This document shows, piece after piece, positions 1-38,908 of a DNA stretch of 38,908 nt (within the stretch, counting starts at the first letter, position 1; each line of letters begins with the position of its first letter). The translations under genes and the position numbers were made by a program. Location of the stretch: IMG/VR virus record IMGVR_UViG_3300005512_000106, positions 1-38,908 of that record. One strand, given 5' to 3'. The DNA comes from a virus (lineage: Duplodnaviria; Caudoviricetes). The notes under the pieces are model-generated. The model was not told the DNA's origin, did no database searches, and saw only the letters and a program-made list of their open reading frames with translations.

Positions 1-138
1 CGCCGGGGATTCCGTGATCTGGCTAACGACGTGGCCAAGTGGGTGAATCAGACGGACCCGACTCGCGTAGTATTTCCAACGACTGACATCCAACGTGCCC
101 GTGCCGGGTGCGAAGTGGGAGAGAGCGACGATGACTGA
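1..138 (+). CDS. Partial CDS (3' end); may continue the open frame at the right window edge
   Basis: Frame 1 is open from base 1 to TGA 136-138 and overlaps the next ATG at 131. Confidence 0.4.
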   Translation, partial: RRGFRDLANDVAKWVNQTDPTRVVFPTTDIQRARAGCEVGESDDD

Positions 139-358
139 CTACTGCCACCGCTGCCAGAACACAAAGACCGGCCCCGGAGCGTTTTGTGATAAGTGCCTCG
201 CCGAGATTCACAAGGGCAACCGTTTCAAGGCCGTGAGCAACGATCGCCCCGAAGTCCCCGAGGATGCTGAGGCACGCAAGCACGTCTGCATGGATGTGGA
301 CGGCCAGCGCACCTACGACTACGACCCCAAATACCGGGGCCGGCGACGCAATGGGTGA
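131..358 (+). CDS. Small zinc-finger protein
   Basis: CHRC...CDKC; ATG at 131 follows a purine-rich GGGAGAGAG. Confidence 0.55.
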   Translation: MTDYCHRCQNTKTGPGAFCDKCLAEIHKGNRFKAVSNDRPEVPEDAEARKHVCMDVDGQRTYDYDPKYRGRRRNG

Positions 359-373
359 ACGAAAGACGACACC

Positions 374-595
374 ATGAAGATCCCCGACCTTGACGGCATC
401 GACCGGCGAGCAGAGCAGGGCGTGATCTTCGCCGAGTCAGAGATCAAAATGCTCACTGGCATCATCCGCAAACTGCTCGGCCGGCATGGCTCTCCCCGGC
501 CCCCTGATCTTGGAGCCGTTTTGGAGCCAACCCCCCTTCTGGACGCTGTCGGGGCCACTGTCGAGGGCAGTGTCGCAACCAACGGAACCCCATGA
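374..595 (+). CDS. Hypothetical protein
   Basis: ORF continues the + strand run; its 3' end overlaps att arm repeats. Confidence 0.4.
   Translation: MKIPDLDGIDRRAEQGVIFAESEIKMLTGIIRKLLGRHGSPRPPDLGAVLEPTPLLDAVGATVEGSVATNGTP
510..528. repeat. Integrase arm-type site pair (left), TTGGAGCC x2
   Basis: TTGGAGCC at 510-517 and 521-528; the same pair recurs across the att core. Confidence 0.7.
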
Positions 596-597
596 CA

Positions 598-624
598 GAG
601 CCCCACCTAACTGCGGCGGGGCTC
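598..624. terminator. GC-rich hairpin between convergent transcription units
   Basis: GAGCCCC (598-604) / GGGGCTC (618-624); no clear U tract. Confidence 0.35.
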
Positions 625-646
625 ATGGGTTGCGGCGGGGCGTGTA

Positions 647-686
<40 letters not shown>

Positions 687-695
687 AAATGCTGC

Positions 696-1859
696 TCAGT
701 CCATCGCTTGTGACTGCACTCCATATTCAGGCTTGACTTTGGAGCCGTTTTTGGAGCCGTTTCGTGAAGCATCATGCTCGGTAGTATCCCGTGAGCCACT
801 GCCGTTGTCAACCCCCGCCGCCTGCCTGAATGCCTCAGGCTTGGCCTGGTGGTAGTGTTCCTTGGCGACCTCGGGGCCGTGGCCCATCCACTCGCAGACG
901 GTGAACACGTCGTACTCCCCCAGCCAGTCGGTGTCACAGTTCTTCCGCAGTGTGTGGCACCACTTGGCCCACGGGGTGAGCCCTGCCCTCTTGGCAATGA
1001 CTTGGACGTCCCGCCAGAGGTTCGTACCGACCAGCCCGGCGACAACCTTCTGGCTCGGGCTGTCGGCCATGTACGCCTCGAAGAGCAGATCGTGGAGCTC
1101 GGGGCGGATTGGCACGTTGCGGGCCAGGATGCCCGTGCGTCCCCCCGTCTTGAGGTTCGTCGCTCGCAGTCGGTGCTCGCCCAGGTCCACGTCGGACCAT
1201 GTGAGGGCCAGGGCCTCGCCTTGACGCAGCCCGGCCCAGCGGCACAGGCTCAGCAGCAGACGCCATGCCATGTTCGGGCAGGCATCGAGCAGCTTGGCCA
1301 TCTTGTCGACGTCGATGTACTCCCAGTTCTTGATCGGCCGGGGCGCAGTGGAGGTCAGCTTGCCGAAGGGGTTGAGCGAGACGACATCATCCTCGGCAGC
1401 CTCGTTGAAGATCGCCTTGACGTCACGCACGCAACGGCAGACCGTCGCCTCGGAAAGCTGGCCGTGGTCCCGCTTGTTCAGGTGGGCGAAATCTCCCTTG
1501 GCCAGCATGGTGCGCCAGACACGGGCATCGGCCTTGCTGATGGTGTCCGCTCGCCGGTCGCTGCCGAAGTGACCCGTCAGGTACCGCTCGCTCTGGCGGT
1601 ACCCGGCCACGGTGCCCGCGGAATACTCCGGGTGATTGTCGAGATGTCGCTGGATGAGCTCGCCCAGCGCTGGCGCCCGTGCCGTCACCGATCGGCCGGC
1701 GTTGAGTTGCTCAGCGAGACGGGCAGCCAGCACCGTCGCCGCCCGCTTGCTCACCTTGGCCCTGGCCCCGAGGCTCTTGCTCGCTCGCTTCCCGTCGAGG
1801 TACCACTGAGCCCGCCAGTACTCACCGTTCTTGTGGACTGTGACCCGTATCGCTCTCAT
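696..1859 (-). CDS. int: Tyrosine recombinase / phage integrase
   Basis: Catalytic R (GLRQGE), K (NLKTG), HxxR (HTLR), GH (MGH), Y (KEHY); ATG 1859 with GGAG RBS. Confidence 0.93.
   Translation of the reverse strand: MRAIRVTVHKNGEYWRAQWYLDGKRASKSLGARAKVSKRAATVLAARLAEQLNAGRSVTARAPALGELIQRHLDNHPEYSAGTVAGYRQSERYLTGHFGSDRRADTISKADARVWRTMLAKGDFAHLNKRDHGQLSEATVCRCVRDVKAIFNEAAEDDVVSLNPFGKLTSTAPRPIKNWEYIDVDKMAKLLDACPNMAWRLLLSLCRWAGLRQGEALALTWSDVDLGEHRLRATNLKTGGRTGILARNVPIRPELHDLLFEAYMADSPSQKVVAGLVGTNLWRDVQVIAKRAGLTPWAKWCHTLRKNCDTDWLGEYDVFTVCEWMGHGPEVAKEHYHQAKPEAFRQAAGVDNGSGSRDTTEHDASRNGSKNGSKVKPEYGVQSQAMD
739..758. repeat. Integrase arm-type site pair (right), TTGGAGCC x2, inside the int 3' end
   Basis: TTGGAGCC at 739-746 and 751-758. 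Confidence 0.7.
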
Positions 1860-2220
1860 GGGGATCTCCGGTTTCGTCCAGGTGTTGCAGGGATTGCCAA
1901 ATCGGCGATGCGTCCGGGATGCACTCCTGAGCCCACAGATAACAGTCACGGCAGAGGGCCATCCCGTTGAGCTTCACCGCAGCTTGGGCCTCGCAGCCCA
2001 AGGCGCAGAACTCTCGAGTTCTAGTCGTCGTTACCACATGATCTCGCCTCTTCCGCATGGCGTTGCCAGCGAAGTTGTAGTCGCCCGTCTCGGGGTCCAG
2101 CCGGTACTCGGCAACCAGGAATGGGTTGGTGACCTCTCGCCAAACCTCGGGCTTCTCGTCGGCATCGTCAACCACGAGCCCGTCGCTGGGACCACCGATA
2201 AGTTGAAACCTAGGCAGCAT
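1822..2220 (-). CDS. Hypothetical early protein with Cys cluster
   Basis: Starts LIGGPSDG; has CALGC...CRDC; overlaps its neighbours in the operon. Confidence 0.55.
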   Translation of the reverse strand: MLPRFQLIGGPSDGLVVDDADEKPEVWREVTNPFLVAEYRLDPETGDYNFAGNAMRKRRDHVVTTTRTREFCALGCEAQAAVKLNGMALCRDCYLWAQECIPDASPIWQSLQHLDETGDPHESDTGHSPQER

Positions 2221-2428
2221 TGTCGCCCCCATCCTGCTGCTCCACCTTGAGCCGGTCGCGCATCTCGACCAGCGCCTTGTGCAACACGTAGTAGTCGGGC
2301 AGCGTTCGGCCCATCTCATCCCGGCCGAGTAGCTGGCCGCATTCCTTGACAATCTCTCGGGTGCCTAGGGACAGCTTGCATTGCAGGCTGATGAAGTCAC
2401 GCTCTTCGCTGGTTGTTCGCTTGGCCAT
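2210..2428 (-). CDS. Small putative DNA-binding protein (ribbon-helix-helix-like)
   Basis: AAAGGAACCGA leader; strand-helix-helix pattern (ISLQCKLS / TREIVKECGQLLG / DYYVLHKALVEM). The fold is a guess. Confidence 0.5.
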   Translation of the reverse strand: MAKRTTSEERDFISLQCKLSLGTREIVKECGQLLGRDEMGRTLPDYYVLHKALVEMRDRLKVEQQDGGDNAA

Positions 2429-2459
2429 TCTCGGTTCCTTTCCGGTTGATGCCGGAAAT

Positions 2460-2488
2460 ATTATCGGCTATGCCCCCGGCCGAGTCAA
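2460..2488 (-). promoter_or_regulatory. Sigma70-type promoter for the operon ending in int
   Basis: TTGACT-17 nt-GATAAT on the - strand. Confidence 0.75.
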
Positions 2489-2521
2489 GGGCTTCAGTCT
2501 GTTCATAGCACGCACGGCCAC

Positions 2522-3112
2522 TCAACGGCCTCGGCGTGCAGCTTGCGTCAAGGGCATGGGAATACCCAGGGCGACGGCACACAGGTCGAGCATCTCCGTG
2601 GCTGCGTCCCGGTCGTCGGGGTTGCCCGTTCTGGCGTAGTAGTCCTCCGGCAGAAGCTCCGTGTAATGCAGGTCGCCGAAGAAGGACCAGAGGCGTCGGA
2701 GAAGCTTCTTGGTGTCCGGCTGCTCCGGCGGTGTCGCCTCCAGGTACGCCCTGGCCCCAGCGATGGCCCGGCAGTAGGAACACGTCGCCGGATCGTCCCC
2801 GCCGTGGTCGTCGAGTACGTCCGCCTCGTGCGCCTCCTCCAGGTAGTCGGCGAGTTGTTCGACCAGCGCACGCGGAGGGGCAGGCGCATCGGATCGGGAG
2901 AGGTACTCCCTGTCCGGCCCGGCCTCAACGGCAGCCAAGGCGTAGCAATCGCACCACTCGAAGCCGCACGCCTCGCACCAGCAGGACTGGTGAGCGGTTC
3001 CAGCGTCGATCGTGACGCTGTCGCCGGTTACGTTGTCCGCCCCGCAGGCCGGGCAGGATACCCCGCCCCCCGCCAGATACTTGTCCACCTGCTCTTGTGT
3101 CAATGTCTGCAT
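2522..3112 (-). CDS. Early protein with N-terminal zinc ribbon
   Basis: CPACG...CEACG; AAGGAG RBS before ATG 3112. Confidence 0.7.
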   Translation of the reverse strand: MQTLTQEQVDKYLAGGGVSCPACGADNVTGDSVTIDAGTAHQSCWCEACGFEWCDCYALAAVEAGPDREYLSRSDAPAPPRALVEQLADYLEEAHEADVLDDHGGDDPATCSYCRAIAGARAYLEATPPEQPDTKKLLRRLWSFFGDLHYTELLPEDYYARTGNPDDRDAATEMLDLCAVALGIPMPLTQAARRGR

Positions 3113-3196
3113 GGTCGTATCTCCTTCCCGCACTATCGCGGAAGCCCCGGCCCGGAGTTGCACCGGGCGACACTGGCGGGGCAGGATGCTAGGCGT

Positions 3197-3733
3197 CTAT
3201 GCGGCTACGAGCTCCACATCTGCCGTCAGTTCCGCCCAGCGGGTGAGGTCCACGCCGAACGCCTCCAGCACCCCGTGCAGATCGGCCAGTTCATCTCGCA
3301 CAAGCTCCCCCTGATAGCCTTGGTTAGCGTCTGACTCGACGCCGCAGATGCCGCCGCTCGTCAAGCGTTGGGTCAGCAGGACTCCGTCCGGCGTGGTGGC
3401 TGTCGCCACCCCAACGGTGGCTGTCGCCTGTATGCCCAGGTAGCACCACTCGCCCCGGCACAGGGCTTCCATCCGGGCATAGTCCTGCCGGACGTAGGAC
3501 CGGGCGAGTACCCAAGCTTCGTGCTTGCCGTAGCCGAGCTTACGCAGGCCCCGCCGGTGTTCCTCCATGCTGTTAGCGGGCACGAAGTAACGGTACTCCC
3601 GATGGTTCCCGCCCCGCCCTTGCGTCCGGTCGATGGCGCCCGGTTGCCAAGTGTCCGTGTACTCACCCACCCAAGACATATCCGAATCGGCGGGCGTGGC
3701 TGTAACCTTCACGTCAAGCACCTTCGGTTGCAT
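3197..3733 (-). CDS. Hypothetical early protein
   Basis: GGGAGAG RBS before ATG 3733; coherent ORF in the operon. Confidence 0.7.
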   Translation of the reverse strand: MQPKVLDVKVTATPADSDMSWVGEYTDTWQPGAIDRTQGRGGNHREYRYFVPANSMEEHRRGLRKLGYGKHEAWVLARSYVRQDYARMEALCRGEWCYLGIQATATVGVATATTPDGVLLTQRLTSGGICGVESDANQGYQGELVRDELADLHGVLEAFGVDLTRWAELTADVELVAA

Positions 3734-3832
3734 GGTTCTCTCCCTGTGTAAGTTCCCGGTTCCCGGTCGCCACAGTGGCGGGCCGAAGCACCAGCGCCCG
3801 GCCAGAGGCAAGGCGCTGGAACACAGGCCCGG

Positions 3833-4348
3833 CTACATGGCTAGAATCTTCTTGTCGCCGGTGATGCCCGCCAACGTCTGCGCTATCGTGCCCTCCGGGT
3901 CGGTGCTGTAGGCGTGCTTGTACGCCTCGCGACGTTCCTGCGCAACCCACGCAAGGGGCTTCTCGACGGCCAAGGACGGCTCTTGATCCCACGGCCCGTC
4001 ATGCACGAAGCGCCGCACCCTCCGCGGCTTCCGCCCCCGGCAGACCAGGTATACCCCGTGGTCGCTGGCCGTGACGACCAAAGGCCCCATAGCCTCCGGC
4101 GTGACTGCCTCCGGCCCGTTGAACACCCCGAGCGAGAGCCCGCTGATCGTGTCAACGTCGAAAAACTCCCCGACGATCTGGACGAAGCGCGAGAGCTCGT
4201 AGTCCTGATCGGCCCTGATCTTCCGCCGGTCGAGTTCATCGAGGAATGGATAGATACTCTCCGGCCCCCCGTTCCAGTGCAGGTATGCGGCTGGGGATAG
4301 AATGTCGCTGGCCTCATTCTCGAATACCACGATTGCCCTGTTGCCCAT
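3833..4348 (-). CDS. Conserved phage hypothetical early protein (MGNRA...YLHWNGG type)
   Basis: GGGAG RBS; first gene after the promoter at 4403-4431. Confidence 0.75.
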   Translation of the reverse strand: MGNRAIVVFENEASDILSPAAYLHWNGGPESIYPFLDELDRRKIRADQDYELSRFVQIVGEFFDVDTISGLSLGVFNGPEAVTPEAMGPLVVTASDHGVYLVCRGRKPRRVRRFVHDGPWDQEPSLAVEKPLAWVAQERREAYKHAYSTDPEGTIAQTLAGITGDKKILAM

Positions 4349-4380
4349 GATTCACACTCCCTATACACGGTTTCGGATAC

Positions 4381-4397
4381 TGTCACCCACTGTGACA
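4381..4397. promoter_or_regulatory. Palindromic operator candidate TGTCAC-N5-GTGACA
   Basis: Perfect 6-bp inverted repeat overlapping the predicted start site of the early promoter. Confidence 0.4.
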
Positions 4398-4402
4398 TAG
4401 GA

Positions 4403-4431
4403 ACTATATCGGCTAGTCATGTATAAGTCAA
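4403..4431 (-). promoter_or_regulatory. Sigma70-type early promoter
   Basis: TTGACT-17 nt-TATAGT in a locally AT-rich patch, with a T-rich tract upstream on the - strand. Confidence 0.8.
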
Positions 4432-4439
4432 GCGGGAAA

Positions 4440-5070
4440 TAAGAAAAAAACTGTGGACAAGGCAAGAGCCCAGGTCAACCCAACACGCACACAGGGGCGA
4501 AAGCCCCCAGCCAGCACCCTCATCATGCCCCCAAGCCCACGCCCAAGAAGAAAGCCCAGGTACCCGATACACCAAGGAGAGAGAGCAAGACGTACGACAG
4601 CATAGGGGGCAGGCGAGAGCCTGAGCCCATGCGGTACACCGTAGGGAATGAGAAGGTGGAGAAGGCCGAAGGGGGAAGGGCGAAGCGCGCGCGGACGCGG
4701 GCACGGTGGCATTCGCCGGCCCTGAGCCCCTTCCAGGTGGCCGGATTGGGCCGCAATGGCTCAAAGGGCAGCTCCAAAGCGTGCGTAAGTGCTGCACGGG
4801 CCTGCCCCTGTATTCAGCTTGCGTAGCTGGATACGCCCGATCGAGGGGGGGGGGACGGGGGGAGCCGGCATTCCTTGTTTCTCAGAGCCCCCCTCGTTGA
4901 TTTTTCTGCCGTTTTGATCTTTCGTGGTTCTTTCGGATGTCTCTCGCGGTTCTGGCGGGTCGTGAGCTTGCGAGGCTTGGCTGTGCTGGGCGATCGGGTG
5001 TCTGGGCGGGGGATTGAGCACAGGAGTCGCGATCGTGGCTTACAGGGCGATTTGGGGCGTTTCGTCCTGT
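4440..5070. other. Non-coding low-complexity region, candidate genome terminus/packaging region
   Basis: No credible ORF; strand-skewed composition; G10 run at 4845-4854; lies between terL and the early promoter, where T7-like terminal repeats sit. Confidence 0.5.
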
Positions 5071-5077
5071 GGGGTTC

Positions 5078-5305
5078 TTAGCCGGCGGCTTCGCGTCGGT
5101 ATTTGGCCAAGAGCTTCCCGCGGTGCGGCACCCGCATGAACTGGAGGATTAGCCTGTTCATCTCGATGTCGCAGTCGGTGCAGACTCCGGCGTAGCGGTT
5201 TCCGTTGGCACAGATCTTCCATTGTGCGGTCGAAGGCTTGCCGCATCGCGAGCAGGGGACACGCCGGATGCCGATCTCGGTGTAGGGTTTGCGTCTGCCG
5301 GTCAT
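5078..5305 (-). CDS. Small zinc-finger protein
   Basis: CSRC...CTDC; AAGGAACCGAACC leader before ATG 5305. Confidence 0.65.
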   Translation of the reverse strand: MTGRRKPYTEIGIRRVPCSRCGKPSTAQWKICANGNRYAGVCTDCDIEMNRLILQFMRVPHRGKLLAKYRREAAG

Positions 5306-5379
5306 GGTTCGGTTCCTTGTGAGGGAGAAGCTGCGTTCTCCCCAAGTAGAGGGAGGGGATGCACGACATAGGAAGCGGG

Positions 5380-7068
5380 TCAGTGCCTTATCCATGTCGG
5401 CCCGGCGGTGTTCCCGGCGAACTCGGCGAGCTCACGCTGGAGTTCTTCGTCGGCGTCTCGTTCTCGGCGCCGGTCTGCGGCCTTGGCGGGGTCTTGGTCG
5501 AGGCAGTCCTGGAACTGTAGGGTGACGCCGGCGACGGCCTCGATGCGGTCATCGTGGTCGAGGGAGTTGCGGTCTCGGGTGAGTCTGGTGAGTTGGTAGG
5601 TAAAGGTCGTGTCTGCGGCGACTTCGGGGCTGATTACCATTCGGTGCTGATTGAGGACGGGCTCGAGGATGCCGATGATGCGGAGTTCCTTCTGCCCGGT
5701 AGCGTGGCAGCCTATGGCGTAGCAGCCCCAACCCTCGGGGCAGTCGTCCTCTTGGCCTGGTGCGCAGGCGTACTCGGCGAGGATGGGCTCGATGAGCTTG
5801 ATGAGCATGTCGCCGCCAAAGTTGGTTTCGATGTAAACCTCGGTGCATCGGTGGTTTCTGAGGGCGGCGACGAACTTGTGGAGGTTCTCCGTGGTGGCGC
5901 CGCCGTGCACGCCGTCGACGTGCTTGAGGTACAGGTAGCCGTGGAGTTGGCCCATGATGGCGAGGCTCATCTCGTCGGGTCCGCGGCCGGCGGGGTCGAT
6001 GAAGCCCTTGACGCCTTGGTACTTGACCCATGTGTCGTCGACCATGACGGGGCCGTAGAAGCGGTCGGAGCCGAAGCCGACCGAGGGGATCTCCTCGATG
6101 GCGGTTGACCCGCGGGACGTATGCTTGCCCCAGGCGATCGTCATGGGGGCTTTGTCCCGGTGGGCGGGGTAGACGATAAAGTCCGCCAGCCGCAGGGGGT
6201 AGCGGTGCGTTGTGGCCAGGTCCGACACGAGCATGTACTGCATCAGGAACGTGGACCGGCTGACGGCGAGCGACATGATGTGGTCGCGGGAGAACCGCTC
6301 CGGCCAGACCGGGTCGGTCGGCTTGGCGGCGCCGTCGCGTAGGTCTCGCTGGAGCATCGGGGCGAGTGATGGAACCCGTTGGTCGTGCTCGGGATACTGG
6401 ACCGGCCAGGTGCGGAAGGCGTACTTGTTCGCGGCCAGGTGGTCGTACAGGCTGTCCTCGTGGTGAGGGGTGCCGAGGAAGATGATGTCGCCGCCGGGGA
6501 CGAGGATGAACTCGAACTCCTCGATGCGCTCGCGGAGGACGAGCCGCTGGTCTCGGGACTGCGTGTTCTCCATGGTCTCGACGTCATCGGGGACGATGAG
6601 TGTGGCCCTGACGCCGGGGAGTTGGCCGAGGATGCCCATGGCGGTGATCGAGGGCGTGCGGTCCCAATCCGCCGTACCCACGTCGAGGTTGTCGATGGAG
6701 TCGCGGTCTCGGGTACCAGGCCGCGGGGCCAGGTGCCGCAGGAAGGGGATGTTGGCGAGCCACAAGCGAATCAGGTGCATGGACTTACGGCTGTGGCCTA
6801 CGGACTTGGACACGAGCAGGACGCGCTCGTTGGCGTCGCGATACAGCCGCCAGAGGATGTAGGCGCAGGTTATCCACGTCTTTGAGAGCCCTCGGAAGCC
6901 GCGGATGCCACGCCGCTGCGGGCCGGCCTCGAGCCAGCGGGCGACGTCGTACTGGACGCGCGAGGGCTCAGGGAGTCGCTGGAGCCGCCATATCTCCTTG
7001 AGGAAGAAGGAGAAGGACTGTTCAAGCTGGTCGGTGTACTGCTTGACCAGGGCGGTAGAATCGCTCAT
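5380..7068 (-). CDS. terL: Terminase large subunit (T7 gp19-like)
   Basis: GFRGLSKTWIT Walker A-like, LIVPDDVE Walker B, FIDPAGRGPDE and HDDRIEA nuclease motifs. Confidence 0.95.
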   Translation of the reverse strand: MSDSTALVKQYTDQLEQSFSFFLKEIWRLQRLPEPSRVQYDVARWLEAGPQRRGIRGFRGLSKTWITCAYILWRLYRDANERVLLVSKSVGHSRKSMHLIRLWLANIPFLRHLAPRPGTRDRDSIDNLDVGTADWDRTPSITAMGILGQLPGVRATLIVPDDVETMENTQSRDQRLVLRERIEEFEFILVPGGDIIFLGTPHHEDSLYDHLAANKYAFRTWPVQYPEHDQRVPSLAPMLQRDLRDGAAKPTDPVWPERFSRDHIMSLAVSRSTFLMQYMLVSDLATTHRYPLRLADFIVYPAHRDKAPMTIAWGKHTSRGSTAIEEIPSVGFGSDRFYGPVMVDDTWVKYQGVKGFIDPAGRGPDEMSLAIMGQLHGYLYLKHVDGVHGGATTENLHKFVAALRNHRCTEVYIETNFGGDMLIKLIEPILAEYACAPGQEDDCPEGWGCYAIGCHATGQKELRIIGILEPVLNQHRMVISPEVAADTTFTYQLTRLTRDRNSLDHDDRIEAVAGVTLQFQDCLDQDPAKAADRRRERDADEELQRELAEFAGNTAGPTWIRH

Positions 7069-7352
7069 GCGGTAGCCGCGTCCTTGCCTTCACCGACCGG
7101 GGGCATCTTCAAGACCGAGCAGCCCGGCTCTGTGATGCCAAGTTCGGCGGCGAGTGCCTTACTGAGCGCCTGCTTCTCATCGGCAGGGTCATCGGCCAGC
7201 TTCGCCGGCGACCGGTTGATGCCGAGGTCGCGAACCCTCTGCCTGGCGACGTTCAGCATCGCTGCGGTGGGCTCGTCCTTGAGCTTCTCAAGCAGCGTCT
7301 TGTCGAGCAGGTCGCAGAGATCTTCCTGGGCCTTGGTGGTGATATTATTCAT
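7065..7352 (-). CDS. terS: Terminase small subunit (T7 gp18-like)
   Basis: TAAMLNVARQRVRDLGI motif; overlaps the terL start. Confidence 0.8.
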   Translation of the reverse strand: MNNITTKAQEDLCDLLDKTLLEKLKDEPTAAMLNVARQRVRDLGINRSPAKLADDPADEKQALSKALAAELGITEPGCSVLKMPPVGEGKDAATA

Positions 7353-7605
7353 CGTCGTCCTCGTTGGGTTCGGGGCGCACGAGAGTCTCTCGGTGAAACA
7401 TCTCCCCGAGCATGACGGCCTGGAGATCGGAACACAGGCCGACGCAGGTGTGCGTGTTCCCGTGCCACCGGCGGTACACGCAGTTCTTGTCGCTGGCATG
7501 GATCTGCGTCTGCATCCCGACAAAGACGGCGTGCTCCATGCGGCCGATCGCCTCGGTGAGCAGGTCGCCCAGAGGCACGAGGCTCAGGTCTACGTCCATG
7601 GTCAT
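7345..7605 (-). CDS. Hypothetical protein
   Basis: ATGA overlap with the upstream stop; fills the gap before terS. Confidence 0.6.
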   Translation of the reverse strand: MTMDVDLSLVPLGDLLTEAIGRMEHAVFVGMQTQIHASDKNCVYRRWHGNTHTCVGLCSDLQAVMLGEMFHRETLVRPEPNEDDDE

Positions 7606-10600
7606 CGCCTCCGACTGGAGTGCCTCGGCAAGTTCATGGAGTCGCCGAACATCTGCAACCCGTTCTGGATGCCGAGCATGTTGCCGAGCGGGATGAGGCG
7701 CATGTCGTTGCGCCAATTGGTCTCGGAGTATCGGTAGTCGGGGTTGGTCAACGTGCTCAGGATGCCCGTGCCGGTCCGCCAGCCCTTGATCGCCGTGTCG
7801 ACGGTCGGGTTGCCGAAGAGCGCGTTGGCGTCCAGCCCGCTCGTCCGGCCGTAGGAGAAGAACGGCCCGCGGGAGAACAGGCTCGCGGCGGTATCGACCG
7901 GACCGGGCATCATCGCGGCCCAACCGGCCCGCTGGAAGGCGCCGCGTGCAATCTGCGGGATGGTCATCCGCTCGGCCAGGTAGGCGTTGCGGTCCTTGCG
8001 GCCGATGGAGTTGGCGTACTGTAGGCCGATCCACGTCAGGGCGCCGAAGTACATGGCGCCGGACCACTCGCGAAAGACTTGGGCGTCGCGAGCGTAGAGG
8101 CTGGTGACCACCTGCTTGTCCCACGAGGAGATGTTGAAGGTGCGGAACTGCAAGAGGATGCGTGCCCAATCCGTAGTCATCCACGCCATCATCTGCCCAG
8201 GGTCGTTCTTCTGGATGACCCGGTTTGCCCACTTGTTGACGCCGATGACGAGCTTGGCCGCGGCCCCCTGGTCGGCCCACTTGTCGATGTTCATCTTCCG
8301 CATTCGCAGGCCGAATGCGCCCTCCTCGAGGGCGGAGAACTTCTTGATCTGGGCCGCGATCCTGTGGGCGTCCGCTTCGGTCAGCCCGATCATCGCCAGC
8401 CGGCGGACGCTCGGCACGGCTCCCGACTCGACAATGCGGACGAACTTTTGGACGGCGGCACTGGCCGCGGCAAGCTGGGAGAACGTGTTGATCGGCGTCA
8501 TGCCCGACCCGTAGCTGACGGCCTTGACGAGCCTGTCGACGCCGCGCTCGAGCTTGGCGCTGGGGTCAAGTTGCTCGATGCCCCCGATGGATTCGTACCT
8601 GTGGACGTTGCGGCCGAGCCGCAGGCTGAGGCCATCGGTGCCAAGGCCCGTCATGGCCTGGAGTTCCCGGAGGAACTCGTCGGACAGGTGCCCGTCAGCC
8701 GCCCGCTTGACGAGGGCCTTGAAGCCGGGCATGGAGTTCATAAACCCACGGATTGTGCCCGCGCCCATGAGGGTGCCGATCTCGGGGATCTGGGCGAGCC
8801 CGAACTTGCCGCCGACGCGGGCCATGTTGAACTTGCGGACCATTCGCAGCCACTTGGCGGCTGTAGGGTCCATCGTGCCGAGGGGCTGGCCCATGACGAC
8901 GCGATGCAGGAGCTCGGCACGCTTGATGTCGCGACGGAGCTTGGGCCGGTGCTTTGCGTCGATGCGCGGGAGATCCCTCTGTCGGATGTTCTCGAGGACG
9001 CCCGCGAAGCTCACCGGCGTATCCTTGCCCGCTTCGGTCAGGCCCTCGAGGAGCTTCCGTTCGGCGATGGCGCCCTCCATCTGCCGGCAGTACGAGAGCG
9101 TCAGGGAGAAGGCATCGTTTTCCATCAGATCTTCGACGGATATTGTCAGCGGGTTGCCATCGAGATCCGTCACGGCCAGCGAGTGCTTGTAGTCCACGGT
9201 GATCCGCTTGTAGGCCCGCGTGATCTTCTTCGGGTCTTTGGCATCCTTGAGCACGTCGTACAGGATGGTCTCGACCTCGGCCGCATCCAGTCCGACCTCG
9301 TGCCGGAGGATGTTCTTGAGCTCGTCAGCGTGTCGCTCGTCGAGGAGCTTGGCCACCTTGACGTCGGGAAGGTAGTGCCGCCGGATGGTCCCGTGGATGA
9401 TCGCCTTGCCAAGCTGCCCGGCCTGCTCAGGGGTGAGCGTCGGGGAGTTTCGCAGAACAGCCTCGCTCACCAAGGCCAAGGTGTGCTCTTCTCCGACCTT
9501 GGCTATCATCTCCTCGATTTGCCGGGCGCCCCAGACTGTCGTGATGTAGTTCGGGTTCTCGACGATGTCCGCCGTGCCCGGCACGCCATGGCGCTGCGCT
9601 CGCCGCAGTGTGCGGTTGCGGATCTCCATGAGCTCCTGCGCTGCCTTCTTGACGTCCGGGTCGAGGATGTCGTCTACGCCGTCGCGCGTGGCCCGTCCGA
9701 CCGTCTCGTTGAACCGTTGGGCTGTGCGTCCGTTGACCCTGAGCCCTTCCCGCTTGGCCCAATTGCGGATCGTGGACAGTTGGGTCGCCCCGACCTCGTC
9801 GATGTGCCGCCCGGTCTGCATCGCGATAGCTTCCGTCGCCGACAGGATGTTGGGGTTCCCGGAAGCGTCGGGCAGAACGTCCTCGCTGAGCATACGGAAC
9901 AGCTTGCGGACGCGGGCGAGGGGGCTGCGAACGCCGGTGCCGACCATGCCGAACCGGAGGGCGCCCGTGACGCCTCCGACGCCCGGCTCGTCGGACGCAT
10001 CGGCGATCGAGTCGAAGATCAGATCGGTGAGATCCCCCCCGTCTCGCCGACCGATGGCCGTGGTCCCCGGTTGCTGTGCTGCGGCCAGAACATCGTCGAT
10101 GCGGGAAGCGTCGTCGAGCTCGAGGAACTCGGCCATCTCGCGACGCACCTTGTCCTGCTCGCCGGCGTAGCCCATGAAGAACCGCCGCCGGCCCTTGTCG
10201 GAAAGCTCGAAGCCGGCCTCTCTGAGGGCAGTCAGGTCGATGTCGTCCTGGGCCGAGGTCGCCAGCCTGCGGGCCTGTCCGGCCTCTCCTCGCAGCATGA
10301 GGCCAGTCAGGGCGGTTCCGGCCACAAAGCCGCCCAGGGCGGCGTAGGCAACGTCGTAGGCGTCCCTGGTGGGGTCTTGCGTCGTTCGATAGGCTTCCAT
10401 GGTGCCTTCGGTCGCCCCGATGATCGCCCCCGCGCTGACGGCACGGGCAAGCCTGCTCATCTTCGTCGCCTTGGTGATGCCGGTGATGGCCCCGGCCGTC
10501 GCCGCGTCGGCGGCGATCTCCACCGGGTCGAAGACATTGGCGAGTAGCCGCAGGCCGGCCCCGGTCCAGCCCCGCTCGCTGAGAATGCGGTCGTTCTTCA

Positions 10601-10934
10601 CCCGGCGCAGAAGTTGGTGGCGGATGAGCGACGCCTCATTATCATTGCGGGCGCTCGCAAACTTCGACCAATACTGAGGCGGGATACCTTCGGTCAGCGC
10701 CTCGAAGTAAGGCGTGTTCTCCGTCATGGTCACAGGGAACAGTTCATCGGGTTCGCCAGTATCGGAGGTCCAGCGAGCGACCTGCTGGCCGGCCATCGCC
10801 GCGATCCATTCGTTCTCGATCGCGCCGCCGATGGCGCGCAGCAGCCCCGCGGGTTCCCCGCGGGCTTCGGCCAGGGCCCGGTCCTCTTTATGGGTGCGGA
10901 TGACCGGCGGGTTGAGATTGCCAAGCCGTGTCAT
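7602..10934 (-). CDS. Internal virion (ejection) protein, T7 gp16-like
   Basis: 1110 aa, helical, last of three internal-protein genes; C-terminal ILLQFRTF motif. Confidence 0.75.
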   Translation of the reverse strand: MTRLGNLNPPVIRTHKEDRALAEARGEPAGLLRAIGGAIENEWIAAMAGQQVARWTSDTGEPDELFPVTMTENTPYFEALTEGIPPQYWSKFASARNDNEASLIRHQLLRRVKNDRILSERGWTGAGLRLLANVFDPVEIAADAATAGAITGITKATKMSRLARAVSAGAIIGATEGTMEAYRTTQDPTRDAYDVAYAALGGFVAGTALTGLMLRGEAGQARRLATSAQDDIDLTALREAGFELSDKGRRRFFMGYAGEQDKVRREMAEFLELDDASRIDDVLAAAQQPGTTAIGRRDGGDLTDLIFDSIADASDEPGVGGVTGALRFGMVGTGVRSPLARVRKLFRMLSEDVLPDASGNPNILSATEAIAMQTGRHIDEVGATQLSTIRNWAKREGLRVNGRTAQRFNETVGRATRDGVDDILDPDVKKAAQELMEIRNRTLRRAQRHGVPGTADIVENPNYITTVWGARQIEEMIAKVGEEHTLALVSEAVLRNSPTLTPEQAGQLGKAIIHGTIRRHYLPDVKVAKLLDERHADELKNILRHEVGLDAAEVETILYDVLKDAKDPKKITRAYKRITVDYKHSLAVTDLDGNPLTISVEDLMENDAFSLTLSYCRQMEGAIAERKLLEGLTEAGKDTPVSFAGVLENIRQRDLPRIDAKHRPKLRRDIKRAELLHRVVMGQPLGTMDPTAAKWLRMVRKFNMARVGGKFGLAQIPEIGTLMGAGTIRGFMNSMPGFKALVKRAADGHLSDEFLRELQAMTGLGTDGLSLRLGRNVHRYESIGGIEQLDPSAKLERGVDRLVKAVSYGSGMTPINTFSQLAAASAAVQKFVRIVESGAVPSVRRLAMIGLTEADAHRIAAQIKKFSALEEGAFGLRMRKMNIDKWADQGAAAKLVIGVNKWANRVIQKNDPGQMMAWMTTDWARILLQFRTFNISSWDKQVVTSLYARDAQVFREWSGAMYFGALTWIGLQYANSIGRKDRNAYLAERMTIPQIARGAFQRAGWAAMMPGPVDTAASLFSRGPFFSYGRTSGLDANALFGNPTVDTAIKGWRTGTGILSTLTNPDYRYSETNWRNDMRLIPLGNMLGIQNGLQMFGDSMNLPRHSSRRR

Positions 10935-13489
10935 TCGTTGCTCCTCAGCTTGTCGAAGGCTCGCCAGTATTCCTCGTCCACAATTGCCCCGTGCCCGAAG
11001 CTCTTGGGGAACTCGACCTCTTGGTACCCGTCGCCGATCTTCATGTAGGCGTGAGCTTGCGGGCCGAAGCCGATGTCGTCGACCGTCGTGTGCAGCATGA
11101 TGAGCAACTGGCCCTCTTCGCCGGCGAGCAGTTGCTTGAACAGCTTGGCCTCGCGTTCTGCATCACCCGCGGTTGCCTTGGCGCGTGCGGGCAGATCGGC
11201 CAGAGGCATCCAGTTGGCCTGGTCGGGGATGCCTTGCTCGTCGAACTTGCCTCGGCCGAGATGCACCAACGGCCTGACTCGCCCCGTCTTGTCGGCGTAC
11301 ACGATGCCGGTGCCGGCCGGAGTCTTGGCCAGGTCGGCCTTGATGCGAGCAACGTCGGGAACGTAGGTGACTACATCCTCAAGCGGGGTGTCCTCGACGC
11401 CCTCCGACCAGAAGTTGAAGGCGTGCCGGCGATTTACCACCTTCTTGGTGTGGTAGGGGCTTGGGCCGATCCGCAGCATCCCCTTCTTCACGCTGGCGAT
11501 GGCGCCGGATACCTCCTCGGCCGTGACGTGCATGGCCATGCTTCGGAGGCTGGCAACGGAGCACACGCCGGCGTCGCGGTCCTCAACCATCCGGTTGAGT
11601 TCGGTGTTCACAAGCTGGAGCACTGCGCCGTTGTTCGTGAAGATGAAGCTCAGGTTGTCGACGTCCTCGACTTCGCCGGGATGCGAGTCGTAGTATTGCT
11701 GCCGCAAGTTCGCGAAGATGGCCTCTGGAGTCAGGGGTAGTTGCACGTTGCGGGTGTAGACCAGCCGGCCAAGAATCTCGGTGTAGTTTTCCTCGACGTT
11801 ATCGACGGCCTCCTCGACCGCGGCGGATGCTCCGACCCCCAGCGACGAGATGTAGAAGTTCGCGAGGTTGCGGACGACGCCCTGCATGTCGCCGGCGTTG
11901 GAGATGTCGTCGCTCCATGCCTTCTGGGTGATGTCCCGGACAGCCTCATCGAGTTCTCGCGGGTCCACGCGAACGCCAGCCGGATTCTGAATCGCGGCGT
12001 GCGCGGCCCGGAGAGCCCCGACCGCCTCGCCCGGTGTCACATGCCGGTACGCCAAGTCGGCGAGGGCAAAGAACTTGGCCGTGTCGCCGTCAAGATGCTG
12101 GTTGGCGAGCGCGGGATTGATCGTCTTGAGCCGACGCCAGAACTCGTAGCTCTGGACCACGCGGGCTACCGTCTCGGGGTTGGCGTCCTTGGCGTCCAAT
12201 ACGCCGGCCGACCGGAAGGCCGCATCGAACATCATGGACCATGGCTTGTGGACGAGCCCGTTCTCCTCGATGTACCGGACCTTGCGGGCAAGGGAATCCG
12301 CAACGGGCTCGCTTCCGCCGGCGGCGAGTGCGGCGTTGGCGCTGGCGTCCTGTCGGTCGAGAGCAGCGAACTTCGCCGCCGTGGCCCGCCGAATGTTCTC
12401 CTTGGCGGATACCGTGGTGGTGGTGCCGTCAGCCTTGAGGATGTGCTGGTCGGTCAGGAGGCCCCCGAGTCCTCGGTCCATGGCCGCGGCGCCGGCATCG
12501 TAGGTGGCTTGCCGCTGCTGCTGGACTACCCCGGCGTTGTGTGCTTCGACCAGCCGCGACTTCATCGTGATGGCCGCGGTTTCCAAGATCGTGTTCTCGT
12601 CTGCGGCCTTGTCGATGGCTGCCAGCGAATCCGAGAGCTTCGCGCCCTTCCGGTCGTTCTCGAGGATCTCCTCCGTCATGGCCTCGGCCGCGTCGGCCTT
12701 CGCCCGGTCGTCCCGGATGCGTCGCGTCCTTATCGCCGTCTGTACGCCGCGCTCGGCGATGCCGGGCAAGGTGTCGTCGATGTAGGCGCCGATCTTCTTG
12801 GCCCGCTCGACGTTGCCTGCCGCCGCCGCCGCGTCCAGGCCGCGCACCGCGGTATCACGGAGCACGTCGGCCTTGCTGCGCCCGAGGGTGGCGTTCAGCT
12901 TGATCGCGGTAGCTGTCGCCTTCTCAAGTGCGTCGAAGTCCCGCTCCGAGCCCCACTGCCCCGCCAGCGTCTCGTTGCCCTCATCCACGAGCAGGATTCG
13001 CTGCTCGCGGATCTTCTTGCCGTGCCATGCAGCGAACTTCGGGGCTACGTGGCGGAACAGTTCGGCCTTGAAGATGTCGGGCATCTCGGTACTGCGAGCG
13101 TCTACCCAGCCGTCCAGAACGTCGCCGGGGGTGTCGGTGGGGTTGAACGTCAGGGCCTCTGGGTCGAACTCTTGGCCGGCACGGAACGCCTCGAGGCGAT
13201 AGAAGTAGTCGTGCGCCTCCTGCGTGGTGAACTCGGGGGCGGCAAGTCGCTGAGTGAACGCCTTCACGGCCATGTTCGTCTCGGTCTTGACGTCCAGGCC
13301 ATGCTCAGCCTCTCGCAGCCCGGCGTAGCCCTGAGCGACCCCTGCCGCCCCGTAGAGCAACTGTCGGACAGCATCGCCGACCGGGGCGGCTTGGCGGGGA
13401 GCGATCTGCTGAGCGGGCATCCCGCCGCCCGTGGGGCTCACGGTGATGCCAACGCGATGCGTCCCGATACCTTGTGCGCGGTCTGCCAT
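10931..13489 (-). CDS. Internal virion protein, T7 gp15-like
   Basis: 852 aa, Ala-rich helical; assigned by synteny. Confidence 0.7.
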   Translation of the reverse strand: MADRAQGIGTHRVGITVSPTGGGMPAQQIAPRQAAPVGDAVRQLLYGAAGVAQGYAGLREAEHGLDVKTETNMAVKAFTQRLAAPEFTTQEAHDYFYRLEAFRAGQEFDPEALTFNPTDTPGDVLDGWVDARSTEMPDIFKAELFRHVAPKFAAWHGKKIREQRILLVDEGNETLAGQWGSERDFDALEKATATAIKLNATLGRSKADVLRDTAVRGLDAAAAAGNVERAKKIGAYIDDTLPGIAERGVQTAIRTRRIRDDRAKADAAEAMTEEILENDRKGAKLSDSLAAIDKAADENTILETAAITMKSRLVEAHNAGVVQQQRQATYDAGAAAMDRGLGGLLTDQHILKADGTTTTVSAKENIRRATAAKFAALDRQDASANAALAAGGSEPVADSLARKVRYIEENGLVHKPWSMMFDAAFRSAGVLDAKDANPETVARVVQSYEFWRRLKTINPALANQHLDGDTAKFFALADLAYRHVTPGEAVGALRAAHAAIQNPAGVRVDPRELDEAVRDITQKAWSDDISNAGDMQGVVRNLANFYISSLGVGASAAVEEAVDNVEENYTEILGRLVYTRNVQLPLTPEAIFANLRQQYYDSHPGEVEDVDNLSFIFTNNGAVLQLVNTELNRMVEDRDAGVCSVASLRSMAMHVTAEEVSGAIASVKKGMLRIGPSPYHTKKVVNRRHAFNFWSEGVEDTPLEDVVTYVPDVARIKADLAKTPAGTGIVYADKTGRVRPLVHLGRGKFDEQGIPDQANWMPLADLPARAKATAGDAEREAKLFKQLLAGEEGQLLIMLHTTVDDIGFGPQAHAYMKIGDGYQEVEFPKSFGHGAIVDEEYWRAFDKLRSNE

Positions 13490-14001
13490 CAGCCACCCCC
13501 TCCGTCCGGCTTCACATTGAGAGCCTTGAGCCGTGTCATGGACCCCGCGATGCTCAATCCGGTCTGGAGCCCGGCCATGCCGCCTTGCAGCCCAGAGACG
13601 GCCATACTGCTCGGCGCCCGTGCGATCGGCTGGAGCCCGGCGGCGATCCTGGCCATGTCCACGTCCGCATTGCTGTCGATGATCCGCGTGTTCATGCTGT
13701 CGTCGTAGTCTGCCTGCCGCATCAGAGACTCGTAGGTGCCGCCCAGGCCGATGCCGCTCTCTCCCGCGGCAACGCGGATCTGGCTGCGGATCAGGTGGGC
13801 TCGGTTGGTGGCCCTGAGCTTCTCGATGGCCTGCTTCTGCCGCACCTGCTGCTGGCTGGCGATTGCCGCCTTCCGCTGAGATCGCGCCGATGCTTCCGCG
13901 TAGTCCGCTTGCGACTTCTGCTGCGCTCGGGTCGAGGCAATGCTGGTCGCGGTACCGACCGCGGCGGTGCTGGCTGCGATGATCGCGGCGGGGATTGCCA
14001 T
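13489..14001 (-). CDS. Internal virion protein, T7 gp14-like
   Basis: Hydrophobic Ala-rich N-terminus, Gln-rich coil, AAGESGIGLGG motif. Confidence 0.8.
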   Translation of the reverse strand: MAIPAAIIAASTAAVGTATSIASTRAQQKSQADYAEASARSQRKAAIASQQQVRQKQAIEKLRATNRAHLIRSQIRVAAGESGIGLGGTYESLMRQADYDDSMNTRIIDSNADVDMARIAAGLQPIARAPSSMAVSGLQGGMAGLQTGLSIAGSMTRLKALNVKPDGGGG

Positions 14002-14002
14002 G

Positions 14003-16795
14003 TCAGAAGCTCCTTGATTCGACCGTGCCGATGAACTCGGCCGTGGAGATCACAAACGGAAGGGGCTGGTCGCTGCGGATCGTGATGGTCGCGTGCTCGG
14101 CCCACGCCCCGATGATGCAGGCGAACACGCCTTCGTCCTCAATCAGGTCGCCGCTGCGGGGCGTGAAGGTCTTGTCGCGCGGAAGGCCCGTACCGTGCAG
14201 CGTGCCCCGGTTCGGCTCGGTGATGCGGATGTCATACCGGCCGGTGTTGGAGTGCTGGACGCTGAGCTTGCGGAGTTGGAGTCGGCCCCCCAGGACCGTG
14301 CTGCCGTCGCGCTGGCGAGCATAGGGCCTGGAAAGCTGGAGTTCCGACGTGAACGTCCGCCCGATCATGGCTTCCTTGTCGGCGTAGTCGCCATCGGCGT
14401 CGGCAATTCGGTAGTGCGTCGAGTCTACCTTGGTGACGGCGAGTACCTGGCCGGCGTACTCGGCCTGCGTGGCGGTTGGGTCGTGAGCCGTGAAGTCCGG
14501 GCCGAGCACCACGGTACCAAGCGTGGAGTCCTCAACGGAGAGCGTCCATGTCGTGTACCCGGCAGCGTTCGCCCCGGTGACGGCAACCCGGTTGTCCAGC
14601 CGGACCTTGTAGGTGTAGTCGTCCCCCGATGCGTCCGTGTCGATCGCGTCCTCGATGACAGGGATGCTCGAGACAAAGAAGCCGTCAGCGTTCTCGACGA
14701 GCATCCAGCAGGTGTCCTCGATGATGGCGATGTCGCAGATCGTCTCGGTGGCGTCATAGGTCCACTTGGCCCACGCGGACTGGACGCGATCTTCGCCGTT
14801 CCAGAAGTTGCGGTAAACGTAGACCGTGCTGCCATCCGGAGGCAGCAGCAGGACGGTATCATTGTTGAGCGAAGCCTGGATGGTCTGCACGTCGCTGGGC
14901 AGATACCCCCCGGCGTGAGCCGAGACGTCCGCAGCCGTGTTGGACACGTTCTGGTCGGAGTAGAAATACTCCATGAGTTGCGTCGTGCCCTGCTGGGCCG
15001 AGACGAAGTAGCATTGGCTGCCGACCACCACGGGCCGGACCCCGGTAAGGCTGTCGTAGGCCGTGGAGGGCGTGATGGCCGCAGTCTCGGGCGTGAGCGT
15101 CTCGGGGGCGTTGAGCTCGAACTGCCGGCCGGCTTGGGTGAAGATCAGCAGTGCCTTGCGGAACGGCAGGATGTAGTCAACGAATGTGACCTGGCTCGCC
15201 GAGAGCGTCGTGTCGATCGGGTCAGAGTCCGCGATGTTGTCGGCCTCGGCAGCGTAGAAGTTGAAGTAGTCGCCGGCCTGGCTCAGCACAAGGTTCTCGT
15301 CGCCGGCCAGGACCATGCGGTTGCGGTGGAAGGCCACGTCCGCCAGGGTCGCGCCGTTCTCCCACAGGCTCAGGATGGGGTTCGTGTAGTTGTCCCCGGT
15401 GTACCGCGGCGTCCAGTCGATCAGGCCCACGTCGAACACGATGGTCGGAGGCGAGCCCGGCGTGTAGCTCGTGCGGACAGCCTTGATCGGCATGGTGGAG
15501 GCGTCCAGTTGGGCCTCGATCTGGCGTGGGGCAGGCGCACGCTCCCATCGCTCGGCAATCGCGAGGGTTTCCGTGGCCGGCGTGCCCGTGCCATCCGTGT
15601 TCCCGGGAGAGACAAATGGCCGGCCACTGAGCGTCATGTCGTACTCGCCCCCGGTGGGGTTGTCCGGATCGCGGACCTCCGTGCCAGCCCCTCGGTAAGG
15701 CCCCACAATGGTCATATACCCGGTGTCCGTGGCGGTCATGGTCCAGTTGATGAGCCCGTCAACGCAGCCTGCCTCGTGGAGTGCCCGCGTGTAGGCAGTG
15801 GCGATGTCGTACTGATCGGCAGGGCTGTCCCCGGTGAAGTCCACCGAGACGTTGTACTCGGGGCCGATGCCGTCGATGTAAACATTGTGCCGGTCGGCGC
15901 CCGACGCCCCGGCTTGAAGCGTGATCGCCGAGTCGCTGTCTTTCGAGACCACGTCGTACCAACCGATCGCCCCGAAGTTATTGTTGATGTAGACCTTATC
16001 GCCGTCCTCCCAAGTGTAGTCGGCGAAGGGAGTGGCTGGCGAGAAGTCGAGAACGTCATCCGCGATCGTGTACTCCCCTCCGCCATTGATATCGCAGGCG
16101 AAGCGGACGAGGTTGAGCAGGAATCCTTGGGGCTGCTTGGCAGCATCGGTGAAGTAGGCCACAGTGTACGACACGGCCGAGCGGGCACAGGACGCGAAGG
16201 TGCCGTCAGCCCCGCCTATATACTTGAAGTATCCGGCGGGGTAGAAGCCGTCGTCCTCATGCGTCATGTGGTAGGTGTCGTTGGTGGGCTGGTAGCCCCG
16301 CATGATCTCGTAGGTCCGGGACGTGCTCTCCACCGCGTACACGTCGGACGTCTCAGCGGCGACGGCCACCTTGCGATTCAGAATGACCGTGTGGTCGGCA
16401 ACGGTCACGAGCCGGAAGTCGCTGACCGTTGCGCTCTCGGCGTCGAGGTACGTCTGAGCATCGGCCGAGATGTTCACCGTCGCCTCGGTGCCGTCGAGCA
16501 TGAAGATGCGGATGGACATCTCGGTTCCGGAGGCGCCGTCATCCATGGCGCCAAGCACGAGAAGATACTGCTCAGTGTCGTCCCGGTCGATGGCGTGTAT
16601 ACGGTAACTCTCGTCCGCCTCGATGGTGCCGCCGACCGCGAAGCTCATGGTGGAACCCGGCCGCTTGCTGGCGCCGTCGCGAACGGTCAGCAGGACGTTG
16701 GTGGCCTCCTGGACCTGATTGGCGTGGCGCACCGTGTCGGCTTGGCGAGAGGCCCCGCCGAACAGAGCGGGGATCGGCAACCGGACTTGTGGCAT
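14003..16795 (-). CDS. Tail tubular protein B / nozzle (T7 gp12-like) with inserted domain
   Basis: LFGGASRQ, GASKRPG, FHRNRMVL, SQAGDYFNF, QSAWAKW, GRLQLR motifs. Confidence 0.92.
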   Translation of the reverse strand: MPQVRLPIPALFGGASRQADTVRHANQVQEATNVLLTVRDGASKRPGSTMSFAVGGTIEADESYRIHAIDRDDTEQYLLVLGAMDDGASGTEMSIRIFMLDGTEATVNISADAQTYLDAESATVSDFRLVTVADHTVILNRKVAVAAETSDVYAVESTSRTYEIMRGYQPTNDTYHMTHEDDGFYPAGYFKYIGGADGTFASCARSAVSYTVAYFTDAAKQPQGFLLNLVRFACDINGGGEYTIADDVLDFSPATPFADYTWEDGDKVYINNNFGAIGWYDVVSKDSDSAITLQAGASGADRHNVYIDGIGPEYNVSVDFTGDSPADQYDIATAYTRALHEAGCVDGLINWTMTATDTGYMTIVGPYRGAGTEVRDPDNPTGGEYDMTLSGRPFVSPGNTDGTGTPATETLAIAERWERAPAPRQIEAQLDASTMPIKAVRTSYTPGSPPTIVFDVGLIDWTPRYTGDNYTNPILSLWENGATLADVAFHRNRMVLAGDENLVLSQAGDYFNFYAAEADNIADSDPIDTTLSASQVTFVDYILPFRKALLIFTQAGRQFELNAPETLTPETAAITPSTAYDSLTGVRPVVVGSQCYFVSAQQGTTQLMEYFYSDQNVSNTAADVSAHAGGYLPSDVQTIQASLNNDTVLLLPPDGSTVYVYRNFWNGEDRVQSAWAKWTYDATETICDIAIIEDTCWMLVENADGFFVSSIPVIEDAIDTDASGDDYTYKVRLDNRVAVTGANAAGYTTWTLSVEDSTLGTVVLGPDFTAHDPTATQAEYAGQVLAVTKVDSTHYRIADADGDYADKEAMIGRTFTSELQLSRPYARQRDGSTVLGGRLQLRKLSVQHSNTGRYDIRITEPNRGTLHGTGLPRDKTFTPRSGDLIEDEGVFACIIGAWAEHATITIRSDQPLPFVISTAEFIGTVESRSF

Positions 16796-16797
16796 TG

Positions 16798-17643
16798 CTA
16801 CCTCCCGTAGTGCTGGACGTCGCTGCCGCCTCGGATACGCAGGGCGGTGTCAGTGTCAAGGACGTTCGCGTCGCTGTTCTCGGCGTCCTTCCTCTCGGCC
16901 TGGAGCATAGCCCGGTCGCGGGCATCGCGCAGGCGGGCGTCGGCGGTCGCACTGCCGACCTTGCGGTTCTGGAACTCGATGAGGGCCTCGGACAGGATGT
17001 AGTCTTGGAGCTCCACTGTGAGGTCGGCAAAGAGAAGGAGGCGGGAGAGGGTCACGTCAACGCTGCCGTCGAACGTGAAGGTGTTGTCGTCGCGGCTGTA
17101 GAGCTTGTCGTCGCGGAGCGTGACGTCCTTGTGAGTGGAGCCCTGGTCCGAGTCGATCCGCAGGATGTCGGCAGCCACGGTGATCGCATCGTCCCAGCCG
17201 ATCAGCGTGGTCGACACGTCCGTCTGATCGCTGCTGGCAATGGAGTCCTTGAGGACGATGTTGTCGTCGTCGGTTCGGGACGCGATTTCATACCACCCAA
17301 CCGTAACGCCCGTGCCTGCCGAGACGTATATCTGATCGCCGCTGGCCCAGGTGTAGGACGCGAAGGCTGCGGTCTTGTTGAGAATCTTCGTCGCGGCGGT
17401 CCAGTCGCCGTCACCACTGATGGCCACGGCCACCTTCGTCACGTCGGCGACGCCGTACTCCACGTCCGTCTCGGTGTTCTCGTGCCAGCCTCGCGCCTGG
17501 ATGCGCTTGTTCCATCGGTCGAGGCATCGCTCGGCATCGGCGGCGTCGCTGCTGCCGCCCGTGTCGAGAGCGGCCACAGGATACACGCCAACTTCCTCCA
17601 GCATCTCATTGACGGCTTCGAGCTTGGTGTGATTGCGTGCCAT
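16798..17643 (-). CDS. Tail tubular protein A / adaptor (T7 gp11-like) with inserted domain
   Basis: TKLEAVNEMLEEVG...PV and IQARGWHENTE motifs; directly upstream of gp12. Confidence 0.9.
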   Translation of the reverse strand: MARNHTKLEAVNEMLEEVGVYPVAALDTGGSSDAADAERCLDRWNKRIQARGWHENTETDVEYGVADVTKVAVAISGDGDWTAATKILNKTAAFASYTWASGDQIYVSAGTGVTVGWYEIASRTDDDNIVLKDSIASSDQTDVSTTLIGWDDAITVAADILRIDSDQGSTHKDVTLRDDKLYSRDDNTFTFDGSVDVTLSRLLLFADLTVELQDYILSEALIEFQNRKVGSATADARLRDARDRAMLQAERKDAENSDANVLDTDTALRIRGGSDVQHYGR

Positions 17644-17646
17644 GTG

Positions 17647-18783
17647 TCAGGCTCCCAATAGAGGCAATGTGCTGCCGCGGCCGGCTGGTAGCTCTATCTC
17701 AAGGTAGGGCGCGTTGACCCCGGATGACGCGAACAGGAAGCCAAAAAGCTCGACGATGGCGGGCTTGTTATCGTCCCAGTCGTGGCCCTCCATGAAGCCG
17801 ACGTCGAAGTCGGTGGTCTGCGCCCAGTGGTTGCCGATGTTCAGGGCGACGTTGTAGACGCTCGTGGCCCCAACCTGGGTGAGTTGGCCGATCTGGTTGG
17901 AGCCGGTCCCGTGGCCGGTGAGGATGTCGCCGTAGTCGTCGTTGTCGTGGAAGTCGTTGCCGGCCGTGAAATCGCAGCGGGTTCCGTAGATCGTCCCGTT
18001 GGCATAGGTCTTGACGACGTTGAGCGTGGCTGAATCAGGCGTGCCCGCAATCCCGCTCGTGTCGAAGCGGCAGCCGGTGCGAATGATCGTGATCGGGGCC
18101 ATGCTGATACCCAAATCCTCGGCGGTGGCTATGCCGGTGGCCCAGTTGGCGTCGGCGTTGGCGGCTCCGCGCGTGCCCGCCCACGTGCGATCGTTTCGGG
18201 TGTACCCATACGTGGCCCCGTCGGCCGAGACCGTCTCAGGGTCCAGGTCGATAACAGGCATGGCCTTGGCCGACGGGCTAGCCGACAGGTCGAGCTCGAC
18301 TACCTCATCGTCGAAGTCCAGCCGCGAGTCCGGTATCGCCCGCCACTTGTCGAAGAACAGGCCGATGCGGGCCCCCTCGGGCGAGGTCGCGAGCACGAAC
18401 CCGTCGGCAGCGCGACGGACACCACGGGATGTCTCGATGCGGTATCGCAGGCCGCGGGGGGCCTTGGCTGCCTCCAGGACGTGCCCGACCATCCACGAGT
18501 TGTAGACCGTCTTGAGGATTGCCCGCGCGTACTGCTCGCGGGGAGTACGCGAGATCAGGGCCATCAGCGTGTCGCGGAAGCCCCTGGTCCACTCCGGCCA
18601 GATGCGGATCCACTGCCCATAGGCGGCGACGGTGAAGCCTAGATCGTCCTCTGCGTACTGGACGCGGACAACTTCCTCTATGGGCCGGAAGGGCTCCGAG
18701 ACCGTCCCGAAGAATCGCGGGGCGGAATGCAGCCGGAACCCCTTGGCGGTTCGCCCGAGGAAGCAACTGTTGGTGGGGATCAT
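17647..18783 (-). CDS. Putative structural protein (beta-rich C-terminal domain)
   Basis: In the virion operon; C-terminal half resembles beta-sandwich virion domains (RFDTSGI...SATLNV...PYLEI). Confidence 0.55.
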   Translation of the reverse strand: MIPTNSCFLGRTAKGFRLHSAPRFFGTVSEPFRPIEEVVRVQYAEDDLGFTVAAYGQWIRIWPEWTRGFRDTLMALISRTPREQYARAILKTVYNSWMVGHVLEAAKAPRGLRYRIETSRGVRRAADGFVLATSPEGARIGLFFDKWRAIPDSRLDFDDEVVELDLSASPSAKAMPVIDLDPETVSADGATYGYTRNDRTWAGTRGAANADANWATGIATAEDLGISMAPITIIRTGCRFDTSGIAGTPDSATLNVVKTYANGTIYGTRCDFTAGNDFHDNDDYGDILTGHGTGSNQIGQLTQVGATSVYNVALNIGNHWAQTTDFDVGFMEGHDWDDNKPAIVELFGFLFASSGVNAPYLEIELPAGRGSTLPLLGA

Positions 18784-19154
18784 GCCCAGGTCGCCGGGTC
18801 CACGATGGCGTAGCCGACGCTCCCGTCACCCGTGCCGCTTGCCGTCGCCATCGTCAGCGTGACGCCCTTGCCGGCTGGAACCTTGAGCCACGGCATCCGG
18901 GGATTGCCGCTCGAGTTCTTGGAGAACCCGGAGCTAGCGAGAATCGGCATGTTCCCAGTGAGCGCGGTACCGTCGCTGTCCTTGAACTGCCCGGTGCAGT
19001 CCGCGCCGACCAGCAACAGGCAATCGTAGATCCAGATGGCCTTGGTAGCGTCGGAGGGCGCGGCAATGATCGCGGTCGCGGCTTCGGCTGGGACATCAAT
19101 CTCGTCCGTGTGGTAGTCGAGGCCGACGCCGATGTCTACAGGGGTACCCTTCAT
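18780..19154 (-). CDS. Putative small structural protein
   Basis: AAGGAG RBS before ATG 19154; beta-rich; ATGA overlap with the next gene. Confidence 0.6.
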   Translation of the reverse strand: MKGTPVDIGVGLDYHTDEIDVPAEAATAIIAAPSDATKAIWIYDCLLLVGADCTGQFKDSDGTALTGNMPILASSGFSKNSSGNPRMPWLKVPAGKGVTLTMATASGTGDGSVGYAIVDPATWA

Positions 19155-19167
19155 CGTGTTCTCCTTG

Positions 19168-19494
19168 CTACGTGCTCGTATGGCCTGGCCGGAGCTTGCC
19201 TTCTCCGACGAGACAGGGGCGGTCCTCAAGGGCCTTGGCCAAGCGGTTCGTTGCCTCGGTCTGCTCAGCCGTCAACCTCGCGAGGCGTTCCTGTGCGTGG
19301 GTGCCTTCTTGGTCCTTGCGTTCAAGCACCTTGTTGGTCGCCCGCTGTTGGCGGTAGTTCTGAATGACCATGAAGCCCACAAGTGCGAGGGCCCCGAATC
19401 GCATCACCATTTCTTCCAGCATCCCGCCGCTGCCGGCGGATGCGAGTGTGCCAAGAGCGAATACAGCGAGGCAGACGCATTGGATCGTTGCCAT
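19168..19494 (-). CDS. Membrane protein with C-terminal coiled coil (holin-like candidate)
   Basis: Two hydrophobic segments followed by a charged helix; GGGAG RBS. Confidence 0.55.
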   Translation of the reverse strand: MATIQCVCLAVFALGTLASAGSGGMLEEMVMRFGALALVGFMVIQNYRQQRATNKVLERKDQEGTHAQERLARLTAEQTEATNRLAKALEDRPCLVGEGKLRPGHTST

Positions 19495-19513
19495 GGAGCA
19501 TCTCCCAAATCGC

Positions 19514-19554
19514 AAAAAACATGGGGCGCCGGGTTGGTGTACCCAGCGCCCCAT
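19514..19554 (-). terminator. Intrinsic terminator (T-phi-like position after the capsid gene cluster)
   Basis: ATGGGGCGC...GCGCCCCAT stem followed by GTTTTTT on the - strand. Confidence 0.75.
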
Positions 19555-19577
19555 CGGGGTTACTTGGAGGCGTCAGC

Positions 19578-19895
19578 CTAGACAGCTTCGTCGACCTCGA
19601 CGACCTCGGCCTCCATGATCCGCTTGACGAGTTCCACGTCGTTGCGGCCAAGGCCCTGACAGGCTTCGACCCCCGAGACCAGCAGGTTCCACTCGCCTCC
19701 TTCGAGGAGGACGGAATCCGTGGCATCGAGGATCTTCTGCCCAACCGCATTGCGCTTGAGCAGGTCCGGGCCGTTCAACTTCAAGCCCGGATTCATCAGG
19801 ATCTCACAGAGCGAGTTCCTGACATGGTACGGCACCACCCGTTCGTCCGGCAGAGTGACGTCGTAGTCGCGGAGATCAACCTTTCGTGCCTGCAT
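19578..19895 (-). CDS. Hypothetical protein
   Basis: AAAGGAACCGA leader; coherent ORF. Confidence 0.7.
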   Translation of the reverse strand: MQARKVDLRDYDVTLPDERVVPYHVRNSLCEILMNPGLKLNGPDLLKRNAVGQKILDATDSVLLEGGEWNLLVSGVEACQGLGRNDVELVKRIMEAEVVEVDEAV

Positions 19896-19923
19896 ACTCG
19901 GTTCCTTTCAGATGTGAGTGGGG

Positions 19924-20628
19924 CTAGTTCCACTCGGTTGAGACGACGGCCGGAATGTAGTACCGCGTCGCCCCGATCTTGCACGCCAGGCCAACGCTGC
20001 TGCCCGGAAGCTCGTTGAGGCTGGTGGACGAGACGGCGCTCGTGGCATCCGCAGCGGCCGTGAAGCCCTGCACCGAGAGGATGTAGGCGTCGTCGTCGAT
20101 GTTGGCCGCGCCGGTGGCGTCGCCGCTGTTGCACAGGCGCAGGACCGCGAGTTCGGTCATGCCGTCCGGGTCGGACGCATCGCCGTCAGAGTAGATCTCG
20201 AACATGCCGGCGCAGTACGTCCCGGTGGGCGCCCACGAGGCGATGTCGGGGATCTGGAGCGTGCCACGGACTGCCGCGGCCAGCCCTGAGCATTCCGAGC
20301 CGCCGGCGGTCGCCACGAAGTTGAGGCTGACGTGCGCACCATGCGCCGTGGCGACGTTGGCGTTGACGTTCGTGTAGACACGCAGTGCCTCGCCCGAAGT
20401 CGTGCCATCGGCTGCGAGCTGGAACCGCAGGTACATCCCGCGCACGTCGCCGCTGGTAGCCGAAGAAGCCAGCCGCAGTTCAGCGCCCTTGAAGCCGGTG
20501 TTGGTGCCGCCGCTGACGTAGGATGCGGACGTGCCGATGCCGAGAATGACCTCGGGATTGCCATCGGATGCCGTCTGGACGCGGACCTCGTTGCTCTTGC
20601 CGAAGTAGTGATACTCGTTGAGTGCCAT
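19924..20628 (-). CDS. Putative capsid decoration / fibre-like structural protein
   Basis: AAGGAG RBS; Ala/Gly/Ser/Thr-rich beta pattern; C-terminal GATRYYIPAV. Confidence 0.55.
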   Translation of the reverse strand: MALNEYHYFGKSNEVRVQTASDGNPEVILGIGTSASYVSGGTNTGFKGAELRLASSATSGDVRGMYLRFQLAADGTTSGEALRVYTNVNANVATAHGAHVSLNFVATAGGSECSGLAAAVRGTLQIPDIASWAPTGTYCAGMFEIYSDGDASDPDGMTELAVLRLCNSGDATGAANIDDDAYILSVQGFTAAADATSAVSSTSLNELPGSSVGLACKIGATRYYIPAVVSTEWN

Positions 20629-20674
20629 TGTGCATCTCCTTCATTTGGCGGATGCCTGCTGCGGCGGAAGCCGC

Positions 20675-20869
20675 CTAGGGCACGTCGTCAAACGTGGTTG
20701 TTGAGGCGTCGGTCAGTAGTGCCAGATCAGTGTTGACGATCCGGCGTGCGAGGTTGTAGTACCCCGGTGCCTGGCCGGCCACCCTCTTGAGTTCGGCGAG
20801 CAGATCGGCCTTGCCGGTCGATCCGGACGCCTCAAAGTAGGGGTAGCCCGCTTCATCGTTGTGAGCCAT
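20675..20869 (-). CDS. Small hypothetical protein downstream of the capsid gene
   Basis: AGGAG RBS. Confidence 0.6.
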   Translation of the reverse strand: MAHNDEAGYPYFEASGSTGKADLLAELKRVAGQAPGYYNLARRIVNTDLALLTDASTTTFDDVP

Positions 20870-20896
20870 GGGGATCTCCTGTCTGAACTCACGGCT

Positions 20897-20918
20897 GGAC
20901 GGGGCCGAAGCCCCGCCC
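20897..20918 (-). terminator. UUCG hairpin after the capsid gene
   Basis: GGGCGGGGC-TTCG-GCCCCGTCC; no U tract, so possibly an mRNA-stability element. Confidence 0.45.
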
Positions 20919-20957
20919 TACCGAGAGTCCCGGATTGGAGGCTGGTATGGTTGCGGC

Positions 20958-21947
20958 TTACTGGAGCACAAGCTCGCCGCAGGCTTCCTTGCGGAGCCAC
21001 TTGGAGCCCTGCCAGACCTTCGCACCCGTGTACCACCCGTGCTTCGTGTCCTGCCACGCGGGAGCAATGGCGCGAACGCCGCCCATGGCGGTGAGTTGGC
21101 CGACAGCTTCGGCGTCGCCGATGAACTGCGCGGCCACCTTGCTGAAATCGGCCCGGTACTGGCTGGGCAGCGCCGTGTTGGCCGAGTCGTCGGCGCTGGG
21201 CAGGTTGTTCGTCTTCTCGATGACGAAGCCCTCGCACTCGACCATCCTGCGAGAGATCAGGTCGTTGACGCCCTGGTAGTCCCGGCTCAGCAGCGTCTTA
21301 TCACAGAGCAGGACGCGGGTGAGGTACGGGCTCAGGAACGCAACCCGGTTGGCGTCAGAGATGTGACGCTCATCGAACTCCTGAGCCATCTCGGCGAACA
21401 CCGTCTGGAGCTTGATCGAGCCGGTGAGGGTCGCCGGGTAGGCCGCGGTGATGGCCCCGGCATCGGCAGCCGTGATGACGTGGCCACCGATGAACAGGTC
21501 TGCCCCGGAGCCGGCATCGGCCACGCGAGCGCCGATGGAGATCATCCGGGAGAGTCGCTGGTCAACCTGATCGGCACACGCCAAGCCGTGCTGATTGGCG
21601 TAGGTCTGGCGGGAACTGATGTGGTTGACGAAATCGTCAGCCTCATCGAGGAACTCGTCACTGATAAGCTGGTAGTCGTCCAGCGTGATGAGCCTTTCCT
21701 CGTTCTGGGGCTGGTTGCTGCCGACGCGATCGACGCCGGGGACGAGGTTCTCGGCCTCGGCCCGAGCGATCGCCGGGAACTGCTTGCTGCGCCCGTTGGT
21801 GATCGGCATCGACATGACGTGACGGGCGAACACGAGGAACTTCTCGTAAGCCGCCAGCACCATGCCGGAATACTGAGTGAGGGCCAGGGCGACGGTATCG
21901 CCCGTGCCGTACTCTTGCAGCGTTCGGTGGACAACCATGTTTGGCAT
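20958..21947 (-). CDS. Major capsid protein (T7 gp10-like)
   Basis: ITNGRSKQFP, ERLITLDD, GFVIEKTNNLP motifs; AAGGAG RBS before ATG 21947. Confidence 0.93.
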   Translation of the reverse strand: MPNMVVHRTLQEYGTGDTVALALTQYSGMVLAAYEKFLVFARHVMSMPITNGRSKQFPAIARAEAENLVPGVDRVGSNQPQNEERLITLDDYQLISDEFLDEADDFVNHISSRQTYANQHGLACADQVDQRLSRMISIGARVADAGSGADLFIGGHVITAADAGAITAAYPATLTGSIKLQTVFAEMAQEFDERHISDANRVAFLSPYLTRVLLCDKTLLSRDYQGVNDLISRRMVECEGFVIEKTNNLPSADDSANTALPSQYRADFSKVAAQFIGDAEAVGQLTAMGGVRAIAPAWQDTKHGWYTGAKVWQGSKWLRKEACGELVLQ

Positions 21948-22182
21948 GGGAATGCTCCTTGGGTGTGAGTAGCAAAGACCTTGGGGAATCGAGGGGTTCG
22001 GTCTGCTCACGCCCAGGAGTTATCGGGGGGCCGGCCGGGGGCCGCGGTGCGCGGATTGTCCGGTGAGGCGTCCGGGCTGCTGATGCGGGGGAAGGACCGG
22101 GAGCAGGTGAGGCGTAGCCTCGGAAGGTCGTTTCTCACCTACCCCCTGGAACCGACTGGTGCCGGATACTCGTGAGGGGGTG

Positions 22183-22962
22183 CTACTTGCGCGGCTTGGG
22201 CCGCTGTGCGATGTGGATGGCCACATCGGATTCGGTGATGGTGGGTTCCGCGTGCTGGACTTCGGTCAGGTCTACCCCGCTCCGCTCGGCCAGGAATACC
22301 GCCTTCTTGGTCGCTGACGGCTGTGTCGGCTCCGGGCTGGGCTCGGCCGGTTCCGGCTCGGCCCCAGGCGGCGGGGTGACGGTATCATCCGCAGGGCTGG
22401 GGGCCTCAGCCGGGGGCGGGCCGATGTGCAGCAGGTCGCGGCCGTCGTGAGGGGCGACAGGCGACGGCTCGCTGGCCGGTACGGGCATCGGAGGCTCGAG
22501 GAGGTCTGTCGGGGTGTCCGACTCGTCCGGGGTCTCTACGAGGCTTGCAGGCTCTTCGAGGGCCGGCTTTGGCGCGGTCGCGATGCCGGCCGAAGGGATT
22601 GCCGCGGCCAAGGGAGTCTTGACCCGGCTGCGCCAGTGCGGGGTCGTCGCAGCCAGGCCGTTCGCGTCGGCCCACGCCGTAACCGCAGCGTTGAGTTGCT
22701 CCTGAGTCGTGGCGCCCACCTGATTGAGGTACCCCAGGAAGCCGATGATGGCCTCGCGGGGATTGAGAGCCAGTGAGGCGACAACTGAGCCGGTGTACTC
22801 GTCAGCCTTCTTACGGACGGCTTCCTCGCTGTGGCCGTAGAATACTGCCTCCAGCATGTGCGTCTTGCGGCTGACCAAGCTGCCGTTCCAGATGCCGTTA
22901 GGCCCGCGGACGGCGGTGAAGTTGTACAGCGGTGCGGATGCTGGGTCTTGTGCGGGTGCCAT
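22183..22962 (-). CDS. Protein with Pro/Ala/Glu linker and C-terminal E3-binding (PSBD)-like domain
   Basis: ATKKAVFLAERSGVDLTEV...ITESDV resembles the ATPxARxLAxExGIDLxxV...ITxxDV pattern. Confidence 0.6.
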   Translation of the reverse strand: MAPAQDPASAPLYNFTAVRGPNGIWNGSLVSRKTHMLEAVFYGHSEEAVRKKADEYTGSVVASLALNPREAIIGFLGYLNQVGATTQEQLNAAVTAWADANGLAATTPHWRSRVKTPLAAAIPSAGIATAPKPALEEPASLVETPDESDTPTDLLEPPMPVPASEPSPVAPHDGRDLLHIGPPPAEAPSPADDTVTPPPGAEPEPAEPSPEPTQPSATKKAVFLAERSGVDLTEVQHAEPTITESDVAIHIAQRPKPRK

Positions 22963-22999
22963 GGTTCGGTTCCTTTCGAGGGCGGTCTATCGTGGGCCT

Positions 23000-23818
23000 C
23001 TACCGACGAGGCAACGTGGCGGGGTCGGGGCTGGCCATGAGTCGCTGATTGTGCGCGGCACGAGCCTTGGGGTCGGTGCGGACCTCGTTGCTGTTCTCGG
23101 CCGCGATGATCTGGGCCTGCGTGGTGTACGGCTCGACGCCGGCGGCTACGCCTTCGCCCTCGATCAGCACGTTCGCCTTGCCGGCCTTGACGGCCTCAGC
23201 ATGGCGGGCGAGCAGGGCGTTCACGGTATCCTTGGTCTTGAGGGGGTTGTTGATGTCCGCCGTGAACAGGGCGGCCTCCTCCGGGGATACTGCGGCTCCG
23301 GCCCACGCGAGCAGATTGGCGAGCTTGTCCTTGCCGCCGGCCGCAGCTTCGGCCGTGGAGTTGACCTGGGCAGAGCGATGCTTCTGATCGCGAGCGGTCA
23401 ACTCGAGGAATTGATTGACGACGCCGGGAGGGTAGCCCACGGCTTCGAGCTTTTGGTACGCTTCCTGATCGAGGGTGCCCTTCTCGGCCCACTGCTGGCC
23501 AAGAGCGGCGGGGTCCAGACCCGCAGCGACGATCACCTGATCGACGCCGGCATCCGCCGACAGGGTCGTAGGCGGCGCAGGCGTCACCGCCAATTCGCCA
23601 GCCGCGGGCTTTGGGGGCGGGGTCGTGAGTTCGGTGATCCGACGCCGCGCGTCCTTGTGGCTCTGCGCCAGCGCCTCGGCGTTGACGGCGCCCTTCTCGG
23701 CGTCCCAGAACTTCTCCTCGCACCAATCAGGGCGGGCGGGCGGTGTCGCGGGCGGGTCCACAGGCGGGTCCGTCACAGGTGGGTCCACTGCGGGCGGGGT
23801 TACGGGATCTTCTGCCAT
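23000..23818 (-). CDS. Capsid scaffolding protein (T7 gp9-like)
   Basis: RPDWCEEKF, AYQKLEAVGYP, AAGGKDKLANLLAWA; lies after the portal gene. Confidence 0.88.
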   Translation of the reverse strand: MAEDPVTPPAVDPPVTDPPVDPPATPPARPDWCEEKFWDAEKGAVNAEALAQSHKDARRRITELTTPPPKPAAGELAVTPAPPTTLSADAGVDQVIVAAGLDPAALGQQWAEKGTLDQEAYQKLEAVGYPPGVVNQFLELTARDQKHRSAQVNSTAEAAAGGKDKLANLLAWAGAAVSPEEAALFTADINNPLKTKDTVNALLARHAEAVKAGKANVLIEGEGVAAGVEPYTTQAQIIAAENSNEVRTDPKARAAHNQRLMASPDPATLPRR

Positions 23819-23840
23819 GGTTCGGTTCCTTTCGTGCGGC

Positions 23841-25367
23841 CTACGCCGCGCTGTTCTCGGCGATCGCTCCGATGCTCTTGATCGCCTGCTCACTGGCAGC
23901 CGTGTCGAGACCGGCCTGCCGCTGCTTCTCCAACTCGGCTTCGAGTTCTTCCGGCGTCTTGATGAGTTCCGGCGTATTGATCCCCAAGAGGCGCAGGATG
24001 CGGTCGGCGAGAAGCTCGAACTTGATACGCTGCATCGCTCCGGGGATCGGGCCGAGAACCTGCATAGCAAGCAGCAGCCGGTCCAGTTCCGCTTGCCGAC
24101 GAAGGGCCTCGATGCCGGTGAGGATGGACAGTTCGTGGGCCTTGGCGTTGGCGGGCAGCGGCACGAGCAGCTTGTCGCGCTCCATCTGCCAGATAACTCG
24201 ATTGAGGAAGGGCTTTTGTATCTCCTCGGCGATGTGCGTGTAGACACCCCCCAAGGCGCCCTCGAGTTCCCGTGCGATCCGCATGATCTGGGCGGCGGTG
24301 ACTCGCTCGCCCGTTGGCTGGGCCGAGGATTCAAGCAGCATCGCCTTGGCCAGTCGCTTCTCGATCATCTGCGAGTAGGTCATGGCGACGGAAATGTCGT
24401 TGTGCTTGTTGGACTGGAGGAAGCCGATGCCGTTGGGGGTGCTGCCGTCAACCCGCCCGGCGCGAGGCTGGCCGTTCGGAGAGGTCAAGTCCGCCGTCGT
24501 CCAGCCCTTTGCGGGGTCATAGACGGGGACGAGCCGGGCCGCGGCGATGGTGAGGTCCAGAATCGCACCGGCCAGACCATTGAAGCTCCGCAGGTCGCCG
24601 AGGCGGGCCTCTACAAAGCCGCGGGAGTAGTCCTCCCCGGCCAGCTCCCGATAGCCCACGGAGAAGAAGGGGCTCACCGGCTCCTCGGACGTCTTGACCT
24701 GGTGCTCGTTGATCTCCTGCGTGATGACCCAGCTACCCCCCCGCTGCCACTCGGCCTTCGTGTAGAGGCTCTGAATGCGATCGGCCGGCTCGCCGGCCAT
24801 GAGCTTCTCCCGGTCGAGGGCTGCCGCTGCGATGGTCTCATCCGGCAGGCTCGTGACGTCAACCTGCTCGGAGGCGATCACCCAGGACAGCCGCCCCCCG
24901 GCACGCCGCTGGACGTACTGATCGAAGCGGAAGGTCTTGAGCATGTAGTCGCGGGTCAGGAAGGCCAGGGAGTTGCCGGCCACCATGACGTTCTCGAGGA
25001 CTGCTCGCTGGGCGATGCGGTAGTTCGTGTCGTCAAGCTTAGACTCGATCAGCAGGTCGCGGGCGAGGAGCGTGGCCTTGAACGCCTCCATGTCCTCCGG
25101 GCTGAGGTCGCTCGTGCGGGCCTGAGCCGAGGGAACCGTCGACCACCAGGGCGTCCCGGTCGGGAACAGTGAGCCGACCAGCTTGCCGACAAGGTTCTCG
25201 ATCCCGCTCGACCCGAGCGATTGGTAGGGCTGCAAGATCGTGTCCGTGCCCTTGGTGTTCTCCTCCGGCAAGACCCACGGAATCGTGAAGGCGGCGCACT
25301 CGCGGACCCTCTCGGTGACGTTGGCCCGCTTGGCGTCCTGGGCCTCGAATTCGGCCTTGAGGGTCAC
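23841..25367 (-). CDS. Portal / head-to-tail connector (T7 gp8-like)
   Basis: PYQSLGSSGIENLVGKL...LFP, GEDYSRGFVE, ERVTAAQI motifs. Confidence 0.95.
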   Translation of the reverse strand: MTLKAEFEAQDAKRANVTERVRECAAFTIPWVLPEENTKGTDTILQPYQSLGSSGIENLVGKLVGSLFPTGTPWWSTVPSAQARTSDLSPEDMEAFKATLLARDLLIESKLDDTNYRIAQRAVLENVMVAGNSLAFLTRDYMLKTFRFDQYVQRRAGGRLSWVIASEQVDVTSLPDETIAAAALDREKLMAGEPADRIQSLYTKAEWQRGGSWVITQEINEHQVKTSEEPVSPFFSVGYRELAGEDYSRGFVEARLGDLRSFNGLAGAILDLTIAAARLVPVYDPAKGWTTADLTSPNGQPRAGRVDGSTPNGIGFLQSNKHNDISVAMTYSQMIEKRLAKAMLLESSAQPTGERVTAAQIMRIARELEGALGGVYTHIAEEIQKPFLNRVIWQMERDKLLVPLPANAKAHELSILTGIEALRRQAELDRLLLAMQVLGPIPGAMQRIKFELLADRILRLLGINTPELIKTPEELEAELEKQRQAGLDTAASEQAIKSIGAIAENSAA

Positions 25368-25582
25368 GCCGGCCCGCCGATCCGCAGTCCGCCGGTCGGC
25401 GCCGCTGCGACGCCCGGATTGGACATAGGCTTGATGACGAGCGATTGCCGCCCTGCCCGCTGAGCCTCGAGGCTCTTGCGTTGCCGGGCGAGTTCCTCTT
25501 CGGCCTCCTCGTCGATCGGGTCAACTTCGGGCGGAGGAGGGGGTGGCTTTGGGACGCTTGGACTTCCGCCGCTGAATCCCAT
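25364..25582 (-). CDS. Small virion assembly protein (T7 gp7.3-like position)
   Basis: MG...PSVPKPPPPP...GRQSLVI...GGLRI; directly upstream of the portal gene. Confidence 0.7.
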   Translation of the reverse strand: MGFSGGSPSVPKPPPPPPEVDPIDEEAEEELARQRKSLEAQRAGRQSLVIKPMSNPGVAAAPTGGLRIGGPA

Positions 25583-25586
25583 GGGC

Positions 25587-25733
25587 TTACTTCTCCGTGA
25601 TGGTCAGGTGGAAGATCGGCTGCGCGATGTCGGCCTTGACGGAGCGGTTGGCCCCGTCCTTCTCGATCGCCACGACGCAGCCGGCGGTGAACATCGCCAG
25701 CAACAGCGCAGCAGCAAGCAGTAGCGACTTCAT
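25587..25733 (-). CDS. 48-aa lipoprotein (absent from the ORF track)
   Basis: MKSLLLAAALLLAMFTAG|CVVAIEKDG...; lipobox TAGC; AAGGAG RBS. Confidence 0.7.
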   Translation of the reverse strand: MKSLLLAAALLLAMFTAGCVVAIEKDGANRSVKADIAQPIFHLTITEK

Positions 25734-25745
25734 AGGGTGTTCTCC

Positions 25746-25952
25746 TTACTTGACGCGGTAGATGCCCACGAGCACGTCGACGAGCTCGCGCTTGCCGATG
25801 TCCGAGGCCCGGTGCAGGCGGGTGAACTCCTCGGCCATGTCCGCCACCGTGACGTCGGCGGTGACGTGCTCATCCAGCCACTTCACCAGCGACAAGGCGT
25901 CTTGCGGAATCTCGGAACCGTCGGGCATCTGCGGCGTCTGAGGCTCTGACAT
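25746..25952 (-). CDS. Small conserved pre-portal protein
   Basis: LVKWLDEH...GKRELVDVL; typical podovirus position. Confidence 0.65.
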   Translation of the reverse strand: MSEPQTPQMPDGSEIPQDALSLVKWLDEHVTADVTVADMAEEFTRLHRASDIGKRELVDVLVGIYRVK

Positions 25953-26487
25953 GGGGGTATCCTTGATCCGTCAGCCAGTCGTGCAGTTGGACGGGGGTGT
26001 AGATGCGCTCGGGGACGTCCACGCCGCCGGCCATCAGGCAGGCCAGCGTGATGCAGAGGCAATCCTCAGTCCACGGCGCAACACCGCGGCGAAGCCAGCG
26101 GTAGAACGTGGGCCAATGCCGCTTCGGCTGGCCGACGCCGTAGCCGAAGAACTCGAGATCAATGGCATGAGTGAAGGGCACGAGGAAGGCCGAATGCAGC
26201 GTGGGGTATCTGTCGAGAAACATCTCCAAGGGCCAGTAGACGTTGCCCTCGAAGGTAGGGTCTAACACGCTCGCGCCGCCGAATCCAACCGTGCAGTGAG
26301 CAATATCCGAGTGAGTCAGTACCCGGATCAGGCGGGAAAGGAACCTGTAGTACCACCGGCCGGCTTCGACGCGAGCGGTCGCAAAGAACACAGCGCCAGC
26401 GTAATCAGTCCATAGGTCGGCCCTTTCGCGTAAGTGAGTGCTGCGGCGCGGGTTACTCGTCTGTCTACGCATAGCATCATGGGTCAC
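25870..26487 (-). CDS. Permuted papain-like (NlpC/P60, YiiX/YebB-type) hydrolase candidate
   Basis: SRLIRVLTHSDIAHC (His first), later EDCLC (Cys) and IYTPVQL; GTGA overlap with the RNAP stop. Start uncertain. Confidence 0.55.
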   Translation of the reverse strand: MTHDAMRRQTSNPRRSTHLRERADLWTDYAGAVFFATARVEAGRWYYRFLSRLIRVLTHSDIAHCTVGFGGASVLDPTFEGNVYWPLEMFLDRYPTLHSAFLVPFTHAIDLEFFGYGVGQPKRHWPTFYRWLRRGVAPWTEDCLCITLACLMAGGVDVPERIYTPVQLHDWLTDQGYPHVRASDAADARRFRDSARRLVAGEVAG

Positions 26488-28868
26488 GAGAAGAAGTAAC
26501 GGCTGGCCATGACGGCTCTTAGGTCCAGATTCCCAACCTGGGGCGGTTCAGGGAAACTTATGTCGGGGTATTCAGCTATAAGTTCGTCGAATAACCGAAG
26601 GTGGGCCGGCTCCTCGTGCAGGAGCACGAATTGCTCGCGTAGGATCTCGTTCATGCGGCCCACGTCGGCGGCGTGCGTCCAGTAGGAATCATGCACGCCG
26701 GCGAAGCGGAGCCCCTCGTCACGGCAGGCGATGGCGGTGCACATCATGTGCGAGGCGTCCATGGCGTGTACCCAGTTCGGAGCGAAGCCGTTGACCTGGC
26801 GTTGCGGGCTGATGGGGCACTTCTCGTCTCGCTCGTTGAAGTGAATGGATTGCAGCATGGTGACGACCGCCTTGACGCGAGCCCGGCGGTAGGGTTGTTC
26901 GACCACAACGCCCAAGGGCGTCGTCCACCGGATCGGCTGCCCCGTGCGAGCGATCAGCTTCCCGCAGCACGCCAGCCAATCCATCGCCGCATGAGCAGCA
27001 ACGCAGACGATCTTGTTGGCCGCGAGGCACTTGTTGGCGAGGTACCGGCTGGCGGCGTAGAGATCATCTTGGTCGAAGCCGGCGTCTTTCAGGTGGGCGT
27101 ACACCTGGCGGCGAGCCCCAACCTTCGTTACTCCGTACACGGAGGTCATCACGGTTTGCTTGACGATCTTCCGGTCAATCCAGCCGGTCAGCAGCTTCGC
27201 CTCAGGGATGCCGTCCGCCGCTTCCTGCTCGACGATGGCAGCGACTTGGGCGGCGACCTTGGCGTACACATCCTGCGGGGCATCGGCAGGCAGGAGGTTC
27301 ACCATTCGCCCCGTCTGCTCGCAGCGGAGCATCGCCCCGTAGTGCTGGAGGGCGTTGTTGCTCCCGTCCAGTTGAACGGGCAGGTGCGTAGCGGCCTCCG
27401 GGTTGTTCAGGGCGATCGCGGCGGCGAGCGCCTGCCACGGCTTGTCGAGTTCCATCCAGCCGGTGTTGTCGAGGGGGGCAGTGGCCCAGCCCTTGATCGC
27501 CGGCAAGCTCGACGTTGCCCAGGCTATGCGGTCATCGAAGCTGGCCTTGTCAACGCCGCAGCAGTTGGCCATGTGCACAAGGAGCCATTGCCGGCCCTCG
27601 GCTGCCATGGGCCGGGCCTCGGCGAACTCCAGCAGGCCCCGGCAGATGTCATCCCCTTGGTGGTGCAGGAACAGGGGGATCGGGTACGCCCGCGTGCGGA
27701 AATCCAGTTGATGCGGAAAGTAGATCGCCGGTCGGTCAGCAAATCGCTCGGCGACGTCGAGCTTGAGCTTGAACACGATCCGCTCAGCCTGTTCCTGGGC
27801 GTTGCGGCGGCGGATCCCCGCGGCCTCCCGCTTCCACAGCTTCTTCGCCGCCTCGTTCTCGTTCCAGTCGGCAGGGAGGGGGGGCATCGGCAGGTTGCCG
27901 GCACGGGGCAGGCCCGCACACGCGCCGCCGGACGCCCACAGCGCCTGCACGATTGGCAGCACTGCCCGGTTGATCCGCCACGGAGTAGCACTGAGTGCGT
28001 TGACGGCTTCCCGGATGGTCTCGGTGTCGGCCTTGACCTTGGAGCGGTCGGCCTTCTTGACCAACTCGGTCGGGAGCTCGAGATACCCGCCCCGCTCCTG
28101 ATCCGTCCAGGACATCGGCGGCACGAGCATCGGCTGGTACCGAGGTCGTAGGTGTTCCCGGACGGAGTGGCCATCCTCGATCAGTTGCACGGCCCGGCGA
28201 GTCAGGCGGGTGACGTTGACGATCCGGACCCCTCGGCGCCGAGTGAATATCTCAAAGGCCGGATCCCGCGGCTGGTCGAAGTCCGCTATCGTGGCGACCT
28301 TGATGAGTAGCTCGAGCAGCTTGGCCCCGACGTGGCATTGATTCCGCAGGCTCCACTTCTCGCCGATCCGGAACTTGTTGGCGATGCGGTTGACGTGCGT
28401 TGCCTTGATCTTCTTTCGGTCGGTATGCAGCAGGGCGCTCCACGCCTCGTCGTTCTCCTTGCGGAGCTTGTCGTAGTTGATCTCGGCGTTGACCGAACGG
28501 CCGATGGCCAGGGAGAGCGTCGCCACCTTCACCCCGGTCGGCTCGGAGAGGCACTTGCCGAGGGCCTCGTGCATAGCGGCGACGGCCAGGGTCGCCGAAT
28601 CAAGCTGCTGGAGGAGGGGGCCGTAGACCCTGCGCCCCTTGCTCGGCCGGCGTGCGGTGATTGCCGCCTTCTCGGCCGCGATGACGGACGAATACACGCG
28701 GAACCAATGGACGAGCAGGCGTTCGACGGGCTTGAGGGCGGCGCCGTCCCCGCGGTCCACCGCCTCGGCGACCAGACGGCGGTACCGGGCAACCCCCCGG
28801 CTGTGTGCTTCACGCTCGCAGTCGAGCTCATCGGAGTACGCGGACCCGTCGAGCAGATGCTCCACCAT
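26484..28868 (-). CDS. Single-subunit DNA-directed RNA polymerase (T7/mitochondrial family)
   Basis: Motif A LPVQLDGSNNALQHY, motif B RKIVKQTVMTSVYG, motif C FAGVHDSYWTH, C-terminal YFFS; AAGGA RBS before ATG 28868. Confidence 0.97.
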   Translation of the reverse strand: MVEHLLDGSAYSDELDCEREAHSRGVARYRRLVAEAVDRGDGAALKPVERLLVHWFRVYSSVIAAEKAAITARRPSKGRRVYGPLLQQLDSATLAVAAMHEALGKCLSEPTGVKVATLSLAIGRSVNAEINYDKLRKENDEAWSALLHTDRKKIKATHVNRIANKFRIGEKWSLRNQCHVGAKLLELLIKVATIADFDQPRDPAFEIFTRRRGVRIVNVTRLTRRAVQLIEDGHSVREHLRPRYQPMLVPPMSWTDQERGGYLELPTELVKKADRSKVKADTETIREAVNALSATPWRINRAVLPIVQALWASGGACAGLPRAGNLPMPPLPADWNENEAAKKLWKREAAGIRRRNAQEQAERIVFKLKLDVAERFADRPAIYFPHQLDFRTRAYPIPLFLHHQGDDICRGLLEFAEARPMAAEGRQWLLVHMANCCGVDKASFDDRIAWATSSLPAIKGWATAPLDNTGWMELDKPWQALAAAIALNNPEAATHLPVQLDGSNNALQHYGAMLRCEQTGRMVNLLPADAPQDVYAKVAAQVAAIVEQEAADGIPEAKLLTGWIDRKIVKQTVMTSVYGVTKVGARRQVYAHLKDAGFDQDDLYAASRYLANKCLAANKIVCVAAHAAMDWLACCGKLIARTGQPIRWTTPLGVVVEQPYRRARVKAVVTMLQSIHFNERDEKCPISPQRQVNGFAPNWVHAMDASHMMCTAIACRDEGLRFAGVHDSYWTHAADVGRMNEILREQFVLLHEEPAHLRLFDELIAEYPDISFPEPPQVGNLDLRAVMASRYFFS

Positions 28869-28987
28869 TGTTCTCGTCCTTGAGATAGGTGTGGGGCCGG
28901 CGGACTCGTACCCGTCAGGGCCGATTCGGGGAATGATCGAGCGGAGTGTGGTTTTCCCGCCCCGCATCCGCCGACCCGGAGAAAGGC

Positions 28988-29224
28988 TTAGTCGAGGTTC
29001 GCGCTGCCGACCCAGAGGCCCTCGGCGAGCGTCACGCGCCGATCGCTCTTGACCTTCTTGCCGTCCGCCGTCTCGACGTAGACATAGGCGCGGACATCCT
29101 CGGCCAGTTGCACCGGCTCAGTGTGCGGCACCAGCACGACGCGCGGATTCTCTCTCGCGCACCCACTCAGCAAAGCGCCGACCACGATCAGTCCGACGAG
29201 CACTCTCAGCATTGACGGGCGCAT
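28988..29224 (-). CDS. Lipoprotein, o-spanin candidate
   Basis: Signal peptide with lipobox LSGC; overlaps the upstream gene in another frame (Rz/Rz1-like). Start uncertain. Confidence 0.6.
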   Translation of the reverse strand: MRPSMLRVLVGLIVVGALLSGCARENPRVVLVPHTEPVQLAEDVRAYVYVETADGKKVKSDRRVTLAEGLWVGSANLD

Positions 29225-29300
29225 GGAGTTTCTCCCAGATGAAGGGAAGAACGGCAGCGAGGATCGACTTGAGGATTGGCAGCAGGATCGCCAGCATCAC
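29118..29300 (-). CDS. Small membrane-anchored protein, i-spanin candidate
   Basis: Hydrophobic N-terminus then a basic tail; lies between the holin and lipoprotein genes. Confidence 0.5.
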   Translation of the reverse strand: MMLAILLPILKSILAAVLPFIWEKLHAPVNAESARRTDRGRRFAEWVRERESARRAGAAH

Positions 29301-29512
29301 AGCAGCTTCTTGACGCCGGCCCTGGATGCGGAGTAGCCCATCGTGGCCAGCACCGCCATTGCGCCGCCGACGATCTTGCCGACCATGCTATCGCCGGTGA
29401 AGATGCCGCTGGCCATGAGGATGCCGAAGATGGTGGCGACCGTGCTCAGCCAGAACTCGGTGGTCTTGACGCCTGCCTTGGGGGTCGGGGTGATCTCTGA
29501 GGGTTCGGTCAT
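29297..29512 (-). CDS. Holin (2 TM)
   Basis: KAGVKTTEFWLS, two hydrophobic helices, basic C-terminus; GGAG RBS. Confidence 0.7.
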   Translation of the reverse strand: MTEPSEITPTPKAGVKTTEFWLSTVATIFGILMASGIFTGDSMVGKIVGGAMAVLATMGYSASRAGVKKLL

Positions 29513-29592
29513 GGGTTGGCTCCAGACTCGGGACGACAGGGAAGCCTACCACCGGGAGCGATGGTGATGCCAGAAAACTCTTGGTTTTTTCC

Positions 29593-29652
29593 TTGACGGT
29601 CGGGGCATGGGGGCGATATTCCCTTGACCTGTGGATTTCAGTATACGACAAT
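29593..29652 (+). promoter_or_regulatory. Tandem sigma70-type promoters at the divergence point
   Basis: TTGACG-16-GATATT (29593-29620) and TTGACC-17-GACAAT (29624-29652). Confidence 0.6.
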
Positions 29653-29723
29653 TCGATGCCTTCACGGCGGCCGGTTCTGCCTACCATGTGTACTGCAGTC
29701 CACAGCCGGCCGCCTCAATCACC

Positions 29724-29762
29724 AAAGCCCGTGCCCCCTTCGGAGGGACGCGGGCTTTCTTT
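29724..29762 (+). terminator. Intrinsic terminator, possibly bidirectional
   Basis: AAAGCCCG...TTCG...CGGGCTTT followed by CTTT. Confidence 0.7.
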
Positions 29763-30046
29763 GCGCCTATCGTAGCGAGGGCCGCTTCGGGTGTCGTTCA
29801 CCGGCCCGCATCCAAAGAACGACACGGAACCGCCGGAACTCACCCCACCGGCACGCGCCCCCGGTTTCAAGCCACCAACACCAAAGACCGCGCTGTCCCA
29901 CCCCCGACAACGGTCGACCTCGGGACTGGCTGAGCTTTCAAGGGCGTCGCTCGCTGTTCAGGAAGCAGCAGGATCGAAGCTCAGGGCGATACCCCGAGGG
30001 AGATAGGGGGGTTGTGCCCAGTGGCTCTTACGAAAGGGACCGAGCG

Positions 30047-30490
30047 ATGACAAAAGCGACCATGCACTTCGATGGCGGAGCCCGTCCGCAGTCAGGGCTG
30101 GCCGGGTTCGGGTTCGTGCTGCGAGTGAACGACGACGACCAACTCGGCCTTCTGGAGGGCAACGCCGTCCTCAACAGGACGTGCAACGAGGCTGAGTACA
30201 TGGGGTGTATCGCCGGGCTGGCGGCTGCGTTGTCGGCCGGTGTGACCACCTTGCGGGTCTACGGAGACTCCAAACTGGTTATCAATCAGGTCGCGGGGCG
30301 CTGGAAGCTCAAGGCAGACAACCTTCGGCCCCTGTACCGGATCGCCCGCCGGCTCGCGGCCTCCTTCCGACGGGCGACGTTCAAGCATATCCCCAGGGAC
30401 AACAACGGCGAGGCTGACGGGTTGGTCAACGATGCGATGGACAGCCTGGAGCGGGAGCTAGAAAATAAATATGCGAAAAGCTCAAGATAG
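30047..30490 (+). CDS. rnhA: Ribonuclease HI family protein
   Basis: HFDGGAR, TCNEAEY, VYGDSKLVINQV, HIPRDNNGEAD: complete D-E-D-D set. Confidence 0.92.
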   Translation: MTKATMHFDGGARPQSGLAGFGFVLRVNDDDQLGLLEGNAVLNRTCNEAEYMGCIAGLAAALSAGVTTLRVYGDSKLVINQVAGRWKLKADNLRPLYRIARRLAASFRRATFKHIPRDNNGEADGLVNDAMDSLERELENKYAKSSR

Positions 30491-30493
30491 TTC

Positions 30494-30521
30494 TTGTCCC
30501 GTGCCGAAACCGTGCTATACT
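30494..30521 (+). promoter_or_regulatory. Sigma70-type promoter with extended -10; predicts a leaderless mRNA
   Basis: TTGTCC-16-(TGc)TATACT; ATG lies 7 nt downstream with no RBS. Confidence 0.65.
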
Positions 30522-30528
30522 TCCAATC

Positions 30529-30681
30529 ATGCGTATCGTGATAAACGACACTGATCTGGTGAAGCGAATCAAGGTGGAGCAGCAACGTCGGGGCGACGGG
30601 ACGGCCGCGGCCACGGCGAAGAAGCTCCTCGAACAGCGACTCGCTCAACTCGACCTCGAACCCACGGCCGTCCGCGAATAG
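30529..30681 (+). CDS. 50-aa ribbon-helix-helix (Arc/CopG-like) regulator (absent from the ORF track)
   Basis: MRIVIN-DTDLVKRIKVEQQRRG-DGTAAATAKKLLEQRL: strand-helix-Gly turn-helix. Confidence 0.6.
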   Translation: MRIVINDTDLVKRIKVEQQRRGDGTAAATAKKLLEQRLAQLDLEPTAVRE

Positions 30682-30691
30682 GACATCTCTC

Positions 30692-30829
30692 ATGGAATCA
30701 GCAGGCGCAACAGTGGCTCTCATCGTCGCGGTGGCCTTCGTCGCCGCGTTCCTGGCGGTCCTGATCTGGGTGGACGACTACAAGGACGAGGCGATGGACG
30801 CAGGCGTCCATCTGGGCCGCCTTGCTTGA
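30692..30829 (+). CDS. 45-aa single-TM protein (absent from the ORF track)
   Basis: ATVALIVAVAFVAAFLAVLIWV; AGGA upstream. Confidence 0.5.
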   Translation: MESAGATVALIVAVAFVAAFLAVLIWVDDYKDEAMDAGVHLGRLA

Positions 30830-31035
30830 GCATGTGTCCAAGTCCCCGGCGCGTGTCCGGGGCACGGCGAGCGGTTGGCTTGCTCGGGACTTAGCCGCTC
30901 GCCCCTTTGCGAATGCCTGTGGGTTTCGGTTCATCCCTCCGGGGCTCGCAGTCAAGGCGGCGACGGGTCGGCAGTGTACTCCCCCCTGCACTGGCCGGCC
31001 CCGAGCCGCCACCATCCCGAGGAAGGAACCGAACG

Positions 31036-31413
31036 ATGGCAAAGCAGCGAACGATCAATGTTGACTTCGGCAATGTGGGCGTCGGCAAGGGCACGGCCAG
31101 GCTGAGCGTGCGAATGAGCCGGGAAGGTTTCGACCTGGAGGACGCCGAGCACCTGTTCTGCGGCGCCCGCCTCCGAGCGACGCTGGCCGTCACGGGCGGC
31201 GAGCAGCCTCTCGTGCCCGATGCCCTGCCGAAGCTCACGAGCATCGTGGACGCCAAGCGGCTGAGCCTGAGCCCCGGCGAAATCTCAACGTCGCTGACGT
31301 TCGCGAAGGGGGAGGTCAACCTGACCGAACTCAGCGCCTTCGCAGCGACCAAGGGGCAACTGACGGTGGAGCGCATCGGCGATGCGGTCGATGCTGAGCC
31401 CGAGGCGGATTGA
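31036..31413 (+). CDS. Hypothetical protein
   Basis: AAGGAACCGAAC leader before ATG 31036. Confidence 0.7.
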   Translation: MAKQRTINVDFGNVGVGKGTARLSVRMSREGFDLEDAEHLFCGARLRATLAVTGGEQPLVPDALPKLTSIVDAKRLSLSPGEISTSLTFAKGEVNLTELSAFAATKGQLTVERIGDAVDAEPEAD

Positions 31414-31425
31414 CAAGCCTACGAC

Positions 31426-31557
31426 GGCGAGCGGCAGGCAGGCCACGGTGGTTTGCCAAGGGTGGCCCGACAACTTCATAATCCAGAACCCGCAAACGGT
31501 GTGAATGGGACTGGAAAGGACGCCCGGCCCCGGATGGGCCTGACGGGGCTGCTCGCC
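31426..31557 (+). ncRNA. Candidate multi-branch structured RNA
   Basis: 10-bp closing stem GGCGAGCGGC / GCTGCTCGCC (one G-U) enclosing internal hairpins such as GGCCAC/GTGGCC. Confidence 0.35.
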
Positions 31558-31561
31558 ACGC

Positions 31562-31641
31562 TGCGGGGTAGTGTAACTGGCAACACGTTCGGGAGCCCTA
31601 TCCCCTCCTGAAAACTGCGGGTCCAAAGCCCGCCCCCGCTA
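31562..31641 (+). tRNA. tRNA-like element / pseudo-tRNA with non-canonical anticodon arm
   Basis: Acceptor (T)GCGGGG/CCCCGC(T)A; D arm GTGT-AACTGGCA-ACAC; arm TTCGGGAG-CCCTATCCC-CTCCTGAA; T arm GCGGG-TCCAAAG-CCCGC. Confidence 0.65.
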
Positions 31642-31677
31642 TTGTGAACCGGAAACCCAGCACCAAAGGACAGAACA

Positions 31678-32961
31678 ATGGGCACGAAGATCGTCAAACT
31701 GGAAGCGGAGAACGTCAAGCGGCTTGTCGCCGTCAACATCGAGCCGAGCGGAGCGATGGTCGTCATCGGCGGGCAGAATGGGGCGGGTAAGTCATCCGTT
31801 CTGGACGCCATTGAGTACGCCTTGGCCGGCGGGAGGTCGCTGCCCGACGTGCCGGTGAGGCAAGGCGAGGATGCCGCCCGTGTTTTGGTGGAACTCGATG
31901 ATTTGGTCGTGACCAAGACCATCGGCAGCGCCGGCCGGACCTCGTTGGTCGTGGCCAACAAGGAAGGGGCAGCATTCCCCAGCCCGCAGGCCATGCTCGA
32001 CAAGCTTGTGGGTCCACTGAGCTTCGATCCCCTCTCGTTCCTGCGCATGCCCCCGGCAAACCAGCGGGCGACGCTCCAGGAACTCATCGGCCTGAACTTC
32101 GATGAGCAGAACGGCAAGCGAGCGACGCTCTACCAGAAGCGCACAGCGGTCGGCCGCGGAGTGCGGGATCTCAAGGGCCAGGTCAAGGCCATGCCGTTCC
32201 ATGCCGACGCCCCGGCCGAGGAAGTCAGCGTTGCGGACCTGTCCCGCGATCTCCGAGAGGCCCAGGGAATCAACAAGGCGGCATTCGAGGCGCAGGGGGC
32301 GGCGACTCGTGCCGAACAGGATGTGGCGGCATCCTCGAGGGCAGTAGCGACAGCACAGCAGGCCGTGGTCGATGCGCAGACCCGGCTGGAGTCGGCGATT
32401 GCCGCCCGCGACGAGATCGACGCGGAAGCCAAGAGGCTGCGAGAGGCGGCGGACAAGGCCCCGACCGTGGAGTGTGACCCGCTCCATGAACGCATCACCG
32501 CAGCCGAGGGCATCAACCAGAAGGTCCGCGAGAACGCCGCTGTCGCCAACACGAAGAAGCGACTGGTGGAGGCAGAGAAGGAGCAAGCCGAGCTCAGTAA
32601 CGCGATTGCCAAGATCGACGGGGGCAAGGCGAAGGCCCTGGCGAAAGCGGAGTTCCCGGTCGAGGGCCTCGAGTTCGACGACGAGGGCGTCACGTTCGGT
32701 GGCCTGCCCTTGGGCCAGGCGTCACAGGCAGAGCAATTGCGGGTGTCCGTGGCGATGGGCCTGGCTCTCAACCCGGACCTCAAGGTGCTGTTGATCCGTG
32801 ACGGCAGCCTGTTGGACGAGGCCAATCTGGCCCTGCTGCGGGATATGGCGACGGAGGCCGGCGCGCAGGTCTGGATCGAGCGAGTCGGCGAGGACAAGGA
32901 CTGCACCGTCATCATCGAGGACGGGCAGGTGAAAGGACACGAGGCCGATGCCACAGAATGA
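31678..32961 (+). CDS. SMC/Rad50-like AAA ATPase with coiled coil
   Basis: Walker A GGQNGAGKSS, long coiled coil, degenerate signature ASQAE, C-terminal LLIRDGSLLDE. Confidence 0.88.
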   Translation: MGTKIVKLEAENVKRLVAVNIEPSGAMVVIGGQNGAGKSSVLDAIEYALAGGRSLPDVPVRQGEDAARVLVELDDLVVTKTIGSAGRTSLVVANKEGAAFPSPQAMLDKLVGPLSFDPLSFLRMPPANQRATLQELIGLNFDEQNGKRATLYQKRTAVGRGVRDLKGQVKAMPFHADAPAEEVSVADLSRDLREAQGINKAAFEAQGAATRAEQDVAASSRAVATAQQAVVDAQTRLESAIAARDEIDAEAKRLREAADKAPTVECDPLHERITAAEGINQKVRENAAVANTKKRLVEAEKEQAELSNAIAKIDGGKAKALAKAEFPVEGLEFDDEGVTFGGLPLGQASQAEQLRVSVAMGLALNPDLKVLLIRDGSLLDEANLALLRDMATEAGAQVWIERVGEDKDCTVIIEDGQVKGHEADATE

Positions 32962-33880
32962 CACGCCAGCCGAGGTTGTGATCGCCAAAGTGCCCGCCCC
33001 GGAGCCGGGGGTCTACCCCGGAGTACCGTTCGAGACCTACGCCTCGTGGGACGCCGCCAACGCCTCACTGCTCAAGGCTCTGGACCACACCCCGGCCCTG
33101 GCCCTGCACCGACTCACGCACATCGAGGACGACAAGCCGCACTACGCCCTCGGCCGGCTGTTCCATCTGCTCGCGACTCAGCCTGAGTTGGCCGACGGGG
33201 AGTTCGTCGAGAAGCCGGCGACCTACGTAAACGACAAGGGCGAGGAAAAGCCTTGGCACGGCGGGGCGAAGGCGTGCAAGGCCCAGATGGCCCTGTGGCT
33301 GAGCGAGGGGCTGACGCCCGTGAGCGCTGACGACATGAACCAGGCCCTTGCGATGGCCGACAGCGTGCGGACGCACGAGAAGCTCGGGCCGCTGATGGAC
33401 GGCGCCGACGTGGAACTCTCGCTGGTCTGGGTGGACACGACCACGGGCGTCACCTGCAAGGCCCGGCTCGACGTGGCCAAGACAGCCGCCGGCGTGATCG
33501 GGGAACTCAAGAGCGCCCGGTCGGCCAAGGCGGACGACTTCTTCAACGTCGCCTACCGGCTGGGCTATCACATTGCCACGGCCATGTACGTCGATGCGGC
33601 GATCGCCCTGGGGTTGACGCCGGAGGACGTGCCGACGTGGTACGTCTTTGCCGTGGTGGAGAAGTTCCCCCCCTACCTGGCCCGGGCCTTCGATGTCCAC
33701 GACGACCCCGAGGCCCTGTCCTTCGCCTTCCTCGACCTCGGGCGCAAGGTCTACAAGACGAAGCTCGCCGAGTACGCCTTCTGCCGCAAGCACAACAAGT
33801 GGCCGGGCTACCCGACCGAGCACGCCGACATGATGCTGCCGCCGTGGGTCAAGGACGCCGAAGCCTTCGAGATGCGATAG
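32948..33880 (+). CDS. PD-(D/E)XK exonuclease, RecE/exonuclease VIII-like
   Basis: ELSLVW...CKARLD...GELKS, GYHI..AMY, FAVVEKFPPY, WPGYP motifs. Confidence 0.88.
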   Translation: MPQNDTPAEVVIAKVPAPEPGVYPGVPFETYASWDAANASLLKALDHTPALALHRLTHIEDDKPHYALGRLFHLLATQPELADGEFVEKPATYVNDKGEEKPWHGGAKACKAQMALWLSEGLTPVSADDMNQALAMADSVRTHEKLGPLMDGADVELSLVWVDTTTGVTCKARLDVAKTAAGVIGELKSARSAKADDFFNVAYRLGYHIATAMYVDAAIALGLTPEDVPTWYVFAVVEKFPPYLARAFDVHDDPEALSFAFLDLGRKVYKTKLAEYAFCRKHNKWPGYPTEHADMMLPPWVKDAEAFEMR

Positions 33881-33887
33881 GAGAATC

Positions 33888-34856
33888 ATGGCTGAGAGCG
33901 CAATACAAAAAGTCGACGTGAACGCACCACTCAGGCACCCCCGGAACTGCGTGCATTTCATGGCTGATATTGAGGCGGGCACGTCGCTTGTCCGGGCATG
34001 GCCGGGCGACCTGGACAAAGATCGACGGGTCCACAAGACCAAGCAACTGCTCGAGCAGGCAGCGATCACCATAGCGACCAGCGGCAGCGCCATGCAGAAG
34101 CTCCAGCAGTGCGTGACCCTGAGCGTGATCGACAGCCTTGTGGCCTGCGCGAGCATGGACCTGTCGATCAACAAGGCGATGGGTGAGGCGTACCTCGTCC
34201 CCTACGGGAACATCTGCACCCTCATGGTGGGGTACAGGGGCTTCATCAAGCTCATGGTCAACGCAGGCTTCGTGACTCGGGTGGAGAGCGTCCTGGTCTA
34301 CGAGGGCGAGCCCTTCAAGTGGTGGCGGGACGAGACGGGGCCGCACCTGATGCATGAGCCCGATGCCGCCAGCCAGGGCAAGGTCGAGCTCGTGACCGCC
34401 GCCTACGCCATGGGGTACACCCGTGACGGCGCACCAATGATCGAAGTGATGAACGCCGAGCAGTTGGCCGCAGTGCAGAAGGCGTCCAAAGGGGCGGGTG
34501 GACCGGCCTACCGGGACTGGCCGACGGAGATGATGCGGAAGGCCCCCGTGCGTCGCCTCCAGAAGTACATCCCCAAGACGGCCGACAACCTCGCCTACGA
34601 CCTGCTCGTCCGGGCCTGTGAGCACGATAACCAGCAGTACGACCTCAGCCCCGATTCCACCTACGGCAAGGCGGCTCAGGCGTACAAGGACAAGCAGCAG
34701 GCGAAGCTCTCGGATGATTGGCAGAGCCGGGTCACGGGCGAGCCGGCGAAGGCCGAGGCCCCCGAGCCTGCCCCCGAGAAGAAGCCTGAGTACACAGAGG
34801 ATGGACACCTGATCCCCGATGATGTCGGGAAGCCCAAGGACGGCGATGATGGATAG
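33888..34856 (+). CDS. recT: RecT-family single-strand annealing protein
   Basis: GEAYLVPY, LMVGYRGFIKL, VYEGE.F, EMMRKAPVRRLQKYIP motifs. Confidence 0.9.
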   Translation: MAESAIQKVDVNAPLRHPRNCVHFMADIEAGTSLVRAWPGDLDKDRRVHKTKQLLEQAAITIATSGSAMQKLQQCVTLSVIDSLVACASMDLSINKAMGEAYLVPYGNICTLMVGYRGFIKLMVNAGFVTRVESVLVYEGEPFKWWRDETGPHLMHEPDAASQGKVELVTAAYAMGYTRDGAPMIEVMNAEQLAAVQKASKGAGGPAYRDWPTEMMRKAPVRRLQKYIPKTADNLAYDLLVRACEHDNQQYDLSPDSTYGKAAQAYKDKQQAKLSDDWQSRVTGEPAKAEAPEPAPEKKPEYTEDGHLIPDDVGKPKDGDDG

Positions 34857-35322
34857 CATCCAATTCTTCGTGCCCGGTGAGCCCAAGACGGCCGGCAGCA
34901 AGCGGGCATTCGTGAACCCCAAGACCGGCAAGCCCATCCTCACGGACGCCTGCAAGAAGTCGAAGCCGTGGAAGGCTGACGTCAAGCACTTCGCCTTCCA
35001 GGCGTTCCAAGGCGAGCCGCTGGAAGGGCCGTTGTACCTGCGGCTGACGTTCTACATGCCTCGCCCTAAGAGCCACTACCGCAGCGGCAAGCACAGCGAC
35101 GAGCTGAAGCCCGACGCCCCCTCGTTCCCGGACAAGCGGCCCGACGTGGACAAGCTCTCTCGTGCGGTGATGGACGCCCTGACTGGGGTACTCTGGAATG
35201 ACGACTCGCAGGTAGTCACCAAGCTCGCCTGCAAGCGGTACGGCGGACGGCCCGGCGTCGATGTGGTCTGCGAGTGGCAAGACGAGTGCGAGTCGGCGGA
35301 TGGTCGGGAGATACAACCATGA
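34846..35322 (+). CDS. rusA: RusA-family Holliday junction resolvase
   Basis: PGEPKTAGSKR, RPDVDKLSRAVMDALTG..WNDDSQV. Confidence 0.92.
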   Translation: MMDSIQFFVPGEPKTAGSKRAFVNPKTGKPILTDACKKSKPWKADVKHFAFQAFQGEPLEGPLYLRLTFYMPRPKSHYRSGKHSDELKPDAPSFPDKRPDVDKLSRAVMDALTGVLWNDDSQVVTKLACKRYGGRPGVDVVCEWQDECESADGREIQP

Positions 35323-35825
35323 CCCTGCCGGCGATAAAGGTCCAGTGCCGAGAGGTCGATACGCATGGCGTCTGCCGGCTGCGGATCTGGAGCTCGGAGT
35401 ACATCGACGTGGCCAAGGTCTGTCACGCCTTCGGGCTCACGCCCGAGCAACTGTTTGCACGGGTCCGTAACCGGCCCCTGCCCACGCTGTTCGACCTGCC
35501 CGGCGGCGAACCCCCCGACGCCGACACCCCCTTCGAGCGGTTCTGGCGGGCATGGCCTAGCCACAAGCGGAAGGGCGCCAAGCCCTATTGCCAGAGGATA
35601 TGGAATCGCAAGAGCCTCGACAGCGTGGCCGACACAGTGCTTGCCGCCCTGGAGGCGTTCAAGAAGCTCGACGACTGGCAGTCGGGGAAGTTCGTGCCCA
35701 TGCCTTCAACATGGCTGACTCAGGACCGATGGGACTGTGACCTTGCGGACCTCCAGCGCGCCCCGGCTGCCGAGTCCGTCGCCGAGAGGCTCCAGCGGAT
35801 CGGAGGCAACGATGCTCAAGGTTGA
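35319..35825 (+). CDS. Replication initiator-like protein (C-terminal domain type)
   Basis: FERFWRAWP..RK.AK...W...FVPMPSTWLTQDRW, typical of temperate-phage initiator C-termini. Confidence 0.65.
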   Translation: MTLPAIKVQCREVDTHGVCRLRIWSSEYIDVAKVCHAFGLTPEQLFARVRNRPLPTLFDLPGGEPPDADTPFERFWRAWPSHKRKGAKPYCQRIWNRKSLDSVADTVLAALEAFKKLDDWQSGKFVPMPSTWLTQDRWDCDLADLQRAPAAESVAERLQRIGGNDAQG

Positions 35826-36303
35826 CGCCGAGCAACTGCTGACGAAGATCGCCGAACTCTGGCCGCGGTGGGAACCGACCGATGCGGAGCTCGCCGAGTG
35901 GCTCAGCCAGATCCAGACCTTCGACAACCCCGATCGCTTCCGGGCTGCGATCAGCGATCACTTCGCCTCGAGCCGATGGGCAAGGCCGACTCTGGCCGGC
36001 ATTATCGAGTGCATCAACATCCGCACCCCTGGCGATAGCCAAGCCCACGAAGCGACGCCGTACTTCGCTGGCGTAGCCCTCCAGTGTGTCGAGCATTCCA
36101 AGAAGGTCGGGCACTACATTCCGTTGTGGTTCCGGAACCAAGAGGGCGCCCCCGACCAGGACGCCATACTCCGAACGGCCGACAGAGAGCGTCAGCGGGC
36201 CGAGAAGGTCTACGGCGGCAAGTGGCGGGTCTTACAGGGCGTGACGCTCGATGACCTGGAGGCTGCTCGGCGCCGGGGGCGGCGGGGGGTGGCCCTTGCT
36301 TGA
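35812..36303 (+). CDS. Putative helicase loader / loader-inhibitor-like protein
   Basis: L..IAELWP.....AEW...I...AAI..H..SSRW.RPTLA.I pattern; follows the initiator-like gene; GGAGG RBS. Confidence 0.5.
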   Translation: MLKVDAEQLLTKIAELWPRWEPTDAELAEWLSQIQTFDNPDRFRAAISDHFASSRWARPTLAGIIECINIRTPGDSQAHEATPYFAGVALQCVEHSKKVGHYIPLWFRNQEGAPDQDAILRTADRERQRAEKVYGGKWRVLQGVTLDDLEAARRRGRRGVALA

Positions 36304-36535
36304 CGTCCAGTACATCCCGCCGGCGATGATGCCTGATGGCCAACCGGCCCCCTTCCTGATGACGGTCGACGACCTGACGGCCTTCCTACGGCTCACCAAT
36401 CGGTTTCCAGCCAAGACCATCGAGCGAATGCGGAAGCGTGGTCTGCTCGCTACGCAGGTGGGGCAGCGCGTGCTGTTCCAGCTACCCGATGTGCTCGCGT
36501 TCTTGGGCCAAGAGAGAGAAAGGGTTCCACGATGA
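36296..36535 (+). CDS. Excisionase-like HTH DNA-binding protein
   Basis: LMTVDDLTAFLRL...TIERMRKRGLLATQVGQRVLF...DVLAFL. Start uncertain. Confidence 0.75.
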   Translation: MLDVQYIPPAMMPDGQPAPFLMTVDDLTAFLRLTNRFPAKTIERMRKRGLLATQVGQRVLFQLPDVLAFLGQERERVPR

Positions 36536-36846
36536 CAGATGGTGAGAAGGCGACGCTGGCTGCGGCCGGACTCGAGATCAGGGTGGTTATCAGGGGGTTC
36601 GTACTTCGGGACACAGAGACGGGGCTATACCGTTCCACGGCGCCGCTGTCCTCACGCTTCGCCTGGGTGAAGTGGGCTGAGGCCGGGGCAGTATTTGAGA
36701 CGGCCGATGTCGCCGCGGCCGTTGGCATCGCCTATGCCGAGGGCCGGGACTTGGCCTTGACGTTCGCCCTGCCGAGCCTCAAGCCCGAGAAGATCATCTA
36801 TCCGGCCCGGCAGGAAACACCGGGCGGGGTGGTGGGCTTGTCGTAG
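36532..36846 (+). CDS. Hypothetical protein
   Basis: ATGA overlap with the upstream gene. Confidence 0.55.
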   Translation: MTDGEKATLAAAGLEIRVVIRGFVLRDTETGLYRSTAPLSSRFAWVKWAEAGAVFETADVAAAVGIAYAEGRDLALTFALPSLKPEKIIYPARQETPGGVVGLS

Positions 36847-36918
36847 ACATCGCACCCTGGCCCTGCTGGCGGTGGTTATATCCCCCGCCGTCAGGGGGCC
36901 GGGGATAAGGAGAATGAC

Positions 36919-37191
36919 ATGGGTGTTGAAGTCGAGATGATCTACTACGTGTGCGACACCTGCGGCATCCTGGTGGGTATGCCCCAAGATTTTGCCGAAG
37001 CCCGTGTCCACTCGGAGTTGTGTTGCCCCAACGGGCATCTGATAACGGGGAACGGGCAGCGCGATCTGCGGAAGCGGGCCAAGGAGTTCGCGGAGTTAGC
37101 GTCCGACCGCCTCCTGGCCCTCCAGGCTAAAGATCGCGAGAACGCGGCCCTTCGTGGCGTGATAACGAAGCTCAAGAAGGCGACCCCATGA
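36919..37191 (+). CDS. Zinc-binding plus coiled-coil protein
   Basis: CDTCG...CPNGH; AAGGAG RBS. Confidence 0.65.
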   Translation: MGVEVEMIYYVCDTCGILVGMPQDFAEARVHSELCCPNGHLITGNGQRDLRKRAKEFAELASDRLLALQAKDRENAALRGVITKLKKATP

Positions 37192-37607
37192 CCCCCCAGC
37201 GCATCCAGCGGACGCGAACGAAGGGCTGGCGCATGCCTCCGAACACGGTCTACATCGGTCGGCCGTCGAAGTGGGGGAGCCCGTTTGCTGTGTTCGGGCG
37301 CAATGAATACCTGATGTGCGATGCGTCTCATAGACGGACGATCCTTACGCCGTGGGTGATATTCGATCACGAGCAAGACATCGACGTCTACCCAGCCACG
37401 GCTCAGATAGCCGTTGACTACTACCGGCGATGGCTCGCTAAAGAGTTCAACGACGGCCTTGGCTACGGAATCGTCCGACCGTGTACGTTCACAGTGGAGA
37501 ACATCATCGCCGAGCTTCGCGGCAAGAATCTGGCTTGCTGGTGCGCTCTCGACGCCCCGTGCCACGGTGACGTACTGCTGGAGATCGCCAACGGAGAGAT
37601 GACATGA
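37188..37607 (+). CDS. DUF4326 family protein
   Basis: RIQRTRTKGWRMP, YIGRPSKWGSPF, ELRGKNLACWC...CHGDVLLE. Confidence 0.88.
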   Translation: MTPQRIQRTRTKGWRMPPNTVYIGRPSKWGSPFAVFGRNEYLMCDASHRRTILTPWVIFDHEQDIDVYPATAQIAVDYYRRWLAKEFNDGLGYGIVRPCTFTVENIIAELRGKNLACWCALDAPCHGDVLLEIANGEMT

Positions 37608-38284
37608 TATGGCGTATCTCGCACCGGGCGGACACCGAACATGCCGCGACGGTGGAATTGCAGGGCGAGTTAGATGGATGGAGGGTGCGAGCCGAGAAGG
37701 CAGAGGCCGAGCGCGATGAGGCGAGGGCGGCGTGTGCGGCGTGGCAAGCGTGGCTTGACGACTTGATCGTCGACTTCACGGGAGTCACCGACGACGAGGC
37801 CGACACCAGTCGGTTCCACGGCTGGGACTGGATTCTCACGCATCGGCCGACACCGAACGCCCACGAGGACGCCCCCGGCCAGCCCCTGCTTGACCGAATG
37901 GCGAAGGTGGAGGCAGAGAACGCGAAGCTGCGGTCTGGTCTGAAGGACTATTGCCAGTGTCGGGACCATCCAGACGACCACGACGTTGGGCTGTGCCCGT
38001 TCTGCCAGATACGCGAAGCCGCCGAAGCCGCCCGCCAAGCCCAAACGCATGTGGCCCCCGCCGTTGGAGGGGGAGCGATGACTGGCCGGGTACTGGACGA
38101 CTTCTGTGCTCGCACCGCGCAGCAGGTCGGCCGGCAGAGATCGTGCCTGATCGAGGAACGCATCCGGCTGCTCGTGAATGACCGCCCGGAGTGGTGCCCG
38201 GAACCGACGTGGCAATGGATGTTGTCGCTGGTGTTGCGCATGGAGACATCCCAGCCAACGGCAAGGACAGTCGAAGTCCGGTAG
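37604..38284 (+). CDS. Hypothetical protein (possibly two fused ORFs)
   Basis: Coiled coils and a Cys cluster; internal in-frame ATG at 38078 with a GGAGG-type RBS. Confidence 0.5.
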   Translation: MIWRISHRADTEHAATVELQGELDGWRVRAEKAEAERDEARAACAAWQAWLDDLIVDFTGVTDDEADTSRFHGWDWILTHRPTPNAHEDAPGQPLLDRMAKVEAENAKLRSGLKDYCQCRDHPDDHDVGLCPFCQIREAAEAARQAQTHVAPAVGGGAMTGRVLDDFCARTAQQVGRQRSCLIEERIRLLVNDRPEWCPEPTWQWMLSLVLRMETSQPTARTVEVR

Positions 38285-38296
38285 GAAGGAGAACTA

Positions 38297-38908
38297 ATGA
38301 ACACATGGGCAGAGATACAGAAGTGGGAATGCGAGCCAGTTGATCGTTGCGGCGAGTCGTGGGGTCGATATGTGTCTCCTGGTGGCGATGTTGTGGAGGT
38401 TGCCACATTGGCGTCCATCGGATACGGGGCGTCCATCGGCAACATGGTGTCCATCGGATACGGGGCGTCCATCGGTGACGGGGCGTCCATCGGTGACGGG
38501 GCGTTCATCGGTGACAGGGCGTCCATCGGATACGGGGCGTCCATCGGTGACGGGGCGTCCATCGGTGACGGAGCGTCCATCGGTGACGGGGCGTCCATCG
38601 GGTACAGGGCGTCCATCGGTGACAGGGCGTCCATCGGATACAGGGCGTCCATCGGTGACGGGGCGTCCATCGGTGACGGGGCGTCCATCGGTGACGGGGC
38701 GTCCATCGGGTACAGGGCGTCCATCGGTGACAACGACAAGTGGACCAGTATTGGGCCACTCGGCAGCGATAATCGGACACTAACGATTGTGCGGTCAGTT
38801 GATGGCCAGACCATGTACCACACCGGCTGCTTTGCCGGGACCGAGGCCGAGTTCCTGGCTGCCGTTGAGGCCAAACACGGCGACAGTGCGATAGGCTGTG
38901 GATATCGC
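38297..38908 (+). CDS. Left-handed beta-helix hexapeptide-repeat protein, open at the window edge (absent from the ORF track)
   Basis: AAGGAG RBS, ATG 38297; 18 x ASIG(D/Y)(G/R)-type repeats, then IGPLGS...TGCFAGT..EF; no stop before the end. Confidence 0.85.
   Translation, partial: MNTWAEIQKWECEPVDRCGESWGRYVSPGGDVVEVATLASIGYGASIGNMVSIGYGASIGDGASIGDGAFIGDRASIGYGASIGDGASIGDGASIGDGASIGYRASIGDRASIGYRASIGDGASIGDGASIGDGASIGYRASIGDNDKWTSIGPLGSDNRTLTIVRSVDGQTMYHTGCFAGTEAEFLAAVEAKHGDSAIGCGYR
38411..38734 (+). repeat. 18-bp coding tandem repeat, 18 units
   Basis: Consensus GCGTCCATCGGTGACGGG; variation mainly in the last three codons. Confidence 0.95.

Follow-up and report, generated by a model that had tools for sequence, protein, structure and literature searches.

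In phiKMV-like phages the gene encoding the RNA polymerase (RNAP) lies immediately ahead of the virion genes, an arrangement also found in the DNA analysed here, a 38,908-nucleotide stretch of a Caudoviricetes genome (IMG/VR record IMGVR_UViG_3300005512_000106; hereafter the window). Organellar RNAPs of the same superfamily carry a lever loop, which has been defined, and stated to be absent from phage enzymes (bioRxiv 10.1101/2025.04.03.647028). According to PMC10600007, this loop holds Mtf1/TFB2M during initiation and the upstream DNA during elongation. The features of the window are as follows.

31678..35825, plus strand: early recombination/replication arm with AAA ATPase, exonuclease VIII-like protein, RecT, RusA and replication initiator (profile matches)
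28988..29512, minus strand: small membrane/lipoprotein-like ORFs upstream of the RNAP gene, putative holin/spanin (sequence only)
26484..28868, minus strand: single-subunit (T7-type) RNAP, 794 aa (profile, structure and protein matches; trees)
25870..26487, minus strand: likely permuted papain-like amidase (C92-like), directly after the RNAP gene (fold lead below the naming bar)
23841..25367, minus strand: portal, the head-tail connector (profile matches; portal tree)
20958..22010, minus strand: major capsid protein, T7 gp10-like (profile matches)
16798-17643, minus strand: tail tube, T7 gp11-like (profile matches)
14003-16795, minus strand: tail nozzle, T7 gp12-like (profile matches)
13489-14001, minus strand: internal virion protein, gp14-like (profile matches)
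10931-13489, minus strand: internal virion protein region, 852 aa without assignment
7602-10934, minus strand: internal virion protein, gp16-like (profile matches)
5380..7068, minus strand: large terminase, T7-type (profile matches)
696..1949, minus strand: tyrosine integrase (profile matches)
650..686, minus strand: likely att core, the 5' half of tRNA-Gly(CCC) (sequence; genome matches)

The window thus combines its own single-subunit RNAP with a T7-like podovirus head, tail and ejection module. The ORFs at 28988..29512 (minus strand) gave no family match in profile searches, and neither DNA polymerase A nor a T7 gp4 primase-helicase was found among the 48 ORFs of this 92%-complete record. 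The RNAP is a member of a family comprising, in this analysis, 99 non-redundant uncultured enzymes, with relatives of about 790-870 aa. An amidase-like gene follows the RNAP gene in 25 of 26 family loci and in none of 148 other loci (fetched flanks), and marks the family; a PolA-type HDE motif, searched by a crude regular expression in partial flanks, occurs in 1/26 versus 36/148 loci. The order RNAP-amidase-portal-scaffold-capsid is kept in independent family contigs, and a second assembly of the window phage carries the same RNAP gene. The portal proteins group the family too (the window and 25 family portals split from 23 others, 0.99), so it is a phage lineage rather than a product of misassembly. 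A co-donor idea for Twinkle or Pol gamma was also considered and rejected, no DNA polymerase A being found in the ORFs scanned (74 of 151 upstream ORFs); a 611-aa primase-helicase at one locus (L084), another such lead, had no solved-structure match at E 0.001.

The RNAP product contains the Pfam domains RNA_pol (PF00940, 412 bits) and RPOL_N (PF14700, 123 bits), both above the cut-off, and matches PHROG 414 with 660 bits. Its start at ATG 28868 is directly preceded by AAGGA and agrees with a 794-aa database protein and relatives of similar length, while starting at the in-frame ATG further upstream, at 28967, would lengthen the product to 827 aa. A sequencing-run lookup for the gene listed none. 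Against solved structures the protein scores 388 bits with yeast Rpo41 and 368 with human POLRMT versus 278-280 with T7, which bears out the proposal of the initial annotation that it is nearer to the mitochondrial enzymes than to T7. The best of 2,735 cultured-phage records is 33% identical (384 bits), and the enzyme of the protist Gefionella okellyi is 41% identical across 99% of the query. Within the protein the following elements are of interest.

28260..28292, minus strand: counterpart of the lever loop, residues 193-203, ahead of the intercalating hairpin (alignment, group lengths, model)
27690..27704, minus strand: DxxGR motif, read DFRTR, residues 389-393 (translation and alignment)
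27135..27161, minus strand: motif B, KQTVMTSVY, K570 to Y578, eukaryote-like (alignment)
26673..26693, minus strand: motif C, HDSYWTH, residues 726-732, with the catalytic D727 (alignment)

All motifs quoted in the initial annotation are present in the translation, and the T7 motif RSVTKRSVMTLAYG with which they had been contrasted was confirmed in the T7 sequence record. D501, K570, Y578, D727 and R393 (motifs A, B and C, and the Arg of DxxGR) are invariant in 99/99 family rows. The DFRTR reading is real, though it represents ordinary variation within the family, where the Gly is variable (DFRGR in 52, DFRSR in 11 and DFRTR in 8 of 99 rows); eukaryotes have DFRGR in 62/62 rows, and the last Arg is kept in 309/309 rows overall. 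The Trp of motif C (W730) has a frequency of 0.89 in the family, 0.98 in eukaryotes and 0.00 in other phages. The short specificity loop described earlier holds as to length, being mostly 37 residues in the family and in eukaryotes, but the difference is modest, as other phages have 39-40.

Residues 193-203 align with residues 588-604 of human POLRMT. The lever segment has at least 62 residues in 97/99 family members and 61/62 eukaryotes, and in 11/148 other enzymes; a similar lever-like stretch is also seen in an SP6-like phage (L166) and in a divergent Planctomycetota enzyme (L342). The loop of the window RNAP is shorter than most eukaryotic ones, and the predicted structure shows a short bridged loop at this position. 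Its presence in the family contradicts the published claim that phage polymerases lack it. The model of the RNAP (pLDDT 93.4) is a right-hand Pol A fold with an N-terminal domain (Z 43.7 to T7 RNAP), and in the structural match residue 8 onward aligns to residue 410 of Rpo41, leaving no N-terminal extension.

The RNAP probably initiates unaided, as T7 does, because no RrnaAD/Mtf1-like gene was found in the 48 window ORFs or in 74 upstream ORFs from 16 family loci. A mitochondria-like mechanism, in which the N-terminal domain does not refold and a helper is needed for promoter melting, is somewhat unlikely. It would fit the presence of the loop that docks Mtf1/TFB2M, the ESM Atlas model, which resembles a plant RpoT cluster (TM 0.91 over 783 residues), and the failure to find a repeated T7-style promoter: among 16 upstream regions, the 14-mer shared most widely scored 3 versus 3-4 in shuffles, and none of the 20 largest repeat families was a phage promoter. 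(Repeat D14, tried as a promoter, carries a ribosome-binding signature instead.) However, the AlphaFold model superposes on T7 elongation complexes with an rmsd of 3.0 over 750 residues, but does not match the T7 promoter complex (14.7) or complete mitochondrial enzymes (11.5-15.5); the control model of the Gefionella enzyme behaves in the opposite way (5.7-10.8 to yeast initiation complexes, 12.8-15.2 to T7 elongation complexes), and the search of these ORFs for an Mtf1-like gene, which found none, points in the same direction. With a self-initiating enzyme, the lever loop would at first have kept hold of the upstream DNA during elongation, and would later have been taken over in mitochondria as the docking site of Mtf1/TFB2M. 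Once the prophage is induced or a cell infected, transcription of the early arm and of the first RNAP mRNA may fall to the host polymerase, and the phage RNAP would then transcribe the virion operon directly downstream in a phiKMV-like layout. Six sigma-70-like sites were found in 25300-31700 versus 0.7 expected, five of them on the plus strand.

Phylogenetic analyses, of the kind proposed in the initial annotation, joined the RNAP and about 100 uncultured relatives to the eukaryotic clade, in a position outside it. Most tree rows were picked by likeness to the window RNAP or to eukaryotic enzymes, and the sampling left out yeast and human sequences and archaeal T7-type RNAPs. The family and the nuclear-encoded organellar RNAPs form a single branch in all trees built but one, with a FastTree support of 1.0 (309 rows, 742 columns) and an SH-aLRT of 99.9 (LG+F+G4, 103 rows), the polymerase core alone giving 99.7 and the N-terminal domain alone 99.5. 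The branch received 100/100 under the site-heterogeneous PMSF LG+C10+F+G4 model (62 rows), 99.5 with plasmid RNAPs included, 99.5/86 and 97.2/97 after SR4 recoding, 100 with the fastest 30% of sites removed and 98.3 with six N4-like subunits added. In the exception, from which the fastest 50% of sites were removed, the lone N4 gp16 joined the eukaryote and family side. Under PMSF the eukaryotic clade itself is supported by 100/100 with the family outside, and the window RNAP does not fall within the eukaryotes. Diagnostic residues agree in number, 13 being shared by family and eukaryotes, four by the family and other enzymes and two by eukaryotes and other enzymes. When the Gefionella enzyme was queried against 1.84 billion representatives, the best 150 matches comprised 140 eukaryote-like, 10 family and no other phage sequences. 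As sisters of the eukaryotes, AU tests rejected T7-like phages, alphaproteobacterial prophages (p 2e-5) and mitochondrial plasmid RNAPs (p 0.0006); N4-like enzymes were not rejected. A high score of the window RNAP against a eukaryotic profile (A2) was discounted as circular, because that profile was built from eukaryotes chosen by likeness to the window RNAP.

The family branches with the nuclear-encoded mitochondrial and plastid polymerases, and is therefore likely a living lineage that is sister (or parent) to that of the donor phage. With good confidence, then, the window holds an intact RNAP in a likely temperate T7-like podophage whose family stands in this relation to the source of mitochondrial RNAP, and the roughly 100 phage RNAPs are likely living relatives of the virus that gave mitochondria this polymerase. 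The earlier suggestion of a lineage close to the organellar donor holds for the family as a whole but not for the window RNAP alone, which lies deep within the family, no closer to eukaryotes than its relatives (AU test of it alone as their sister, p 2e-8).

That the eukaryotic enzymes arose within the family, a sub-branch being the donor, is unlikely. AU tests accommodate such a placement, whether eukaryotes are joined to the half of the family that includes the window RNAP (p 0.26) or to P0052 (p 0.40). In the analysis with six N4-like subunits the family loses its monophyly, being paraphyletic on the 362 C-terminal columns with the window's subgroup nearest to eukaryotes (support 26), and family monophyly falls to 0.0 in one other tree. 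Most trees, however, recover a monophyletic family, with 0.98 (309 rows), 99.8 (103 rows), 93.9 and 98.5 (the two single-part trees), 78.5/96 (PMSF), 91.7 (with plasmids) and 98/85 and 95.3/95 (SR4), and a shortening between W471 and P497 (median 26 versus 33 and 31) is found in the family only and is absent in eukaryotes. It is quite improbable that the family is an early, slow-evolving phage branch drawn to the eukaryotes by rooting or short-branch attraction, their real sister being N4-like RNAPII or an unsampled group. The AU test, which does not reject N4-like RNAPII as sister (p 0.277, or 0.087 with six N4-like subunits), and the shift of N4 gp16 at 50% site removal are in its favor, but the six subunits fall with other phages and plasmids, N4 gp16 reaches 17% identity in the structural comparison versus 32-38% for mitochondrial enzymes, a third group is absent from the best 150 matches of the index-free eukaryote-side search, and neither the insertion that they share nor the 13 diagnostic residues depend on a tree model. 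Scarcely credible is a reverse transfer, in which an ancestral phage acquired the gene from a eukaryote, or a chimeric contig: an unrooted tree alone gives no direction and Planctomycetota are close neighbours of algae and protists, but the monophyly of eukaryotes with the family outside, the lack of a eukaryotic N-terminal extension in family proteins of about 790-870 aa, the conserved gene order with a concordant portal tree and, for a chimera, the second assembly speak against it, so that transfer from any sampled eukaryote lineage is largely refuted and a pre-LECA transfer is the only remaining form.

The initial description of an integrating phage is supported by the tyrosine integrase and the likely tRNA-Gly att core, which lies 10 bases beyond the integrase stop. 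An exact 40-base att pattern was found in 0/301 Planctomycetota genomes, and in 0/5 other genomes at three mismatches, after which a 37-base core with up to two mismatches was adopted; at this setting matches occur in 12/151 Planctomycetota and 0/151 Pseudomonadota genomes, and the four checked were all tRNA-Gly(ccc). The integrated state is shown for one family member only, a prophage in a Phycisphaeraceae contig (G001:C5, 174845-215617) with housekeeping genes on either flank, the virion gene order of the window and a 44-bp att repeat derived from tRNA-Pro; a repeat sought at tRNA-Glu was not there. Of seven family matches in genomes, two come from short contigs that had been assigned to Mycobacterium and Limnocylindrales bins. 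By score, 401 alphaproteobacterial genomes held no family-level match, and a class-level search around the Phycisphaeraceae prophage gave no further family member (8/401 genomes with any match). The hosts are likely mainly Planctomycetota.

Tentatively, and a little short of an even call, undescribed, widespread temperate T7-like phages, mostly of Planctomycetota and not of Alphaproteobacteria, may have been the source of mitochondrial RNAP, their enzymes being working intermediates that have the lever loop yet would initiate by themselves with a T7-like refolding. The family provides a concrete nearest relative of mitochondrial RNAP, with about 100 sequences, and speaks against a donor among the alphaproteobacterial prophages sampled, suggesting a separate source. 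The enzyme's transition from a self-sufficient phage form to a factor-dependent organellar form is now testable with expressible 800-aa proteins, which also add new single-subunit polymerases for in vitro transcription.

Among known systems, N4 RNAPII (Schitoviridae gp15/gp16) belongs to the same superfamily but is two-subunit and highly divergent, and the mitochondrial linear-plasmid RNAPs (e.g. RPOP_AGABT of Agaricus bitorquis), also of this superfamily, make up a clade of their own, placed among the other phages. The RNAPs of T7 gp1 type in the Autographivirales (T7, SP6-like, phiKMV-like, alphaproteobacterial prophages) share fold and catalytic residues with the window RNAP, and their phages share its T7-like terminase, portal, capsid, tail and ejection proteins. 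The family differs from them in sequence (at most 33% identity over 2,735 cultured records), in its separate branch and lever insertion, and in replication, where RecT/RusA or an SF2 helicase/DnaB-type system stands in place of a T7-like one and no DNA polymerase A was found; nor was a repeated promoter, as in T7-like phages, found in the window phage. Compared to the nuclear-encoded organellar RNAPs (Rpo41, POLRMT, RpoT), the window RNAP is encoded in a phage virion operon, lacks an N-terminal extension or targeting peptide, belongs to a family with a variable DxxGR Gly, has no Mtf1/TFB2M-like gene found beside it, and is modelled in the T7 elongation conformation. These organellar enzymes are nevertheless the nearest branch to the family, with full-length identity reaching 41%, and share with the window RNAP the lever loop and the KQTVMTSVYGV, QPYR and HDSYWTH signatures.

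The 794-aa translation of 26484-28868 on the minus strand contains all the motifs from which the initial annotation had likened this T7-type RNA polymerase (RNAP) to mitochondrial and plastid enzymes. Against solved structures it scores 388 bits with yeast Rpo41 and 368 bits with human POLRMT, compared with 278-280 bits for T7 RNAP, and among the 2,735 cultured phage records that gave a match, the closest enzyme reaches 33% identity. A search of 5.8 billion proteins scored 7,995 candidates and returned 1,172 matches, of which the best 120 were considered. Ranks 2-62 are occupied by proteins of 790-870 aa, 39-61% identical to the window RNAP and all without an organism name, while the first named eukaryote, the protist Gefionella okellyi, appears at rank 63 (41% identity over 99% of the window RNAP); the other rows among the matches listed are family members, i.e. 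uncultured phage RNAPs related to the window protein, or eukaryotic enzymes by name or tree. When the Gefionella protein was compared to 1.84 billion representatives (no word index), the top 150 comprised 140 eukaryote-like, ten family and no other phage proteins, with classes assigned by best BLAST group.

Rows for phylogenetic analysis were taken from the database search, locus scans (best 80 per scan), ten cultured phages, N4-like phages, a 401-genome sample and plasmid enzymes. Rows shorter than 740 aa were left out, except for two outgroups, and removal of near-duplicates reduced 363 rows to 309. Yeast and human sequences are absent from these rows, and those which we take to be fungal or animal were labelled from motifs only. 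The initial annotation had proposed a tree as a check, and in it the family, window RNAP included, branches with the eukaryotic enzymes: 99 family and 62 eukaryotic rows form one branch in FastTree (support 1.0) versus 148 others. In IQ-TREE subsets hand-picked for spread (103, 108 and 62 rows) this branch receives 99.9 with 103 rows, 99.7 from the core alone and 99.5 from the N-terminal domain alone with 108 rows, and 100/100 under PMSF (LG+C10+F+G4) with 62 rows, where the eukaryotes obtain 100/100 and the family 78.5/96. It is retained after SR4 recoding (99.5/86 and 97.2/97) and still receives 100 when the fastest 30% of sites are removed; on removal of 50%, N4 gp16, a subunit of N4 RNAPII, moves to its side. 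With six N4-like catalytic subunits added (362 columns), the N4 clade falls among the other phages and the branch keeps 98.3, the family then being paraphyletic without support. Inclusion of 13 of the 38 plasmid-enzyme search matches, ten of which form a plasmid clade, leaves it at 99.5. Diagnostic residues common to family and eukaryotes number 13, versus four and two for the other two pairings. The initial observation is real, and its scope is wider than claimed, as it applies to a whole clade and not to the window RNAP alone. The family probably represents a new clade of a known kind of enzyme and, among the groups sampled, the one closest to the organellar polymerase. No prior description of it was found in the literature searched, most subscription journals lying outside the search; a T7-to-mitochondrial RNAP timetree, Figure S2 of PMC10386132, may bear on its novelty.

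Several other placements of the eukaryotes were compared, of which AU tests retain three. Joining them to the single enzyme P0052 gives an AU p of 0.399, N4 gp16 as their sister 0.277 (p 0.087 for N4 in the six-subunit set on 362 columns), and joining them to the family half that includes the window RNAP 0.259 (0.015 in a fast constrained version). Rejected as sister of the eukaryotes were a Naomviridae enzyme (AU p 0.011), the plasmid clade of ten enzymes (p 0.0006), three alphaproteobacterial prophage enzymes (AU p 2e-5), the T7/SP6 group (3e-6) and the window RNAP alone (2e-8). The trees for the alphaproteobacterial and T7/SP6 alternatives came from fast constrained searches, but their deficits, 420 and 372 log units, are far above the approximately 50 log units separating fast from full searches.

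Additional polymerases were encountered. An 893-aa RNAP (P0141) that groups inside the eukaryotic clade is encoded on a Logan contig of phage size (44.7 kb); this contig could be compact eukaryotic DNA or come from a virus with a eukaryotic gene. Divergent T7-type frames of 895-930 aa in several Planctomycetota genomes (L338-L341; G120:C12, G210:C1, G176:C1, G140:C1) carry a cysteine-rich insert ahead of the specificity loop and are placed among the 'other' RNAPs; three are located on the largest contig of their genome, and they could be domesticated genes. A 167-kb IMG/VR record of AT-rich DNA holds two linear-plasmid-type RNAP genes (L367 and L368), one broken by a stop, and probably represents mitochondrial DNA of a fungus that was catalogued as viral.

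The window, a virus record of 38,908 bases, is 92% complete (CheckV), and 48 of its 242 ORFs were picked for annotation. Its features are as follows.

650-686: likely att core, directly beyond the integrase stop, with the sequence of the 5' half of tRNA-Gly(CCC)
5300-5321, 22957-22978, 23813-23834: repeated 22-base translation-start signature, ahead of several late genes and also before 19895
25870-26487, minus strand: candidate permuted papain-like amidase, fixed directly 3' of the RNAP gene
29550-30530: divergent control region, with the early arm on the plus strand and the lysis-RNAP-virion arm on the minus strand
29624-30490, plus strand: RNase H-like ORF within the control region
38339-38785: 18-base tandem repeat array inside the ORF 38340-38783 (plus strand)
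Minus strand, in order: RNAP, conserved amidase-like gene, portal, scaffold, capsid, tail tube, nozzle, ejection proteins, T7-type terminase, tyrosine integrase
Plus strand: AAA ATPase, exonuclease VIII, RecT, RusA, replication initiator

The order RNAP-amidase-portal-scaffold-capsid is conserved across family loci of independent assemblies, the amidase-like gene is present at 25 of 26 family loci versus none of 148 others, and in a portal tree the window groups with 25 family loci, apart from 23 others (support 0.99). Together these show that the window phage and its relatives are a single coherent phage lineage, and rule out misassembly or a recent swap. Replication modules vary widely from member to member; the Phycisphaeraceae prophage described below (L084) encodes a 611-aa zinc-ribbon primase-helicase (6323-8158, plus strand) without a match among solved structures.

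Seven family members occur among the best 80 of 172 genome loci, five titled Planctomycetota and two on 17- and 32-kb contigs binned outside this phylum. A contig titled Phycisphaeraceae (G001:C5) carries a whole prophage, its ends marked by a 44-bp tRNA-Pro repeat and flanked by hisS/ffh/valS on one side and queA/tatC/truB on the other (40 of 61 ORFs scanned); unlike in the window, its early and late arms are both on one strand. RNAP matches were obtained in 13 of 401 Planctomycetota genomes, four at family level (434-641 bits, two of them already known), and in four of 401 Alphaproteobacteria genomes, where assignment relied on score (best 377 bits). Matches to the att core occur in 12 of 151 Planctomycetota genomes and in none of 151 from Pseudomonadota, the single control phylum. 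A cryptic prophage as donor of the organellar RNAP is an earlier idea, and the ancient host need not be the same as the present hosts.

As its catalytic residues are invariant, the window RNAP is likely active. Its location in front of the virion genes is suggestive of a polymerase for late genes, which would be switched on after transcription by the host polymerase. Six sigma-70-like sites were found (0.7 expected), five on the early strand. No Mtf1-like gene was found among the scanned window ORFs and family upstream ORFs, nor any phage promoter motif upstream of family RNAP loci.

According to bioRxiv 10.1101/2025.04.03.647028, the N-terminal domain refolds on promoter escape in T7 and not in human mtRNAP. 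An AlphaFold model of the window RNAP (pLDDT 93.4) superimposes on T7 elongation complexes at 3.0 A across 750 residues, compared with 11.5-15.5 A for whole mitochondrial enzymes (one row at 2.5 A, but over 542 residues only); the Gefionella enzyme, modelled as a control, gives the reverse pattern. The ESM Atlas model instead matches a plant RpoT cluster (TM 0.91), and this disagreement means that the modelled conformation depends on the predictor; refolding of the domain in the window RNAP is a lead that we regard as somewhat more likely than not. The lever loop (human POLRMT 588-604), an insertion before the intercalating hairpin, aligns with residues 193-203 of the window RNAP (chain numbering offset by 39). 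The segment G181-M247 spans at least 62 residues in 97 of 99 family and 61 of 62 eukaryotic rows versus 11 of 148 others; exceptions with a loop-like stretch are L166 (SP6-like) and L342. In the mitochondrial system, as described in PMC10600007, the lever-loop hairpin props Mtf1/TFB2M during initiation and contacts upstream DNA during elongation, and the latter contact suggests a possible ancestral role for the loop.
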